Assembly: GCA_964551735.1 (NCBI GenBank)
Contig: CAZKEF010000019.1
Coordinates: 51,958-83,957, forward strand
Direction of reading: 5' to 3'
Length of the DNA: 32,000 nucleotides
DNA from: an uncultured Anaerolineales bacterium
Lineage (GTDB): Bacteria > Chloroflexota > Anaerolineae > CG2-30-64-16
In this document: positions 1-32,000 of the stretch, one piece after another
Numbering within the stretch: position 1 is the first letter of the stretch
Layout: the number at the start of each line of letters is the position of its first letter
The notes under the pieces: generated by a model
What the model was told of the DNA's origin: nothing
Databases searched by the model: none
Seen by the model: the letters and a program-made list of their open reading frames with translations, nothing else
Position numbers and translations under genes: made by a program

Positions 1-2
1 CC

Positions 3-1427
3 GAAGAGAACAAACGCGCGGTCACCGTACGCCTCACCGGTCCGGCCGACCTGAGCCTCAGCTACAGCGCGCCTAGTCCCGTGTGGCGCGTCAGCTACCG
101 GCTGGTGGCCGACGCGGCCGACGATGAAGGCGCGGGCCTGCTCCAGGGCTGGGGCCTGTTCGACAATACGCTGGACGAGGACCTGGAGAACGTGGACCTC
201 ACTTTCGTCTCCGGCATGCCGGTCAGCTTCATCTACGACCTGTACACGCCATTCACCCCCAAACGACCGGTAATCCAGGAGCAGGCGCGCACGGTGGCAG
301 CGCCGGTGGAGTTCGAGGGCGCGCTGGAGGCCGCTGCGCTGGGCGCGCCGGCCGGCAAGATGGCGGTGCGCGCCATGGCTGCGGCCGCGGACATGCGCGC
401 TCGCAGCGCCATGCCCCAGATCACCGCGGATGCCCTGGCGGGTTCCACCGCGGTCGCGACAACCGGCCAGGCGCAGGGCGAGTTCTTCAGCTACGTGGTG
501 GCCGCGCCGGTCACGGTGCGCCGCGGCCGCTCGGCCATGGCGCCCATCCTGCAGGCGCCGCTGAAATTCCGCAAGGAGCGCATCTATAACGGCGCCAAGC
601 AGCCGAAAAACCCCGTCATCACCCTGCGCTTCCCCAACCACACCGGCCTGACCCTGGAGCGCGGCCCGCTGACGGTGATTGAGGCCGGCGAATACGCGGG
701 CGAGGCGATGCTGCCGTTCACCGGGCCCCAGGGCGAGATCATCCTGGCCTACGCGGTGGACCTGGGCGTCACCGTCACAGAGGAGCCGGACGCCCAACAC
801 GTGCTCTCGTCGGTAAGCATCAAGGACGGCATGTTGCTGATGCAAGAGTGGGACGCCCGCCAGATCACCTACCGGATCCGGAACCGCAATACCGCCGCGG
901 TCAAGGTCACGGTGGAGCACGCACGGATCAGCGGCTTCCAGCGGTACGACACACCCGCGCCCGCGGAAGAGACCGAGGCGTTCGACCGCCATGTAGTATC
1001 CGTTCCCGCACGCGGCCTGGCCAGCTTCACCGCGCGGCAGCGCCGGCTGCTCTCCCGCCGGGAAGAGATCCACAAGCAGAGCCTGGCCCACCTGGCCGCC
1101 TGGCTGCGGGATAAAGCGCTGGACGAGGCGCTCCATGACCGCCTGCGGGATGTGCTGGCGCTGTACGACCGGATCGCGGAGCACGAGGGCGCGCTGAAGA
1201 AAAACGACGCGGCGCGGCAGGAGATCTTCAGCCAGCAAAGGGTGATCCAGGGCAACCTGGGGGCGCTGAAAGAAGGCGGTGAGGAAGGGCAGTTGCGGGG
1301 CCGCTACGCGCGCACCCTGCAGGAGCTGGAGGATCGGCTGGCCGGGCTCAAGCGCGATGATGATCGGCTGCACACGGCGATCGAGGAGACGAAGCGGGAG
1401 ATCGACTTGCGGCTGAAGATGTTGTGA
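3..1427 (+). CDS. DUF4139-like protein with C-terminal coiled-coil tail (5' end cut by window edge)
   Basis: The frame of ORF 81..1427 stays open back to nt 3 (EENKRAVTVRLTGPADLSLSYSAPSPVWRVSYRLV...), so the gene starts upstream of the window. The beta-rich body resembles my memory of the DUF4139 (mucoidy-inhibitor-like) family. The last ~110 aa are charged and heptad-like (LRDVLALYDRIAEHEGALKKNDAARQEIF...LEDRLAGLKRDDDRLHTAIEETKREIDLRL). The family name is from recall, not a search. Confidence 0.6.
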   Translation, partial: EENKRAVTVRLTGPADLSLSYSAPSPVWRVSYRLVADAADDEGAGLLQGWGLFDNTLDEDLENVDLTFVSGMPVSFIYDLYTPFTPKRPVIQEQARTVAAPVEFEGALEAAALGAPAGKMAVRAMAAAADMRARSAMPQITADALAGSTAVATTGQAQGEFFSYVVAAPVTVRRGRSAMAPILQAPLKFRKERIYNGAKQPKNPVITLRFPNHTGLTLERGPLTVIEAGEYAGEAMLPFTGPQGEIILAYAVDLGVTVTEEPDAQHVLSSVSIKDGMLLMQEWDARQITYRIRNRNTAAVKVTVEHARISGFQRYDTPAPAEETEAFDRHVVSVPARGLASFTARQRRLLSRREEIHKQSLAHLAAWLRDKALDEALHDRLRDVLALYDRIAEHEGALKKNDAARQEIFSQQRVIQGNLGALKEGGEEGQLRGRYARTLQELEDRLAGLKRDDDRLHTAIEETKREIDLRLKML

Positions 1428-1458
1428 ACCTGAGTATCGGCAATAACCGGTTTCGCCT

Positions 1459-1493
1459 GCTGCGTGCTGGTGCATAGCGTACCAGCACGCAGC
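1459..1493. terminator. Hairpin between convergent genes (possible bidirectional terminator, no clear U-tract)
   Basis: gctgcgtgctggt (1459-1471) pairs perfectly with accagcacgcagc (1481-1493) around a 9-nt loop. It lies in the 77-nt gap between the stop at 1427 (+) and the stop at 1505 (-). Confidence 0.45.
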
Positions 1494-1504
1494 TGACGAA
1501 GTAC

Positions 1505-4500
1505 CTACCTCAGCACAAGAGGCAGATAGACATAGACCAGCGGTCGTAGCGGCGCGTTATGATGCACCGGTTCATCTATCACGGTCAGGATTGGGCTCTC
1601 GTACGGGGCATAGCCGGCCGCAGTGACCTTGATCTTGTACTTGCCAGGCAATGTGAAGAAGGCGTAATACCCATCGGCCACTGTGGTTTGCGGGTTCTGC
1701 TGGCCCCAGATGCCGGCCGGCCACGCCTGCCAGGTGTCCGCGTCCTCATCCACCAACTCATAGCAGGTGACGATCGCACCGGCAATCCGGTAATCAATTC
1801 CTTTGGAGACATCATAAACATAACCATCCGGATCGATGAGACCCTGCAATATCAAGATGTTGTGGAACGGGCCATCAGGGCCGTCGCAGCGGACCTGGAC
1901 ACTGGCCGCGTAGTTGCCACTGCTCGGCGGCGCATAACTGCCGGACCAGACATTATCGTAGGTATTGACCATCGCCGCCGCAAAGACCCCACCAGCATAT
2001 ACTTCAGCCTTATAGACGTTGCAACTGATGGGGACCTGCAACGTGATGGTATCGCCGGTGCGCGTCCAAACGCGGCCGCCCAGGTTCGCGAGACCCGCGT
2101 CATCGCGCAAATGCTGCGTAGTTCCATGCGCTGTGACCAGGATGTGGACAGGGTCAACCAGCAAGGTTGGATCAACGGTGAGATAAACCATGTTCGAAGC
2201 AGGATTCGATGCGCTACTGGTTGTCCGAGCGTAGAATTTGTGCAATCCAGTGCTGAGTGGCGTAGTCAAGTTAAAGGTGAACCGGCCGTCAGCCCCGGCA
2301 ACGGTGGTCAGGATCGGCGTCTCGGCCTGTAGGCCGGATGTCTCCTCGTACAACGCCACCTCGGCGTTCGCGGCAGCCACACCCCGGATCTGCGGCGTAT
2401 TGTCGTTGGTAGTGCCGCTGACCGGATCCACCAAAGTGGTGGCCACTTCACCGGACACTGGAATCGCCAACTCCGGGCCACTCCAAACTGTCTGGCCATC
2501 AACATAAACCATCGCGCGGAAATAGATCGTACCACTCATCGGCGCGTTGAAACGCACCACATTGCGACCGATGACACCGGTTCCCCCGTACGCGTAATAT
2601 GCGTAGCCCTTATCCACGTCATGGGACTTCGTGTCCCAGCGCACGTAGGTGTATTGCGAGTGCGCGCCGTTGGCGCTAATGAAGGCGATCTCTACCGGCT
2701 GGCCGGGCTGGACCGAGGCGGGATAGCTATCCACCGTAACGGTCGGCTGCGTTGTATAAACATATGCTTGGTGGAAGTTGTCGGCCGGGTCAATGTAGTT
2801 GAATCCCACGTAATCGCCGACGGTCAGGTCGGCCTGACAGGCGAAATCCGCGCTGAACGCGCCCGAGGCCCCGATATCCACAAAACGGGGCAGGCTTTGG
2901 CTATTCACGTAAGTGCTGAAACCGGTTCCTGTCCAATGGTAGGGGCTCACGCCAAGACGGATGTTCGGTGACGATGTGCCAGTTACCCGGTCCGCAGCGA
3001 CATCCAGCGCGCCGCTCATCGGCATCACTGCAACAGTACGAGACAGATCCGCCAGGTTGACCTCCACCTGATCGCCAGGAACCAGATCGAGCCCTTGAGT
3101 AGTGAAGGTGAAGCTGCCCGAACTGAGCGACGGGGTCACGATACCGCTGGCCTTTAACCCTCCCCCTGCGGCACGAACAGCCACGGTGCCGGGCACGCCA
3201 GGAGTGCTGTAGCCGTATACATAGTCGCCTGTATGGTGAATGCCAACGTAAGGAATGTATCGGGAGATACGCACCTGATCTTCGTGCCCATCATCCCAAT
3301 ACATCACTTCCAACTGATAGCCGCCTCGTAAATCAGCTGCGCCGTTGAAGTTGGTGGCATATGACCCCGTGCCGCTAGCATAGAAGGAGTGATGGTAATA
3401 GTTGCTGTAAGGGCCGAAGTAACGACTGGCCCAGACATTAAGCCAACCATTGGATGGCGCTATCCCAGATACAGTATTGGTCTCGGTGTTGCCATTGATG
3501 GTAAGAGGCACCACGGATTGTTCCAAATGAAGCGGTCCTGCATCCACTACTACTTTATCACCCGTGTCAATGCCCACATTGTAGAAGCCAAATCCGTATG
3601 ATGAGGAGGACGAGGAAGCAACAGTACTATAAGTAGACTTGATGACGCCATCGGGATCAAGCAGCTTGACAACCAATGGTTGTCTCGGGACCGGGTAAAC
3701 AGACACCCAATCCGAATCGGGATAGATGGTCATCATCGGGACATAACGAAACGCTGTGGTATCGTGGCCAAACGGATCGCGATAACTAGTATTGATCGTA
3801 TATCCCCCCACCATCCAGCCAACAGCATAAAAGAAGCGCCCATCGGTACCGGTGGTGACATCATAAGCGCTATAATAACTGTTAATAATTCGCACGACGC
3901 TGTTTGCGGGCCCCGTGCCGCTGACGACGCCAGCATCGCGATCCACCAGGACGTCAATCCCCACAACATCCAGGTTCACGGTCGTGGCGCCGATAGAAAC
4001 CTCAACCTTATCGCTAGCGATCACGTCCACGCCGTTGCCAGCACTATCAGTGAAGTTCAGGTATGTAAGCTGGCCATCGTAAGCGGTGACACCAGCAACC
4101 GTACCCTTGATGGCGCCCAACGCATTGCGCAACACGGCGTTGACAGCCGTGAAAGGTGGACCAAATACATCAAGATCGCTCCAACTATCCAGGCGCACCC
4201 GGACGTAAGGGCCGGCATAAAGACTGTCTCCGCTGACGATGTTGTCGGCCGCATCGAGATAGAGGGGATAAGCATAGCTGCCGGGCGCCAGGTTCACCGC
4301 GCCTGCGTAATTGGCAGTGAAGGCGCCGCTGGCATTGGCAAACACCTTGCGATAAGCGTAGCTGTTCTGGTACTCATCGCGGGCATACACGATGACCTTG
4401 CCGTTGGATGGCACGCCGCCACTGACCGTATCCGCGGCCGTGTCGAACCCTGTCACCCGTGCGGCCACCACGTTGATTGTCTCCGGTGGCGCGCTGCCGA

Positions 4501-5683
4501 TCTGCGCCTCGAGCTGGTCACCAGGCACGATATCGGCGTTCCCTCCACACGCACCTATCGCGATTAGGCGTGTCGAGGCACTTCCGCTGCTGCCGATCTG
4601 GGCGGTGGCTGTGGCCTTCACAGCGCCCGATGCATTTCGTAGTGTAAAGACTGCCGGCTCACCCGGCTTTCCGTAGGCATAAACGTAATCATATCCGTAG
4701 CGCACTTCCACACCTGGCACGCGCCAACTGCTCAGAACAACAGAAAAGCCATCAGGACTGGTGTAAGTCAGGCTCACGTTGGTGCCAGGGATGAGATCGA
4801 AAGCATCCCCGACGGAGACCGCAAAACGTCCACCGGCGTCGGCTGTTGCGCTGCGAAAGAGATAGCTGACCCGATCATCCTGGACAAATAAGGATAGCTG
4901 CGCGTTAGCAGGCGCAGTCCCACTGACGATATCCGCAGGCCGATCGGCCTCCAACGTCAGGCTGACCACAGGGATGGTGATGAGGGGCTCACCGGGAAGC
5001 TGCACCTCGACGCTATCACCGGCTTGGATCGCCTCGGTGAAATAGACGGTAAAATACCCGGAACTATTGGATGTGGCGCTTATCGTGCTACGGGCCTCTG
5101 CTCCCCGGCGCAGGGTGAGCGTGAAGGCAAGATTGGCCGTGGTAACGGAGCCCTCGACCCTGGTAGTGCCCAGGTAGACATTGCAGGAGGAGAGACCACC
5201 GCTGCCGGCCGCAGAAGCCGCAGCCGCCAAGTCTTCCGGAAGACCCTGGGAGTCCCGTTCTGGGCTGGATGACAAGCCCCACACAGCAGGCGGCGCCGTC
5301 CGCAGCTCAGACAGCGCTTCGTTCGGTGGAAGGACACCGAGCACGCCATCCCAGGCCCGCGCCTCGGCCAAAAAATCCGCGGTGGGTCCGACCAAAAGTA
5401 GCGCGCCCAACTCAGGCACAGGGCTGAATGTCTGTAAGCGGCCTTCACGCGTCGCATCCACCAGCCGCGGCAGCAGCAGCGACAGCAGATCAAGCCCTTG
5501 ACGATCTGGCTCAAGCAGGGGGTCAGCAGGCAATAACAAGTATTCGCCAGCGGGCTGGGTTGCAGGGGAAGTCACCACCAGCATGTCTTCATCCCCAGCC
5601 ATCGCGTCGGCATGCACCTGAGCGTGAGCGGTAGTTATGCACAAAATCAATAAGAGATAGGGAAACCACCTTCTGCGGGACAT
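1505..5683 (-). CDS. Large secreted/cell-surface protein with tandem Ig-like beta-sandwich repeats and a C-terminal carboxypeptidase-regulatory-like domain
   Basis: I chose the ATG at 5683 because GGAGG lies 7 nt upstream (aaatGGAGGtatgccATG) and it yields a signal peptide, MSRRRWFPYLLLILCITTAHAQVHA. The motif VSG(T/G/I)xP(A/S)N recurs about every 110-130 aa (VSGTAPANAQLSLFV, VSGGVPSNGKVIVYA, VSGTGPANSVVRIIN, VSGIAPSNGWLNVWA, VTGTSSPNIRLGV). The C-terminal GYYAFFTLPGKYKIKVTAAGYAPYES looks CarboxypepD_reg-like. The protein ends in LVYVYLPLVLR. Confidence 0.8.
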   Translation of the reverse strand: MSRRRWFPYLLLILCITTAHAQVHADAMAGDEDMLVVTSPATQPAGEYLLLPADPLLEPDRQGLDLLSLLLPRLVDATREGRLQTFSPVPELGALLLVGPTADFLAEARAWDGVLGVLPPNEALSELRTAPPAVWGLSSSPERDSQGLPEDLAAAASAAGSGGLSSCNVYLGTTRVEGSVTTANLAFTLTLRRGAEARSTISATSNSSGYFTVYFTEAIQAGDSVEVQLPGEPLITIPVVSLTLEADRPADIVSGTAPANAQLSLFVQDDRVSYLFRSATADAGGRFAVSVGDAFDLIPGTNVSLTYTSPDGFSVVLSSWRVPGVEVRYGYDYVYAYGKPGEPAVFTLRNASGAVKATATAQIGSSGSASTRLIAIGACGGNADIVPGDQLEAQIGSAPPETINVVAARVTGFDTAADTVSGGVPSNGKVIVYARDEYQNSYAYRKVFANASGAFTANYAGAVNLAPGSYAYPLYLDAADNIVSGDSLYAGPYVRVRLDSWSDLDVFGPPFTAVNAVLRNALGAIKGTVAGVTAYDGQLTYLNFTDSAGNGVDVIASDKVEVSIGATTVNLDVVGIDVLVDRDAGVVSGTGPANSVVRIINSYYSAYDVTTGTDGRFFYAVGWMVGGYTINTSYRDPFGHDTTAFRYVPMMTIYPDSDWVSVYPVPRQPLVVKLLDPDGVIKSTYSTVASSSSSSYGFGFYNVGIDTGDKVVVDAGPLHLEQSVVPLTINGNTETNTVSGIAPSNGWLNVWASRYFGPYSNYYHHSFYASGTGSYATNFNGAADLRGGYQLEVMYWDDGHEDQVRISRYIPYVGIHHTGDYVYGYSTPGVPGTVAVRAAGGGLKASGIVTPSLSSGSFTFTTQGLDLVPGDQVEVNLADLSRTVAVMPMSGALDVAADRVTGTSSPNIRLGVSPYHWTGTGFSTYVNSQSLPRFVDIGASGAFSADFACQADLTVGDYVGFNYIDPADNFHQAYVYTTQPTVTVDSYPASVQPGQPVEIAFISANGAHSQYTYVRWDTKSHDVDKGYAYYAYGGTGVIGRNVVRFNAPMSGTIYFRAMVYVDGQTVWSGPELAIPVSGEVATTLVDPVSGTTNDNTPQIRGVAAANAEVALYEETSGLQAETPILTTVAGADGRFTFNLTTPLSTGLHKFYARTTSSASNPASNMVYLTVDPTLLVDPVHILVTAHGTTQHLRDDAGLANLGGRVWTRTGDTITLQVPISCNVYKAEVYAGGVFAAAMVNTYDNVWSGSYAPPSSGNYAASVQVRCDGPDGPFHNILILQGLIDPDGYVYDVSKGIDYRIAGAIVTCYELVDEDADTWQAWPAGIWGQQNPQTTVADGYYAFFTLPGKYKIKVTAAGYAPYESPILTVIDEPVHHNAPLRPLVYVYLPLVLR

Positions 5684-5753
5684 GGCATACCTCCATTTGG
5701 GTGGACCGATAAGAATGGACTTATCAGCAAGATTGGGGGAGATCTGTATGCGC

Positions 5754-5782
5754 AGAATATCACTAACCAAGGTTGATGTCAA
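5754..5782 (-). promoter_or_regulatory. Sigma70-like promoter for the large surface-protein gene
   Basis: The minus strand reads TTGACA (5782-5777), a 17-nt spacer, then TATTCT (5759-5754) with TGa immediately upstream (extended -10). It sits about 70 nt upstream of the ATG at 5683. Confidence 0.5.
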
Positions 5783-5827
5783 AAACCGTCAAACTCCAAA
5801 GAGGTGCTGATCCCTTTCACCCCTCTA

Positions 5828-7171
5828 CTACTCAGCCGCCAACACCTCCGCCGTCCAAGCGCGCGCCTGCCGGGCAAACGCGGGCACGTCCACCCGAGCC
5901 AGCAACCAGATGCAGGCCAGCAGCCCGACGGCCTCGATCATGAACACGGCCGCGTAAGCCACCGACAGTTGGCCGCTGATCGCCAACGCCACATCGCGTA
6001 CCACACCGCCCATCGCGATGCCGGCCCCGCGCGATGCCAGTTGGATCACCGACCACAACGCCAGGTACGCGCCCGCCTGCCGCTCCACGTTGACCGCCAT
6101 CAGCAGGCTGACCCCGCCCACGGTGAAGATGCCGAACCCCAGGCCGAATACCACCAGGATCGGCCGGACCACAGACAGGTTTTCGGTCAGCGAGGCCGCG
6201 CCCAATGCCAGCAGCGGCAGCGCCAGCAACGCCAGGCCCCAGCTCGTGGTGCCCGCCTGCTGGTCGGGCCGCCGGCGCCGGGTCAGCGCCAGGGTGCCCA
6301 CCATGCTCACCACCACCCCTATGCCCCAGTACGCGTTGAAGCGCGTCGTCTCGCCCGCGGCCAGGCCGAACACGTCGCCGCCGAACGGCTCCAGCATGGC
6401 GTCTTGCATGAACGCGAAGAATGCGGACGCGGCCAGGAAGATCGCGTAGCGGCGCGCGCGGGAATCGGCCCACAGTGCGCCGAAGGTGCGGCGAAACGAC
6501 GGCGGGGCTGGGGATGACTGGGGGGCTGCCGCAACCGGCCGCTCCTCCCGCCACACCGAGGCGAACCAGAAGAAGGCTGCGCCGGCCATGCCGATAGCCA
6601 CCAGCCGGGCGAAAGCAGCCAGGTCGTATACGGGCATCACCCCCGCGTAGATCGCCGGGATGAACGCGAAGCTGACCACCAGCATGAGCTGCACGATGCC
6701 CACCGCCTGGCCGCGCTTCTCGTAAGGCGCGCTGTCGTGCACCAGCGCCAGGAACGGTGCGCCGGAGATCAGCGTGCCCACGCCGTAGGTGAGGAAAGAC
6801 GCCAGCGCTAACCCCCAGCCCAACAGGGAGCCCGCGTCCCGCGCGATGGCAACCACCGACAACGGCAGCAGCGGCAGCGCCAACAGCATCAGCAGCCGGC
6901 CCAGCCAGATGTACGCCACCCGCCGGCTGCCCCGGATCGGCCGCGTATCCGAACGGTGACCGGCCCACAACGTCAACGGGGCCAGCAGGTAGCGCAGCGC
7001 GGTCAGCAACGCCACCGGCCACGCCGCGACGCCCAGGTCGCTGATCAAGATCCGGTTCCAGACTGCGGACGTCAACAGGTCGGCCAGAGACGAGCCGATG
7101 TGGAAGCTGCCCAGCTTGAAAGAACGTGGGATGCTGAAGCTGACCTCTTGTTCAGCATTGCCTTCAACCAT
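5828..7171 (-). CDS. BCD/PucC-family MFS transporter
   Basis: The protein is polytopic and hydrophobic. The N-terminal signature FKLGSFHIGSSLADLLTSAVWNRILISDLGVAAWPVALLTALRYLLAPLTLWAGHRSDTRPIRGSRRVAYIWLG matches my memory of the PucC/LhaA (BCD) MFS family. The start is ambiguous: ATG 7171 has AGGAG 12 nt upstream, ATG 7183 abuts that AGGAG, and the ORF extends to a TTG at 7243. Confidence 0.75.
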   Translation of the reverse strand: MVEGNAEQEVSFSIPRSFKLGSFHIGSSLADLLTSAVWNRILISDLGVAAWPVALLTALRYLLAPLTLWAGHRSDTRPIRGSRRVAYIWLGRLLMLLALPLLPLSVVAIARDAGSLLGWGLALASFLTYGVGTLISGAPFLALVHDSAPYEKRGQAVGIVQLMLVVSFAFIPAIYAGVMPVYDLAAFARLVAIGMAGAAFFWFASVWREERPVAAAPQSSPAPPSFRRTFGALWADSRARRYAIFLAASAFFAFMQDAMLEPFGGDVFGLAAGETTRFNAYWGIGVVVSMVGTLALTRRRRPDQQAGTTSWGLALLALPLLALGAASLTENLSVVRPILVVFGLGFGIFTVGGVSLLMAVNVERQAGAYLALWSVIQLASRGAGIAMGGVVRDVALAISGQLSVAYAAVFMIEAVGLLACIWLLARVDVPAFARQARAWTAEVLAAE

Positions 7172-7286
7172 AATCCGACGCATCTCCTGTCCACCAAAAC
7201 CAATGCCCCCGGGCAATCTGCCCAAGGACATTGAGTGTATCAATCAGCGGCGTCTGGCACAGTAAATCAGCTTGCTATCTGGCCGT

Positions 7287-8324
7287 CTATGCCAATACTT
7301 TCCGCATGATCCCTAAAGCGGCCTGAATATCCTCTGCATTAACATGATAATGGGTCACAGCGCGAGCGCGGCGCGGGTCGAGGGGCAACATGCGGACGCC
7401 CGCGGCATCCAATCGCCGCGTCAGCCCCGGAGCATCCAGGTCGGGCCGCGTCACTTTGAAATAGACGATATTAGTGCGCACCGCCACCGGTTCAGGCTCG
7501 AGGCCGGGCAGCTCGGCCAGCCCTGCAGCCAGCGCCTCGGCGTTGGCGTGATCCTCGGCCAGGCGGTCCACCATCTGCTCCAACGCCACGATACCCGCGG
7601 CCGCGATGACACCGGCTTGGCGCATGCCGCCGCCTACCACCTTGCGCGCGCGCCGCGCCTCGGCGATGAAGGCCCGATCGCCGCATACCACCGAGCCCAC
7701 CGGGGCGGCCAGCCCCTTACTCAGGCAGAAGGTCAGGGTGTCCGCATCGGCGGCCAGGCTGCGCACGTCTACACCCAACGCGACCGCGGCATTGAACAGC
7801 CGAGCACCGTCCAGGTGGACCCGCAAGCCGTGCGCCCGCGCGACCTTGCCCAGCGCCTGCATGTATTCTGGCATCAGGGGGGTTCCGCTGCAGCGGTTGT
7901 GGGTGTTCTCTACGGTGATCAGCCGGGTGCGGGGGAAGTGAGGGTTGCTGGCGTCACGGATCGCGGCCACGATCTCGTCCAAATCCAGCGTGCCGTCGGG
8001 CCGGTTGCGCAGCGTGCGCGGCTGGATGCCGCCCAGCGCGGCCATGCCGCCCTGCTCATAGTAGAATGTATGCGCCTGGTCGCCGACGATCACCTCGTCG
8101 CCCCGGCCGCACTGGGCCAGCAGGCTAACCAGGTTGCCCATGGTGCCGGAGGCGACGAACAGGCCTGCCTCCTTGCCCACCCGTTCGGCGGCCAGCTCTT
8201 CCAGGCGGATCACGGTGGGGTCGTCCCCCAACACGTCATCACCCACCTCGGCTGCGGCCATGGCCGCGCGCATCGCGGACGTGGGTTTGGTAATGGTGTC
8301 GCTACGAAGATCTATAGTATGCAT
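7287..8324 (-). CDS. ltaE: Low-specificity L-threonine aldolase (PLP-dependent)
   Basis: MHTIDLRSDTITKPTSAMRAAMAAAEVGDDVLGDDPTVIRLEELAAERVGKEAGLFVASGTMGNL is the canonical threonine-aldolase N-terminus. The ATG at 8324 has a GAGGAAAGG RBS upstream. It lies 13 nt downstream of the preceding gene's stop. Confidence 0.85.
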   Translation of the reverse strand: MHTIDLRSDTITKPTSAMRAAMAAAEVGDDVLGDDPTVIRLEELAAERVGKEAGLFVASGTMGNLVSLLAQCGRGDEVIVGDQAHTFYYEQGGMAALGGIQPRTLRNRPDGTLDLDEIVAAIRDASNPHFPRTRLITVENTHNRCSGTPLMPEYMQALGKVARAHGLRVHLDGARLFNAAVALGVDVRSLAADADTLTFCLSKGLAAPVGSVVCGDRAFIAEARRARKVVGGGMRQAGVIAAAGIVALEQMVDRLAEDHANAEALAAGLAELPGLEPEPVAVRTNIVYFKVTRPDLDAPGLTRRLDAAGVRMLPLDPRRARAVTHYHVNAEDIQAALGIMRKVLA

Positions 8325-8337
8325 GATAAACCTTTCC

Positions 8338-9153
8338 TCAGTATTTCCGCACCAACGCCCGGTATGCCGCGGGCTGGCGGCATTGCAGCAGTTGCGATTC
8401 CTCTCGGGCCTTGCGGTTTTCGTCCAAATCCACCGTGGCCACCGCGTACCCCTCCACCGCCTCATCCAACGCAGTGTGCACCGTGCCCCGCGGCCCCACC
8501 AGCATGGACTCGCCGCCGAAGGTGTAGGTCGGCTCGCTGCCCACCCGGTTCGCCGCGGCCACGAAGACCGCGTTCTCGCAGGCGCGGGCTACCGTGTACG
8601 CGCGCCACTCCTCCATGCGGTCGGCCTCCCACGCCGCGCTGGCGACGATGAGGTCAGCGCCGTCCAGGGTTAGGCTGCGCGCCACCTCGGGGAACGCCAT
8701 GTCCCAGCCGATCATCACGCCCAGCAGCCCAAACTCGGTCTCAAAGATGGGCATTCGGTAGCCGGGCCGGAACGCTAGCCGCTCTTCCCCGCGCAGGTGC
8801 AGCTTGCGATAGTCGCCCAGCAGTTCGCCGTCCGGGCCGATCACCACGGCAGCGTTGAACAGGATGCTCTCCACCTTCTCTTTGACGGGCATGCCGAACA
8901 CGAGGTAGACGCTGAACTCGGCCGCCTTGCCGGCCAGGTAGGAGACCACGTGGCCGGGGATGCGTTCGGCCAGCCGCGTGAAATTAAGCCCACACTCGTA
9001 GCCGGTGACAGCCAACTCCGGGAAGACGATCATGTCCGTCGGCTGTTCGCTGCAGATGCGCTGGATAAAGCCGCCCATGCGGCGCAGGTTCTCTTCGGGA
9101 TCATCGAGCACCGGCGCGGTCTGCGCCAGCGCGATGGTGATTTCTCGGGCCAT
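8338..9153 (-). CDS. Carbon-nitrogen hydrolase (nitrilase superfamily) homolog lacking the nucleophile Cys
   Basis: The CN_hydrolase fold motifs are present: FPELAVTGYE (Glu), YRKLHL (Lys) and LGVMIGWDMAFPE, where the canonical I-C-[FWY]-D has Gly in place of Cys. An AAGGAG RBS lies 8 nt before the ATG at 9153. Confidence 0.8.
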   Translation of the reverse strand: MAREITIALAQTAPVLDDPEENLRRMGGFIQRICSEQPTDMIVFPELAVTGYECGLNFTRLAERIPGHVVSYLAGKAAEFSVYLVFGMPVKEKVESILFNAAVVIGPDGELLGDYRKLHLRGEERLAFRPGYRMPIFETEFGLLGVMIGWDMAFPEVARSLTLDGADLIVASAAWEADRMEEWRAYTVARACENAVFVAAANRVGSEPTYTFGGESMLVGPRGTVHTALDEAVEGYAVATVDLDENRKAREESQLLQCRQPAAYRALVRKY

Positions 9154-9197
9154 CGGTGCTACTCCTTAGCGAAATAGGAACTCGGTCACGCAATCTC

Positions 9198-9226
9198 AAT
9201 ATAGCACAAATGTTCAAATATGTAAA
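9198..9226 (-). promoter_or_regulatory. Strong sigma70-like promoter for the CN-hydrolase/ltaE/MFS operon
   Basis: The minus strand reads TTTACA (9226-9221), a 17-nt spacer, then TGcTATATT (extended -10, hexamer 9203-9198). It sits about 45 nt upstream of the ATG at 9153. Confidence 0.6.
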
Positions 9227-9231
9227 GCCAG

Positions 9232-9289
9232 GCGAATCAGCGAATGGCGAATGACGAACAAAAGCGACTATCGGACTATCGGACTACCG
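9232..9289. repeat. Short tandem repeats (heptamers GCGAATG x about 4, then octamers GACTATCG x3)
   Basis: Read directly: GCGAATC a GCGAATG GCGAATG ACGAACA aaagc GACTATCG GACTATCG GACTACCG. The array lies between the ATL gene stop (9297) and the promoter at 9198-9226. Confidence 0.8.
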
Positions 9290-9296
9290 TGCCATC

Positions 9297-9647
9297 TCAC
9301 TGCCACAACGCCTCAATCTCCGCCCAGTCCATCCCCTCCCAACCAAAACGCCGCCAGTCCACGTAGCCGCGCATATCGAACGCAACTCCCTCCTCTTCCA
9401 GCAGCGCGCGTTGGAGGTCGGCGCCCAGGTCGGCGCGGGAGATGCTGATGCGGCCCGCGCTGTTGATCACCCGCTGCCATGGAACGTCGGCAACCTCGCT
9501 CCCGCGCAGCGCGTTCAACGCCCAGCCGACCGTACGCGCGGCCTGCGGATGGCCCAGCAGCGCGGCGATCTGGCCGTAGCTGGCCACTTTGCCGCGGGGA
9601 ATCTGCCGGACGACGGCGTAGACGCGCTCGAAGAAGCTGGGTTCCAT
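9297..9647 (-). CDS. Alkyltransferase-like (ATL) protein, an MGMT-family DNA-binding domain without the acceptor Cys
   Basis: FFERVYAVVRQIPRGKVASYGQIAALLGHPQAARTVGWAL...VPWQRVINSAGRIS aligns by eye with E. coli YbaZ/Atl. The MGMT PCHRV motif reads PWQRV here (Cys replaced by Trp). Confidence 0.8.
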   Translation of the reverse strand: MEPSFFERVYAVVRQIPRGKVASYGQIAALLGHPQAARTVGWALNALRGSEVADVPWQRVINSAGRISISRADLGADLQRALLEEEGVAFDMRGYVDWRRFGWEGMDWAEIEALWQ

Positions 9648-9774
9648 AGTGCTTGCTCTCTTTATGTCACCCTTGATGGGTCAGGGATGGCCCCGTGCGT
9701 CAGAGATGTTTCGCTGGTCATACGCCGTAACGCACTTTGGGTGGCAGACCCGCTCAACATGACAAGACGGGTGC

Positions 9775-10380
9775 TTATCCGCGCGGCACGATCCGCGGGG
9801 GTGAGACGGCCACTCGCTGCCAATCCAGGTAGGCGCCCTGGCTCGCGCATGCGCCTTCGTGCTCGTTCGCGTTGCCGTAGCCCACCGCCACGATCACTCG
9901 CATCCCGGCCGGCTCTTGGCCGATGGCTTCGCGCGACACGGTGGCGCTGCGGCTGAGGATCTCGCCGGGCTGGCAGGTGCGGGTCTCGGGCGGTGAGAAC
10001 GGGACTGCGGGCCCCTGGGTGTAGCGGAGCTGGAGCAGGTCATCCTCAACCGTGGCCTCCGGCGCGCCCCACTGCACGGCGATCGGCAGGCTGCCGTTAT
10101 TGGTGGCGTTCCAGCTCACCAGCAGCCCATCCTCGCGCGGCCGGATGATGCTGATGCCAACGCGCAACGACGACCCAGCGATAGCGTCACGGGCCGCCTC
10201 GTAGCGCGGTGGCGCCCACGCAGCAGGAGACGACGCCATGGACGCCGCATCATCCCGCGCCTCCGGCCGAGAACGGGTGTCCCGGGCCGCCCGCTCGGCC
10301 GCGCGACGCCGTGACCAGGTCCGTGCCACCGCAGCCAACACCAGGACGACGACCAGGATCAGCAGCAGATCTTGATTCAT
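9775..10380 (-). CDS. Hypothetical N-terminally membrane-anchored protein
   Basis: The ATG at 10380 gives MNQDLLLILVVVLVLAAVARTWSRRR (a TM anchor with a positive flank), followed by an Ala/Arg/Asp-rich linker and a ~130-aa beta-rich domain. I recognise no family. An alternative GTG start lies at 10401. Confidence 0.55.
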   Translation of the reverse strand: MNQDLLLILVVVLVLAAVARTWSRRRAAERAARDTRSRPEARDDAASMASSPAAWAPPRYEAARDAIAGSSLRVGISIIRPREDGLLVSWNATNNGSLPIAVQWGAPEATVEDDLLQLRYTQGPAVPFSPPETRTCQPGEILSRSATVSREAIGQEPAGMRVIVAVGYGNANEHEGACASQGAYLDWQRVAVSPPRIVPRG

Positions 10381-10458
10381 AGACGATATCGCCTTTCGCA
10401 CGCCGTAATACCGCGATTCTACTACCGTTCGCCGTCCTCGCCAAACAAAGACCTGGTA

Positions 10459-10467
10459 TGGTACAAT
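10459..10467 (+). promoter_or_regulatory. Extended -10 element (TGgTACAAT) placed to give a leaderless or near-leaderless transcript of the lipoprotein-CHAT operon
   Basis: TGgTACAAT ends at 10467 and the ATG is at 10474, so a start site about 7 nt downstream of the -10 coincides with the A of the ATG. No SD sequence precedes this ATG. Confidence 0.4.
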
Positions 10468-10473
10468 AGCGCC

Positions 10474-10719
10474 ATGTTACGCCGATGTTTTGCCATCTTC
10501 AGCGCAGTCCTGTGCGGCTTGCTAGTCGGGTGCGCACTGTGGAGCCTGGCGCTGGGCGCGCAGGTCCGCCAGCATGATCCCGGCCTGTGGACCTTGCGGT
10601 ACCAGCGCGTCCTTGACTGCGGGCTGGACTACAACGGCCCGCCCTACACGGCGCAGGTGACGCTCTGGCTCTCATGCGGCGAGGCCGCGGGGTGGCGTCT
10701 ATGGCCGCTAGACCGCTGA
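10474..10719 (+). CDS. Small putative lipoprotein (81 aa)
   Basis: MLRRCFAIFSAVLCGLLVGCALWS contains a lipobox-like L-V-G-C after a hydrophobic h-region. The mature part is about 60 aa and Cys/Trp-rich. It lies 42 nt upstream of the CHAT gene. I chose the internal ATG over the ORF-track start at 10372. Confidence 0.5.
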   Translation: MLRRCFAIFSAVLCGLLVGCALWSLALGAQVRQHDPGLWTLRYQRVLDCGLDYNGPPYTAQVTLWLSCGEAAGWRLWPLDR

Positions 10720-10761
10720 GCAGGCCAACCGTCTGACTGTATCTCGAGGAGTCATCCCGCC

Positions 10762-12858
10762 ATGATCGAATACGAGGACTTCTCCATCAAGATCGAACCG
10801 CCGCGGGATGGTGTCTACCCGGTCATCGTGCTGCGCTCGCCGGCCGGCGAAGGCCGCGCCACCATGCAGCTTCCGTTCGATCCGGGCCAGGTGGGCCTGC
10901 TGTTGACCGGTTTCGGCCTGGCCGTGCGCGGCGGCGGCCCGGCCAGGTCCGCAGACGCAGGGGAGCGCGCAGGAATGGCGCCGGCCGAGATCGGCGACCG
11001 GCTTTTCCAGGCGCTTTTCTCCGGCCCGGTGCGCTCGCTGCTGGATCGCAGCCTGGGGATGACCGACAGGCAGACGCGCAAGGGGCTGCGCCTCAAGCTG
11101 CATATTGACCCCGAATCGCCTTCGCTGGCCCTGGTCGCCAACCTGCCCTGGGAATACCTCTACGACAAAGACCGCCGGGACTTCCTCAACCTGTCCAAAT
11201 TCACCCCAATCATCCGCTACCTCGATGTGCAGCGCCCCAGCAACCCCGTGGCGGTCACGCCGCCGCTGCGCGTCCTGGTTGTCATGGCCAGCCCGGCCGG
11301 CTATGCGCCCCTTGACCTCGACACGGAGCGCAGGATGATCGAAGACAGTTGGGCCGACAAACCGAACGTGGAGGTCGAATTTATCCAGCGCGCCGCCCTA
11401 TCAGAGCTGCAAGATCGGCTCAGCAGCCGGCCATACCACGTCGTGCACTATATGGGACACGGCGACTTCGACGAGGAGACCGGTGAAGGGGTGCTCATGC
11501 TCGAGGATGCCCGCGGCCAGGCGCAGGTGCTCACCGGCAGCACGCTGGCCATGCTGTTGCGCGACGTGCCCACGCTAGGCCTGGTCTTCCTGAACGCGTG
11601 CGAATCGGCCCGGATCACCCGGCAAGACAGCCTGGATCCCTTCGCGGGGCTGGCCGCGGCGATGGTGCTGGCCGGCGTGCCGGCCGTGGTCGCCATGCAG
11701 TTCGCCATCTCCGACCGCGCCGCCATCGCCTTTGCCGAACGCTTCTATCCCCTACTGGCCACGGGTAAAGCTGTGGATCTGGCAGTTGCAGAAGGTCGAC
11801 GGGCGATCCGGCTCATCGAGTCGCGGGGCGCGGAGTGGGGCACGCCAGTGCTCTTCATGCGCGTGCCAACCGGCGACGTGTTCACCATCCTCCCTCAGGC
11901 CAGAGTGACCCCGGCGGATACCCCCGGCGAACACCAGCCGGCCGTGGCGCAGCGACTGCAAGACGAGCCGCCCATCGCGCCCCCAACGCCAGCAACCAAG
12001 GCTGGTTCCGGCCAGGGAAAAACGACCCTCAGCAAGCTCGCCGGCCGCCCCACCAGCGGGGATACGAAGGCAGAGGCCAAACCACCTGCGTCAACGGAGA
12101 CAACCACGACCAAGACGCCGGCAAAGAAACGACCGGCCCAAAGCACCGCGACCCAGTCCAAAGCAAAGCCGGCCACGGCAGCGACACCCAAACGCGAGTC
12201 ACCGCCCAGCGCCGGGCCTGCGCCGACATCCAAACAGCCTGCGGCAACCCAAGCGCGGCCGGCCAAACCGCCTGTGCAGAGCACGATATCACGGACCGAG
12301 CCCACGCCGACCGCCGCGAACCCAACAGGTGGAACGCCGACCGCCGTCAAGCTGACGACCGCGCCTGAACGCCCGGGCGACGCCCAGCCGCCGGTCGAGC
12401 GCCAACAGCTCGCGACGGCTGCCGCGCCGGATGCGTTCCGGCCCGAAGAGTTGGCCGCGCTGCTGGCACGCTATCGCCGCGGCTCGTTCTACACCAGCCC
12501 TAACATCCCGGCCGACAAGCTGGCCAAGGCGCGGCAGAAGTGCGAAGTGCCGGCCTCCGAGCCGATCGCCGGCCTTCTGGAAAACGCAATGGGGCTTTTT
12601 GGCTTCGTGGACTACATGCTGTTCGGCGGCACGGGCATCTACTACTTCAACTCCAATTATCCAGGCGGCGGCCAGCCTGGACCCGGTCACGTACCCTATC
12701 GCGAGTTCCCGGGGCGTGAGTTTCGCGCCGACAACTTTCGCTCGCGCGTCTGGTTGGATCGCGAGCATTTCTTCGACAACCGGTTTGCCTCGACGCACGG
12801 GCCGTCAGCGATCGTGGAGATCCTCAACGCGATCCGGGCGAAGATCATGGGGCATTAG
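10762..12858 (+). CDS. CHAT-domain (caspase-fold) protease with a long disordered linker and an uncharacterised C-terminal module
   Basis: A GAGGAG RBS lies 10 nt upstream. The N-terminus YEDFSIKIEPPRDGVYPVIVLRSPAGEG is typical of CHAT proteins. The catalytic dyad context is intact: HVVHYMGHGDF (His) and LVFLNACESAR (Cys). About 150 aa of P/T/A/K-rich low complexity follow (aa ~395-545), then a ~170-aa C-terminal domain (SFYTSPNIPADKLAKARQKCEVPASEPIAGLLENAMGLFGFVDYMLFGGTGIYYF...). Confidence 0.85.
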   Translation: MIEYEDFSIKIEPPRDGVYPVIVLRSPAGEGRATMQLPFDPGQVGLLLTGFGLAVRGGGPARSADAGERAGMAPAEIGDRLFQALFSGPVRSLLDRSLGMTDRQTRKGLRLKLHIDPESPSLALVANLPWEYLYDKDRRDFLNLSKFTPIIRYLDVQRPSNPVAVTPPLRVLVVMASPAGYAPLDLDTERRMIEDSWADKPNVEVEFIQRAALSELQDRLSSRPYHVVHYMGHGDFDEETGEGVLMLEDARGQAQVLTGSTLAMLLRDVPTLGLVFLNACESARITRQDSLDPFAGLAAAMVLAGVPAVVAMQFAISDRAAIAFAERFYPLLATGKAVDLAVAEGRRAIRLIESRGAEWGTPVLFMRVPTGDVFTILPQARVTPADTPGEHQPAVAQRLQDEPPIAPPTPATKAGSGQGKTTLSKLAGRPTSGDTKAEAKPPASTETTTTKTPAKKRPAQSTATQSKAKPATAATPKRESPPSAGPAPTSKQPAATQARPAKPPVQSTISRTEPTPTAANPTGGTPTAVKLTTAPERPGDAQPPVERQQLATAAAPDAFRPEELAALLARYRRGSFYTSPNIPADKLAKARQKCEVPASEPIAGLLENAMGLFGFVDYMLFGGTGIYYFNSNYPGGGQPGPGHVPYREFPGREFRADNFRSRVWLDREHFFDNRFASTHGPSAIVEILNAIRAKIMGH

Positions 12859-12861
12859 TCG

Positions 12862-13857
12862 TCACGGAACTGCAGGTGGGCGACTTGCGGCAGACGCAGG
12901 CGATCCGAGGAGTGCCGAGCGCACGAGTTGTGTCGCTTCCTTGGGGTCCACGAGGGCTGGGTCCACCCACCAAACTGCCGGATCGTTCAGCCGAAACCAG
13001 TTGTACTGCTGCTGCACGAAGCGCCGCGTCCCTTTCTTGATGAGCGCGATCGCCTCATCCAGTGAGGCCTCACCGCGCAGGTACTGGCCGATCTGCCGGT
13101 AGCCCAAGCCGGTCATGGCAGGCAGGTCCCAACCGTAGCCCGCATCGGCCAGGCGACGCACCTCGGCTACCAGGCCGGCCGCGATCATGCGATCCACCCG
13201 AGCATCAATCCGCGCATACAGTTCGGGCCGCGGCCGCGTCACGCCGATCTGCACGACCACGTAAGGCGGCGGGGACTTGGTTTGCAACTCGGAGATGGGC
13301 CGGCCGGTCGCCAGGCACACCTCCAGCGCCCGGATCACACGGCGGACGTTGCGCAGGTCAATACGGGCCGCGGCGACCGGATCCAACGCGGCCAGGCGGG
13401 CGTGCAGTGCCCCGGCGCCGCGGGCCGCGACCTCGGCCTCCAGCGCGGCGCGCAGGTCGGGCTGCGGAGCCACCTCGGGAATACACCAGCCTTCCAGGAC
13501 TGCATGGACGTACTGCCCGGTGCCACCCACCAGCAGCGGCAGCCGGCCGCGCGCATGGATGGCCGCGATGGCGGCGTAGGCCAGGCGCTGATATTCGGCC
13601 AGGGTAAGGATCTGATCGGGATCTACGACGTCCAGCAGGTGATGCGGTGCGCGCGCTTGCTGCTCGGCCGTGGCCTTGGCCGTGCCGATGTCCATGCCGC
13701 GGTAGATCTGCCGCGAGTCGGCCGACACGATCTCGCCTCTCAGCGCCTCGGCCAGCGCCAGGCTCAGCGCGGTCTTGCCGGCCGCGGTCGGCCCGACAAT
13801 CGCGACAACGAATTGCGGATCGCCGATTGCGGATTGCGGATTGCCGCGCGTTTGCAT
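12862..13857 (-). CDS. miaA: tRNA dimethylallyltransferase
   Basis: VVAIVGPTAAGKTALSLALAEALRGEIVSADSRQIYRGMDIGTAKATAEQQARAPHHLLDVVDP is the canonical MiaA P-loop N-terminus. The only canonical start upstream of the P-loop is the ATG at 13857. The stop lies 3 nt from the convergent CHAT stop. Confidence 0.9.
   Translation of the reverse strand: MQTRGNPQSAIGDPQFVVAIVGPTAAGKTALSLALAEALRGEIVSADSRQIYRGMDIGTAKATAEQQARAPHHLLDVVDPDQILTLAEYQRLAYAAIAAIHARGRLPLLVGGTGQYVHAVLEGWCIPEVAPQPDLRAALEAEVAARGAGALHARLAALDPVAAARIDLRNVRRVIRALEVCLATGRPISELQTKSPPPYVVVQIGVTRPRPELYARIDARVDRMIAAGLVAEVRRLADAGYGWDLPAMTGLGYRQIGQYLRGEASLDEAIALIKKGTRRFVQQQYNWFRLNDPAVWWVDPALVDPKEATQLVRSALLGSPASAASRPPAVP
13810..13844. repeat. 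Heptanucleotide tandem repeat (GGATTGC-type, 5 units) inside the miaA 5' coding region
   Basis: The plus strand reads GAATTGC GGATCGC CGATTGC GGATTGC GGATTGC. On the minus strand it is translated as NPQSAIGDPQF, between the ATG and the P-loop. Confidence 0.85.
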
Positions 13858-13861
13858 CAGG

Positions 13862-14251
13862 TCATGTCCCTACCGCGTCGCGGATGTGATTCAGGCGGGT
13901 GATGGCGCCGTCGGCGGCAAGCTCCAGGGCGACGATATCAATGCGCACGGGGCCAGCGAAGGGCACCTCGAACAGGTAAGCTTCAGACATGGCGATAAGC
14001 TGGAGCTGCTTGCGAGGCGTGACCGACTCTTCGGGCGTGCCGGCGGTCGGCGCCGCACCCCGGCGGCCGACGCGACGGGTGCGCACCTCGACAAACACCA
14101 GCCACTCGCCGTCGCGCGCGACGATGTCCAGCTCACCGGCCCGAGTGCGCCAGTTGCGAGCCAGGATCTCCCAACCCTGAGTTACCAGGTGGGCAGCCGC
14201 CAACGCCTCGCCCTGGCGGCCCAAGCTTACCCGTGCATCACGGCCGGCCAT
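13862..14251 (-). CDS. yraN: YraN-family (UPF0102) endonuclease-like protein
   Basis: GRQGEALAAAHLVTQGWEILARNWRTRAGELDIVARDGEWLVFVEVRTRR is the YraN signature. The gene overlaps the rnhB stop by 14 nt. Confidence 0.8.
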   Translation of the reverse strand: MAGRDARVSLGRQGEALAAAHLVTQGWEILARNWRTRAGELDIVARDGEWLVFVEVRTRRVGRRGAAPTAGTPEESVTPRKQLQLIAMSEAYLFEVPFAGPVRIDIVALELAADGAITRLNHIRDAVGT

Positions 14252-14945
14252 GTTGATCTCCGGGGAAAAAAGCCGGACCGCCGCGAGCTGCGATATCCGG
14301 GGTTGCGATGGATGTGCTCACGGGCCGAAAGCTCCGGCGATGCAGAGCGCACGGCCCCAGCCGCGCCAGGGCCTGAGCGTGGGCCGTCACGCCGTAGCCC
14401 TTATGACCAGCGAAGCCATAGCCGGGAAACGCCTCATCCTGCGCAGCCATCCAGCGATCCCGCGTAACCTTCGCCACGATGGAGGCAGCGGCGATAGAAA
14501 GCGAAGCCGCGTCGCCGTGCGGGATGCCGCGCTGCGGCTTGGCCAGGCCGGGCAGGGTCAGGTAATCCACCAGCACGAAGTCAGGCGCCACGGCCAGGGC
14601 GGCCAATGCAGCCAGCATCGCAGCCCGCGTGGCGGGAGCGATACCGACCCGGTCAATCTCGGCGGATGACATCGAACCCACCCCGACAGCTAACGCACGT
14701 TGCTCGATCAGCGCCAATGCACGCTCACGCGCGGCCGGCGTGAGGCGCTTGGAGTCATCCACGTGACCCAGCAACGGCGCCAGCGCGGCGGGATCGGCGG
14801 GCAGGATGACCGCGGCCGCGACCACCGGCCCAGCCCAGGCCCCCCGACCGGCCTCGTCCACGCCGGCGATCGCCCGATAGCCCGCGGCCCATAGCGCTTG
14901 CTCGTGTTCCAATCCTGCCCGTTCTGGTGGTGACGGATGACGCAT
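14238..14945 (-). CDS. rnhB: Ribonuclease HII
   Basis: The AGVDEAGRGAWAGPVVAAAVIL (DEAGRG) and DSKRLTPAARE motifs are present. The position after rplS is the common arrangement. Confidence 0.9.
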   Translation of the reverse strand: MRHPSPPERAGLEHEQALWAAGYRAIAGVDEAGRGAWAGPVVAAAVILPADPAALAPLLGHVDDSKRLTPAARERALALIEQRALAVGVGSMSSAEIDRVGIAPATRAAMLAALAALAVAPDFVLVDYLTLPGLAKPQRGIPHGDAASLSIAAASIVAKVTRDRWMAAQDEAFPGYGFAGHKGYGVTAHAQALARLGPCALHRRSFRPVSTSIATPDIAARGGPAFFPGDQHGRP

Positions 14946-14950
14946 TCTCT

Positions 14951-14991
14951 AAACCACAAAAGGCGCAGGGACCTATGCATCCCTGCGCCTT
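14951..14991 (-). terminator. Intrinsic terminator/attenuator downstream of rplS
   Basis: aaggcgcaggga (14960-14971) pairs perfectly with tccctgcgcctt (14980-14991) around an 8-nt loop. On the minus strand the stem is followed by TTTTGTGGTTT. It ends 6 nt before the rnhB ATG (14945). Confidence 0.7.
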
Positions 14992-15015
14992 ATTGCATGA
15001 AGCCATCGGCCAAAA

Positions 15016-15366
15016 TCAGGCCGCGCGTTCCTTCAAGCGCGCCGCCTTGCCGGTGCGGCCGCGGAGGAAGTACAACCGCGCACGGCGGACCTTGGCGTGC
15101 CGCAGCACCTCGATCTTGTCGACGCGGGGCGAAGCAAAAAGGAACGTGCGCTCCACACCCACACCGTGGGAAGCAATACGCCGGACAGTGAAATTCTTGT
15201 TGACGCCGCTGTTGCGCACACGGATCACCAAGCCCTGGAACACCTGTACGCGTTCCTTTTCACCTTCCACGATCAACGTGTGCACCTTCACCGTGTCACC
15301 GGGAGTCAAATCGGGCAAATTCGGCCGAGCGGCCGCAGCATCAAGAGAAGCAATCAAGTTCGACAT
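15016..15366 (-). CDS. rplS: 50S ribosomal protein L19
   Basis: MSNLIASLD...PDLTPGDTVKVHTLIVEGEKERVQVFQGLVIRVRNSGVNKNFTVRRIASHGVGVERTFLFASPRVDKIEVLRHAKVRRARLYFLR is canonical L19. The ATG at 15366 has a GAAGGG RBS upstream. Confidence 0.95.
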   Translation of the reverse strand: MSNLIASLDAAAARPNLPDLTPGDTVKVHTLIVEGEKERVQVFQGLVIRVRNSGVNKNFTVRRIASHGVGVERTFLFASPRVDKIEVLRHAKVRRARLYFLRGRTGKAARLKERAA

Positions 15367-15449
15367 CGTTACAATACCCTTCGTTGGCAGTTCTTCGGCC
15401 GCGTTACCCCAAATCGGAAAGCGCAACGCTGCTTATGTGACGAAACACC

Positions 15450-15478
15450 ATTTTAGCACAAAGGGGCTTGTGAACCAA
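15450..15478 (-). promoter_or_regulatory. Sigma70-like promoter for rplS, downstream of trmD
   Basis: The minus strand reads TTGGTT (15478-15473), a 17-nt spacer, then TGcTAAAAT (hexamer 15455-15450). It uses the same tttgTGCTA context as the promoters at 9198 and 18458. Confidence 0.5.
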
Positions 15479-15493
15479 ATCCAGGGGTTAACG

Positions 15494-16327
15494 CTATTCA
15501 TTGGCTGAACCCGCCTCCCCCGCCGCCGCTTCTGCCCGCAACCTATCCAGGAAGGCTCGATCCGCGTCCGACAGCGGCGCCGAGTTCAACAGGTCGGGCC
15601 GGCGCTCCCAGGTGCGGCGCAACGCCTGCTCCCGCCGCCACCGCGCCACCTTCGCGTGGTCGCCTGAGGTCAGGATCTCGGGGATGCCTTCCCCGCGGTA
15701 ACTGGCCGGCCGGGTGTATTGCGGATATTCCAGCAGCCCCGTGGCGAATGAATCCTCGAACGCGGCCATCTCACAGCCCAAAGCGCCGGGCTGCAGCCGG
15801 GTCACCGCATCCACGATGATCACTGCAGCCAGCTCGCCGCCGGAGATCACGAAGTCACCGATGGAGATCTCGTCGGTGACCAGGCCCAGGCGCACGCGCT
15901 CATCCACCCCCTCGTAGCGGCCGCACAACAGCGCGATGCGCCGATACCCAGCCAGCTCCTCGGCCACTTTTTGAGTGAAGGTGCGGCCCTGGGGCGACAG
16001 GAGGATGACGGGCACGTCCAGCGGCAGCAGCGTTTCCTCAGGGATGGGCGGCTCGTCCTCCGGCGCCGCAGGCACGAAGGTCCAGCCGGGCGGATAGCTG
16101 AGGGCCGTCTCCACGGCCCGGAAGATGGGCTCCGGCTTCATCACCATGCCGCCGCCGCCGCCGTAAGGCGTGTCGTCGGTGACCCGGTGCCGGCCCGTCG
16201 CGTAATCGCGGATGTTGTGCAACGCCACCGACAGGATGCCGGCCTCCTGCGCCCGCTTCAGGATGCTGTCGCTCAAGGCCCCAGCGAACATGCCGGGAAA
16301 AAGCGTGAAGATATCGAAGTGGATCAC
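15494..16327 (-). CDS. trmD: tRNA (guanine37-N1)-methyltransferase
   Basis: (GTG)[66 protein letters not shown] is canonical TrmD. There is an internal ~30-aa Pro/Glu-rich insertion. Confidence 0.9.
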
Positions 16328-16340
16328 GTGACCTCATTAG

Positions 16341-16431
16341 GGATTATGAATTGCGGATTGCGTGATGGCGTGCTGCGTGATAGCGTGATCGTCCATCGTC
16401 CATTGTACATCGTACATTCCACATTCGTCAC
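16341..16431. repeat. Array of 13 consecutive heptanucleotide units with drifting sequence
   Basis: Read in strict 7-nt register: GGATTAT GAATTGC GGATTGC GTGATGG CGTGCTG CGTGATA GCGTGAT CGTCCAT CGTCCAT TGTACAT CGTACAT TCCACAT TCGTCAC. The array fills the gap between the solute-binding-protein stop (16428) and the trmD start (16327). Confidence 0.85.
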
Positions 16432-17339
16432 TCCCCCGGCTTCAACCAACGCGCCTCGATTGCCGCCAGCGTGCCGTCGGCGGCCAAAGCAGCCAACGCT
16501 TCGTTGACTGCCCGGCGCAGGTCCGGCGCGTTGCGGGGGAGAACAATGACGTAGGGGTCGCTGTCAACGACCGCCACGGGTTCCAGGCCGCCGCCGTGGA
16601 GCGCCAGGCTGATGGCGTCGGCCAGGGCCACGTCCGCCTCGCCGGCAGCCACGGCGTCCAGGGCCGCGGTCACCGTGTCGCGCAACACCAGCGAAAACCC
16701 ATCGGGCAGCCCGCGCTGCAAGATGCGCGCCTGCGCGTCGCCCGCGCTGCCCCACTCCGCGGCCACACGGCGGCCGGCCAGGTCGTCTGGACCGCGCACG
16801 GGGCTGCCGGGCGGCACAGCCAGCACGATACCGGCCTCGATGTATGGCTCCGAGAACGCGACCTCCTGCGAGCGCTCCGCGAAGATCGGCATGGCCGACA
16901 GCGCGCTGTCCACCTTGTGCGCGTAGACGGCATCTATAAGTTGGTCGAAGCCCACGCCGACGAACTCGACGCGCGCGCCCCAACGCGCCGCGATGGCCCG
17001 CGCCAGGTCCACGTCCAGGCCCACGGGCTGCTGCGTCGCAACGTCCAGGTTCTCGAAGGGCGGAAAGCTTGGATCCATCCCCACCCGCCAGACGCCGGTC
17101 TCCTGGATGCGCGCCCAGACGGCATCACGACCGATGAAGCCGCCGAGCCGCAACAGCAGCAACGCCACGAGCAGCAGCCCTGCGGCCAGCGCACCGCCGA
17201 TGATGAACCTACATTTACCTGAATCGAGGACGGGACGCGGACGGCCGCGGATGAACGCGGAGAATCTCTTGCTTCCGCACCCGCCCGTGTTCATCCGCGG
17301 CCCGTTCTGGCCGTCCAGGCGTCCAAAATCAGCGCACAT
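16428..17339 (-). CDS. Family-3 (amino-acid type) ABC transporter substrate-binding protein, membrane-anchored
   Basis: WRVGMDPSFPPFENLDVATQQPVGLDVDLARAIAARWGARVEFVGVGFDQLIDAVYAHKVDSALSAMPIFAERSQEVAFSEPY is an SBP_bac_3-like signature, preceded by a TM anchor (FIIGGALAAGLLLVALLLL). The start is uncertain: ATG 17339 overlaps the upstream stop, and ATG 17294 is the alternative. Confidence 0.75.
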   Translation of the reverse strand: MCADFGRLDGQNGPRMNTGGCGSKRFSAFIRGRPRPVLDSGKCRFIIGGALAAGLLLVALLLLRLGGFIGRDAVWARIQETGVWRVGMDPSFPPFENLDVATQQPVGLDVDLARAIAARWGARVEFVGVGFDQLIDAVYAHKVDSALSAMPIFAERSQEVAFSEPYIEAGIVLAVPPGSPVRGPDDLAGRRVAAEWGSAGDAQARILQRGLPDGFSLVLRDTVTAALDAVAAGEADVALADAISLALHGGGLEPVAVVDSDPYVIVLPRNAPDLRRAVNEALAALAADGTLAAIEARWLKPGE

Positions 17340-18453
17340 CGGTTCCCGTCAGCGATACCGGCCGCCCTACCGCGTAGGCCTGCACCGCCAGGTAGATCGG
17401 CTTGGGCAGAAACTCACTGTCCACAAAGGTGTAGTAGTCCTGATAGGTGCCCGCAGGTGCGGGATAACGAAACGCCCACAGGCAGACGGCCTGCACCCAG
17501 GGCCACTCGGCCAGCGCCTTATCATAGGCTCGGATGGTGTACGCCACGCGCTGCGCGGGCCGCACGGCCTTGGTCCAGCGCGGGTGGTCGTTCCAGCCCC
17601 CCTCGGTGATCATCACCGGTTTGGCCGCGTCGCCGTTGCGGATCATGATCTCCCGCAGCAGCTCGACCCGGCTGAAGTTCACCGCATCGGCCGCGGCCGG
17701 TTCGTCCGGGCTGAAGGTCCAGCCGTAACTGTGCACCGCCAACACGTCGAAATACGCCCCGGCCCCGGCATCGTACATGTCCTGCAGGTAGTCCAGGTCG
17801 TTCAGGCCCCACTCGCTGTCCCGCGGGGCCACGGTCGGCGCCAAGGCACCCCCGAGGACCTGGACGTCGGGGTTAGCCCGCTTGGCGGCCCTGTAGGCGC
17901 GGCGCAGCAGCTCGGTGTAGCTCGCGGGATCCACCGGCCGGAAACCCCACTCCTGACTCAGGTTCGGCTCGTTCCAGATGACGATGTGGCGCACGCGGCC
18001 CCGGAAGTGCGCGGTAAACGCGGCGACAAAGCGGGCGAATTCATCGTAGCCCTCCTCATCCAGATACAGGTGTGACGCGTTGGCCGGCCGGGCCCACTCA
18101 GGCACATAGCCCAGCCGGGCGATCAGCGTGATCCCTTGGTTGACCGCGTGATCCACTACCAAGTCGGCGTGCGCCCAGTCGTAGACCCCTCGCGCCGGTT
18201 CATGCGCAGCCCACAGGAAGTACTCCACCGCCCACGACGCGCCCATCTCACGCGTCATCTCAAAGGTGCGCTGGATCTTCCATGCCTCCACCTCATCGGT
18301 CAGCCGCGTGTGGACGCCCAGCTTGGGGTTCACCGAGACCACCTGCTGCTGCGGGCCGAACTCTGCCCAAGGGCGGGTGGCGCGGGCCAGAAGTAAGACT
18401 GCCATCGCCAAGACCAGCAGTGCGCAGCGCAATCGGCCAGCCCGGCTCATCAT
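17329..18453 (-). CDS. Clan GH-A (TIM-barrel, cellulase-like) glycoside hydrolase, secreted or anchored
   Basis: HIVIWNEPNLSQEW (NEP acid/base Glu) and VMITEGGWNDH (nucleophile Glu) are spaced as in GH-A enzymes. The N-terminal signal/anchor is MMSRAGRLRCALLVLAMAVLLLARA. I chose the start at 18453 so the gene does not overlap the divergent promoter at 18458-18486. Confidence 0.7.
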   Translation of the reverse strand: MMSRAGRLRCALLVLAMAVLLLARATRPWAEFGPQQQVVSVNPKLGVHTRLTDEVEAWKIQRTFEMTREMGASWAVEYFLWAAHEPARGVYDWAHADLVVDHAVNQGITLIARLGYVPEWARPANASHLYLDEEGYDEFARFVAAFTAHFRGRVRHIVIWNEPNLSQEWGFRPVDPASYTELLRRAYRAAKRANPDVQVLGGALAPTVAPRDSEWGLNDLDYLQDMYDAGAGAYFDVLAVHSYGWTFSPDEPAAADAVNFSRVELLREIMIRNGDAAKPVMITEGGWNDHPRWTKAVRPAQRVAYTIRAYDKALAEWPWVQAVCLWAFRYPAPAGTYQDYYTFVDSEFLPKPIYLAVQAYAVGRPVSLTGTDVR

Positions 18454-18457
18454 CCTC

Positions 18458-18486
18458 TTGTCATTCTTTGCACCCTGTGCTATAAT
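18458..18486 (+). promoter_or_regulatory. Near-consensus sigma70 promoter for the two small membrane-protein genes
   Basis: TTGTCA (18458-18463), a 17-nt spacer, then TGcTATAAT (hexamer 18481-18486). A 6-bp inverted repeat ATTGCT-n6-AGCAAT (18485-18502) overlaps the predicted start site and could be an operator. Confidence 0.65.
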
Positions 18487-18522
18487 TGCTTTTGATAGCA
18501 ATATCCATCAAGGAGGCCCCCT

Positions 18523-18828
18523 GTGACCCTCGCCAACTGGCGTGATCTCGCAGTTGTTCTGCTAGCCGTTGAGGCGTTTTTCATCAGCCTGATACCGGGT
18601 GTGATCCTCTACTTTGCCGTGCGCGGGATGCTGTGGGTGATCCGCAAACTGCGCGTCACGGCACCCACTGTCCAGGGCTACTTCCGTAAAGCAGCCGATA
18701 TCTCCGAACAGGTTAGCCAGCGCACTGCTGCCCCCTTCATTGCGGTCAGTGCCACCCTGGCCCAGGTGAATCGCTGGCGGTCCGCACCCATGACCTTGCT
18801 GAAATCAATGAAAGAGGCATCCCCGTGA
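18523..18828 (+). CDS. Small membrane protein (101 aa), hypothetical
   Basis: The GTG start has an AGGAGG RBS 6 nt upstream. There is one clear TM segment (LAVVLLAVEAFFISLIPGVILYFAV). Confidence 0.6.
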   Translation: MTLANWRDLAVVLLAVEAFFISLIPGVILYFAVRGMLWVIRKLRVTAPTVQGYFRKAADISEQVSQRTAAPFIAVSATLAQVNRWRSAPMTLLKSMKEASP

Positions 18829-19049
18829 CATCCCGTAACACAGCTATCATTATCGGCGGCGCGGTCGGCGCTGTGCTGGGCGCCACTGCCGCCTGGGCAT
18901 ACACGCAAGCGCAACAGGGCAAACTGATCAGCGGCGTCGAGGCCGGCCAACAACTGCGGCTGCAAGCCGGAGCGCCGGACTATGTCAAAATCGCGGTGGC
19001 GGTAGTTGCCCTGGTACGCCAGGTGACTGACCTGTTCAAGCCGGGTTGA
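18825..19049 (+). CDS. Small Gly/Ala-rich membrane protein (74 aa), hypothetical
   Basis: GTGA start/stop overlap with the previous gene, with AAAGAGG 7 nt upstream. The TM-like segment is AIIIGGAVGAVLGATAAWAY. Confidence 0.55.
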   Translation: MTSRNTAIIIGGAVGAVLGATAAWAYTQAQQGKLISGVEAGQQLRLQAGAPDYVKIAVAVVALVRQVTDLFKPG

Positions 19050-19312
19050 GCATCCGCCCAAACACGCTTTCGTTGCCACTCGCGAGCGCACTGCAAAATA
19101 GCCGAAACGTCCAGGCTGCTGTGGCAGCGTTTATCACGAGATCGCCATTCGTTATGCGTGATTTACAGGCAAGAGCCGAATTTTATTGAGTTAGATGCAA
19201 TTCTACCTTGCACAGGGCGGGTTGTCAAATCAATCCTGTGCGGCAAGACATGGCAGCCAATTGTTGATATCCCCGCAGGGTGGGATGAAAAGCACCGTTC
19301 AAAGGCCTGCCC

Positions 19313-21097
19313 ATGAAACAACGAACTGCGCTGACGGGTTGGCTCCTTCGCCTGCGCCAGGCATTATCCGCCCACCGATGGGTCATCATCGGCCTGCTCT
19401 GGCTAGCCACTCTCCTCTTAGGCTATATCGGTTTCAGCAACTACGCGATGGCTACAGGCGGTGTCCAAGCGCGCATGGACACGCTTTATCTGACGATCCA
19501 GCTCTTTATCTTGGAGTCGGGATCGGTGCCCGGTCCGAAGCCGTGGGAACTGGAGGCCGCGCGGTTGCTGGCCCCCACTGTGGCGGCATACACCGCCGTG
19601 CAAGCGTTGGCGCTGCTGTTTGCAGAGCAATTCCAGGCCCTTCAGCTCCGCTTCGCACGCCACCACGAGATCATCTGTGGGCTGGGCCGTCGCGGCACGC
19701 TGTTGGCCCGTTCTTTTCGGGCGCAGGGCCATCGGGTTGTCGTCATCGAACAGGACCACAACAACGACGCCATCAGAGCCTGCCGGCAGCAGGGTATCAT
19801 CGTGCTCATTGGTGACGCCCGCAACGCTGATCTGCTCCTACGCGCCGGCGTGCTGCACGCTCGCCATCTGATCGCCGTGTGCGACGATGATGGGGTAAAC
19901 GCCGAGATCGCCGTGCAGGCCCGACGGCTGTCCGCTCGCCGGGGCGGGTTGCCCCTCACGTGCCTGGTGCACCTGGTGCAACCGCAGTTGTGTGAGTTGT
20001 TGCACGACCGCAGCTTCGATTCAGCCAATCATAACACCTTCCGCCTGGAATTCTTCAATACGTTTGACCTGGGCGCGCAACTCTTGCTGGAGAGATTCCC
20101 GCCGCTGCGGGAAGGGCAAACCGGGCCACCGCACATGGTGCTCCTGGGGTTCGGCAGCCTGGGGCAAAGCCTGGCCCTCCGCGCCGCACGCGCTCGGACG
20201 TGTGGCCGTGAACCCCCCAATGAGCGCTTGCGGATCACAGTGGTCGATCGCGAGGCCGAGCGAAAAGTCAAGCTGATCATTCTGCGGTATCCCCGGCTGC
20301 ACGAAGCGTGTGACTTGGTTCCGTGCGCGATTGACCTGCGGGGGCCCGAGTTTCAACAGGCGGACTTCCTGCGGGATGAGGCGGGCCAGCTGTGCGTCAC
20401 CGCTATCTACAGTTGCCTTGACGACGATGCACAGGGGCTAATGGCCGCGCTGACGTTGGCAGCCCATGTGCGCGATCAGGATATCCCTATCGTCATCCGC
20501 ACCAGCAGCCGCGGTGGCCTGGCAAGCCTGCTCTACCGGGATGACGCCACAGACAGTTACAGCTCACTGCACGCATTTCCTCTCCTGGAGTACAGTTGCA
20601 CGCCGAGCCTGGTTTTGGGGGGCATGCATGAAACCGTGGCCCGCGCATTGCATCAACGGTATGTGCAACAAGGCGAGGCGCAAGGCCAGACCCCCGCATC
20701 GAATCCCTCCATAGTGCCCTGGGACCAATTGACGGCCGAAATCCAAGAGGGCAACCGCACCCAGGCGGATGCGATCAGCGCGATGCTCCGTGCAGCAGGG
20801 TACAGCCTGGCCCCACTCACAGATTGGAGCGCCTGGCGATTCCGCTTCCCCGAAGCTGATGTCGAGCTGATGGCCCAATTGGAGCACAAACGTTATGTTA
20901 CCGAACGGCTCCGTGCCGGCTGGTCCCTGGGGCCTAAAGACATCGCCGAAAAAACGAATCCGAACCTGGTGCCGTGGGAACAACTGACGCCCGACGCGCA
21001 AGAGCGCACCCGCCACCCCATCCGTGAGCTACCCTGCATCTTGGCCGAGGCCGGGCTTGAAGTGTATCCGATGAAAAGGGGTGGCAAACATGGATGA
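19313..21097 (+). CDS. Channel-like 2-TM protein with tandem Rossmann (TrkA-N/RCK-like) domains and a C-terminal bipartite RyR module
   Basis: The N-terminus has TM1 WVIIGLLWLATLLLGYIGF, a pore-helix-like DTLYLTIQLFILESGSVPGP (no TVGYG filter) and TM2 LLAPTVAAYTAVQALALLF. Rossmann 1 is EIICGLGRRGTLLARSFRAQGHRVVVIEQD. Rossmann 2 is HMVLLGFGSLGQSLALRAA. The C-terminal RyR-like repeats are ARALHQRYV...VPWDQLTAEIQEGNRTQADAI and LEHKRYVTERLRAGWSLGPKDIAEKTNPNLVPWEQLTPDAQERTRHPIRELPCILAEAGLEV. Confidence 0.75.
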   Translation: MKQRTALTGWLLRLRQALSAHRWVIIGLLWLATLLLGYIGFSNYAMATGGVQARMDTLYLTIQLFILESGSVPGPKPWELEAARLLAPTVAAYTAVQALALLFAEQFQALQLRFARHHEIICGLGRRGTLLARSFRAQGHRVVVIEQDHNNDAIRACRQQGIIVLIGDARNADLLLRAGVLHARHLIAVCDDDGVNAEIAVQARRLSARRGGLPLTCLVHLVQPQLCELLHDRSFDSANHNTFRLEFFNTFDLGAQLLLERFPPLREGQTGPPHMVLLGFGSLGQSLALRAARARTCGREPPNERLRITVVDREAERKVKLIILRYPRLHEACDLVPCAIDLRGPEFQQADFLRDEAGQLCVTAIYSCLDDDAQGLMAALTLAAHVRDQDIPIVIRTSSRGGLASLLYRDDATDSYSSLHAFPLLEYSCTPSLVLGGMHETVARALHQRYVQQGEAQGQTPASNPSIVPWDQLTAEIQEGNRTQADAISAMLRAAGYSLAPLTDWSAWRFRFPEADVELMAQLEHKRYVTERLRAGWSLGPKDIAEKTNPNLVPWEQLTPDAQERTRHPIRELPCILAEAGLEVYPMKRGGKHG

Positions 21098-23570
21098 AAA
21101 AACATCTGATTTCGGATGGACGCAGGCCCAGATCGCACAATATGAGCTGGCCTTCCCGCGCTATCAGCAATATGCCGACACGCTGCACAGCGTGCTGAAC
21201 CAGGCCACCAAGAAACATGCGCCCCACGCGATCGTACAAGCGCGACCCAAGGCCATCGCCAGTTTCGCGGAGAAGATCCAGCGCAAGCGCCACAAGTACC
21301 GCGACCCGATCAACCAGATCACCGACCTGTGCGGCGGCCGAGTTATCACGCACACCCCGGAGGAAGTCCGGGCGATGTGCGCCTTCATCGAGCAGCATTT
21401 CACCATTGACTGGGATAACACCATCGATGTATCGCAGCGCCTCAAGCCGACCGAGTTCGGCTATCGGTCAGTGCATTACATCGCGCAGTTCAAGCCCGGT
21501 GTCTTCCCCAACGATATTGTCACCACGGAAATCCCAGAGACAGTGTACGGCCTCAAAGCCGAAATCCAAGTCCGCACCATTTTGGAGCACGCCTGGGCTG
21601 ATTTCAACCATCGGCTGGTCTATAAGAGCCCCTTCCCCATCCCCACCAAATGGCAGCGCGAATTCGCGGGCCTGGCCGCCATCCTGGAACGCACAGACAC
21701 CGCGTTTGCCGCCATTGAAACCGGATTCAAGACCTACGCGACCAACTATGGCACCTACATGACCGCTGAACAGATGCGGGATGAGATCGCTTTGCTGGAG
21801 ATCGTCATGGCATGTGACCCCGACAACGTCGATCTCGCCCATCGGATCGGCAAGTTGGCGGTTACGTTGGGCGATTGGAAGAAGGCGATCAGCATCTTCT
21901 CACGTTATGTTCACACAGGCTATCAACCCATCCTCAAGGACCTCGGGATCGCGCTGTGCAAGCTGCACGTTGAGAGGCCGGACAGCCCCGAGTATCAGCA
22001 AGGCCGGCGCTACCTGGAGCAGGCCAGCGCGCCTGAATACCGGGATGCGGATGCCCTGGCGTCGCTGGCAAGCACCTGGAAACGGTCTGACCCGGATCGG
22101 GCGCGGCAACTCTACCGGCAAGCATTTGAGGCGAATCCCGAAGATCCGTATGCGTTGGGGCAGTACCTGGAATACGAGATCGCCCATCGACGCGACATGC
22201 ACCTGGCAACACTGCTCCGCCCGGTCATCGAAGCGGCGATCGAACGGTGTCGCGAGCGCGCAGAGGTGGGGGTCGACCTGCCGTGGGCATACTACGACAT
22301 CGGCAGGTTCTCGCTACTGCTAGATAGACCCTATGATAGCCTGAACGCTTACATTAGGGCCGTCCACTTAACCAACGATGACTGGATGGTCGAAACCTCA
22401 TTGCAGTCGGTGGAGCGTCTCGCCGTGGTGGCTGCGATCCTACCAGGTCATGCATGGGTGCGACGCTTCCTATGGCTGGCGCGCGCGACCAAATTCGACG
22501 TGGCGCAGGCCCGAGAGGAGCTCAAGCGGCTGGCATCAGCCGGCCAAGCGCCGATTCGCGGGCCAGTGGTATTGGTGGCCGGGGCCTGCGATGCCAGCGA
22601 GGAGCACCTGATCCAGGGCTACCGGCCCCTGTTGATGACCGCCTTTGCCGGCTTCCACGGCACCATCATCTCAGGCGGCACCCGCGCCGGGGTCGCCGGC
22701 CTGGCGGGTGACGTGCAGCAGACCTACCCGGCCGACATCCGCACCATCGGCTATGTCCCGCAGCGACGCCCCACCGATGTCATGATGGATGAGCGCTACG
22801 GTGAGATCCGTTACACCACGGGCGATGACTTCAGCCCGCTGGAGCCGCTCCAATACTGGACCGACCTGGTCGCCTCCGCGATTGCCGCGTCCGATGTCAA
22901 GCTGATCGGCATGAGCGGAGGGACCATCGCCGCAGTGGAATACCGTATGGCCCTGGCGCTGGGCGCACGGGTCGCGGTGATTGAGGCCAGCGGCCGGGCC
23001 GCGGCCAGGCTACTTGCCGACGACAACTGGCGCACCTCGGAAGCGCTCCTGCTCTTGCCGGCCGAGGGACAGATCGTGCACGAATTCGTCCGCCCAACGA
23101 TGGACCAACTTCTGCCTGCACAGCGAGAACACATCGGCCAGGCCATCCACCGGGCCTACTGTGAAGCAGAGGCCAACCTCCTGCAGTACGACGATCCTGC
23201 GTTGGCGCCCTGGGGCGCGTTGCTGGACTATCTGAAGGAATCCAACCGGCTGCAGGCTGATCATATCCCGGAGAAGATGCGCCAGATCGGCTGCCGCATT
23301 GTGCCGGCGCACGGCCGCGCAGCAACACCGATCACGTTCACAGATGCCGAGATTGAGACGCTGGCTTGTGCCGAGCATGCGCGTTGGGTCATCGAGCGCG
23401 TACGCGACGGCTGGAAACCGGGCGCGCAACGCGACGTGTTGCACAAAATCAGTCCCTACCTCACAGCATGGGACGCGCTGCCCGAGGAAATCAAAGAGCG
23501 CAGCCGATGCATCGTGCGCAAGATCCCGACATTCCTTGCCGAGGTGCAGCTCGAAATTCAACGCGGGTGA
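21090..23570 (+). CDS. RelA/SpoT-family nucleotide pyrophosphokinase fused to TPR repeats, an LSDAT-type SLOG domain and a bipartite RyR module
   Basis: The ATG at 21090 overlaps the upstream stop (ATGGATGA) and has AAGGGGTGG upstream; an alternative GTG lies at 21081. The synthetase motifs are all present: ARPKAIASFAEKIQRK, DLCGGRVI, EFGYRSVHYI, AEIQVRTILEHAWADFNHRLVYK. The middle region is TPR-like (aa ~240-470). The SLOG part reads GPVVLVAGACD...TIISGGTRAGVAGLAGD...IGYVP...LIGMSGGTIAAVEYRMALALGARVAVIEASGRAAARLLAD, and the last motif resembles the GSGRaADlLA of TRPM-type LSDAT domains. The C-terminal RyR-like repeats are IHRAYCE...APWGALLDYLKESNRLQADHI and AEHARWVIERVRDGWKPGAQRDVLHKISPYLTAWDALPEEIKERSRCIVRKIPTFLAEV. 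Confidence 0.8.
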   Translation: MDEKTSDFGWTQAQIAQYELAFPRYQQYADTLHSVLNQATKKHAPHAIVQARPKAIASFAEKIQRKRHKYRDPINQITDLCGGRVITHTPEEVRAMCAFIEQHFTIDWDNTIDVSQRLKPTEFGYRSVHYIAQFKPGVFPNDIVTTEIPETVYGLKAEIQVRTILEHAWADFNHRLVYKSPFPIPTKWQREFAGLAAILERTDTAFAAIETGFKTYATNYGTYMTAEQMRDEIALLEIVMACDPDNVDLAHRIGKLAVTLGDWKKAISIFSRYVHTGYQPILKDLGIALCKLHVERPDSPEYQQGRRYLEQASAPEYRDADALASLASTWKRSDPDRARQLYRQAFEANPEDPYALGQYLEYEIAHRRDMHLATLLRPVIEAAIERCRERAEVGVDLPWAYYDIGRFSLLLDRPYDSLNAYIRAVHLTNDDWMVETSLQSVERLAVVAAILPGHAWVRRFLWLARATKFDVAQAREELKRLASAGQAPIRGPVVLVAGACDASEEHLIQGYRPLLMTAFAGFHGTIISGGTRAGVAGLAGDVQQTYPADIRTIGYVPQRRPTDVMMDERYGEIRYTTGDDFSPLEPLQYWTDLVASAIAASDVKLIGMSGGTIAAVEYRMALALGARVAVIEASGRAAARLLADDNWRTSEALLLLPAEGQIVHEFVRPTMDQLLPAQREHIGQAIHRAYCEAEANLLQYDDPALAPWGALLDYLKESNRLQADHIPEKMRQIGCRIVPAHGRAATPITFTDAEIETLACAEHARWVIERVRDGWKPGAQRDVLHKISPYLTAWDALPEEIKERSRCIVRKIPTFLAEVQLEIQRG

Positions 23571-23585
23571 AAGGAGGCGGACACC

Positions 23586-26567
23586 ATGGCATCGGAATCC
23601 AATAGATACGATGTCTTCATCAGCTATCCGCACGCCCAAAAGACGATGGCCGATGCCGTGTGCGCGACGTTGGAGCAGAATAAGATCCGCTGCTGGATCG
23701 CGCCCCGTGACGTGCTGCCCGGCGAACCGTTCGCGAAAGCCATCATCCGCGCCATGAACGAAAGCCGTTTGTTCGTCCTCGTCTTCAGCGCCGAGACCAA
23801 CGAGTCAAATCACGTAAAAAACGAAGTTGAGCGGGCGGTGTCCAAGGGGCTCTCGATCATCGTGTTCCGCGTTGAAGATGTCGTGCCTACCGAAGAGATG
23901 GAGTACTACCTGTCGCGGCGCCATTGGCTGGACGCGATGACGCCACCGATCGAGGCCCATTTCCAGAAACTGATCCAGGCCATCAGGGCGTTGCTGGCCA
24001 TCCCATCCTTGGAGGCCGCGCCGGACCAAAGCGAACAGAAGGTGGCCGACTTGCGCGTACGCGCCCGGGAAGCCGCGGCGCAAGCCGACTGGGACCTGGC
24101 CGTGGCCCTGCTAGGTCAGGCTGCGACGGTCTCACCCGATGACCCCAAGACCGCCGAGATGTTACAGGCCGTCCGGCGTGACCAGCATCTGGCTGACCTG
24201 CGCCGGCAAGCCCAAGAACGTCTGGCCATCCGCGACTGGACCGGCGCCATTGCCATCCTGGAGGAAGCCTCCAGCTTGCAGCCGGATGACGCCGACCTAA
24301 CGGCCATCTTGCGTCGCGCACAGAGCAGTCAGCGTCTGATCGAGCTGCGCGGCCAGGCTGAGGAGTTCCTGACCGTTCGAGATTGGGCCGGCGCCATCGC
24401 GATCTTGGAGAAAGCCATACAACTGGCCCCCGACGACCCTGAACTTACTGGCAGCTTGCGCCGCGCGCAACGCGGCCAAAGCCAGGATGATCTCAAAGCC
24501 CAGGCCCTGCACCTGGCCGCACAACACGATTGGCAGGGCGTGCTCGTGCTGCTGAAGCAGGCGCCCGAGCTGGCCGCAGAGGACGCCGAAGTGCAGCGGC
24601 TGGCAGCGCAAGCGGCGCGTGAGCAGCGGATCGCTGATCTGCAGGTGCGCGCCAAGTCAGCGTACAGCGCCCGGCAATGGGCGCAGGCGCTGCCGTTGCT
24701 GGAAGAGCTGCGCGCGTTGACGCCCGATGACGCCGCCGCCCGCGATATGCTGGCCACGACCACCCGCGAGGGCGCCCGCCAGAGGCAACTCGACGCGCTG
24801 ATAGCCCATGCCGAGGACACCGTGACCCGCGCACGCAGCGCGGCCACTACAGGCCAATGGGAGGCGGCCGAGCGCGGTTGGCAGGATGCCGCCTACGCAT
24901 GGGGCACCGTAGTCACCGCGCTGGAAGAGCACCTCGCGATGGCGCCCCAGGACGCTACGCGGCGGGAGCGCCTGACCGAGGCTCAGCGCGGGCAAAAGGA
25001 GGCGGCACAACAGGCTGGACGCCTGCGGGATCTGGCCCAGCGCTATGCCGACGCGCAGGCCGCGCTCGACGCGGCCCGGCCCGACCAGGCCGTGCCGTTG
25101 CTCAGCGCCATCATAGCCGAGGCGCCGGGCTATCGCGATACGGTGGAGCTGTTGCGCCGTGCGCAACGCAAGGTGAAAGGTGGTCCCTTCCCGCGCCGCC
25201 GCATGCTCTGGATCGGCGCAGCCGCACTGGTGCTCATCGTGGTAACGGCGGCAATCTTGCTGTCGGGCGTCTTGCAGCGCGGCGCCGCGTCTGAGCGCGC
25301 GACGACATTGCAGCAAGCGCTGACGAACCAATGGGTGGACGCGCAGATCCGCGGCACTGGCGCGGCCTACGGCGACTGCATCACGGCCCGGCTGACGCGG
25401 CGCATCCCAGACATCCTGCCGCTTGACCTCGCCCAGGGCACCCTTCTGCTCAGCAAAACCTCAACAGTGCAGGACATGGTCGTGCTGCGGGTCCGGGCCA
25501 TCATCAACCAGGATGGTGGCCTAACCCCCACAGACGCGATCCGCATCGCCGATGACAACCCCCAGGAGTATCTGATCGAAGCATATGGGCTGAACAGCAG
25601 CCTGGCGGCGCCGGGCGTCGGGGCCGCCTTCGTCGTCGCCGGCCCGGCAGACGAAGCTGTTCAAAGCACCCTGCGGGCAGCCGCCCAGCTCACCCCTGAC
25701 GGCGCCGCACAGGCGGGCGCAGCGCTGCAATTGGCGCTTTGGCTGCACGCTGACCACGAAAACCGTGCTGCCATCTGCCAGCGCATCAACTGCAAGGCCG
25801 AGGACCTGGCGCTGGCAGAACAGATCCTGGGGCTGGCCGGCTTCGGTCCGCCCCCCACACCCACTGCCACGGCCACAGCCCTGCCGACCGCCACCCTGAC
25901 GGCGGAACCAACGATCGCCACGCCCTTCCTGCGCCGCGCAGCCACCGACACCCCCACGCCGACCGCCACTGCGACATCCACGCCGCTGCCATCAGCCACC
26001 ATGACCGCCACCGCAACGCCGGCCCGCAGCGCTACACCGACGCCACGCCCAAGCGCCACCGCAACGCGCACCCCGGCCGCGCCGCTGCGCATCGTCACGC
26101 CAACGCGTCCGCCTGCGCCGCCGGCGTCCGGCCTGGCCCCGCAGACACCGGCCGACGGCCAGATCTTCATCGGCCGCAGCACTGTCATCCGGCTGGCCTG
26201 GACGCCCGCCACACGGCCGCTGGCTGGGGACGAATATTACCTGGTGACGATCCTTTTCCCTCACGAACAAGCAACATGGACCGACTCTCAATGGACGCGC
26301 ACTCCAGAGGTCACCGTACCGGCTTACCTGTACGATAATGTGACCGGCGACCGCAGCTTCCGCTGGCAGGTCTCCCTGGTGCGCCTGAACGCGGGCGACC
26401 CTTCAGGAGACCCGCAAGGCAAGACGACCCTGATCGTTGCACCCGGCGCGTGGCGCACCTTCAGGTGGCTGCCCGAGGCTGAAGGCGGGGGCGGGGGTGG
26501 GGGCGGCGAGGTCATACCGACGAACACCCCCCGCCCTGAAGAACCGACAATAACGCCCAGGCCTTAA
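23586..26567 (+). CDS. N-terminal TIR-domain protein with 49-aa helical repeats, one TM helix and a large extracytoplasmic C-terminal region
   Basis: An AAGGAGG RBS lies 8 nt upstream, and the gap from the previous stop is 15 nt. The TIR_2-like N-terminus is YDVFISYPHAQKTMADAVCATLEQNKIRCWIAPRDVLPGEPFAKAIIRAMNESRLFVLVFSAETNESNHVKNEVERAV. Five to six repeats of the DWxxAIAILEEAxxLxPDD type follow. The TM helix is RRRMLWIGAAALVLIVVTAAILLSGVL, with positive charges on the N-side, so the TIR domain is cytoplasmic. After it come a ~190-aa domain, a PT-rich linker, a ~130-aa beta-rich domain and a Gly8 tract. Confidence 0.85.
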   Translation: MASESNRYDVFISYPHAQKTMADAVCATLEQNKIRCWIAPRDVLPGEPFAKAIIRAMNESRLFVLVFSAETNESNHVKNEVERAVSKGLSIIVFRVEDVVPTEEMEYYLSRRHWLDAMTPPIEAHFQKLIQAIRALLAIPSLEAAPDQSEQKVADLRVRAREAAAQADWDLAVALLGQAATVSPDDPKTAEMLQAVRRDQHLADLRRQAQERLAIRDWTGAIAILEEASSLQPDDADLTAILRRAQSSQRLIELRGQAEEFLTVRDWAGAIAILEKAIQLAPDDPELTGSLRRAQRGQSQDDLKAQALHLAAQHDWQGVLVLLKQAPELAAEDAEVQRLAAQAAREQRIADLQVRAKSAYSARQWAQALPLLEELRALTPDDAAARDMLATTTREGARQRQLDALIAHAEDTVTRARSAATTGQWEAAERGWQDAAYAWGTVVTALEEHLAMAPQDATRRERLTEAQRGQKEAAQQAGRLRDLAQRYADAQAALDAARPDQAVPLLSAIIAEAPGYRDTVELLRRAQRKVKGGPFPRRRMLWIGAAALVLIVVTAAILLSGVLQRGAASERATTLQQALTNQWVDAQIRGTGAAYGDCITARLTRRIPDILPLDLAQGTLLLSKTSTVQDMVVLRVRAIINQDGGLTPTDAIRIADDNPQEYLIEAYGLNSSLAAPGVGAAFVVAGPADEAVQSTLRAAAQLTPDGAAQAGAALQLALWLHADHENRAAICQRINCKAEDLALAEQILGLAGFGPPPTPTATATALPTATLTAEPTIATPFLRRAATDTPTPTATATSTPLPSATMTATATPARSATPTPRPSATATRTPAAPLRIVTPTRPPAPPASGLAPQTPADGQIFIGRSTVIRLAWTPATRPLAGDEYYLVTILFPHEQATWTDSQWTRTPEVTVPAYLYDNVTGDRSFRWQVSLVRLNAGDPSGDPQGKTTLIVAPGAWRTFRWLPEAEGGGGGGGGEVIPTNTPRPEEPTITPRP
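24087..24854 (+). repeat. Intragenic tandem repeat with an exact 147-nt (49-codon) period, coding TPR-like helical hairpins
   Basis: The D/Q-W codons that open each unit fall at 24087, 24234, 24381, 24528 and 24675, which are exactly 147 nt apart. A longer 180-nt unit then runs to 24855. The units are diverged at the DNA level. Confidence 0.8.
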
Positions 26568-26608
26568 GGTTGGCAGCCGCGAACCAGACGCGCAGAGGAG
26601 GGACAACC

Positions 26609-29602
26609 ATGAAAACAAACCCGACACGCCACCGCACCCCCCGCATAGGGCTGCTGGCGCCGCTGCTGATCGCGACGCTGATCCTGGTCGGCGGCCTCAA
26701 CAGCGCCGCCGCGCCGCCGGCTCAAACAGGCGCCCCCTTCGAGGCGCGGCCGCTGCCGCCGGAGGCGCTCTCGTGGGGCGGATCTCCCGCCGTCAGTGCG
26801 CAAGCCTCGCGCAGCCCCAAGCTCGACTCATCCCTGGACGGCCTGGCCGCCGCAGCCCAGGATTCCCCGCAAACGGCATTGGCTCTGGCCCTCTCCCGCT
26901 CGCTGAAGTTGTCGGGAGATCGGGTTCAAGTACAGATCGTCACCCACGCGGCCGGGCTGCAACGAGCCATCCAGGCGGTGGCCGAGTCCGGCGGCGAAGT
27001 GACCAAAATCGGCAGCGACGCAGCCCTGATCCAGGGATGGCTGCCGGTCACGGCCCTGGAGGCCGTAGCCGCGCACGACGATATCTATCGCATCCACCGG
27101 CCGGCGGAACTGATCTACCTGGAACACCCGCAGGCTGGCAGTGTGACGACCGAAGGGCTGGCGGCGCTCAACGGCCCGGCCTGGCACACGGCCGGCTACC
27201 GGGGCGCTGGCGTCAAGATCGGCATCATTGACGGCGGCTTCCTGGGCTACACAGGCCTGCTGGGCACGGACCTGCCAGCGTCGGTCACTGCAAAAAACTT
27301 CGTGGACGGCGAAACCGACGGGCAGGTTGACGGGACCTCCAAACACGGCACCGCCTGCGTGGAGATCATCTACGATGTGGCGCCTGATGCGACCTTCTAC
27401 CTGGCCAAGATCGCCACGAACCTGGATCTGCAAGCAGCCGTGGCCTGGCTCAAAGACACGCACCACGTAGACGTGATCTCTACCTCCATCGGGTGGTACC
27501 ACTTGACGCCGGGCGACGGCACCGGTGAGTTTGCCGACCTGGTGCAGGATGCCCGAGACGCCGGCATCTTGTGGGCCACGGCGGCCGGGAGCGTACGCGA
27601 GGCGCACTGGGGCGGCCTGTACTATGACCCCGGCGGCACCGACACGCATCACTATAACCTCGAACAGGACGTGAACTATTTCGGCCCCGGCGACGGGAAC
27701 GCTTACCTGATCCCTGCGGGGTACCCGGTGACCGTCTTGCTCCGCTGGGATGACTGGACGGTCGTGAACCAGGATTACGATCTCTTCCTGCTGCGTTGGA
27801 ACGGCGAAAGCTGGGATATCGTTGCCGAAAGCAGTCAGGTTCAAGACGGCAGCCCGGGTCAGACGCCCACCGAGGACGTCTCAATCGTGGCCAGCGGCGC
27901 ATCTGCGCCCTATGGCTTCGTCATCGTGCGTTATGACAGCGACCGCGCGGTCAACTTCGAGGTGTTTGCGCCCAACCCTGGCGCGCGCCTCGATGAGATC
28001 TTGCCTGCCCGCAGCCTGGCTAACCTGGCGGACGCGCCGGACGTGGTCAGCGTGGCGGCGGTAGACGTGGTGTCGCCCTACCCGCAGGAGGTGTTCAGCT
28101 CAGAAGGGCCGACCAACGGACCCGGCGGCGCGGAAACGGGCGGGTTCATCAAGCCGGATATCGCCGCCTATTCCAGCGTGTCCACCGTCAGCTACGGCAC
28201 TACAGACAAGTTCAGCGGCACCTCGGCCGCTGCGCCCCACGTGGCCGGCGCCGCGGCGTTGGTGTTGAACGCCTACCCAGCCTATACCCCGAACCAAGTG
28301 GAATCGTTCCTGGAGGGGCGTGCCGTGGACATGGGGGCCAGCGGGATGGATACGATCTACGGCTACGGTCGGCTGCACCTGGGCGCCCCGCCGTCAGCCA
28401 CCACCACAACCCCCTCTCCCAGCCCAACGCCGACAGGAACGGTGACACGCACCGCGACGCCCACGGTGACCCGGACGCCAACCCCGACGATCACCCGAAC
28501 CCCCACGGCCAGGCTGCTCTTCCTGCCCCTGGTGCTGAAAAGCGGACTCTGCGACATTTATGAGCCGAACGATAGCATCGCTGCGGCCTGGGGTCCCCTG
28601 ATATCGGGCCAGGATTACCGCGCACGCCTATGCAAAGGCGACTACGAGGATAACTACTACCTGAACGCACTGCACACCCAACCGCTGGTCGTCAGGATAC
28701 GCCTGCCAGCCGCTCTGGTGAACCACACTGACGCCTGGATTTACCATGAGAGCAACCTCAAGACACCGCTTCCCGGTTGCGGCCGCGGCCCCATCACCAG
28801 CACGGATGAAACCGTTAGCTGTGCGATCACCCTGGACGGCCGCTACACGATCCGGCTATACACACACGACTCGAACGTCTACTATGAGAACAACCAGGAT
28901 TACATCTTGACCGCGACCTTTGCGCCCCAGGGCGGCACGCCCGTGTCACGAACACTCCTCTCCGTCGGCGATGCAACGGTCCTGGAGGGGTACTCAGGCT
29001 TTAACACAGGCACGGCAGCGGACATGTGGGCGGGCTATGATGACGGCATGGAACCCGACGGCAAGATCGTGCGCAGCCTGATCAAGTTCGACCTGAGCAG
29101 TGTGCCCGCGGGCGCCACCGTGCAAAGCGCCAAGCTGCGGGTCTACTACATGGGCTACTATGACTTTAGCAACCGCGAGCGCACCATCACCGCATACCGG
29201 TGCGTCGGCAACTGGACTGAGCTGGGCGTCAATTGGAACAACAAACCCAGCCCGGGCACGGCCTACGGCAGCGTAGTCATCATCTCAAACACCAATTGGG
29301 GCTGGCGCGAGTTGGACGTGCAGGGCCTGGTGCAGGGGTGGGTCAACGGCAGCATCCCCAACCAGGGCGTCATGCTGCGCGGACCGGAGGTCTCCGGCGC
29401 CGACTCGTCCTATCGCACTTTCAGCACGCGTGAGGGCCCCAACGCGCCCCAGTTGGCGATCACCTACCTTGCTGTAGCAGCCGCAAGCCCACCGCCGACA
29501 ATGCAGGCGCCTGTGCCGGCTGGCCCGAGCCTGCGTGAACAGTTGGGCAGCCCGAGCGCACCGACGGACGCCGACGGCAGGGAGCAGCAGATGTCGCGTT
29601 AG
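26609..29602 (+). CDS. Secreted S8 (subtilisin-like) serine peptidase with C-terminal PPC-like and DNRLRE-like domains
   Basis: A GAGGAGGG RBS lies 6 nt before the ATG at 26609. The signal peptide is MKTNPTRHRTPRIGLLAPLLIATLILVGGLNSAAA. The catalytic triad contexts are GVKIGIIDGGF (Asp), HGTACVEII (His) and GTSAAAPHVAGAAALV (Ser). After a PT linker come LLFLPLVLK, then CDIYEPNDSIAAAW (pre-peptidase C-terminal-like) and LLSVGDATVLEG...SLIKFDLSSVPAGATVQSAKLRVYY...WTELGVNWNNKP (DNRLRE-like, from recall). Confidence 0.85.
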   Translation: MKTNPTRHRTPRIGLLAPLLIATLILVGGLNSAAAPPAQTGAPFEARPLPPEALSWGGSPAVSAQASRSPKLDSSLDGLAAAAQDSPQTALALALSRSLKLSGDRVQVQIVTHAAGLQRAIQAVAESGGEVTKIGSDAALIQGWLPVTALEAVAAHDDIYRIHRPAELIYLEHPQAGSVTTEGLAALNGPAWHTAGYRGAGVKIGIIDGGFLGYTGLLGTDLPASVTAKNFVDGETDGQVDGTSKHGTACVEIIYDVAPDATFYLAKIATNLDLQAAVAWLKDTHHVDVISTSIGWYHLTPGDGTGEFADLVQDARDAGILWATAAGSVREAHWGGLYYDPGGTDTHHYNLEQDVNYFGPGDGNAYLIPAGYPVTVLLRWDDWTVVNQDYDLFLLRWNGESWDIVAESSQVQDGSPGQTPTEDVSIVASGASAPYGFVIVRYDSDRAVNFEVFAPNPGARLDEILPARSLANLADAPDVVSVAAVDVVSPYPQEVFSSEGPTNGPGGAETGGFIKPDIAAYSSVSTVSYGTTDKFSGTSAAAPHVAGAAALVLNAYPAYTPNQVESFLEGRAVDMGASGMDTIYGYGRLHLGAPPSATTTTPSPSPTPTGTVTRTATPTVTRTPTPTITRTPTARLLFLPLVLKSGLCDIYEPNDSIAAAWGPLISGQDYRARLCKGDYEDNYYLNALHTQPLVVRIRLPAALVNHTDAWIYHESNLKTPLPGCGRGPITSTDETVSCAITLDGRYTIRLYTHDSNVYYENNQDYILTATFAPQGGTPVSRTLLSVGDATVLEGYSGFNTGTAADMWAGYDDGMEPDGKIVRSLIKFDLSSVPAGATVQSAKLRVYYMGYYDFSNRERTITAYRCVGNWTELGVNWNNKPSPGTAYGSVVIISNTNWGWRELDVQGLVQGWVNGSIPNQGVMLRGPEVSGADSSYRTFSTREGPNAPQLAITYLAVAAASPPPTMQAPVPAGPSLREQLGSPSAPTDADGREQQMSR

Positions 29603-29648
29603 GCGCCCATCCGCGGCCCCTGTGTACGTAGCGCATCAGCGCTGGCGC

Positions 29649-29706
29649 AAAAAAGCAGAGACGCCAGGTTCGCCATCAGGCTGCTCCTGGCGCCTCTCTT
29701 TTTGTT
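29649..29706. terminator. Bidirectional intrinsic terminator between convergent genes
   Basis: agagacgccagg (29657-29668) pairs with cctggcgcctct (29686-29697) at 11 of 12 positions. The hairpin is flanked by an A-run upstream (gcaaaaaagc) and a T-run downstream (ctttttgtt), so each strand sees a stem followed by a U-tract. Confidence 0.65.
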
Positions 29707-29725
29707 CGCAGGCCGCGTTTGCCGC

Positions 29726-31018
29726 TCAAGGTTCGCCGGCAGGCGCATCTGGCGCCAACCTTGCGTCCGCCTCTTCGGGGCCCGGCCCGGCGCGCATATC
29801 CTCAGGCGCATCTGGCCCAAGGCCCGCACCTGGCGCCACAAGCGCCTTCACCTCCGCGGCCGCATCCGGCGCCAGCTCGGCCTCTGCACGCGCATCGGGT
29901 AACAGCGCGGCATCGGGCGCCGGCGCGGCCGGGGTCAACGGGTGGGGCAAGGCCGGCGCCGGCATCGCCGCACCCTCGCCCCACACATCGGCCAGGGAGC
30001 GGCGGCTACCGTAAAGCGCCGGCAGGTATTTGGCAAACAAGTCGGCCGGCATCCGGCGCCGCACCGGCTCGATCCCTTCCTCCCACAGCCGATGCAACCG
30101 TTCGTAGTCCAGCTCAGCAGTGATCAGCCCTTCCGCCCCCAACGCGCCCATCTCCACCAGCACGCCGGAATAGCGCGGGGTCATTTCCAGCGGCGCGTAA
30201 ATCCCGGATTTGCCCACGAAAGACCATGCCAGGCTGTCGTCGGCCGCGAGGAAGTTACGCCCCACCAGGAAGCTGGTCAGCGCGCAGATGCGGTTCTCCT
30301 GCGCCTGGGCCAGCGTGCCCTGCCGGATGTACGCGGCCAGCGCCTCGCTTCCCGTGGCGGCCAGCGTCACCAGCAGATCGGCGCCCTGGTATGCCAGCAC
30401 GCGGCCAGCTTCGGGATAAAGCGCCTCCTCGCCCAGCAGGATGCCCAGCCGGCCGGCCGGCGTGCTGATCACATGCCAGGCGTCGCCGGGCGTTGCCAGC
30501 CCCTGGTCCTCCTGCGCCAGCGCCATCTTGTCATGCCGCCCCAAGATCGCGCCGTCCGGCCCGAACACCGTGGCTCGGTGGCGCACCGTCCCCCCGGCAT
30601 CCGGCAAATATGCGCTGCCCGCCACCACGGTGACCTCGTAGGCGCGCGCCAGTTCACCGAAGACCGCCTCGTAATCGGCTGCCAGGGTCGCGGGATCAGC
30701 CTGGAGGAGGTGCTCGAACGCGCGGCGGAAATTAGCGCCGAGCAGCGAGGCTGTGCCACTGGCCAGCGCACTGCGCGTCCGCTTCCACAGCGAAACCCGG
30801 CCGCGCGCCGGCACGTCGGCCCGCTTCAACAAGCTCACACGGAAACCTTCCACGCGGTGGCTGGCAGCCATCACGCCGGCCAATGCGGGGAAGACCACCA
30901 ATTCGGCCCCCTTGGCCCGCGCCATGGCCAGGAAGCGTGTCAGTTCTTTACGATAGGCTTCTGTCGAGTCAAACAGGCGCATCTGTTGCTGTGCGCTGGC
31001 AACGATCAGTTTGTCCAT
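29726..31018 (-). CDS. Degenerate carbon-nitrogen-hydrolase-fold protein (catalytic Glu and Cys both absent) with a low-complexity APDA-rich tail
   Basis: The order of CN_hydrolase-like motifs is preserved. VVFPALAGV stands where FPE is expected, RHDKMAL retains the Lys, and LGILLGEEALYPE has Gly where Cys is expected. The C-terminal ~80 aa are Ala/Pro/Asp-rich (APAPDAALLPDARAEAELAPDAAAE...). The gene is divergent from the microcompartment genes. Confidence 0.65.
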   Translation of the reverse strand: MDKLIVASAQQQMRLFDSTEAYRKELTRFLAMARAKGAELVVFPALAGVMAASHRVEGFRVSLLKRADVPARGRVSLWKRTRSALASGTASLLGANFRRAFEHLLQADPATLAADYEAVFGELARAYEVTVVAGSAYLPDAGGTVRHRATVFGPDGAILGRHDKMALAQEDQGLATPGDAWHVISTPAGRLGILLGEEALYPEAGRVLAYQGADLLVTLAATGSEALAAYIRQGTLAQAQENRICALTSFLVGRNFLAADDSLAWSFVGKSGIYAPLEMTPRYSGVLVEMGALGAEGLITAELDYERLHRLWEEGIEPVRRRMPADLFAKYLPALYGSRRSLADVWGEGAAMPAPALPHPLTPAAPAPDAALLPDARAEAELAPDAAAEVKALVAPGAGLGPDAPEDMRAGPGPEEADARLAPDAPAGEP

Positions 31019-31146
31019 GTCTCCGCCTTTGCTCCATCAATGGATTGGGTGCACTCAGGTTCGGTCGTAGGGGCGGGTTTCTTCGCATCGCTGGGAACAC
31101 CAGGTTCTTCCGACGATTTTACCATATGCCTGAGGCGGATCACAAT

Positions 31147-31176
31147 TTGCTGGAAGGCGGGGCCGCCGGGTATAAT
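31147..31176 (+). promoter_or_regulatory. Sigma70-like promoter for the microcompartment genes
   Basis: TTGCTG (31147-31152), an 18-nt spacer, then TATAAT (31171-31176). It sits about 45 nt upstream of the ATG at 31222. Confidence 0.5.
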
Positions 31177-31221
31177 AGAAGCACATTTCGGCAAATAACC
31201 CACAACCCGTGAGACCACTCT

Positions 31222-31500
31222 ATGCAACTTGCCACCGTCATCGGCACATTGGTCGCCAGCCAGAAATACCGGGGCCTGGAAGGCGTCAAGCTGCTGATCG
31301 TCCAGCCGTTGGATCGCGACCAACAGCCGCAGGGCGAGCCCGTCGTCGCAGCCGACGCCACCGCGCAGGCTGGACCCGGCGAGTTGGTCTTCATTATCGC
31401 CAGCCGCGAGGCTGCGCTGGCCCTTCCGGAGTCCTTCGTGCCGGTGGATCATGCGGTGGTGGGGATTGTGGATGAAGTGGGACTGGAAGCTAGAAACTAG
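31222..31500 (+). CDS. Bacterial microcompartment vertex protein (BMC-P, EutN/CcmL family)
   Basis: MQLATVIGTLVASQKYRGLEGVKLLIVQPLD...GELVFIIASREAALALPESFVPVDHAVVGIVDEV is typical of EutN/CcmL. The last 6 codons and the stop lie inside a heptamer repeat. Confidence 0.85.
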   Translation: MQLATVIGTLVASQKYRGLEGVKLLIVQPLDRDQQPQGEPVVAADATAQAGPGELVFIIASREAALALPESFVPVDHAVVGIVDEVGLEARN

Positions 31501-31553
31501 AAGCTAGAAGCTGGAAGTTGAAGTGTATCCGGCTTCCAGTATCCAGCTTCCAA
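31483..31553. repeat. Heptanucleotide repeat array: 6 direct units, then 3 units in inverted orientation
   Basis: CTGGAAG CTAGAAA CTAGAAG CTAGAAG CTGGAAG TTGAAGT gtatccgg CTTCCAG TATCCAG CTTCCAA. CTTCCAG is the reverse complement of CTGGAAG, so a hairpin is possible. The array spans the stop of BMC-P 1 and the gap before BMC-P 2. Confidence 0.85.
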
Positions 31554-31568
31554 TATCGCGGAGCGCCC

Positions 31569-31910
31569 ATGTATATCGGTCAGGTTGCAGGCACGGTCGT
31601 CGCCACCATCAAACACCCCATGTTCGCCGGGCATAAGCTGCTGCTGGTCGAGCGGCTCGATCTCGCGGGCCGCGCCATGCCCAAGTACGACATCGCGGTG
31701 GATTCCGTGCAGGCGGGTGTGGGTGATCGGGTGTTGGTGCTGGACGAGGGCAACAGCGCTCGGCAGGTGTTGCACGTAGAGCCGTGGGGACCGGTGCGCG
31801 CGGTGATCGTGGGGATCATTGATGAGATTGATCTGCCGCTGCTTTCCAGACCAGGTTTCTCAGAGAAACCTGGTCTGGAAAGCAGCGCGGGCGAACAGGG
31901 GGCCGCGTGA
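31569..31910 (+). CDS. Bacterial microcompartment vertex protein (BMC-P, EutN/CcmL family), second copy with a C-terminal extension
   Basis: MYIGQVAGTVVATIKHPMFAGHKLLLVERLD...GDRVLVLDEGNSARQVL...VRAVIVGIIDEIDL is EutN/CcmL-like. I chose the ATG at 31569 over the ORF-track start at 31518. The 25-aa tail PLLSRPGFSEKPGLESSAGEQGAA is encoded by a palindrome. Confidence 0.8.
   Translation: MYIGQVAGTVVATIKHPMFAGHKLLLVERLDLAGRAMPKYDIAVDSVQAGVGDRVLVLDEGNSARQVLHVEPWGPVRAVIVGIIDEIDLPLLSRPGFSEKPGLESSAGEQGAA
31837..31887. repeat. Perfect 51-nt palindrome (25-bp arms, 1-nt centre)
   Basis: I checked base by base that cgctgctttccagaccaggtttctc (31837-31861) is the exact reverse complement of gagaaacctggtctggaaagcagcg (31863-31887). 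Confidence 0.95.
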
Positions 31911-32000
31911 GCTACGGTGCGTTCAGTGGTAACGGATCCGGTCTGACCGAGCGGGCGCTGCGTGAAGAGTTCGTGCGCATCGGCGGGCTGATGCACGCCC
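31907..32000 (+). CDS. Probable class II (fuculose/rhamnulose-phosphate type) aldolase, 5' fragment running off the window
   Basis: The GTG at 31907 overlaps the BMC-P stop (GTGA). The translation (M)SYGAFSGNGSGLTERALREEFVRIGGLMHA resembles the N-terminal helix of class II aldolases that accompany planctomycete-type BMC loci. Only 31 codons are visible. Confidence 0.35.
   Translation, partial: MSYGAFSGNGSGLTERALREEFVRIGGLMHA

Follow-up and report, generated by a model that had tools for sequence, protein, structure and literature searches.

Three adjacent genes on a 32,000-nt stretch of DNA, the whole of which was analysed and is called the window below, raise the question of whether a TIR protein, a RelA-SpoT-type enzyme and a channel-like membrane protein may work together in one nucleotide-signalling pathway, and which of their domains would receive the signal. 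A preliminary description of this sequence had proposed a conflict system with the logic of Thoeris, in which a TIR protein produces a signal and a SLOG domain receives it. We explored this possibility by examining the layout of the locus, the domains of the three proteins, the company that their relatives keep and the resemblance to known systems.

Organization of the locus

An ORF scan returned g1, g2 and g3 as the longest + strand ORFs of the region, all three intact and on the same strand.

19313-21097, + strand: g1 gene (ORF listing; 594 aa)
21090-23570, + strand: g2 gene (ORF listing; 826 aa counted from the ATG; the ORF is also open from 21081)
23586-26567, + strand: g3 gene (ORF listing; 993 aa)
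18829-19312, + strand: AT-richer non-coding stretch 5' of g1, presumed promoter region (GC content, sequence read)

Both junctions were read directly. The g1/g2 junction is ATGGATGA, where the ATG at 21090 overlaps the g1 TGA at 21095-21097 (8 nt overlap). At the g2/g3 junction, the TGA at 23568-23570 is followed by AAGGAGGCGGACACC, a 15-nt spacer with the motif AAGGAGG, and then by the ATG at 23586. With the overlap and the spacer both read in the sequence, the earlier claim of tight packing on one strand holds, and the arrangement is operon-like.

The region upstream of g1 had been described as an AT-richer gap of 263 nt. Its AT-richness was confirmed, with a GC content of 0.58 at 18501-19500 versus about 0.62-0.70 in most flanking intervals, but how long the gap is hinges on which of the upstream ORFs is genuine; the closest ORF ends 5' of g1 are at 19091, for a doubtful minus-strand ORF, and at 18828. 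Promoter and terminator scans gave no more matches than chance and no convincing + strand promoter upstream of g1. The promoter consensus matched weakly on the + strand, at 18825-18853, and strongly on the minus strand, at 19228-19200.

Domain architecture of the three proteins

The product of g1 is a channel-like membrane protein in which a GsuK-like pore with two transmembrane helices (2TM) is followed by tandem RCK domains and a C-terminal tandem RyR (R12) module.

19376-19651, + strand: pore-like module (DSSP on the AF2 model, hydropathy scan)
19661-20614, + strand: tandem Rossmann/RCK domains, GLGRRG with E146 and GFGSLG with D312 (TrkA_N, motifs, fold)
20624-21070, + strand: tandem RyR (R12-like) module (Pfam RyR 8e-14 in two stretches; Foldseek)

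The AF2 model of this protein (pLDDT 85.8) was matched best in Foldseek by the GsuK channel (E 4e-11, 530 columns), with MthK and TrkA also matched. Its pore parts are TM1 (aa 22-48), a short re-entrant helix (54-63), a LESGSV loop, and TM2 with its extension (78-113). No variation was seen at Y59 and Q63, and 27 of 28 sequences keep S69 and G70. The K+ selectivity filter TVGYG is absent from the g1 alignment, as is any GYG; since the conserved loop reads LESGSV instead, K+ selectivity is doubtful. The two NAD-type Rossmann domains proposed earlier were confirmed. TrkA_N matched with an E value of 1.3e-20 in Pfam, and the family alignment shows little or no variation in the glycine motifs and the acidic residues. 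The second Rossmann domain had no Pfam match and is backed by the invariant G279-x-G281-x-x-G284 and D312 as well as by a match of its fold to GsuK and TrkA, which have tandem RCK domains. The RyR module matched human RyR3 Repeat12 with a TMt of 0.47-0.59 in Foldseek. TrkA_N and RyR were present together in all of the more than 549 g1 homologues.

The g2 protein carries a RelA-SpoT synthetase, TPR, an LSDAT SLOG domain and a tandem RyR module, in this order. It is identical to the database protein P0001 across 826 aa, and its AF2 model has a pLDDT of 86.7. Members of the family share 40-60% identity across bacterial phyla and several archaeal lineages.

21090-21734, + strand: RelA/SpoT-type nucleotidyltransferase (synthetase) domain (Pfam RelA_SpoT 1.6e-17)
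21747-22532, + strand: TPR-like all-helical region (weak Pfam matches to TPR_19 and TPR_17)
22545-23105, + strand: SLOG domain, LSDAT clade (LSDAT_prok, model, motifs)
23115-23567, + strand: tandem RyR (R12-like) module (Pfam RyR 6.8e-10; sequence and fold matches)

The solved proteins nearest to the synthetase are RelP and RelQ, both by sequence (2e-9) and by fold (TMt 0.61-0.69). R52, K54, D79, G82, R84, Y125, R126, H129, E158, Q160 and H167 are invariant among 23 homologues, and so are, within the family, the catalytic motifs DLCGGR, GYRSVHY and EIQVRT...H. Helices cover residues 220-481 in the AF2 model; the top Foldseek matches for this TPR region are SPY and OGT, which combine TPR with a Rossmann-type domain. 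Full-length g2 matched LSDAT_prok at 1.7e-5 and 24.6 bits, just under the gathering cut-off of 25.4 bits, and the excised SLOG domain exceeded this cut-off with 30.4 bits. All 22 of the g2 homologues (22/22) matched the same profile, the best at 4.8e-12. The model shows a beta-alpha-beta pattern over residues 493-656, and little or no variation is seen in the motifs SGGTxxGxxGLxG and GxxGGxIxxxEY. The Pfam family LSDAT is named after the SLOG domain of TRPM. As for the RyR module, its sequence matched the RyR1, RyR2 and RyR3 repeats in the PDB and a B. thetaiotaomicron protein, and its fold matched RyR3 Repeat12 over about 199 columns (TMt 0.59, Foldseek).

The g3 protein is composed of a TIR domain, a helical repeat, a single transmembrane helix and a predicted extracytoplasmic part.

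23607-23990, + strand: TIR domain with the conserved Glu, E80 in NEVERA (Pfam)
24021-25175, + strand: Ala/Leu/Arg/Gln-rich helical repeat, TPR-like (weak matches to TPR_14 and TPR_7; composition)
25218-25280, + strand: transmembrane helix (hydropathy 2.74 over aa 538-568; RRR before the helix)
25293-26564, + strand: predicted extracytoplasmic part (composition)

In Pfam, the TIR domain matched TIR_2 (7.6e-20), TIR (4.5e-8) and ThsB_TIR (9e-6), and E80 aligns with a Glu kept in 95% of 38 neighbouring TIR domains. The N-terminus is predicted to lie inside the cell from the RRR that precedes the transmembrane helix. By composition, the outer part consists of two regions, the first of them globular, with a Thr/Pro/Ala linker between them and a Gly/Pro tail; Pfam gave no family match for it. 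It is 48% identical to that of the closest relative, versus 80% for the TIR domain. Profile searches thus bore out all the domain calls of the preliminary description, namely TIR, LSDAT SLOG, RelA-SpoT, TPR, TrkA_N, and RyR on two of the three proteins.

RyR modules as candidate receivers

The SLOG domain had been taken for the receiver, and the RyR modules for decoration. The SLOG domain is indeed present, but it is not necessarily the receiver, since RyR (R12) domains bind 2'/3'cADPR with nanomolar affinity according to two 2026 preprints (PMC13232231; doi 10.64898/2026.06.04.730250). Phage RyDEP binds or cleaves 2'/3'cADPR via H75, W78, H100 and D117 and is a glycosidase with a His/Asp dyad (PMC13232231), and RyR Tad binds 1''-3' gcADPR with a Kd of 43 nM (doi 10.64898/2026.06.04.730250). 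Both proteins are dimers through their RyR domains (PMC13232231; doi 10.64898/2026.06.04.730250). Among nine phage RyR proteins assayed, catalysis was seen in RyDEP alone and in none of the eight tested homologues, despite conserved residues, and the family PF02026 was termed 'previously uncharacterized' in the same preprint (PMC13232231). Because RyR is the one sensor common to both putative effectors, a receiver role for it is at least as likely as for SLOG.

The equivalents of the RyDEP residues were placed with RyR repeats as the alignment reference instead of the RyDEP structure. At the positions of H75/W78/H100/D117, repeat 2 of g2 has H, W, S and S, with H763 and W766 invariant in the family; repeat 2 of g1 has H, Y, N and T, and most relatives have H, W, S/H and D. 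The residue that corresponds to D117 of RyDEP and D171 of RyR Tad is S805 in g2 and T566 in g1, and it is Asp in 19 of 23 g2 relatives. The His and the aromatic residue of repeat 2 are kept in almost all of 193 cellular RyR modules beside these genes, and the Asp in about 65 of 70 g2-type, about 68 of 97 g1-type and 25 of 26 other modules. The g1 and g2 modules are of the same tandem kind, with 33-43% identity between the families. Loss of the Asp from g2 is confined to one clade, and there g1 has lost it as well; as this paired loss amounts to one evolutionary event, it is weak evidence. Since the Asp is missing from both modules here, classical cADPR-isomer binding is less certain than in most relatives, and hydrolysis by these modules is unlikely.

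Co-occurrence across genomes

The survey covered 83 g2-centred entries and 39 g1-centred loci with at least 6 kb of flank, and TIR genes were sought within 6 kb. The trio was found in 9 of the 83 g2-centred entries, which correspond to 8 distinct places because L001 and L002 share one sequence. Chloroflexota, Bacteroidales, Planctomycetota and Actinomycetota are represented in this set, and the g1-centred loci contributed further trios (L086, L087 and L089). Co-conservation of the trio is therefore upheld as recurrence across phyla, but not as a fixed single unit, given the 9/83 entries and the fact that g1 occurs mostly without g2.

The commonest partner of g2 is a MutT-like NUDIX gene (52/83); a search for such a gene across the whole window found none. 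Loci with NUDIX only, that is, with neither TIR nor g1, accounted for 26/83 and those with none of the three partners for 20/83, indicating that g2 can function without a neighbouring TIR. The NUDIX protein resembles the NTP pyrophosphohydrolases MutT, NudI and NudG rather than ADP-ribose pyrophosphatases. MutT and NudG are reported to hydrolyse ppGpp. Beside g2 in most relatives, the NUDIX protein probably holds the g2 product or the signal below a threshold.

A TIR gene was present within 6 kb at 21 of the 39 g1 loci and 25 of the 83 g2 loci. Within 1 kb, the density of TIR genes was 0.218 per kb at g1 and 0.119 per kb at g2, compared with 0.03 or less in bins beyond 4 kb, and this concentration holds for g2 relatives without g1 too. 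TIR_2 topped the other neighbour families (11 of 90 neighbours). The usual company of g1 is a TIR gene and another RyR protein, without g2: a second RyR protein is near g1 at 24 of 39 loci, L084 is a two-gene TIR+g1 operon, many further TIR+g1 loci lack g2, and three g1 relatives chosen irrespective of g2 all adjoin TIR genes. Since TIR genes strongly cluster beside relatives of both g1 and g2, the Thoeris-like logic proposed earlier is reasonable. Partners are shuffled among the relatives and include DUF4062-NACHT(-TPR), SLATT, TIR-WD40 and AAA-RyR. Such modular shuffling and the patchy distribution of the g2 family are typical of conflict systems.

Genomic setting and searches for known systems

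The genes around the trio are housekeeping genes and not a defence island, and the annotation of the flanking genes contains no integrase or transposase, in agreement with the preliminary description. A 75%-identical relative has the trio in the same position and order, between SBP_bac_3/TrmD/RNase HII and CN_hydrolase. Known defence genes among the neighbours are few and scattered. PADLOC matched PDC-S33 on the RelA part and, weakly, ThsB/PDC-S66 on the TIR domain, with no complete system at the locus; NCBIfam gave weak matches to Thoeris and retron TIR models alone, far under their cut-offs. With matches that are partial or weak in both collections, the locus still corresponds to no complete named system. 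The Thoeris effector models of PADLOC and NCBIfam matched neither g1 nor g2; ThsK and the unverified effectors were compared by description only.

A proposed signalling module and its alternatives

We propose, at a probability of about 0.5, that the locus may encode nucleotide signalling of a Thoeris-like kind, driven by the TIR protein and acting on two effectors that carry one type of sensor. The direction of signalling would be from g3 to g1 and g2, because the g2 enzyme and the g1 pore are fused to ligand-binding modules while the g3 TIR domain is fused to repeats and an outer domain. As phage RyR domains bind or cleave TIR-made cADPR isomers in the two 2026 preprints, the g3 signal would be sensed by RyR and/or SLOG. 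In this proposal, g3 would reside in the membrane with its TIR domain inside and its variable domain outside, and might be activated by phage infection, by damage to the envelope or by a signal from kin. From NAD+, the TIR domain would make a signal derived from ADP-ribose, for instance a cADPR isomer or a related molecule, to be bound by the C-terminal tandem RyR (R12) modules of g1 and g2 and possibly also by the LSDAT SLOG domain of g2. Binding would open the g1 pore, a GsuK-like RCK channel without the K+ filter, and dissipate ion gradients. It would also release the g2 synthetase, which may produce toxic or growth-arresting (p)ppGpp or (p)ppApp or pyrophosphorylate another acceptor. The affected cell would arrest growth or die. 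Several observations run against this proposal: the trio is a minority arrangement, both RyR modules here lack the Asp and have Ser or Asn in place of H100, the surroundings are housekeeping genes with known defence genes only scattered among neighbours, the synthetase is nearest to RelP and RelQ and not to toxSAS, and the NUDIX 'antidote' of most relatives is missing here.

The same wiring might instead belong to a resident physiological module by which a filamentous, Chloroflexota-like bacterium adapts to stress or carries out developmental cell death. There, g3 would report an envelope or extracellular cue via an NAD-derived metabolite, g2 would answer with a stringent-response alarmone and g1 would adjust K+ or cation flux. 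The housekeeping flanks without mobile-element genes, the synteny kept in the 75%-identical relative, the few known defence genes among neighbours and the receptor-like topology of g3 with its outer domain are all in keeping with such a role; the RCK proteins GsuK and TrkA are ordinary regulators of ion homeostasis, and the nearness of the g2 synthetase to RelP and RelQ, bona fide (p)ppGpp synthetases and not toxSAS, suits this reading equally well. We nevertheless consider it unlikely, given the patchy distribution, the near-identical architecture in distant bacteria and archaea, the modular shuffling of partners (TIR-WD40, DUF4062-NACHT-TPR, SLATT, AAA-RyR) and the fast-diverging sensor part of g3 (48% versus 80% for TIR). 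Moreover, the bacterial multigene TIR-signalling operons studied experimentally so far are all antiphage. It is quite unlikely that two independent modules, a self-sufficient g3+g1 pair like type X Thoeris and a self-contained g2, were joined by chance, as TIR genes are concentrated within 1 kb of g2 relatives without g1, the RyR modules of g1 and g2 are of one kind (33-43% identical), and the genes are tightly joined (g1/g2 overlap of 8 nt, g3 15 nt after g2); the joint Asp loss in one clade, a single event, adds little. In that case g2 would be a regulated alarmone synthetase or toxin with NUDIX as its usual antidote, and would respond not to what g3 makes but, for instance, to ADPR, NAD metabolites or its own product. 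The L084 operon and the many TIR+g1 loci without g2 would fit, as would the g2+NUDIX loci without TIR or g1 (26/83) and the relation of NUDIX to MutT/NudI/NudG and not to ADP-ribose pyrophosphatases.

We see a slim chance that the RyR modules are not receivers. They could be RyDEP-like glycosidases or buffers, leaving sensing to SLOG, TPR or RCK, with signal breakdown by RyR setting a threshold or ending the response; alternatively, they could be homotypic adaptors between g1 and g2. Most g2-type modules, and most of the other RyR modules, carry equivalents of both residues of the RyDEP His/Asp dyad, but the Asp is absent from both modules here, and RyDEP was the one catalytic protein among the nine phage RyR proteins assayed. 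ThsA is proven to sense 3'cADPR through its SLOG domain, according to the introduction of Yirmiya et al. (bioRxiv 2025.12.03.692087), and a cADPR-sensing role has been proposed for the TPR domains of type VIII Thoeris and BcTpr. However, g1 has neither SLOG nor TPR, and besides RCK its RyR module is the sole candidate for an ADPR-type sensor in TIR+g1 operons. RyDEP and RyR Tad do dimerise via RyR domains; in the models, the tandem repeats of g1 and of g2 form an intramolecular pseudo-dimer instead, which lessens the need for pairing between the two proteins.

Implications

A broader claim would be that prokaryotic RyR (R12) domains are native receptors of TIR-made cADPR-type signals, with g1 gated by a cADPR isomer, g2 converting an NAD-derived signal into an alarmone, and both belonging to a wider TIR-RyR family. 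We hold this claim to be possible but doubtful. If true, g1 would be the bacterial equivalent of the debated animal axis from cADPR to the ryanodine receptor, and might even be a forerunner of it, g2 would embody a two-tier second-messenger cascade of a kind not known from any defence or signalling system, and, AAA-RyR proteins included, a large unrecognised TIR-RyR family would exist in uncultured bacteria and archaea. RyR as a cellular receiver would also explain why phages use RyR as an anti-Thoeris sponge or glycosidase.

If the proposed wiring is right, TIR signalling would gain a new sensor class in RyR R12 and new effector outputs in the RelA-SpoT synthetase and the RCK channel, a single pathway would connect NAD-derived with alarmone-type second messengers, and the bacterial RyR domain (PF02026) would have a cellular role. 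A small soluble bacterial R12 domain on a simple channel would then offer a test bed for direct cADPR-type binding and gating, a matter not yet settled for the ryanodine receptors of animals. Should the physiological reading be correct instead, the locus would be a rare case of prokaryotic TIR signalling outside immunity.

Comparison with known systems

The locus resembles Thoeris (types I-XI) in that a catalytic-Glu TIR adjoins putative effectors with SLOG, as in type I ThsA, or with RyR R12, as in the phage binders. The recurrence of TIR-effector adjacency across genomes is a further likeness, and multi-effector operons such as ThsH+ThsI are known. It differs in the LSDAT clade of the g2 SLOG domain, in g3 being a 993-aa membrane protein with an outer domain rather than a small ThsB, and in its putative effectors, a RelA-SpoT synthetase and an RCK channel with an RyR sensor. 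The accessible portions of the text and tables of the Thoeris survey (bioRxiv 2025.12.03.692087) contain no RyR, TrkA, RelA-SpoT or ppGpp. Type X Thoeris is a validated pair of a TIR and the 'ion channel' effector ThsK, and its signal differs from every known TIR product (Yirmiya et al., bioRxiv 2025.12.03.692087). The locus likewise pairs a TIR gene with a predicted ion-channel effector, a likeness of ThsK and g1 that is one of description only; since 'TIR + ion channel' already exists, the g1-g3 locus is less distant from known systems than the preliminary description implied. A type X signal outside the known products also leaves room for a new ligand, as at this locus. The type X TIR had no detectable sequence similarity to the TIRs of 165 loci.

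With the anti-Thoeris proteins RyDEP and RyR Tad, g1 and g2 share PF02026, the R12 fold, and the His and the aromatic residue of the ligand contact. The two viral proteins are small dimers and act by destroying or sequestering the signal, whereas g1 and g2 have a tandem repeat fused to cellular effector domains, with a TIR encoded alongside, and carry Ser or Asn for H100 and Ser or Thr for D117 of RyDEP. The RelA-SpoT synthetase fold with all catalytic motifs links g2 to RelQ/RelP and to the toxSAS enzymes (FaRel, CapRel, Tas1), and the PADLOC candidate PDC-S33 matches the same region of g2. Unlike toxSAS, g2 is an 826-aa protein with TPR, SLOG and RyR regulatory modules, and its relatives pair with a NUDIX gene and not with a small alarmone hydrolase; neither a small antitoxin gene beside g2 nor a fused antitoxin domain was found at the locus. 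The pseudo-ZFD, a feature of CapRel, is absent from g2. Like GsuK, MthK and TrkA, g1 has tandem Rossmann RCK domains behind a 2TM pore that contains a re-entrant helix, and GsuK, its top structural match, has been solved with NAD and with ADP; the LESGSV loop and the extra C-terminal RyR module set g1 apart.

An evolutionary link of the locus to TRPM2 and the ryanodine receptors is speculative, with the parts split over separate prokaryotic proteins and the pores not homologous to those of TRP or RyR channels. The NUDIX domain of TRPM2 is NUDT9-H. The likeness lies in the set of parts: an LSDAT SLOG domain, NUDIX, an R12 RyR module on a channel and a TIR cyclase, as in SARM1, are brought together in one locus family.

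Layout of the operon and its surroundings

The preliminary description had read the locus as three packed genes on the same strand, and this was borne out by the open reading frames (ORFs). They fill positions 19313–26567, with the first two genes overlapping and a 15-nt spacer between the last two. The genes of this trio and the one that follows it are listed here.

Genes of the locus and the adjoining downstream gene
19313–21097, + strand: g1, channel-like RCK/RyR protein, 594 aa, long ORF
21090–23570, + strand: g2, RelA-SpoT/TPR/SLOG/RyR protein, 826 aa counted from the ATG, long ORF
23586–26567, + strand: g3, TIR/helical-repeat/transmembrane (TM) protein, 993 aa, long ORF
about 26609–29602, + strand: g4, secreted S8 peptidase (subtilase) with a C-terminal CBM96/DNRLRE region, beginning 41 nt past g3 and preceded by its own GAGGAGG

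The junction of g1 and g2 has the sequence ATGGATGA, in which the g2 ATG lies at 21090 and the g1 TGA at 21095–21097; the spacer between g2 and g3 is AAGGAGGCGGACACC. The stretch 5' of g1 is indeed AT-richer, with a GC content of 0.58 vs about 0.65. Consensus scans gave no convincing promoter on the + strand and no terminators above chance. A near-consensus sigma-70-like site (TTGACA, 17 nt, TAGAAT; 11/12 matches) is present in the intergenic region at 19228–19200 on the − strand and is directed away from g1. The closest relatives of the locus are from Anaerolineae/Chloroflexota MAGs. In two of these (L001 5173–8133 and L009 3275–6229; L numbers denote genome stretches around relatives of g1 or g2), a membrane-anchored TPR protein of 984–986 aa is encoded immediately 5' of g1. 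The window has no such gene and shows the AT-richer gap in the same spot.

It is possible that g4 is co-transcribed with g3. We nonetheless rejected g4 as a member of the system because similar genes follow the trio only in the closest relative, not in L003 or any other locus. In L001, which is 75% identical, the g4 position is occupied by two CBM96 proteins, of which one also has an M4 peptidase domain.

Three further genes of the window were recorded. Amid housekeeping genes, about 6.5 kb 5' of the locus, a 698-aa CHAT (caspase-like) protein is encoded at 10762–12858 on the + strand (4.7e-34); CHAT proteins are common in systems that serve conflict and cell death in multicellular bacteria. 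A PucC-family MFS protein (5828–7243, − strand, 2e-73) belongs to a family tied to bacteriochlorophyll and light-harvesting assembly, which hints that the host is a phototrophic or related Chloroflexota. The adjoining gene (1505–5782, − strand) codes for a protein of 1424 aa that contains bacterial Ig-like domains.

Domain architecture of the three proteins

Pfam searches agreed with the earlier domain calls of TIR, RelA/SpoT, TPR, LSDAT SLOG, TrkA_N and RyR. The g1 protein matched TrkA_N (1.3e-20) and, in two stretches, RyR (8e-14). Its AlphaFold2 model, built with 28 homologues (pLDDT 85.8), runs from TM1 through a short re-entrant helix and a loop to a long TM2, after which come two Rossmann domains and a helical tandem repeat. 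The top Foldseek match was the GsuK channel (E 4e-11, 530 columns), followed by TrkA rings, MthK, CASTOR/DMI1 and the human RyR3 Repeat12 domain. GsuK has a 2TM pore and two RCK domains per subunit, and its structure has been solved with NAD and with ADP. Among g1 homologues, the two GxGxxG motifs vary little or not at all, and the same holds for the acidic residues that partner them, whereas the pore loop carries a conserved LESGSV in place of the TVGYG of K+ channels. TrkA_N is combined with RyR in every member of the family, of which there are more than 549.

The g2 protein matched RelA_SpoT (1.6e-17), TPR, LSDAT_prok and RyR (6.8e-10). LSDAT_prok gave a marginal score with the whole protein (24.6 bits vs a cut-off of 25.4) and a secure 30.4 bits once the domain was excised, and 22/22 family members match it. 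Sequence and profile searches of this region against PDB sequences returned no meaningful match. With the full g2 model, Foldseek results were dominated by TPR-plus-Rossmann proteins (SPY, OGT), and no SLOG structure was singled out. The predicted SLOG identity is based on Pfam and the modeled beta-alpha-beta fold. Burroughs et al., in NAR in 2015, reportedly defined the SLOG and LSDAT families and may already have cataloged the LSDAT-RelA/SpoT architecture. The synthetase domain is nearest to RelP and RelQ in sequence (2e-9) and in fold (TMt 0.61–0.69), and its catalytic motifs are all invariant among 23 diverse homologues. The last 150 residues of g2 can be overlaid on RyR3 along its entire tandem R12 domain (TMt 0.59 over about 199 columns). 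In residue numbers, the RyR module spans aa 676–826 of g2 and aa 438–586 of g1, and the SLOG domain aa 486–672 of g2.

Searches with g2 gave more than 734 matching proteins and 279 confirmed genome stretches. Over their full length, the proteins are 40–60% identical across Chloroflexota, Planctomycetota, Gemmatimonadota, Bacteroidales, Actinomycetota and Verrucomicrobiota, and conservation is equally good in archaea (Bathyarchaeia, Methanomicrobia, Thermoplasmatota). Some members of about 1050–1060 aa (P0056, P0063, P0065; L008 1466–4645) carry an additional C-terminal KaiC/RecA-like ATPase domain (PF06745).

The g3 protein matched TIR_2 (7.6e-20) and, more weakly, ThsB_TIR, Thoeris type III and retron-TIR, and it retains the conserved Glu, E80. 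The TIR domain is followed by a 380-residue helical repeat region and a single TM helix with RRR before it. The remaining ~420 residues are predicted to lie outside the cell, and the Pfam search gave no family match for this part.

Gene neighbors of g1 and g2 relatives

ORFs were called in 82 g2 loci and searched with home-built HMMs for partners within 6 kb, with the window added as the 83rd entry. For g1, 83 loci were collected, and those flanked by 6 kb or more (n=39) were used for the counts.

Partners near g2 and g1 relatives
Near g2, ~140-aa NUDIX gene, usually directly 5' and on the same strand: 52/83
Near g2, TIR gene: 25/83
Near g2, g1-type gene: 21/83
Near g2, both g1-type and TIR genes: 9/83
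Near g2, NUDIX, g1-type and TIR genes all absent (includes some short contigs): 20/83
Near g1, another RyR-domain protein: 24/39
Near g1, TIR gene within 6 kb: 21/39
Near g1, g2-type gene: 6/39

Nine entries contain the full trio, namely the window, L001/L002, L003 and L004 (Anaerolineae), L018 (Bacteroidales), L021 (Planctomycetota), L036 (Chloroflexia) and L041 (Gaiellaceae); they represent eight distinct places, since L001 and L002 are one sequence from two sources. With both partners near g2 in so few entries, we rejected the fixed three-gene TIR-to-SLOG system originally put forward. That interpretation is partly supported, in that a Thoeris-like logic remains a reasonable reading, and the trio becomes one combination within a modular TIR-RyR family.

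Around g1, three relatives selected only for long contigs all had an adjoining TIR gene; L084 is a two-gene operon of TIR and g1, and the other two also encode an AAA-RyR protein. The density of TIR ORFs with distance from the anchor gene served as an internal control. It fell from 0.218 per kb within 1 kb of g1 to at most 0.03 per kb in bins beyond 4 kb, and from 0.119 per kb within 1 kb of g2 to at most 0.02 per kb farther out. A second peak 3–4 kb from g1 probably reflects TIR genes past the ~2.7-kb AAA-RyR gene. The neighbor counts and this distance dependence therefore identify the robust pattern as one or more TIR genes together with at least one protein that has a tandem RyR module at its C-terminus. 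Three output types carry this module as a fusion, namely the RCK channel, the AAA ATPase and the RelA-SpoT/TPR/SLOG protein; the window unites the first and the last.

The AAA-RyR protein (~880–905 aa) joins an AAA-type ATPase region to a tandem RyR module at the C-terminus, and its gene adjoins TIR genes and g1 relatives (L030 7922–10558; L083 12719–15436; L085 4794–7436; about 20 more g1-centered loci). An AAA-RyR protein of ~880 aa was also among the further g2 neighbors, along with TIR-TM-WD40, DUF4062-NACHT-TPR, SLATT_1 and ClpB-like proteins. In a Pfam census of the 90 remaining neighbors, TIR_2 was the commonest single family (11/90). Multiple trio loci have two different TIR genes flanking g2 (L003 6645–9500 and 12489–15500; L087; L089), for example with TIR-TM-WD40 5' and a 1003-aa TIR protein 3', or with the genes in the order g1-TIR-g2-TIR.

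Among partners of the g2 family, the MutT-like NUDIX gene (L003 9543–9968 and equivalents) is the best conserved. It was found nowhere in the window, nor in the closest relatives L001, L004 and L009. Among solved proteins, its product comes closest to MutT-related proteins, NudI, MutT and NudG, not to ADP-ribose pyrophosphatases, and is therefore less likely to be an ADP-ribose pyrophosphatase than an NTP or alarmone pyrophosphohydrolase.

Ligand residues of the RyR modules

According to two preprints from 2026, phages overcome Thoeris with RyR (R12) proteins (PMC13232231; doi 10.64898/2026.06.04.730250). RyDEP, a glycosidase, uses H75 and D117 and holds its ligand with W78 and H100; six of eight homologues tested bound signals and none cleaved them, and the two characterized further are nanomolar sponges (PMC13232231). 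RyR Tad has a Kd of 43 nM for 1''-3' gcADPR, and its other ligands are 1''-2' gcADPR and cADPR (doi 10.64898/2026.06.04.730250). The RyR family PF02026 is termed 'previously uncharacterized' in the RyDEP preprint (PMC13232231). Neither preprint discusses cellular RyR-domain proteins, and our literature search found no account of them in TIR operons.

The RyDEP residues were mapped onto the cellular modules via the RyR repeat alignment. In repeat 2, the His and an aromatic residue are kept almost universally, and the Asp is kept in about 65/70 g2-type, 25/26 'other' and about 68/97 g1-type modules. The exact RyDEP-like H-W-H-D pattern occurs in 12 of the 26 'other' modules. Repeat 2 in the window reads H-W-S-S in g2 and H-Y-N-T in g1. 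Since both have lost the Asp, it is unlikely that these modules would hydrolyze a signal; relatives that retain the residue might have glycosidase activity. The replacements in this clade (window 20624–21070 and 23115–23567) are Thr in g1 and Ser in g2, and Thr and Asn in L001. Judging from these residues, the ligand in the window may differ from that of most relatives, and the joint loss could reflect an altered ligand common to g1 and g2. When g1 and g2 of the same locus were compared, 12 were D/D, 3 non-D/non-D and 2 mixed, which we graded as weak evidence. All three non-D/non-D entries are from one clade (L001/L002 being one sequence), so the co-loss counts as a single evolutionary event.

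A model for signaling by the trio

We infer every function proposed here for the trio. In our model, g3 would be both sensor and signal generator, its TIR domain producing an ADPR-derived nucleotide. The RyR modules, and perhaps also the SLOG and TPR regions of g2, would receive this signal, upon which the g1 pore would open and the g2 synthetase would be activated, resulting in growth arrest or cell death. This direction of signaling is proposed because the outputs are fused to small-molecule-binding modules and the TIR domain to repeats and an outside domain. We give the overall wiring about even odds (probability roughly 0.5).

The same wiring might serve physiology and not immunity, which we regard as rather unlikely. 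It would fit the housekeeping flanks (RNase HII, TrmD, MiaA, an SBP protein and CN_hydrolase), the synteny with the 75%-identical relative and the mere scattering of known defense genes among the neighbors. A defense role is favored instead by the patchy distribution spanning domains of life, by shuffled partners that include STAND, SLATT and TIR-WD40 proteins, and by fast divergence of the sensor part of g3. Moreover, the multigene TIR-signaling operons studied in bacteria are all antiphage systems. It is quite improbable that the locus consists of two independent modules that merely lie side by side. That the RyR modules are signal-degrading, buffering or adaptor domains is the least probable of these explanations. 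Under the preferred wiring of a g3 signal to RyR/SLOG receivers, a bacterial channel with an R12 module beside a TIR cyclase would open direct nucleotide gating via R12 to experiment. RelA-SpoT and RyR-tagged effectors adjoining TIR genes would be unexpected to specialists.

Comparison with Thoeris

Yirmiya et al. surveyed Thoeris in December 2025 (bioRxiv 2025.12.03.692087), describing 29 putative effector classes and the validation of types V–XI. Type X is given there as 'TIR + ion channel', with a signal that is none of the known molecules. RyR, TrkA, RelA-SpoT and ppGpp do not occur in the text of the survey or among the table rows listed. The type X TIR showed no similarity to TIRs of the loci examined (n=165 loci). 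TIR sequences were also used to compare the 'ATPase' effector class listed in Table S1 with the AAA-RyR proteins, which was uninformative (identity 25–37%). The preliminary description had reasoned that a novel system should give no complete named system in PADLOC, and none was returned; the matches were PDC-S33, a single-gene candidate, for the RelA portion of g2 alone, and weak ones to ThsB and PDC-S66 for g3. From the vocabulary of the survey text, the dissimilarity of the type X TIR and the PADLOC result, the trio appears to belong to no described Thoeris type, yet to be the same kind of system, and Thoeris is the closest kind of known system to it.

Follow-up and report, generated by a model that had tools for sequence, protein, structure and literature searches.

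Gene Organization and Domain Architecture

The locus raises the question of which signal, if any, would control a RelA/SpoT-type (RSH) synthetase that is fused to sensor-like domains, and what kind of response such a fusion would produce. The window (the whole 32,000-nucleotide stretch that was analysed, from an uncultured Anaerolineales bacterium) contained a gene encoding four modules in the order RelA/SpoT synthetase, a TPR region of approximately 250 aa, an LSDAT-type SLOG domain, and a tandem RyR (R12) module. The gene and its parts, with residues numbered in the 829-aa frame, were as follows:

21090..23570, + strand: RSH-TPR-SLOG-RyR gene (ORF list; 100% match to NCBI protein P0001, 826 aa)
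21081..21725, + strand: RelA/SpoT-type synthetase (pyrophosphokinase) domain, residues ~1-215 (Pfam, motifs, profile, Foldseek)
21756..22520, + strand: TPR-like linker, residues ~226-480 (sub-threshold Pfam matches, AF2, Foldseek)
22548..23096, + strand: LSDAT-type SLOG domain (Rossmannoid), residues ~490-672 (Pfam PF18171, AF2, Foldseek, conservation)
23127..23315, + strand: RyR/R12 repeat 1 (degenerate), residues ~683-745 (alignment to the upstream protein)
23343..23567, + strand: RyR/R12 repeat 2, residues ~755-829 (Pfam PF02026, PDB, Foldseek)

The ORF was present in the ORF list of the window as 21081/21090..23570 (+), which corresponds to a protein of 829 aa from GTG 21081 or 826 aa from ATG 21090. 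ATG 21090 is the likely start codon, because a Shine-Dalgarno-like AAAGGGG lies 8 nt upstream of it and because the upstream gene ends in a TGA with which it overlaps (ATGGATGA). A promoter/terminator scan of the locus gave a result at chance level. The motifs quoted in an earlier sequence-only reading were all present in the translation, both those of the synthetase (RPKAIASFAEK, DLCGGRVI, GYRSVH, EIQVRT, and HAWADFNHRLVYK) and those of the SLOG segment (VLVAGACD, ISGGTRAGVAGLAGD, IGYVP, MSGGTIAAVE, and VIEASGRAAARLLAD). That reading correctly listed a synthetase-only RSH domain, a TPR region, and an LSDAT-type SLOG domain, but it missed the C-terminal tandem RyR module, as well as the same RyR module on the upstream gene. 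It had also treated the fusion as one that is not known to have been characterised, and literature searches that combined LSDAT, SLOG, or RyR with RelA, alarmone, or toxSAS found no characterisation. Burroughs et al., who reportedly defined LSDAT in NAR in 2015, may already list an RSH-SLOG architecture.

The family comprised about 1000 clusters at 50% identity, occurred in many phyla and in at least one archaeal MAG, and was approximately 50% identical across phyla, with conservation running over the full length. Its members have so far been annotated only as "RyR domain-containing protein" or "ppGpp synthetase." Conservation was scored over 31 homologs that were 49-76% identical. A scan of genome contigs with the single RSH-TPR-SLOG-RyR protein yielded only two close relatives; therefore, the context statistics given below rest on metagenome contigs. 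A phage origin of the family was rejected, as a scan of viral contigs found no relatives of the protein.

Synthetase Domain

The N-terminal domain matched Pfam RelA_SpoT (PF04607) over residues 55-183 (E 1.6e-17, 64.2 bits versus a cut-off of 27). It contained the ATP-binding and Mg-binding motifs (R55-x-K57, S61-F-x-E-K65; D82-L-C-G-x-R87), the G-loop motif (E125-F-G-Y128-R-S-x-H132), and the catalytic motif (E161-x-Q163-V-R-T), as well as H170-x-W172, H177, and Y181-K182, and the catalytic motifs were invariant or near-invariant across the 31 homologs. No HD hydrolase domain was found in the Pfam scan, in agreement with the proposal that the enzyme is synthetase-only.

A profile of the synthetase domain matched RelQ/RelP structures in the PDB at 1e-17 to 1e-11, whereas CapRel (7ztb) was matched weakly, at 3e-3. 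The full model matched SAS1/SAS2 by Foldseek (TMt 0.62-0.67), and the acceptor-loop motif KPxEFGYRSxH closely resembled the KPNGYRSLH of RelP/RelQ. Only the G-loop (residues 122-128) and residues 181-208 were of low confidence in the model of this domain, and the acceptor site is therefore not readable from it. At 829 aa with TPR, SLOG, and RyR modules, the protein is no single-domain SAS, and PADLOC returned only a generic RSH match (PDC-S33). The label "toxSAS-like" that had been attached to the protein is not supported by its sequence, because RelQ/RelP are much nearer relatives of the synthetase than CapRel is; moreover, the window contained no antitoxin-like partner, and the NUDIX gene of about half of the related loci is absent here.

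TPR Linker and LSDAT-Type SLOG Domain

Pfam placed TPR repeats at approximately residues 226-360 (TPR_19, TPR_17, and TPR_2, all sub-threshold), and the AF2 secondary structure showed helical hairpins throughout residues 226-480. The full-length Foldseek search matched the TPRs of SPY/OGT; it was dominated by TPR/OGT-type matches and is silent on interdomain regulation.

The segment that follows was assigned to Pfam LSDAT_prok (PF18171) over residues 495-651 with a score just below the cut-off (E 1.8e-5, 24.6 versus 25.4 bits). Relatives exceeded this threshold (33.5-39.3 bits), and precomputed matches existed for most of 120 homologs. The conserved columns included G501, G527-T-I-I-S-G-G-T534, G537, Y558, D570-x-R-Y-x-E-x-R577, E588/Q591/W593/D595, and G610-x-x-G-G-x-I-x-x-x-E620-Y621. 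The AlphaFold2 model of residues 470-690 had a pLDDT of 91.2, and its top PDB neighbours in Foldseek were the N-terminal MHR1/2 regions of TRPM8/2/4/5/7/3 (E 5e-7 to 1e-5, TMq 0.5-0.6). ADPR-bound TRPM2 entries were among these neighbours (8sre, 8e6v, and 6pkx), and a Moco carrier protein was also among the best (TMt 0.73). The earlier call of an LSDAT-type SLOG domain was thus borne out by the model, with Pfam borderline. As to the structures with which a comparison had been suggested, TRPM2 MHR1/2 was among the best matches, but ThsA was absent from the top 50. When all PDB sequences were searched with a profile of the SLOG region, nothing significant came up; the resemblance to TRPM was revealed by fold search only. 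The SLOG motif GG-x-I-x-x-x-E-Y, with its invariant E620, resembles PGGxGTxxE, and a LOG-like glycosidase was considered.

A closely related TPR-SLOG(-RyR) module was found elsewhere in fusion with a ZnR-cNMP cyclase-STAND, and SLOG-RyR also occurred as a stand-alone protein. The fusion of the TPR-SLOG module to a cNMP cyclase suggests that the enzyme at the N terminus may act in a relay by generating a second messenger, and not simply as a toxin.

Tandem RyR Module

Pfam RyR (PF02026) matched repeat 2 over residues 758-826 (E 6.9e-10, 39.5 bits versus a cut-off of 27.4), with H766-x-x-W769, S791-P792, W797, S808, and R809 as its characteristic residues. Repeat 1 (H690-x-x-Y693, D705-P706, W711, K719-E-S-N722-R, and D727) was backed by an internal repeat alignment and by column conservation. 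The tandem RyR regions of the RSH protein and the upstream protein were 34% identical over 146 aa (E 1e-28), and repeat 2 matched RyR repeats in the PDB at 4.6e-13. Foldseek retrieved human RyR3 Repeat12 with ADP/AMP-PCP (PDB 9l9b/9ls7, TMt 0.59), a domain that binds these nucleotides (PMC12627627).

According to a 2026 preprint, the TIR products 2'/3'cADPR are either cleaved or sponged by RyDEP, a phage protein that works with H75, W78, H100, and D117, and by its homologs (PMC13232231). The spacing of H75 and W78 corresponded to H766 and W769 in repeat 2, which were conserved in 31/31 sequences. The position of the phosphate-contacting His is occupied by S791 in the window protein and by Ser, Asn, or Thr in the RSH family, and that of the acid Asp by S808, with Asp in 27 of 31 relatives. 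The counterparts of the ligand residues in repeat 1 were H690, Y693, and N722. Because the acid Asp is replaced by Asn in repeat 1 and by Ser in repeat 2, the RyR copy of the window probably serves for binding and not as a glycosidase. With the direct precedent of RyR domains that bind TIR-made 2'/3'cADPR, the tandem RyR/R12 module is a second candidate ligand module of the protein.

Gene Neighborhood

The RSH gene was flanked on the same strand by the following genes:

19313..21097, + strand: upstream gene, coupled in translation, for a membrane protein of 594 aa (Pfam, hydropathy, PDB)
23586..26567, + strand: downstream TIR gene, 993-aa protein (Pfam, alignment, hydropathy)

The upstream gene, which overlaps the RSH gene, encoded TM1, a short helix/loop, and TM2 (2TM P-loop-like), followed first by a TrkA_N/RCK domain and then by RyR repeats in tandem (Pfam TrkA_N 1.3e-20; RyR 8e-14 in two stretches), with matches to the RCK domains of TrkA/KefC/GsuK in the PDB. 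The TIR gene begins after a gap of 15 nt. In its product, an N-terminal TIR domain (Pfam TIR_2, 7.6e-20) is followed by TPR repeats and a single TM helix (541-559), and the C-terminal part is extracytoplasmic and rich in Pro/Thr. The TIR domain retained its catalytic Glu (E80) in an alignment to TIR-STING 6wt6. One TIR clade (40-80% identity, with varying C-terminal parts) adjoined the RSH gene in at least 15 loci. Within the window, the locus was flanked by the housekeeping genes miaA, rnhB, and trmD.

Among the 27 loci in which the RSH gene had 3 kb or more of sequence on each side, TIR/DUF4062 proteins were found in 18, NUDIX in 13, TrkA_N/RyR in 13, and none of these in two. In 37 of 75 loci, the RSH gene had a same-strand NUDIX gene directly beside it (product of approximately 140 aa, MutT/NudG-like, matching the PADLOC candidate PDC-S07), and NUDIX+RSH alone was the commonest minimal pair. 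NUDIX was absent from the window and from its closest relatives (L002 and L007), whereas one related locus, L001, carried the full set of operon genes. In E. coli, both MutT and NudG reduce the level of (p)ppGpp (PMC7593582). SLATT-like and STAND/WD40 proteins were also present among the neighbours of related RSH genes. The PADLOC matches of the large neighbours were mostly repeat-driven (HEAT-ARM, mad8, PDC-M37B, and DolB) and uninformative.

Proposed Function and Alternative Explanations

On a balance of evidence that leaves belief and doubt about equal, the protein is taken to be a ligand-gated nucleotide pyrophosphokinase in a TIR-linked signalling module, probably one of conflict or defence. 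It would be a TIR-signal-gated alarmone synthetase that follows a Thoeris-like logic with a new output, its ligand, product, and phenotype all being inferred. What the analysis shows directly is the identity of the domains, the conservation of residues of catalytic and ligand type, the linkage of the genes, and the modularity of TPR-SLOG-RyR. The earlier proposal of a small nucleotide as a possible regulator of the synthetase gained support of a comparative kind, namely a cognate TIR clade that is co-inherited beside the RSH gene at 15 loci or more and the Glu that is kept in the TIR protein of the window.

The TIR protein, which is membrane-anchored, TPR-bearing, and receptor-like, would upon triggering turn NAD+ into an ADP-ribose-derived signal. 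This signal would be bound by the C-terminal half of the RSH protein, where the candidate sites are the SLOG pocket of LSDAT type, the pockets of the tandem RyR/R12 module, or both, given their homology to the ADPR-binding MHR1/2 of TRPM2 and to cADPR-binding RyR-domain proteins. Binding may then release or assemble the RelQ/RelP-like synthetase via the TPR scaffold, and the enzyme would move pyrophosphate from ATP to a purine nucleotide, the product most likely being (p)ppGpp or (pp)pApp. With the catalytic residues intact, this alarmone could shut down growth or relay the signal. The co-transcribed 2TM/RCK channel-like protein would be expected to answer to the same ligand, because it carries the same RyR module as the RSH protein, and would couple ion flux to the response. 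The NUDIX of about half of the related loci, missing from the clade of the window, would probably set a threshold by degrading the alarmone (or the signal). A fuller relay, in which a TIR-made ADP-ribose-type signal is read by LSDAT and R12 and evokes an alarmone burst and an ion flux in parallel, is possible but rather doubtful. No TIR gene was seen in about one third of the 27 well-flanked loci; together with NUDIX+RSH as the commonest minimal pair, this indicates that the TIR input may not be obligatory.

That same pair, with its NUDIX gene adjoining in 37 of 75 loci, would suit a toxSAS, in which an RSH toxin is checked by the adjacent NUDIX as a type-IV-like antitoxin that hydrolyses the product. 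A TIR signal would then be unneeded, and TPR/SLOG/RyR would serve, like the regulatory part of fused CapRel, as a "pseudo-antitoxin" that is autoinhibitory or senses phage. SAH hydrolases serve toxSAS as type IV antitoxins (PMC7229694), and the NUDIX and RSH proteins matched the PADLOC candidates PDC-S07 and PDC-S33, respectively. Nevertheless, such a toxin is quite improbable, because the window, L002, and L007 are devoid of NUDIX, the synthetase profile is far nearer to housekeeping RelQ/RelP than to CapRel, the same sensor module is fused to a cyclase elsewhere, and the cognate TIR clade would be left unexplained. There is only a slim chance that the RSH domain acts on a different acceptor, pyrophosphorylating the 3'-CCA end of tRNA or a TIR-derived ADPR nucleotide instead of making a classical alarmone; in the ADPR case, the signal itself would be created or modified. 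RSH toxins with tRNA acceptors exist, FaRel2 and CapRel using the 3'-CCA end as pyrophosphate acceptor, and the weak match to CapRel 7ztb, the acceptor site that is unreadable in the low-confidence stretches (122-128 and 181-208), and the physical joining of the enzyme to two ADPR-type pockets would accord with this. On the other hand, the acceptor loop closely matches that of RelP/RelQ, and the overall similarity to these enzymes is much above that to CapRel.

A non-defence role, in which the alarmone synthetase would read NAD-derived metabolites or adenine nucleotides via SLOG/RyR as a physiological regulator, is unlikely. The stringent response would then be tied to K+/ion homeostasis via the RCK-RyR partner, and the TIR protein would be an occasional neighbour. 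RCK/TrkA_N domains bind NAD(H) or nucleotides, and plain ADP/ATP analogues are bound by RyR3 R12. The high full-length conservation across phyla, the viral contigs devoid of copies, and the housekeeping flanks in the window fit such a regulator as well as they fit a defence gene. However, a dedicated TIR clade co-varies with the RSH gene across phyla, and the neighbours are mostly TIR/DUF4062-STAND-WD40/TPR giants, NUDIX, and SLATT-like proteins, which are typical of conflict systems. The swapping of the N-terminal output module also follows conflict-system logic (PMC7159879).

If the TIR-gated synthetase is confirmed, an alarmone synthetase would join the outputs of TIR/NAD-derived immune signalling, and two major bacterial nucleotide networks would be tied together. 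The sensor half combines both modules of animal cytosolic faces, those of TRPM2 (ADPR-gated) and of ryanodine receptors. It has long been asked whether RyR domains are direct targets of cADPR, and the operon would offer a simple bacterial system in which the gating of RyR domains by TIR products could be tested. Should the relay also hold, the cADPR-type gating of an RyR-domain channel and the ADPR-type gating of an LSDAT protein would predate eukaryotes and act jointly in one operon, NAD-derived immune signalling would be directly linked to the stringent response, and the LSDAT and R12 modules found here would be prokaryotic forerunners of the TRPM and ryanodine-receptor ligand modules.

Comparison with Known Systems

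RelQ/RelP (SAS1/SAS2) were the closest relatives of the N-terminal domain in sequence and structure, with intact motifs and no HD hydrolase. They are single-domain tetramers of approximately 210 aa under pppGpp/RNA control, whereas the window protein adds approximately 600 aa of TPR-SLOG-RyR. The toxSAS (FaRel, FaRel2, PhRel, PhRel2, and CapRel) are likewise synthetase-only RSH enzymes in small operons, in which a neighbouring hydrolase could neutralise the product (SAH in toxSAS, NUDIX in the RSH family), but their sequence tie is weak (CapRel 3e-3 versus RelQ 2e-17). In CapRelSJ46, too, a regulatory/sensor domain is fused at the C terminus; that sensor is a pseudo-antitoxin that binds a phage protein, whereas the sensor of the window protein is a nucleotide-pocket module.

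RyDEP and RyR R12 belong to the same family (PF02026) as the tandem RyR module, which kept the His-x-x-Trp/Tyr motif and its spacing to the Asp position, and whose paired repeats mimic the dimer of RyDEP as well as RyR Repeat12. In contrast, RyDEP is a stand-alone phage counter-defence protein, whereas the module is here C-terminal in a cellular synthetase and in a channel-like protein, and its phosphate-binding His is replaced. TRPM2 (MHR1/2 LSDAT and NUDT9-H) resembles the RSH family, which is also linked with NUDIX and an ion-channel-like protein, and its MHR1/2, ADPR-bound entries included, was among the best structural neighbours of the window SLOG. However, sequence identity to TRPM2 is only 13-18%, the LSDAT of TRPM2 sits on a TRP channel pore, whereas that of the window is fused to an enzyme with no TRP channel, and the NUDIX partner is MutT/NudG-like rather than NUDT9/ADPRase-like.

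In type I Thoeris (ThsA SIR2-SLOG and ThsB TIR), a TIR gene likewise lies beside a gene that encodes a SLOG pocket and an enzymatic output, and the arrangement found here was of this type, with a TIR gene that retains the catalytic Glu beside a gene with a signal-binding-type domain. A Thoeris-like logic would run from the TIR product through SLOG to the activation of the enzyme. No RelA, ppGpp, RyR, or Nudix effector appeared in the examined text and supplements of a 2025 survey of Thoeris types I-XI. The output of ThsA is a SIR2 NADase and that of the window protein a RelA/SpoT synthetase; the window SLOG belongs to the LSDAT (TRPM) family, with ThsA outside its top 50 structural matches, and, relative to ThsA, the RSH family has the tandem RyR module and the TPR scaffold in addition, as well as partners of the channel and NUDIX kinds.

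Operon and domain organization

The RSH gene, encoding a RelA/SpoT synthetase-TPR-SLOG-RyR protein, was located in a plus-strand operon between genes for a TrkA_N-RyR membrane protein and a TIR protein. The genes of this region were as follows.

1505-5782, minus strand: 1425-aa ORF with bacterial Ig-like (Big_13/Big_6) and carboxypeptidase-regulatory-like domains
5828-7243, minus strand: PUCC-family protein (E 2e-73)
10762-12858, plus strand: CHAT (caspase-like) protein, 698 aa (Pfam 4.7e-34; PADLOC SAVED_CHAT-type model 1.4e-16)
19313-21097, plus strand: TrkA_N-RyR membrane protein, 594 aa, with a 2TM/P-loop-like N-terminus, RCK/TrkA_N and tandem RyR
21081-23570, plus strand: RSH ORF, 829 aa counted from GTG
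23586-26567, plus strand: TIR-TPR-TM protein with a cytosolic TIR, TPR, one TM helix (541-559) and a Pro/Thr-rich extracytoplasmic tail
26570-29602, plus strand: subtilase (Peptidase_S8) with CBM96

The ATG at 21090, with AAAGGGG at suitable spacing upstream, is the likely start of the RSH gene (21090-23570), and an identical database protein (P0001) has 826 aa. The stop codon of the preceding gene and this ATG share nucleotides (ATGGATGA), an arrangement suggestive of translational coupling between the two genes. Pfam matches of the RSH protein (829-aa numbering) included RelA_SpoT (residues 55-183, E 1.6e-17), several weak TPR matches (226-360), LSDAT_prok (495-651; 24.6 bits, below the cut-off of 25.4) and RyR (758-826, E 6.9e-10), and Pfam detected no HD hydrolase domain. 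The sequence-only reading had described a synthetase-only protein lacking HD and fused to an LSDAT-type SLOG sensor; its motif strings were all found in the translation and the observation held, whereas its interpretation as a possible ligand-gated toxSAS-like effector was only partly supported, and the RyR domain had gone unmentioned.

The TrkA_N-RyR protein contained two strong TM helices at residues 24-42 and 85-103, with a short helix (56-68) and an 'ESGSVPG' loop between them, followed by the RCK domain; no K+ selectivity-filter signature was found in it. Its hydropathy and layout resemble those of 2TM P-loop channels, and the protein is possibly a prokaryotic channel under RyR-domain control. 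The TIR protein, predicted to have a Toll-receptor-like topology, retained the catalytic Glu (E80), and its C-terminal domain had no Pfam match. The S8/CBM96 gene, which begins 2 nt past the TIR gene, could be a clade-specific operon extension or an unrelated secreted protease. The CHAT gene, approximately 8 kb upstream, is possibly another conflict-system gene, and the 1425-aa ORF probably encodes a large surface protein. The PUCC family is usually tied to bacteriochlorophyll or light-harvesting functions, and the DNA may derive from a member of Chloroflexota that is phototrophic or carries PUCC.

Synthetase domain

Across 31 full-length homologs (49-76% identical), all synthetase motifs were invariant or near-invariant, including R55/K57, S61-F-x-E-K65, D82-L-C-G-x-R87, E125-F-G-Y128-R-S-x-H132, E161-x-Q163-V-R-T, H170/W172, H177 and Y181-K182. 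The profile of residues 1-225 matched solved structures of RelQ/RelP-type small alarmone synthetases (2e-17 to 1e-11), whereas toxSAS CapRel and long Rel were matched at just 3e-3 and 0.02, respectively. The full-length AlphaFold model superposed on SAS1/SAS2 (TMt 0.62-0.67), with low confidence in the G-loop (122-128) and residues 181-208. Motif conservation, profile matches and superposition thus indicate a synthetase-only, apparently active RSH domain, closest to the SAS enzymes that make (p)ppGpp. The suggested toxSAS likeness was not borne out by the domain profile; by the tests run here, the RSH protein is probably not a toxSAS.

SLOG and RyR domains

The sequence profile of residues 470-690 had no match in the PDB. 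The AlphaFold2 model of this segment (pLDDT 91.2, pTM 0.89) was nearest to the N-terminal MHR1/2 of TRPM8, TRPM2, TRPM4, TRPM5, TRPM7 and TRPM3 (E 5e-7 to 1e-5); the TRPM2 neighbours included ADPR-bound entries, and Moco carrier protein, another SLOG family, was also recovered. Because of these structural neighbours, and because relatives exceeded the LSDAT_prok threshold, the LSDAT assignment of the modelled domain is confirmed. Of the two comparisons proposed earlier, TRPM2 MHR1/2 was matched, but ThsA was absent from the top 50 structural matches. Conserved polar residues (D570-x-R-Y-x-E-x-R577, E588/Q591/W593/D595 and E620-Y621) could line a pocket. In an Eisenbacteria homolog (P0086; locus L003, 7001-9490), the first glycine-rich SLOG loop was degenerate (VVSRLNADGG versus IISGGTxxG) and R572/Y573 were lost, with RSH and RyR motifs intact; some lineages may be able to do without the SLOG pocket.

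The C-terminal ~150 residues formed two RyR/R12 repeats. Repeat 2 was the Pfam match, and repeat 1 (~683-745) was seen through alignment with the C-terminal tandem RyR of the upstream protein (146 residues, 34% identity, E 1e-28). The full model also matched human RyR3 Repeat12 solved with ADP/AMP-PCP. A May 2026 preprint (PMC13232231) shows that RyDEP, which are phage RyR-domain proteins, either cleave 2'cADPR and 3'cADPR, both made by TIR domains, or bind them tightly; the ligand residues it names, H75, W78, H100 and D117, are conserved in animal R12 domains. At identical spacing, the RSH protein has H766, W769, S791 and S808; the equivalents in repeat 1 are H690, Y693 and N722. In repeat 2, His and Trp were present in 31/31 homologs, the third position was Ser, Asn or Thr, and the fourth was Asp in 27/31, with Ser solely in the window's clade. 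The base-stacking and ribose-contact residues are therefore retained and the acid is missing in the window copy, so its RyR module appears to bind ligand without acting as a glycosidase.

Distribution and modularity

More than 1185 matches were found among 90% clusters, the top 120 all having the same architecture, and the SLOG profile retrieved 1003 representatives at 50% identity (653 with E <= 1e-30). Of 600 pattern matches in the metagenomes scanned, 499 encoded relatives. Sources included Chloroflexota, Proteobacteria, Omnitrophica, Eisenbacteria and one Altiarchaeales MAG, the closest relatives being from Anaerolineae MAGs; the viral contigs scanned contained none.

Proteins of other architectures also carried close relatives of the TPR-SLOG module, which scored E ~1e-64 with the SLOG profile. 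In P0200 and P0206, both incomplete at contig ends, a Zn-ribbon, an adenylate/guanylate cyclase and a STAND (AAA_16) NTPase preceded TPR-SLOG in place of RelA/SpoT. Two nucleotide-messenger synthases thus alternate as the output module, and other conflict systems use RelA and cNMP cyclase domains in equivalent positions (PMC7159879). SLOG-RyR proteins of 376-393 aa (P0163, P0173, P0207) were also found, as were members of ~1055-1107 aa (P0056, P0064, P0066; also L016 3550-6873 and L017 5794-9117) with a KaiC/RecA-like ATPase (PF06745) C-terminal to RyR.

Gene neighbourhoods

ORFs were called in 88 loci and searched with seeds from the window and annotated loci; linkage was counted in the 27 loci where the RSH gene had 3 kb or more of sequence on either flank. 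A TIR or TIR-like DUF4062 protein was encoded within 6 kb in 18 of these, a ~140-aa NUDIX in 13 and a TrkA_N/RyR membrane protein in 13; all were absent from two. The window's operon had no NUDIX gene. The adjoining TIR genes formed one clade (40-80% identical to the window TIR over ~130 aa) with varying C-terminal parts (TPR-TM, HEAT or none), a pattern expected of a cognate signal generator. Other neighbours included STAND (AAA_16)-WD40/TPR giants, many of which had TIR or DUF4062 at the N-terminus, and, in six loci (including L003, 1946-3643), a ~565-aa family with sub-threshold similarity to SLATT_1 and DUF4231 (E ~3e-4). SLATT_1 is a SMODS- and SLOG-associating 2TM effector, and this family is possibly a pore-forming partner in some loci. 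The fullest one-strand set, in an Anaerolineae MAG (L001), comprised TrkA_N-RyR, WD40 protein, NUDIX, RSH and TIR genes. In a close relative (L007), CBM96 proteins and an M4 peptidase were encoded downstream of the TIR gene.

Proposed model and comparison with known systems

In the best-supported model, to which we give about an even chance, the RSH protein acts as a pyrophosphokinase that is gated by a ligand and works within a TIR-linked module. TIR would generate an ADPR-derived signal, bound by the SLOG and/or RyR pockets of the RSH protein, and binding would switch on the RelQ-like domain. The RyR-bearing channel-like partner would respond to the same ligand, and NUDIX, where present, would reset the system. 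The data show which domains are present, which residues are conserved, how the genes are linked and that the modules are reused in other proteins; we infer the ligand, product and phenotype.

Of three less likely rivals, a toxSAS-type module neutralised by NUDIX without TIR input would fit the MutT/NudG-like nature of the NUDIX partner, a clade able to reduce (p)ppGpp levels in E. coli (PMC7593582); the cognate TIR clade and the distant CapRel match point away from it. A regulator with a physiological role in the stringent response and ion homeostasis would suit the lack of relatives in the viral contigs scanned and the RyR3 Repeat12 structure with ADP/AMP-PCP; the single TIR clade counts against it. 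The RSH domain might instead modify tRNA or the signal itself, a reading for which the low model confidence in the G-loop and residues 181-208 leaves room; its nearest profile matches are RelQ/RelP.

The ligand-gated model shares its logic, a TIR with a SLOG effector, with type I Thoeris, from which the RSH module differs in SLOG family, output enzyme, the added RyR, and the channel and NUDIX partners. The accessible part of the 2025 survey defining Thoeris types I-XI mentions no effector of the RSH-SLOG-RyR kind. The literature searched yielded no experimental work on the family, in agreement with the earlier remark that the fusion was not known to be characterised, and the paper from 2015 in which LSDAT was defined by comparative genomics may already list the architecture. 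Read in this way, the RSH locus would pair TIR-SLOG signalling with a new output enzyme and an additional RyR sensor.

What the first reader, a model, noticed from the sequence alone, without database searches (positions are those of the whole stretch)
19313..21097. MthK-like layout (TM1, pore-helix-like segment, TM2, RCK) without a K+ selectivity filter, translationally coupled to the RelA-SpoT gene
Seen in sequence:
- Two TM helices flank DTLYLTIQLFILESGSVPGP, which sits where K+ channels carry the pore helix and TVGYG. That filter motif is absent here.
- Two GxGxxG Rossmann domains follow directly (GLGRRG and GFGSLG), as in RCK-gated channels.
- The protein ends in a RyR module.
- Its stop overlaps the start of the next gene.

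Inference: it may be a nucleotide/NAD(H)-gated membrane-permeabilising effector or a membrane-tethering partner for the system. Membrane effectors gated by signalling nucleotides are a common end-point of abortive-infection systems.
Basis: partly seen in the sequence, partly recalled or inferred. Interest (0 to 1): 0.7.

Follow-up and report, generated by a model that had tools for sequence, protein, structure and literature searches.

The report
Filterless RCK channel with RyR sensor
A membrane protein folded like a potassium channel but lacking the potassium filter, and ending in a ryanodine-receptor-type nucleotide-binding module, sits in one operon with an alarmone-synthetase gene and a TIR gene and is most likely the membrane-depolarising effector of a bacterial immune-type nucleotide-signalling system.

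Summary
The ORF at 19313-21097 encodes TM1, a short pore helix, a loop, TM2, two Rossmann (RCK/KTN) domains and a tandem RyR (R12) module. Its stop overlaps the start of the RelA-SpoT gene. AlphaFold2 models and Foldseek give GsuK, TrkA, MthK and Slo1 for the whole protein. For the isolated TM domain, all 50 listed hits are tetrameric cation-channel pores, but with weak E-values. TVGYG is replaced by a conserved L-[E/Q/N]-S-G, and no K+-channel sequence model matches.

The family is large: about 1,000-2,000 clusters at 50% identity, in many phyla. In 25 fully visible neighbourhoods, 22 carry conflict-system partners: TIR or TIR-like genes in 16, a second RyR-bearing protein in 15, and also SLOG, NUDIX and STAND NTPase genes. 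Minimal TIR+channel pairs exist. RelA-SpoT partners are a minority.

A 2026 preprint shows that phage RyR-domain proteins bind TIR-made 2'/3'cADPR.

Best reading (about 0.5): a TIR-signal-gated, non-K+-selective pore effector. No oligomer model, ligand test or phenotype was obtainable. I found no description of this family in the literature I could search.

The parts
19313..21097 (+). Gene A: 594-aa protein made of a 2TM pore-like domain, two RCK/KTN domains and a tandem RyR (R12) module
   Evidence: ORF. Pfam TrkA_N E 1.3e-20 and RyR E 8e-14. AF2 pLDDT 84.9. Foldseek hits to GsuK, TrkA, MthK, Slo1 and RyR3 R12.
19376..19456 (+). TM1 (outer helix), residues 22-48
   Evidence: AF2 helix H22-48. 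Hydropathy segment 18-43, N-terminus net +5.
19472..19543 (+). Pore-helix-like segment (residues 54-63) plus filter-position loop (64-77). The family motif is D-x-[LF]-Y-x-[TSA]-L-Q-L-F-x-L-[EQN]-S-G-[AS]-[VI]-x-G-P.
   Evidence: AF2 H54-63 then a loop. Y59 and L64 are present in 106/106 sequences, Q63 in 103, G70 in 99; position 68 is E70/Q15/N13. There is no TVGYG.
19544..19651 (+). TM2 (inner helix), residues 78-113, with conserved W78, R84, P88 and a small-residue face (A91, T94, A95, A98)
   Evidence: AF2 H78-113. Conservation table.
19661..20098 (+). RCK1/KTN Rossmann domain with GLGRRG (123-128) and E146
   Evidence: Pfam TrkA_N at residues 120-207. PDB sequence hits to TrkA, KefC and GsuK RCK domains. 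Invariant G123, G128; nearly invariant G125, E146.
20126..20581 (+). RCK2, a second Rossmann domain with GFGSLG (279-284) and D312
   Evidence: AF2 beta-alpha-beta pattern from residue 274. Tandem-RCK fold match to TrkA over 404 columns. Invariant G279, G284 and D312.
20582..21076 (+). Tandem RyR repeats forming one R12-type module (residues 424-588), the proposed receptor for an ADPR-derived signal
   Evidence: Pfam RyR, 2 stretches. RyR3 Repeat12 with ATP or ADP. Phage RyR-domain proteins, about 144 columns, probability 1.0. Motifs H-x-x-[YW], N-P-x-x-V-P-W and ESNR/xDR are shared with the RyR modules of gene B and of the NTPase partners.
21073..21097 (+). A/B junction: AAGGGG Shine-Dalgarno, ATG 21090 (or GTG 21081) of gene B, overlapping the TGA 21095-21097 of gene A
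   Evidence: Sequence read directly.
21081..23570 (+). Gene B: RelA_SpoT (small-alarmone-synthetase-like) + TPR + SLOG (LSDAT_prok) + tandem RyR module
   Evidence: Pfam. PDB hits to RelP/RelQ-type synthetases and to RyR. PADLOC PDC-S33, E 3e-18.
23586..26567 (+). Gene C: TIR + helical repeats + one TM helix (residues 538-568) + extracytoplasmic Pro/Thr-rich region. It is preceded by AAGGAGG.
   Evidence: Pfam TIR_2, E 7.6e-20. Glu80 aligns with the Glu of the conserved W-x-x-x-E motif of a TIR-STING TIR domain; that this is the catalytic position is my own knowledge. TM helix. Junction sequence.
18523..19049 (+). Two small membrane ORFs (101 aa at 18523-18828; 74 aa at 18825-19049) overlapping in GTGA. 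They are syntenic with the cluster in relatives. Whether they belong to the system is uncertain.
   Evidence: Sequence. 60-65% identical counterparts lie upstream of the cluster in L081-L084.

Best explanation
Gene A encodes a channel-derived membrane effector. Steps are marked as shown or inferred.

- Inferred: four subunits assemble a P-loop pore (TM1, pore helix, TM2). Their eight RCK/KTN domains form a cytoplasmic gating ring, as in GsuK or BK.
- Shown: the K+ filter TVGYG is replaced by a conserved L-[E/Q/N]-S-G-x-[V/I].
- Inferred: the open pore is therefore not K+-selective and dissipates membrane potential or ion gradients.
- Shown: the C-terminal tandem RyR (R12) module is a nucleotide-binding fold.
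- Inferred: it is the receptor for an NAD+-derived signal (a cADPR isomer or a related ADPR compound) made by the neighbouring TIR protein. Ligand binding is passed through the RCK ring to the inner-helix gate. The two Rossmann sites add control by NAD(H), adenine nucleotides or possibly alarmone.
- Inferred: gene B (RelA-SpoT + TPR + SLOG + the same R12 module) is a second effector listening to the same signal, and causes growth arrest through alarmone-type pyrophosphotransfer.
- Shown: A, B and C form one tight operon.
- Shown: across phyla, protein A recurs with TIR or TIR-like genes, SLOG, NUDIX, P-loop NTPases and other RyR-bearing proteins. Two-gene TIR+A pairs also occur.
For: Fold:
- The AF2 models are confident (pLDDT 84.9 and 84.7).
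- The whole protein matches the GsuK full-length channel (535 columns, E 1e-10), the TrkA ring, Slo1, MthK and the CASTOR ring.
- For the isolated TM domain, all 50 listed PDB hits are tetrameric cation-channel pores: MthK pore (TM-score 0.52-0.60, rmsd 3.5 A over 83 columns), NaK, CNG-mimic NaK, Slo2.2, KcsA, KCNQ1 and iGluRs.

Selection:
- Pore helix, loop and TM2 carry 2.75-2.88 bits per column. That is equal to RCK1 (2.76) and above TM1 (2.42). The conserved residues include polar ones: D56, Q63, E/Q/N68, S69 and R84.
- Both Rossmann motifs and their acidic residues are conserved.
- The pore-like domain is found almost only in this roughly 600-aa layout, or with extra RyR repeats.

Context:
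- Operon junctions were read directly.
- 80 GTDB loci were analysed. With at least 6 kb visible on both sides (n=25): any partner 22, TIR or DUF4062 16, second RyR protein 15, NUDIX 7.
- The triad of A + RSH-SLOG-RyR + TIR (RSH = RelA-SpoT-type synthetase domain) occurs in Chloroflexota, Gemmatimonadota, Acidobacteriota, Thermodesulfovibrionia, Actinomycetota and Syntrophaceae.
- A minimal TIR+A pair lies between housekeeping genes in L085.
- In the NTPase partners, R12 sits at the C-terminal position where STAND proteins carry their sensor domain.

Ligand logic:
- RyR3 R12 has been crystallised with ATP, ADP and AMP-PCP (titles).
- Phage R12 proteins bind 2'/3'cADPR with nanomolar affinity or cleave them (PMC13232231).
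- A's module matches phage RyR-domain proteins structurally.
- R12 motifs are shared by the A, B and NTPase classes.
- Gene C keeps the Glu at the catalytic position.
Against: - No sequence model of K+ channels matches. Pfam Ion_trans_2 hit none of 24 members. A profile against PDB gave nothing. hhalign against NaK gave only 5.5% probability.
- Foldseek E-values for the isolated TM domain are weak, 0.15-0.66.
- Only monomers could be modelled, so no tetramer or pore was shown.
- No ligand, conduction or phenotype data exist.
- PADLOC has no model for A.
- The mapping of RyDEP ligand residues onto A rests on motif spacing, not on a direct alignment. tblastn against phages found nothing.
- In the window's own proteins the Asp of repeat 2 is Thr (A) or Ser (B).
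- The cluster sits at a conserved chromosomal site among housekeeping genes in related genomes and is absent from viral contigs. It is therefore not an obviously mobile defence island.
- 3 of 25 fully visible loci, or 8 of 36 with at least 3 kb on both sides, show no recognised partner.
Confidence: 0.5

Rival explanations
1. Non-conducting membrane anchor or scaffold. A only tethers and organises the soluble RelA-SpoT/SLOG/RyR protein (and the NTPase-RyR partners) at the membrane, through RyR-RyR or RCK contacts. The real outputs are B and the TIR protein.
For: Both A and B end in very similar R12 modules. The phage R12 protein RyDEP dimerises through its R12 helices. RyR domains in animal RyR1 have been described as protein-protein interaction sites (PMC4820453). 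The K+ filter is missing.
Against: The pore helix, loop and TM2 are among the most conserved parts of the protein and include buried polar residues, which is unexpected for a tether. Two intact Rossmann sites are kept. Minimal TIR+A pairs without any other RyR protein exist (also L035, L050, L076). A and B each hold a complete two-repeat module and need no partner to form it.
Confidence: 0.15
2. A physiological (non-immune) stress-regulated cation channel. A is a housekeeping ion channel tuned by NAD(H), adenine nucleotides or alarmone, and the operon is a stress or developmental signalling module.
For: The cluster lies at the same chromosomal site, between rplS-trmD-type housekeeping genes and secreted hydrolases, in related genomes whose A proteins are only 59-60% identical to the window's. 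This indicates long vertical residence. It is absent from viral contigs. RCK/KTN domains are classical metabolic sensors of K+ transport. There is no PADLOC model for A.
Against: The distribution is patchy and spans many phyla, including an archaeon, at 40-58% identity. A is strongly and variably associated with TIR, DUF4062-NACHT, P-loop NTPases, SLOG, SLATT-containing proteins and NUDIX, which is the pattern of conflict systems. Loss of the K+ filter argues against a K+ homeostasis role.
Confidence: 0.15
3. Upstream sensor. A detects membrane or ionic perturbation (for example phage DNA injection or depolarisation) and, through its cytoplasmic ring and R12 module, switches on the TIR and RelA-SpoT enzymes.
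For: A is the constant component next to many different enzymatic or NTPase partners. Gene C is itself membrane-anchored.
Against: A being constant follows from how the loci were collected. R12, SLOG and KTN are ligand-binding domains, not output domains. The NTPase, TPR and WD40 partners already provide typical sensors. In known TIR systems the TIR protein senses and the partner executes (bioRxiv 10.64898/2025.12.03.692087).
Confidence: 0.1
4. Signal-terminating element. The R12 module of A (and of B) is a glycosidase like phage RyDEP. It destroys cADPR-type signals at the membrane and acts as an off-switch rather than a receptor.
For: RyDEP is an R12 glycosidase with a His/Asp dyad. The family consensus of repeat 2 keeps His and Asp at the matching motif positions.
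Against: In the window's A and B the Asp position is Thr or Ser, and repeat 1 has Asn throughout the family. Most tested phage homologs bind without cleaving. This reading does not explain the conserved pore domain and RCK ring. NUDIX genes are the obvious hydrolases in these loci.
Confidence: 0.05

Closest known systems
GsuK (Geobacter sulfurreducens multi-ligand-gated K+ channel; PDB 4gx0/4gx1/4gx2/4gx5)
   Same: A 2TM P-loop pore followed directly by two RCK domains in one chain. RCK1 binds NAD+ or ADP according to the PDB titles. Among full-length channels it is the best fold match: 535 columns, E 1e-10. There is also an RCK sequence match.
   Different: GsuK is a K+ channel; that it has a canonical filter is my own knowledge. 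It has no RyR module, and I know of no TIR or conflict-system context for it. Here the filter is L-E-S-G-S-V and no Ion_trans_2 sequence signal remains.
MthK, BK (Slo1) and TrkA: RCK/KTN gating rings
   Same: A Rossmann RCK N-lobe follows the inner helix. The tandem-RCK fold matches TrkA with E 8e-11, and Slo1 and MthK also match.
   Different: MthK has one RCK domain per chain and is Ca2+-gated. TrkA is soluble and regulates TrkH. None has an R12 module, and all serve K+ transport.
Thoeris-type TIR signalling systems with membrane effectors (type II Macro-TM, type V DUF2270, type VII SLATT, type X 'ion channel'; bioRxiv 10.64898/2025.12.03.692087)
   Same: A TIR gene next to a membrane protein that carries a nucleotide-sensing domain. 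Two-gene TIR+effector pairs exist for A as well (L085). A gene C-like TIR is present.
   Different: No RyR, TrkA_N or PF02026/PF02254 effector appears in that paper's text or in its held tables. What the type X channel is could not be established. The system here often has extra layers: RelA-SpoT-SLOG-RyR, NTPase-RyR, NUDIX. No defence phenotype is known.
Phage RyDEP and other phage RyR-domain (R12, PF02026) proteins (PMC13232231)
   Same: The same fold: Foldseek probability 1.0, about 144 columns, to phage RyR-domain proteins. The same H-x-x-[WY] and D/N-R type motifs. The same biological arena of TIR signals.
   Different: RyDEP proteins are small soluble viral counter-defence proteins (sponges or glycosidases). 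Here the module is host-encoded and fused to a channel-like protein and to an alarmone synthetase. tblastn found no sequence-level hit to phages.
Animal ryanodine receptors and oomycete PKDRR channels
   Same: P-loop cation channels carrying tandem RyR repeats. In PKDRR the repeats lie near the C-terminus, as here (PMC4820453). RyR3 R12 binds adenine nucleotides.
   Different: Those are 6TM giant or PKD-type eukaryotic Ca2+-permeable channels without RCK domains. No direct descent was shown.
CASTOR/POLLUX/DMI1 RCK-gated channels
   Same: An RCK gating ring (fold hit to 6o7a, E 1.7e-6). From my own knowledge, they have a non-canonical filter containing Ser/Ala-Gly instead of GYG.
   Different: They are eukaryotic nuclear-envelope channels with four TM helices, are Ca2+-regulated and have no R12 module. 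The filter resemblance was not tested here.

Membership tests
P-loop K+ channels (Pfam Ion_trans_2; KcsA/MthK/GsuK type) | TM1, re-entrant pore helix, loop, TM2 fold | tested here: met
   AF2 gives H22-48, H54-63, a loop and H78-113. All 50 listed PDB Foldseek hits of the isolated domain are tetrameric cation-channel pores, with TM-score up to 0.60 and rmsd 3.5 A, but E-values of only 0.15-0.66.
P-loop K+ channels (Pfam Ion_trans_2; KcsA/MthK/GsuK type) | Selectivity filter T-[VI]-G-[YF]-G | tested here: not met
   The position holds I-L-E-S-G-S; the family consensus is L-[E/Q/N]-S-G-[A/S]-[V/I]. There is no GYG or GFG outside the Rossmann motifs.
P-loop K+ channels (Pfam Ion_trans_2; KcsA/MthK/GsuK type) | Sequence match to the family model | tested here: not met
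   No Ion_trans_2 hit for the full protein or for any of 24 TM domains at E up to 10. A profile against PDB gave no hits. hhalign against NaK gave 5.5% probability.
P-loop K+ channels (Pfam Ion_trans_2; KcsA/MthK/GsuK type) | Homotetramer with a central conduction path | not testable with these tools
   Only monomer prediction was available.
RCK/KTN-gated channels (MthK, GsuK, BK) | An RCK N-lobe (Rossmann, GxGxxG...D/E) directly after the inner helix | tested here: met
   TrkA_N E 1.3e-20 at residues 120-207. GLGRRG plus E146 are conserved. PDB hits to TrkA, KefC and GsuK.
RCK/KTN-gated channels (MthK, GsuK, BK) | A second RCK domain in tandem (GsuK/BK/TrkA type) | tested here: met
   No Pfam hit, but the fold matches the TrkA tandem ring over 404 columns and GsuK over 535 columns. 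GFGSLG plus D312 are invariant.
RCK/KTN-gated channels (MthK, GsuK, BK) | Octameric gating ring coupled to the pore gate | not testable with these tools
   This needs multimer modelling or an experimental structure.
RyR Repeat12 (R12) domain family, Pfam PF02026 | Two tandem RyR repeats forming one pseudo-symmetric module | tested here: met
   Pfam RyR in 2 stretches, E 8e-14. RyR1-3 sequence hits. RyR3 R12 fold hits. Phage RyR-domain fold hits.
RyR Repeat12 (R12) domain family, Pfam PF02026 | Ligand-contact motifs (His and aromatic in H-x-x-W; polar residue before Pro; Asp/Asn-Arg) | tested here: inconclusive
   H447-x-x-Y450, N465-P and N481-R482 (repeat 1) and H525-x-x-Y528, N551-P and T-R (repeat 2) fit the motif spacing reported for RyDEP (H75, W78, H100, D117) and are conserved in the family. 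No direct alignment to RyDEP was possible.
RyR Repeat12 (R12) domain family, Pfam PF02026 | Binding of adenine nucleotides or cADPR isomers | not testable with these tools
   This needs DSF, ITC or EMSA with the purified module.
Thoeris-like TIR signalling defence systems | A TIR-domain gene in the same operon, with the catalytic Glu | tested here: met
   Gene C has TIR_2, E 7.6e-20. Glu80 aligns with the conserved Glu of a TIR-STING TIR domain. The operon junction was read directly.
Thoeris-like TIR signalling defence systems | Conserved TIR-effector linkage across genomes | tested here: met
   TIR lies within 6 kb in 23 of 80 loci and in 12 of 25 fully visible loci; TIR or DUF4062 in 16 of 25. 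Two-gene TIR+A pair in L085. Far-flank background: 4 TIR genes among 142 genes.
Thoeris-like TIR signalling defence systems | Infection-triggered signal production and protection against phage | not testable with these tools
   Experimental.

The most novel reading that the evidence does not exclude
Protein A is a bacterial P-loop cation channel opened by a TIR-made cyclic-ADPR-type molecule that binds its RyR Repeat12 module. That would be a prokaryotic counterpart, and possible evolutionary source, of the long-debated cADPR-to-ryanodine-receptor link. It sits in operons that also hold prokaryotic versions of the TRPM-type SLOG domain and a NUDIX hydrolase. In many family members the R12 module keeps a His/Asp pair and might also cleave the signal, making the effector self-limiting in the way some CARF effectors are.
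Probability: 0.3. Interest if true: 0.9.

Novelty: new variant of a known kind. Interest (0 to 1): 0.72.

Why it matters
If the reading is right, this is a large, uncharacterised effector family: about 1,000-2,000 clusters at 50% identity, in at least eight bacterial phyla and one archaeon. It joins three things that have so far been studied separately:
- RCK-gated P-loop channels;
- TIR nucleotide signalling;
- the RyR Repeat12 domain.

It would give host-side meaning to the 2026 discovery that phage R12 proteins bind or destroy 2'/3'cADPR: phages would be copying, or competing with, a host receptor domain. It would provide a small bacterial model for testing whether R12 domains gate channels in response to cADPR-type ligands, which is an unresolved question for animal ryanodine receptors. 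It would also show how a K+ channel scaffold was turned into a killing or depolarising device by changing its filter.

If it is only a tether or a housekeeping channel, the interest drops to an unusual domain architecture.

Tried and rejected
- **Sequence-level proof of pore homology failed.** A TM-domain profile against all PDB sequences gave no hit. Pfam at E up to 10 on 24 TM domains gave no Ion_trans_2. hhalign against MthK gave a spurious 15-column match. hhalign against NaK gave only a weak in-register match.
- **Direct comparison with RyDEP was not possible.** tblastn of the R12 module against 50,697 phage genomes found nothing. PHROGs gave only weak hits to families of unknown function.
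- **No viral carriage.** There are no relatives on IMG/VR contigs.
Relatives and synteny point to Chloroflexota/Anaerolineae.
- **Burroughs et al. 2015 (NAR), which defined SLOG and SLATT, is not in the library**. I could not check whether this architecture was noted there.
- **A mislabel was corrected.** The small roughly 190-aa genes upstream of many A homologs were first labelled 'SLATT' by jackhmmer. They are weakly YpsA/YAcAr SLOG-like and have no counterpart in the window.
- **The 101-aa ORF upstream of A** was considered as a SLATT-like partner. This is rejected, because no similarity was found.
It was replaced by clustering plus representatives.
Full report
**1. What is in the sequence**

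The ORF at 19313-21097 (+) encodes 594 aa. Hydropathy finds two membrane segments, residues 18-43 and 85-104. The N-terminus has net charge +5, which places it in the cytoplasm.

An AlphaFold2 model built on 32 homologs (mean pLDDT 84.9, pTM 0.77) gives this order:
- an N-terminal helix;
- TM1 (residues 22-48);
- a short helix (54-63);
- a loop (64-77);
- a long TM2 (78-113);
- two beta-alpha-beta Rossmann domains, starting at residues 119 and 274;
- a helical C-terminal module (424-586).

Pfam recognises TrkA_N (residues 120-207, E 1.3e-20) and RyR (two stretches, E 8e-14). GLGRRG is at residue 123 and GFGSLG at 279. There is no TVGYG-like string.

The stop TGA at 21095-21097 overlaps the start of the next gene. 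That start is most likely ATG 21090, which follows an AAGGGG Shine-Dalgarno; GTG 21081 is the alternative. The third gene follows 15 nt after the second, behind AAGGAGG.

**2. Is the N-terminus really a channel pore?**

At fold level, yes.
- The whole model matches the TrkA tandem-RCK ring (E 8e-11) and the full-length GsuK channel (535 columns, E 1e-10). It also matches Slo1, MthK, the CASTOR gating ring and human RyR3 Repeat12.
- I modelled the TM domain alone (pLDDT 84.7) and searched PDB with it. All 50 listed hits are pores of tetrameric cation channels: MthK pore (TM-score 0.52-0.60, rmsd 3.5 A over 83 columns), NaK, CNG-mimicking NaK, Slo2.2, KcsA, KCNQ1 and glutamate receptors. The E-values are weak, 0.15-0.66, as expected for about 90 residues.

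At sequence level, no.
- No Ion_trans_2 hit for any of 24 TM domains.
- No PDB hit for the TM-domain profile.
- Only a 5.5%-probability, though in-register, hhalign match to NaK.

I therefore do not file the protein as a K+ channel. I describe it as a K+-channel-derived pore fold whose filter has been replaced.

**3. The replaced filter is under strong selection**

In 106 family members the pore helix, loop and TM2 carry 2.75-2.88 bits per column. RCK1 carries 2.76, the RyR repeats 2.6-2.7 and TM1 2.42.
- Y59 and L64 are present in 106/106 sequences.
- Q63 is present in 103, R84 in 104, P88 in 103 and G70 in 99.
- Position 68 is E (70), Q (15) or N (13).

The family signature is D-x-[LF]-Y-x-[TSA]-L-Q-L-F-x-L-[EQN]-S-G-[AS]-[VI]-x-G-P-x-x-W-[EQ]-L-[EQ]-x-A-R-x-L-A-P. 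Conserved polar residues in a re-entrant membrane segment argue for a functional pore or filter and against a simple anchor.

**4. The family and its architecture**

- At least 549 clusters at 90% identity share the roughly 600-aa TrkA_N+RyR layout. Sources name them 'NAD-binding protein' or 'Kch'.
- A profile of the TM domain alone finds 1,994 clusters at 50% identity (970 at E up to 1e-10) among 1.84 billion representatives. The full-length hits are again about 600 aa.
- Of the longer variants checked, several carry extra RyR repeats and two have an unassigned N-terminal extension.
- GTDB species genomes hold 317 relatives, in Chloroflexota, Acidobacteriota, Gemmatimonadota, Planctomycetota, Bacteroidota/Ignavibacteriales, Thermodesulfovibrionia/Nitrospiraceae, Deltaproteobacteria/Syntrophales, Actinomycetota, Clostridia-type genomes and a Methanoperedens archaeon. 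Identity is 39-58%, which is a patchy distribution of the horizontal-transfer type.
- None is on IMG/VR viral contigs.

**5. Genomic context**

I called ORFs in the 80 loci and labelled domains by jackhmmer seeded from Pfam-verified proteins.

Counts within 6 kb of A:

| Partner | All 80 loci | At least 6 kb visible on both sides (n=25) |
|---|---|---|
| TIR | 23 | 12 |
| DUF4062 domain (TIR-like per Pfam clan, my own knowledge); most are DUF4062-NACHT proteins | 15 | 8 |
| TIR or DUF4062 | 34 | 16 |
| RelA-SpoT (RSH) | 8 (11-13 anywhere in the locus) | 3 |
| TIR or RSH | 28 | 13 |
| Second RyR-bearing protein | 28 | 15 |
| NTPase, with or without a detected RyR module (about 900 aa when full length; weak nSTAND5/AAA hits) | 22 | 11 |
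| Small YpsA-like SLOG or SLOG-SLATT | 16 | 7 |
| NUDIX | 11 | 7 |
| ClpB-like AAA | 11 | 6 |
| WD40 | 14 | 8 |
| Any partner | 55 | 22 |

For background, genes more than 6 kb away include 4 TIR and 1 RyR gene among 142.

Recurrent cassettes:
- (i) A + RSH-TPR-SLOG-RyR (often with NUDIX) + TIR. This is the window's type and is seen in six phyla.
- (ii) NTPase-RyR, then small SLOG, then A, then TIR.
- (iii) A, then ClpB-like AAA, then NTPase-RyR.
- (iv) DUF4062-NACHT-TPR next to A.

Independent gene calls with precomputed Pfam confirm this. They also add a minimal TIR(364 aa)+A pair lying between an ABC transporter and recA (L085).

However, the specific RelA-SpoT coupling is a minority arrangement.

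**6. The RyR module is probably the receptor**

- PDB titles show that human RyR3 Repeat12 binds ATP, ADP and AMP-PCP.
[quoted passage not shown] The ligand residues are reported as conserved across the R12 family.
- That paper deals only with viral proteins. I found no paper on host RyR-domain proteins in such systems.
- A's module matches phage RyR-domain proteins structurally: Rhodococcus phage Finch, Arthrobacter phage Xenomorph, Erwinia phiEa2809 and Yersinia TG1. The matches cover about 144 columns at rmsd 4.5-5.7 A with probability 1.0.
- The R12 motifs H-x-x-[YWF], [NDH]-P-x-x-V-P-W and ESNR/xDR are shared by the modules of A, of B and of the NTPase partners.
- In the NTPase partners the module occupies the C-terminal position where STAND proteins carry their sensor.
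- A stand-alone SLOG+RyR protein also exists (L014).

Two effector-like proteins in one operon ending in the same ligand-binding module, beside a TIR enzyme that keeps the Glu at the catalytic position (Glu80), is the logic of second-messenger immune systems.

By motif spacing, the window's A and B lack the Asp of the RyDEP His/Asp dyad; they have Thr and Ser. They would therefore bind rather than cleave. The family consensus of repeat 2 keeps His and Asp. This residue mapping is inference.

**7. Mechanism proposed**

Shown:
- the fold;
- the lost K+ filter and the conserved substitute;
- two intact Rossmann motifs;
- the R12 module;
- the operon structure;
- the conserved association with TIR, SLOG, NUDIX, NTPase genes and other RyR-bearing proteins.

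Inferred:
- a tetramer with an eight-RCK ring, by analogy with GsuK and BK;
- gating by a TIR-derived ADPR-type ligand at R12, with NAD(H), adenine nucleotide or alarmone at the Rossmann sites;
- non-selective cation leak and depolarisation as the output;
- gene B as a parallel growth-arrest effector, since it is similar to RelP/RelQ-type synthetases and hits PADLOC PDC-S33.

I put confidence in the effector-channel reading at about 0.5, and in the specific step 'R12 binds a TIR-made cADPR-type signal' at about 0.3.

**8. Rival readings and caveats**

The rivals are a non-conducting scaffold (0.15), a physiological stress channel (0.15), an upstream sensor (0.1) and a signal-degrading module (0.05).

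The main caveats:
- There is no oligomer model.
- There is no sequence-level pore homology.
- The cluster sits at a conserved chromosomal site. The order is miaA, yraN, rnhB, rplS, trmD, a solute-binding protein, a 370-aa gene, two small ORFs, then A-B-TIR and CBM96 proteins. This holds in genomes whose A proteins are only 59-60% identical to the window's. The cluster is thus a long-term resident and not a visibly mobile island, although its G+C content (0.58-0.62) is somewhat below that of its flanks (0.63-0.69).

**9. Comparison and novelty**

The closest structures are GsuK, MthK, BK and TrkA. The closest system logic is that of Thoeris-type TIR systems with membrane effectors, including a type X 'ion channel' effector whose family I could not identify. 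The closest relatives of the sensor are phage RyDEP proteins and eukaryotic RyR and PKDRR channels.

The architecture is listed in databases only as 'NAD-binding protein' or 'Kch'. I found no functional description of it. I rate it a new variant of a known kind: a nucleotide-gated membrane effector, or RCK-gated P-loop channel, with a novel sensor and a novel filter.

Noticed in passing
window 10762-12858 (+): A 698-aa CHAT (caspase-like) domain protein (Pfam CHAT, E 4.7e-34) stands alone beside miaA, about 6.5 kb upstream of the cluster. It is another conflict-system-type gene in the window. No link to the A-B-C operon was shown.
   Followed up: no
window 18523-18828 and 18825-19049 (+): Two small membrane ORFs (101 and 74 aa) overlap in GTGA. 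They are conserved at 60-65% identity and in the same position upstream of the cluster in related genomes (L081-L084). Their function is unknown, and they are not SLATT- or SLOG-like.
   Followed up: partly
L081 5998-8958, L082, L083, L084, L001 3275-6226; absent at window 19050-19312: Close relatives carry a 984-986-aa gene (N-terminal TM helix plus TPR) between the small ORFs and gene A. The window has only a 264-nt spacer there, with no detectable remnant (tblastn). This points to gain or loss of an accessory component.
   Followed up: partly
window 23586-26567 (+): The TIR protein is membrane-anchored: TIR, then about 400 aa of helical repeats, one TM helix (residues 538-568), then a large extracytoplasmic part with Pro/Thr-rich linkers and a run of eight Gly near the C-terminus. 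It may couple an outside or envelope cue to TIR activity.
   Followed up: no
window 26570-29602 (+); L081 16682-19815: A secreted S8 peptidase with a CBM96 domain starts 3 nt after the TIR gene's stop. CBM96-bearing proteins, including an M4 peptidase, also follow the TIR gene in relatives. The synteny is conserved, but whether they are co-transcribed or functionally linked is unknown.
   Followed up: no
L014 1738-3006; L038 8402-8842; L079 5611-6246: The RyR module also occurs as a stand-alone SLOG(LSDAT_prok)+RyR protein without the RelA-SpoT domain, and as small RyR-only proteins (147 and 212 aa) next to A homologs. This suggests a modular sensor or sponge-like element on the host side.
   Followed up: partly
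L047, L048, L051, L058, L068, L025, L026, L063, L071 (gene immediately upstream of the A homolog): A roughly 185-230-aa protein with a GHR...AEGAD-type motif and weak YpsA/YAcAr SLOG hits lies directly upstream of A, on the same strand and usually less than 150 nt away, often after an NTPase-RyR gene. It is a tight partner that the window's system lacks; in the window, a SLOG domain sits inside gene B instead.
   Followed up: partly
P0042, P0068, P0064, P0102, P0261 (homologs of 730-791 aa): Some family members carry three or more RyR repeats, apparently a second R12 module. P0147 and P0267 have an unassigned N-terminal extension of about 230 aa before TM1.
   Followed up: partly
window 1505-5782 (-): A 1,425-aa ORF with a bacterial Ig-like (Big_13) domain lies in the lowest-G+C stretch of the window (0.54-0.60). 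It may be a separately acquired surface protein.
   Followed up: no
window 5828-7243 (-): A PucC-family MFS protein (E 2e-73). From my own knowledge this family is typical of phototrophs, which hints at a phototrophic Chloroflexota-like host. The organism could not be named with the tools used.
   Followed up: no

Follow-up and report, generated by a model that had tools for sequence, protein, structure and literature searches.

A receptor-type TIR protein with a predicted extracytoplasmic region, encoded beside a secreted PPC-CBM96 partner and RyR-bearing proteins in an Anaerolineales bacterium

A gene for a 993-aa receptor-type TIR protein (23586..26567, + strand) was found in a 32,000-nucleotide stretch of DNA from an uncultured Anaerolineales bacterium, hereafter called the window. 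Our favoured reading, to which we give a probability of roughly 0.45, is that the product would be a receptor-type TIR enzyme in an outside-in, Thoeris-like signalling system whose effectors carry RyR domains. The gene was defined from the ORF list, Pfam and 15 full-length orthologues (48–66% identity), and its product consists, in order, of a TIR domain, helical repeats, a transmembrane (TM) helix, a thioester-domain (TED)-like domain, a Pro/Thr (PT) linker, an FN3-like domain and a TPRP tail. This domain anatomy, as well as the predicted topology, the gene linkage and the conservation patterns described below, was established by sequence comparison.

The TIR domain (aa 8–135; 23607..23990, + strand), located by Pfam and alignment, matched TIR_2 over aa 10–130 (E = 7.6e-20), and weak TPR matches were found on the C-terminal side of TIR_2. 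In an alignment with the TIR domain of oyster TIR-STING, Glu80, the putative catalytic residue, falls at the Glu of that protein, and the nearest solved TIR sequences were those of animal proteins of the adaptor or receptor type, namely Hydra TRR-2 and oyster TIR-STING. The mean pairwise identity among the orthologues was 85% for the TIR domain compared with 58–67% for the other domains; the TM helix, the PT linker and the tail reached 49–57%. As judged from these alignments, the TIR domain is the part of the protein under the strongest constraint. Weak TPR_14 and TPR_7 matches and repeat-sized indels marked the following region (24033..25190, + strand) as about eight TPR-like helical repeats of ~49 aa each, predicted to be cytoplasmic, whose copy number differs among the orthologues.

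A 19-residue hydrophobicity scan detected exactly one strong hydrophobic segment in the protein, from aa 538, and hydrophobicity and flanking charge placed a single TM helix with predicted N-in/C-out orientation at aa 540–563 (25203..25274, + strand). The 15 residues on its N-side contain seven K/R and no acidic residue, and the C-side flank contains two K/R and one acidic residue. A positive-inside bias was present in 16/16 orthologues (4–8 K/R in the N-flank versus 1–3 in the C-flank). This bias, the signal or lipobox leaders of the ectodomain family described below and the FN3-like nature of the distal domain support a cytoplasmic TIR domain and an extracytoplasmic C-terminal part. An earlier note on this DNA had placed the TIR domain and the repeats on the N-side of one TM helix with a positive N-flank, which the TIR_2 match, the single segment and the uniform bias bear out. 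Its description of the topology as Toll-like-receptor-like holds for the single pass and the cytoplasmic TIR domain, but the polarity is reversed: the TIR domain is N-terminal and the ectodomain C-terminal, the converse of Toll-like and IL-1 receptors. A variable ligand-binding-type domain outside the cell and the nearest TIR sequences being animal are further likenesses to these receptors; on the other hand, the window protein has no LRR or Ig ectodomain and no MyD88-type partners. Because the catalytic Glu is kept, its TIR domain more probably works as an enzyme than as an adaptor platform. In PknB/PrkC and other PASTA kinases, which are eukaryote-like Ser/Thr receptor kinases of bacteria, an N-terminal cytoplasmic enzyme is followed by one helix and spacer-separated C-terminal extracellular sensors. 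The TIR protein appears to match this membrane topology and logic, but its output domain is TIR instead of a kinase and its ectodomain is unrelated to PASTA.

The ~430 aa on the C-terminal side of the TM helix comprise a 190-aa domain and a 120-aa beta domain joined by a Pro/Thr linker of ~90 aa, in good agreement with the earlier reading of ~430 aa outside the cell, made up of a ~190-aa domain, a PT linker and a ~130-aa beta domain. The membrane-proximal domain (aa 566–756; 25281..25853, + strand), delimited by AlphaFold2 (AF2) and family motifs, was modelled with nine strands and four helices (pLDDT 89.9). It belongs to a family of 587 representatives, and in the wider family the motifs EAY-C-LD and I-Q-xA-I-W, whose spacing is compatible with that of TEDs in Gram-positive surface adhesins (Cpa, SfbI and TIE proteins; PF08341), were present in 128/160 and 160/160 sequences, respectively. 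Family members matched Pfam TED (sub-threshold in 9/10, above the cut-off in 2), and the top PDB sequence matches of the family were the TEDs 4c0z and 6fwv. In contrast, the window domain itself gave no Pfam TED match, its model gave no Foldseek match in the PDB, and it is adjacent to the membrane rather than at a stalk tip. The position of the thioester Cys is occupied by G668 in the window protein and by Gly or Ser in all orthologues, whereas the canonical TED carries Cys. Gln715 does not vary, C598 is invariant within the clade, and C731 and C736 probably form a disulfide. The domain is a thioester-domain-like module that lacks the thioester Cys, and this loss argues against covalent capture by canonical TED chemistry. 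In many short proteins of the family, the domain follows a short N-terminal leader, which was a signal or lipobox sequence in 4/4 examined.

A Pro/Thr-rich spacer (25854..26120, + strand), read from the sequence and variable in length in the orthologue alignment, leads to the distal FN3-like beta-sandwich (aa 846–966; 26121..26483, + strand; AF2 pLDDT 93.5). The best Foldseek matches of this domain were all FN3 (probability 1.0, TM about 0.5). The Foldseek comparison suggested in the earlier note thus identified the distal domain and left the membrane-proximal one without a PDB counterpart. The orthologue alignment showed that the protein ends in a Gly run and a PTxTPRP..EPTxTPRP-COOH tail (26484..26564, + strand), whose residues T990, P991, R992 and P993 do not vary across 16 sequences.

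The downstream gene (26609..29602, + strand), assigned by Pfam, NCBIfam and orthologues, encodes a secreted partner composed of a signal peptide, an S8 subtilase domain, a PT linker, an FLPLV motif, a PPC-like domain, CBM96/DNRLRE and a conserved tail. Its ATG lies at 26609, 41 nt past the TIR stop codon, with AGGAGG ahead of it, and its N-terminus is a hydrophobic, signal-type segment; the earlier note had described this layout correctly (same strand, strong RBS, signal peptide, S8 protease). An intrinsic terminator was found by folding at about 29649..29706 (+ strand), 3' of the partner gene, as a long GC-rich hairpin plus U-tract, with UUUUUGUU on the 3' side of the hairpin (−58.9 kcal/mol, z −3.1). 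A simple pattern scan, which also missed this hairpin, gave no terminator on the + strand in the gap that separates the two genes, consistent with the earlier view that the only clear terminator lies past the S8 gene. The lineage-specific S8 catalytic region (27191..28378, + strand) was recognized by Pfam Peptidase_S8 and triad motifs (D208/H246/S539). The motif [KR]xx[FY][LV]P[LAV][LVIM], here RLLFLPLVLK (28511..28540, + strand), was revealed by sequence comparison on the N-side of the PPC-like domain in 9/9 partners, with or without a protease domain. The conserved core, PPC-like (CDIYEPND...) plus CBM96/DNRLRE (28550..29467, + strand), was defined by Pfam and by comparison with a related locus, L003, whose protease-less partner shares 54% identity with this half. 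The CBM96 and DNRLRE matches had E values of 2e-24 (Pfam) and 4.5e-34 (NCBIfam), respectively, and PPC matches were found in relatives. The CBM96 domain also matches Pfam TGFb_propeptide, a fold-level resemblance only. Sequence comparison further delineated a C-terminal tail, GP(S/R)LR(D/E)xL...P.D..GR(E/Q) (29468..29599, + strand), common to 8/9 partners and missing from the M4-CBM96 protein that L003 encodes alongside its partner.

A partner gene lies downstream of the TIR gene, on the same strand and 35–166 nt away, in 9/9 loci with visible downstream DNA. The surroundings and gene order of these loci differ, with at least three contexts represented: a syntenic context (window, L003-5, L010/L011), an SNase/response-regulator context (L001, L007) and a rearranged context (L008, L012). 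An S8 domain is confined to the partners of the window, L001/L002 and L007 (three of nine loci), and the partner in the other six is a signal-Ig-like-PPC-CBM96 protein without a protease. An M4 protease adjoins in three loci (L003-5), so that a fused S8 or an adjacent M4 protease was seen in 6/8 loci with enough downstream DNA; no protease was seen in the L008 and L012 contexts within the DNA available. The protease associations are two independent phylogenetic events, not six. As far as these comparisons go, the conserved portion of the partner is PPC-CBM96 plus the C-terminal tail rather than the protease, and the protease domain is a lineage-specific add-on. The co-conservation check of the downstream gene thus had a divided outcome, adjacency being general and the S8 domain restricted to three loci. 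The TIR-protein family contains about 15 proteins with one GTDB species representative, and because it is tiny and phylogenetically narrow, the adjacency statistics rest on few independent events.

Among the 78 nearest TIR relatives, about 55 have one hydrophobic helix straight after the TIR domain, and the domains past the helix include WD40, PQQ, TPR, Ig, LRR, FGE and others. By sequence, TIR-TM-variable-ectodomain proteins are a large, widespread and uncharacterised bacterial class, and the architecture is not rare. In Chloroflexota, predicted TIR-TM genes are repeatedly found beside 2TM-TrkA_N-RyR channel-like genes. In the window, such a gene (19313..21097, + strand), recognized by Pfam, hydrophobicity and alignment, encodes a 2TM pore-loop-like N-terminus with two hydrophobic helices, followed by TrkA_N (RCK/KTN) and R12-like RyR repeats; its product is a candidate signal-gated channel. 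TrkA_N-RyR neighbours of TIR-TM genes were found in the window and in L003, L004, L008, L011, L012, L015 and L018; they precede the TIR gene in the window and in L003, L004 and L011, and follow it in L008 and L012. In L008, a second TIR-TM gene (TIR-TM-LVIVD) lies beside TrkA_N-RyR. A TIR-TM-ectodomain gene also adjoins distant TrkA_N-RyR genes in 2/2 loci examined, one of which additionally carries AAA-RyR and NUDIX genes. The second window gene of this kind (21081..23570, + strand) overlaps its upstream neighbour by 17 nt and stops 15 nt short of the TIR gene. Its product, a RelA/SpoT synthetase-like, TPR, SLOG and RyR protein identified by Pfam, an EIQVRT..HAWA motif and a PADLOC PDC-S33 match, is a candidate second effector, although the SLOG match (LSDAT_prok) was just below the Pfam cut-off (24.6 versus 25.4 bits). 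The TIR-partner pair of L001 and L007 had no RyR gene within 10 kb, indicating that the receptor can exist without neighbouring effectors.

The RyR domains of the neighbours fall into PF02026, with best PDB sequence matches to RyR2 residues 974–1054 and the isolated RyR3 R12 (E = 8e-10). Phage proteins with RyR/R12 (PF02026) domains have been shown to bind or cleave 2'cADPR and 3'cADPR, phage RyDEP acting as a hydrolase and not as a sensor, and the R12 module has been shown to bind cADPR isomers or adenine nucleotides (PMC13232231). The neighbouring RyR domains could also hydrolyse the signal, as RyDEP does, instead of sensing it; unlike the phage and animal proteins, they are bacterial-chromosome domains that are fused to channel-like, RelA/SpoT or AAA proteins, or stand alone.

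In the favoured reading, the ectodomain and the secreted PPC-CBM96 protein, which in this lineage carries a subtilase domain, would register a cell-surface event, and the receptor would then cluster, whereby its TIR domains are proposed to self-associate. The NADase sites of TIR domains form across TIR-TIR interfaces (SARM1, AbTir, ThsB), and in type I Thoeris SLOG domains read 3'cADPR. The clustered TIR domains may then cleave NAD+ to an ADP-ribose-derived messenger that the neighbouring effectors would read with their RyR/R12 and SLOG domains; the NAD-binding TrkA_N might sense NAD+ loss. Opening of the channel and activation of the RelA/SpoT enzyme would finally lead to cell arrest or death. 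We infer the enzymatic activity, cue, messenger, readers and role from sequence; the role may be anti-phage or may lie in envelope or cell-cell signalling. A TIR domain with a catalytic Glu beside domains that read ADPR signals (SLOG-like, RyR/R12) and a channel-like membrane protein recalls Thoeris, and the weak ThsB-type TIR matches obtained at the locus with Pfam, PADLOC and NCBIfam fit the same enzymology. However, known ThsB sensors are soluble and cytoplasmic, whereas the window protein, known here from sequence, would be membrane-anchored with a 430-aa ectodomain; the remark in the earlier note that most characterised bacterial defence TIR proteins are cytosolic is a fair one. In addition, PADLOC called no system at the locus, which is not an obvious defence island in composition. 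A type X Thoeris TIR and ion-channel pair protects Bacillus from phages, but the 2TM-TrkA_N-RyR and RelA/SpoT-SLOG-RyR effectors are not in the text of that 2025 survey, in which the terms RyR and TrkA were not found (bioRxiv 10.64898/2025.12.03.692087).

Two other readings concern the partner. According to the earlier note, the protease might process the ectodomain or its ligand, and in the strict form of this idea the subtilase must cleave one of them to activate the TIR domain, as in Toll/Spaetzle. The encoding of a secreted serine protease with a TIR-bearing membrane protein and the TGFb_propeptide match recall the Drosophila system, and the shared strand, 41-nt gap, own RBS and lack of a terminator before the end of the protease gene, the two unrelated catalytic classes in six of eight clusters, and the invariant C-terminal tails of both proteins, which could be recognition or cleavage sites, all fit it. 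However, there is no cystine-knot ligand, the phylogenetic events number two, and Anaerolineae commonly secrete CBM96-tagged peptidases of various classes irrespective of TIR genes. Since S8 occurs in three loci only and M4 beside three others, protease-driven Toll-like activation is not the conserved mechanism; we consider it distinctly unlikely, although an obligatory step of this kind is possible in this lineage. It is somewhat less unlikely that the S8-PPC-CBM96 protein is a common type of secreted enzyme for degradation, or a glycan binder, and has no link to the TIR receptor beyond a shared transcription unit or synteny block; the receptor would then use cytoplasmic partners only. CBM96/DNRLRE occurs in many combinations among the proteins that Anaerolineae secrete, with C1, caspase-like, S8, M4 and FN3 domains as fusion partners, several loci are plainly syntenic with identical SBP_bac_3, GH-like and CN_hydrolase/EutN flanks, and an HMM of the FN3-like domain showed no similarity in the partner proteins. 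Nevertheless, adjacency is kept in 9/9 loci though the upstream flank and the TrkA_N-RyR position change, L001 and L007 keep the pair though RyR genes are absent, and other CBM96 proteins have neither the motif nor the tail common to the partners.

The remaining readings, each very unlikely in our estimate, depart from the favoured one in signal output or direction. The TIR domain might act alone, by triggered NAD+ depletion without a second messenger or by non-enzymatic nucleation of a membrane complex, with the RyR proteins being unrelated or signal-damping hydrolases. The absence of RyR or SLOG genes near the pair in L001 and L007, the hydrolase nature of RyDEP and the animal adaptor- or receptor-type relatives agree with this, but TIR-TM co-occurs repeatedly with four RyR architectures (TrkA_N-RyR, RelA-SLOG-RyR, AAA-RyR and RyR-only), and Glu80 is kept in a TIR domain under the strongest constraint. 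Alternatively, the helical repeats next to the TIR domain might sense a cytoplasmic cue, the outer part, with its FN3-like domain and TPRP tail, and the CBM96 partner serving only to anchor or position the enzyme, for example at the wall, sheath or septum if the cell is filamentous. The long cytoplasmic repeat array of variable copy number, the lost thioester Cys, which runs counter to canonical covalent capture, and the carbohydrate-binding module on the partner would be compatible with such anchoring. Related TIR-TM proteins, however, do without long cytoplasmic repeats and carry diverse ectodomains directly past the helix (SBP_bac_5, LVIVD propeller, WD40, Ig and LRR), a diversity typical of ligand sensing rather than anchoring.

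The gene at 23586-26567 (+ strand) encodes a receptor-type TIR protein of 993 aa. The Pfam profile TIR_2 (PF13676) matched aa 10-130 with an E value of 7.6e-20 (72.1 bits; cut-off, 28), the TIR profile PF01582 also scored above its own cut-off, and weak TPR matches were found behind the TIR domain. A protein search yielded 15 full-length orthologues (48-66% identity), all from metagenomes or MAGs, and the same layout was seen throughout their alignment. In the orthologues, Glu80 (VKNEVE), which corresponds to the position of the catalytic Glu, was almost invariant, and it was aligned with the Glu of the TIR domain of oyster TIR-STING. Both sequence marks of a TIR domain, the profile match and the conserved glutamate after beta-C, were present. 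The mean pairwise identity of the TIR domain was 85%, compared with 58-67% in the other folded domains; this domain is far more constrained than any other part of the receptor. The cytoplasmic repeats consist of a unit of ca. 49 aa whose copy number varies among the orthologues. The window protein (repeats at 24033-25190) has one additional unit compared with most orthologues, and the homologous proteins P0011 and P0013 contain at least three additional units.

A hydrophobicity scan detected a single strong hydrophobic segment at aa 540-563 (nt 25203-25274). The 15 residues on its N-terminal side include seven Lys or Arg and no acidic residue, the C-terminal flank is near neutral, and the positive bias of the N-flank was seen in 16 of 16 orthologues. 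The earlier note had described a single-pass TIR protein with a strongly basic flank before the helix and ca. 430 aa outside the cell; the first two points were confirmed, and the third agrees with the length of the region beyond the helix, approximately 430 residues. The distal part contains a Pro/Thr spacer and an FN3-like domain (aa 846-966; pLDDT, 93.5) whose Foldseek matches were uniformly FN3. The C-terminus is formed by a Gly run and a PTxTPRP...TPRP-COOH tail, which is invariant in the orthologue alignment.

The receptor has N-in/C-out polarity and thus mirrors the layout of Toll-like receptors. A Toll-like receptor carries an N-terminal LRR ectodomain and a C-terminal TIR domain, whereas the window receptor carries an N-terminal TIR domain and a C-terminal ectodomain, which is TED-like and FN3-like; no LRR match was found in the receptor. 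Because of the wrong polarity and the lack of LRRs, it is not a Toll-like receptor. Of the Toll-like topology proposed previously, the single membrane helix and the predicted internal TIR domain stand, but the order of the two sides is reversed.

A confident model of the membrane-proximal ectodomain (aa 566-756; pLDDT, 89.9) consists of nine strands with four helices behind them. A Foldseek search of the ectodomain models had been recommended in the earlier note; for this part it gave no significant PDB match (best E value, 0.03; TM, 0.30; translation-factor beta-barrels), and no thioester domain (TED) of Gram-positive surface adhesins was among the PDB matches. Pfam, run on the window ectodomain alone, gave no match, TED included, even at an E value of 10. 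Since no significant Foldseek match was obtained, the evidence for a link with TEDs consists of motifs and profile matches. An exhaustive profile search collected at least 587 sequence clusters of this ectodomain family, which is without a Pfam model of its own. Among 160 family domains, the Cys of an EAY-C-L-D motif was found in 128 and the Gln of an I-Q-x-A-I-W motif in all 160; we take these to be the two signature motifs of Gram-positive adhesin TEDs. The Pfam TED profile (PF08341) gave aligned sub-threshold matches in 9 of the 10 family members tested and scored above its cut-off in two. When the family profile was compared with PDB sequences, the best match was the TED 4c0z (E value, 0.014), aligned at both motifs, and the third was the TED 6fwv (E value, 0.43), aligned in one stretch covering both. 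These matches suggest that aa 566-756 is TED-like, the fold-level match being unconfirmed.

In the window protein, the position of the TED Cys is occupied by G668 (EAY-G668-LN), and Gly or Ser is found there in all orthologues. This replacement makes a canonical thioester impossible in the receptor and its orthologues, and with the loss of the Cys the window ectodomain is not a bona fide TED. The Gln is kept in the window protein (Gln715 in LQLALW) and in the orthologues. They also contain a clade-invariant Cys598 elsewhere, plus C731/C736. Cys598 as a simple swap for the lost thioester Cys was not supported, because C598-type and canonical Cys residues co-occur in seven domains. In many family members, which are short proteins, a short N-terminal leader directly precedes the domain, and the leaders of the four members that were read were all of the signal or lipobox type. 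These leaders provide independent support for an extracytoplasmic location of the ectodomain.

The family, to which P0095-P0242 belong, has the canonical thioester-domain motifs YCLD and IQxAIW, yet no Foldseek PDB match, and may represent a structurally new class of thioester domain. In the close relatives P0095-P0112, two ectodomain copies flank a TPR array, with Ser in the Cys position. P0095 is the closest non-TIR relative of the ectodomain; its genomic context was uninformative, as the gene is cut by a contig end and has an ABC ATPase gene downstream. Scanning GTDB genomes and JGI metagenomes with the ectodomain profile yielded a single locus in each, so the context survey was built on exact-protein look-ups.

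The partner gene (26609-29602, + strand) begins with an ATG at 26609, 41 nt past the TIR stop codon, and AGGAGG lies ahead of it. Its product matched Peptidase_S8 (Pfam; E value, 4.5e-24) and contains the triad motifs D208 (IIDGG), H246 (HGTAC), and S539 (GTSAAAP), and its N-terminus has a positively charged start followed by a hydrophobic segment, as in a signal sequence. Judged by profile, triad motifs, and signal sequence, the partner fits a secreted S8 subtilase. CBM96 (86.7 bits; Pfam cut-off, 26) and DNRLRE_dom (117.9 bits; cut-off, 34; the sole NCBIfam match above cut-off) indicate a putative carbohydrate-binding domain. A pattern scan detected no + strand terminator-like site between the two genes. 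A terminator composed of a long GC hairpin (folding z, −3.1) and a U-tract is located at 29650-29706; the simple pattern scan missed this site, and folding confirmed it. The signal-bearing S8 gene with a strong RBS and the terminator only behind it, both reported from the first reading of the DNA, were thus verified.

In all nine loci with visible DNA downstream of the TIR gene, a partner gene was next on the same strand at a distance of 35-166 nt. The nine partners bear signal sequences and a PPC-like domain (CDxYEPN), and all but one have CBM96/DNRLRE. The S8 catalytic domain was found only in the partners of the window, L001/L002, and L007, and the remaining partners have an Ig-like N-terminal region in its place; in L003-5, a separate M4-CBM96 peptidase gene follows the partner. 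We conclude that the linkage between the receptor and a secreted PPC-CBM96 partner is genuine and that the S8 protease domain is an accessory belonging to a single clade. Co-conservation of the downstream gene, on which the earlier proposal depended, therefore holds for the partner but not for its S8 domain.

A motif, [KR]xx[FY][LV]P[LAV][LVIM], precedes the PPC domain in nine of nine partners (FLPLV-type site at 28511-28540 in the window). Eight of the nine share the tail GP(S/R)LR(D/E)xL...GR(E/Q), which the M4-CBM96 protein lacks. The conserved tails of the receptor (26484-26564) and the partner (29468-29599) and the FLPLV-type motif may act in docking or sorting or be sites of cleavage. 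A domain shared by receptor and partner was also considered and was dropped, because none of the nine partners showed similarity to an HMM built from the FN3-like domain. CBM96 is a promiscuous module among secreted proteins of Anaerolineae. [quoted passage not shown]

The products of two genes directly upstream of the TIR gene both terminate in predicted RyR/R12-type domains. The gene at 19313-21097 encodes two N-terminal helices around a pore-loop-like segment, a TrkA_N/RCK domain, and RyR repeats. Its N-terminus resembles a series of TM1, pore helix, loop, and TM2, with LESGS in place of the TVGYG of K+ channels. In the product of the gene at 21081-23570, a RelA/SpoT synthetase-like domain that retains the EIQVRT..HAWA motif is combined with TPRs, SLOG, and RyR; the SLOG match (LSDAT_prok, 24.6 bits) was just under the Pfam cut-off of 25.4. 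RyR (PF02026) scored 52.1 and 39.5 bits in the two proteins (cut-off, 27.4), and the best PDB matches of the RyR region were residues 974-1054 of RyR2 and the isolated Repeat12 (R12) domain of RyR3. The two genes overlap by 17 nt, and the second stops 15 nt before the TIR gene; the overlap and the short gap suggest translational coupling.

The TrkA_N-RyR family has more than 549 members, and those with a named source are all from Chloroflexota. In both of the distant members whose context was examined, a gene for a TIR-TM-ectodomain protein adjoins. One is a Dehalococcoidia locus with TIR-TM-Flg_new_2-SBP_bac_5, AAA-RyR, TrkA_N-RyR, and NUDIX genes; in the other lineage, the gene of a small TIR-TM protein lies 96 nt upstream. 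In addition, L008 has a second gene, for TIR-TM-LVIVD, beside its TrkA_N-RyR gene. Such adjoining pairs are located at L015:1837-10545, L018:6811-9737, and L008:7674-11171, and the ectodomains concerned are Flg_new_2 plus SBP_bac_5, a small beta domain, and an LVIVD propeller. L015 additionally encodes an AAA-RyR protein and a NUDIX hydrolase, and L012 a RyR-only protein of 194 aa. Using tblastn, no phage match was obtained for the RyR region (aa 470-594) of the TrkA_N-RyR protein, and no plasmid match for the full-length protein.

The loci fall into three contexts. The window, L003, L004, L005, L010, and L011 form a syntenic block with shared SBP_bac_3/GH-like and CN_hydrolase/EutN flanks, and L008 and L012 are rearranged, the TrkA_N-RyR gene being downstream rather than upstream. 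L001/L002 and L007 have an SNase/response-regulator context in which neither TrkA nor RelA genes occur within 10 kb, and in L001 and L007 the TIR-S8 pair occurs without RyR genes. The upstream flanks there (L001:4960-9407 and L007:2557-7137) encode LexA/S24-like, FtsK/SpoIIIE, small ORF, response-regulator, and SNase products; because this flank is reminiscent of an integrative/conjugative element, the TIR-S8 pair might be mobile in these loci.

Among the 78 nearest TIR relatives found in a protein search, approximately 55 have one strong hydrophobic segment right behind the N-terminal TIR domain, followed by WD40, PQQ, TPR, Ig, LRR, FGE-sulfatase, or Sel1 domains. The TIR-TM-X architecture is common, and our literature search found it described in no paper. 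PADLOC called no system and no Thoeris effector in the window, giving only weak ThsB-type TIR matches, and the NCBIfam ThcB4 match was far under its cut-off; these results place the system outside any defined Thoeris type. The TIR gene here adjoins a gene for a RelA/SpoT protein with RyR and sub-cut-off SLOG domains, and a TrkA_N-RyR gene as well. The system would work like Thoeris-type TIR signaling and looks like a receptor. According to a December 2025 survey (bioRxiv 10.64898/2025.12.03.692087), there are 29 putative Thoeris types, and type X is a validated pair of a TIR protein and an ion channel whose signal is unknown; in its text, RyR and TrkA do not occur, and the transmembrane and extracellular passages concern effectors, not TIR proteins. 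In type I Thoeris, 3'cADPR is read by SLOG domains (PMC13232231; bioRxiv 10.64898/2025.12.03.692087). Phage PF02026 (R12) proteins bind the 2'cADPR and 3'cADPR produced by Thoeris TIR proteins, and one of the phage proteins cleaves them (PMC13232231, a May 2026 preprint, which also points to conserved ligand residues in the R12 of animal RyR).

We infer that outside-in signaling, in which the TIR domain makes an ADPR-derived messenger for RyR/SLOG effectors, is the most likely mechanism, with a probability of about 0.45. The ectodomain and the secreted PPC-CBM96 partner would register a surface event, for example the adsorption of a phage, an alteration of a glycan or of the envelope, or contact between neighboring cells. 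Clustering of the receptor would bring its TIR domains into contact; known TIR NADases build their active site across TIR-TIR interfaces. The TIR domains would then convert NAD+ to an ADPR-derived messenger, which the channel-like protein and the RelA/SpoT enzyme would read through their RyR and SLOG domains; alternatively, the NAD-binding TrkA_N domain may sense the loss of NAD+. The outcome would be ion flux and an alarmone or toxic pyrophosphorylation. The subtilase carried by the partner in this lineage may act on the receptor, on the ligand, or on the junction or tail of the partner itself. The very small size and narrow distribution of the TIR-receptor family weaken this mechanism, as does the loss of the family's thioester Cys from the ectodomain, and the two loci without RyR genes count against it.

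Other readings rank below outside-in signaling. An obligatory protease cascade, close to the protease-driven activation proposed in the earlier note, would accord with the protease of some class found nearby in six of the eight informative loci, which represents two independent events; however, the confinement of S8 to one clade means that such activation cannot be the conserved mechanism. That partner and receptor are unrelated neighbors is set against their genuine linkage. The TIR domain could instead act as a stand-alone NAD+ depleter or scaffold, or the receptor could have an inside-out or anchoring role.

A more specific form of outside-in signaling is tentative and, as a whole, rather unlikely: a family of surface receptors in Chloroflexota, with variable ectodomains, would control a cytoplasmic TIR cyclase whose cADPR-type product directly gates an ion channel through R12-like domains, here with a TED-derived sensor and a secreted, glycan-binding, protease-tagged co-receptor. 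If it were true, a bacterial pathway would unite a Toll-receptor-like layout with cADPR-to-RyR signaling, and it would offer a minimal, tractable system in which R12 could be examined as a candidate for the long-sought cADPR site of ryanodine-receptor-type channels. To our knowledge, all characterized bacterial TIR signaling systems sense infection intracellularly. In animals, Toll/IL-1 receptors connect recognition at the cell surface with TIR assemblies, and a membrane-spanning TIR protein with diversifying ectodomains would let bacteria couple cell-surface events to NAD-derived second messengers. Together with the binding of cADPR isomers by phage R12 proteins, the adjacency of receptor genes to genes for channel-like proteins with R12-type domains could provide a simple model, in bacteria, of how cADPR relates to RyR gating, a link that is disputed. 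The locus also hints at undescribed Thoeris-like effectors, one a candidate RCK channel and the other a RelA/SpoT-type enzyme that carries SLOG and RyR domains.

Several features flank the cluster. A strong σ70-like promoter match (11/12, with an extended −10 TG) is located at 18458-18486, followed by small ORFs at 18523-18828 (membrane protein) and ca. 18912-19046. A conserved counterpart of this pair (55-77% identity) precedes the cluster in L003, L004, and L010, and together with the promoter it may mark the operon start or reflect plain synteny. The downstream flank (29726-31910) contains a CN_hydrolase gene (− strand) and, behind it, two EutN/CcmL-type microcompartment vertex genes at 31222-31500 and 31518-31910; because this flank is also present in L003 and L004, the loci are syntenic. 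At 10762-12858, some 6.5 kb before the cluster, lies the gene for a 698-aa CHAT (caspase-like) protein with a weak HetF-like match; proteases of the CHAT type are found in conflict systems of multicellular bacteria. The very large 1425-aa ORF at 1505-5782 (− strand), which has only weak bacterial Ig-like and CarboxypepD_reg matches near its C-terminus, probably encodes a surface protein.
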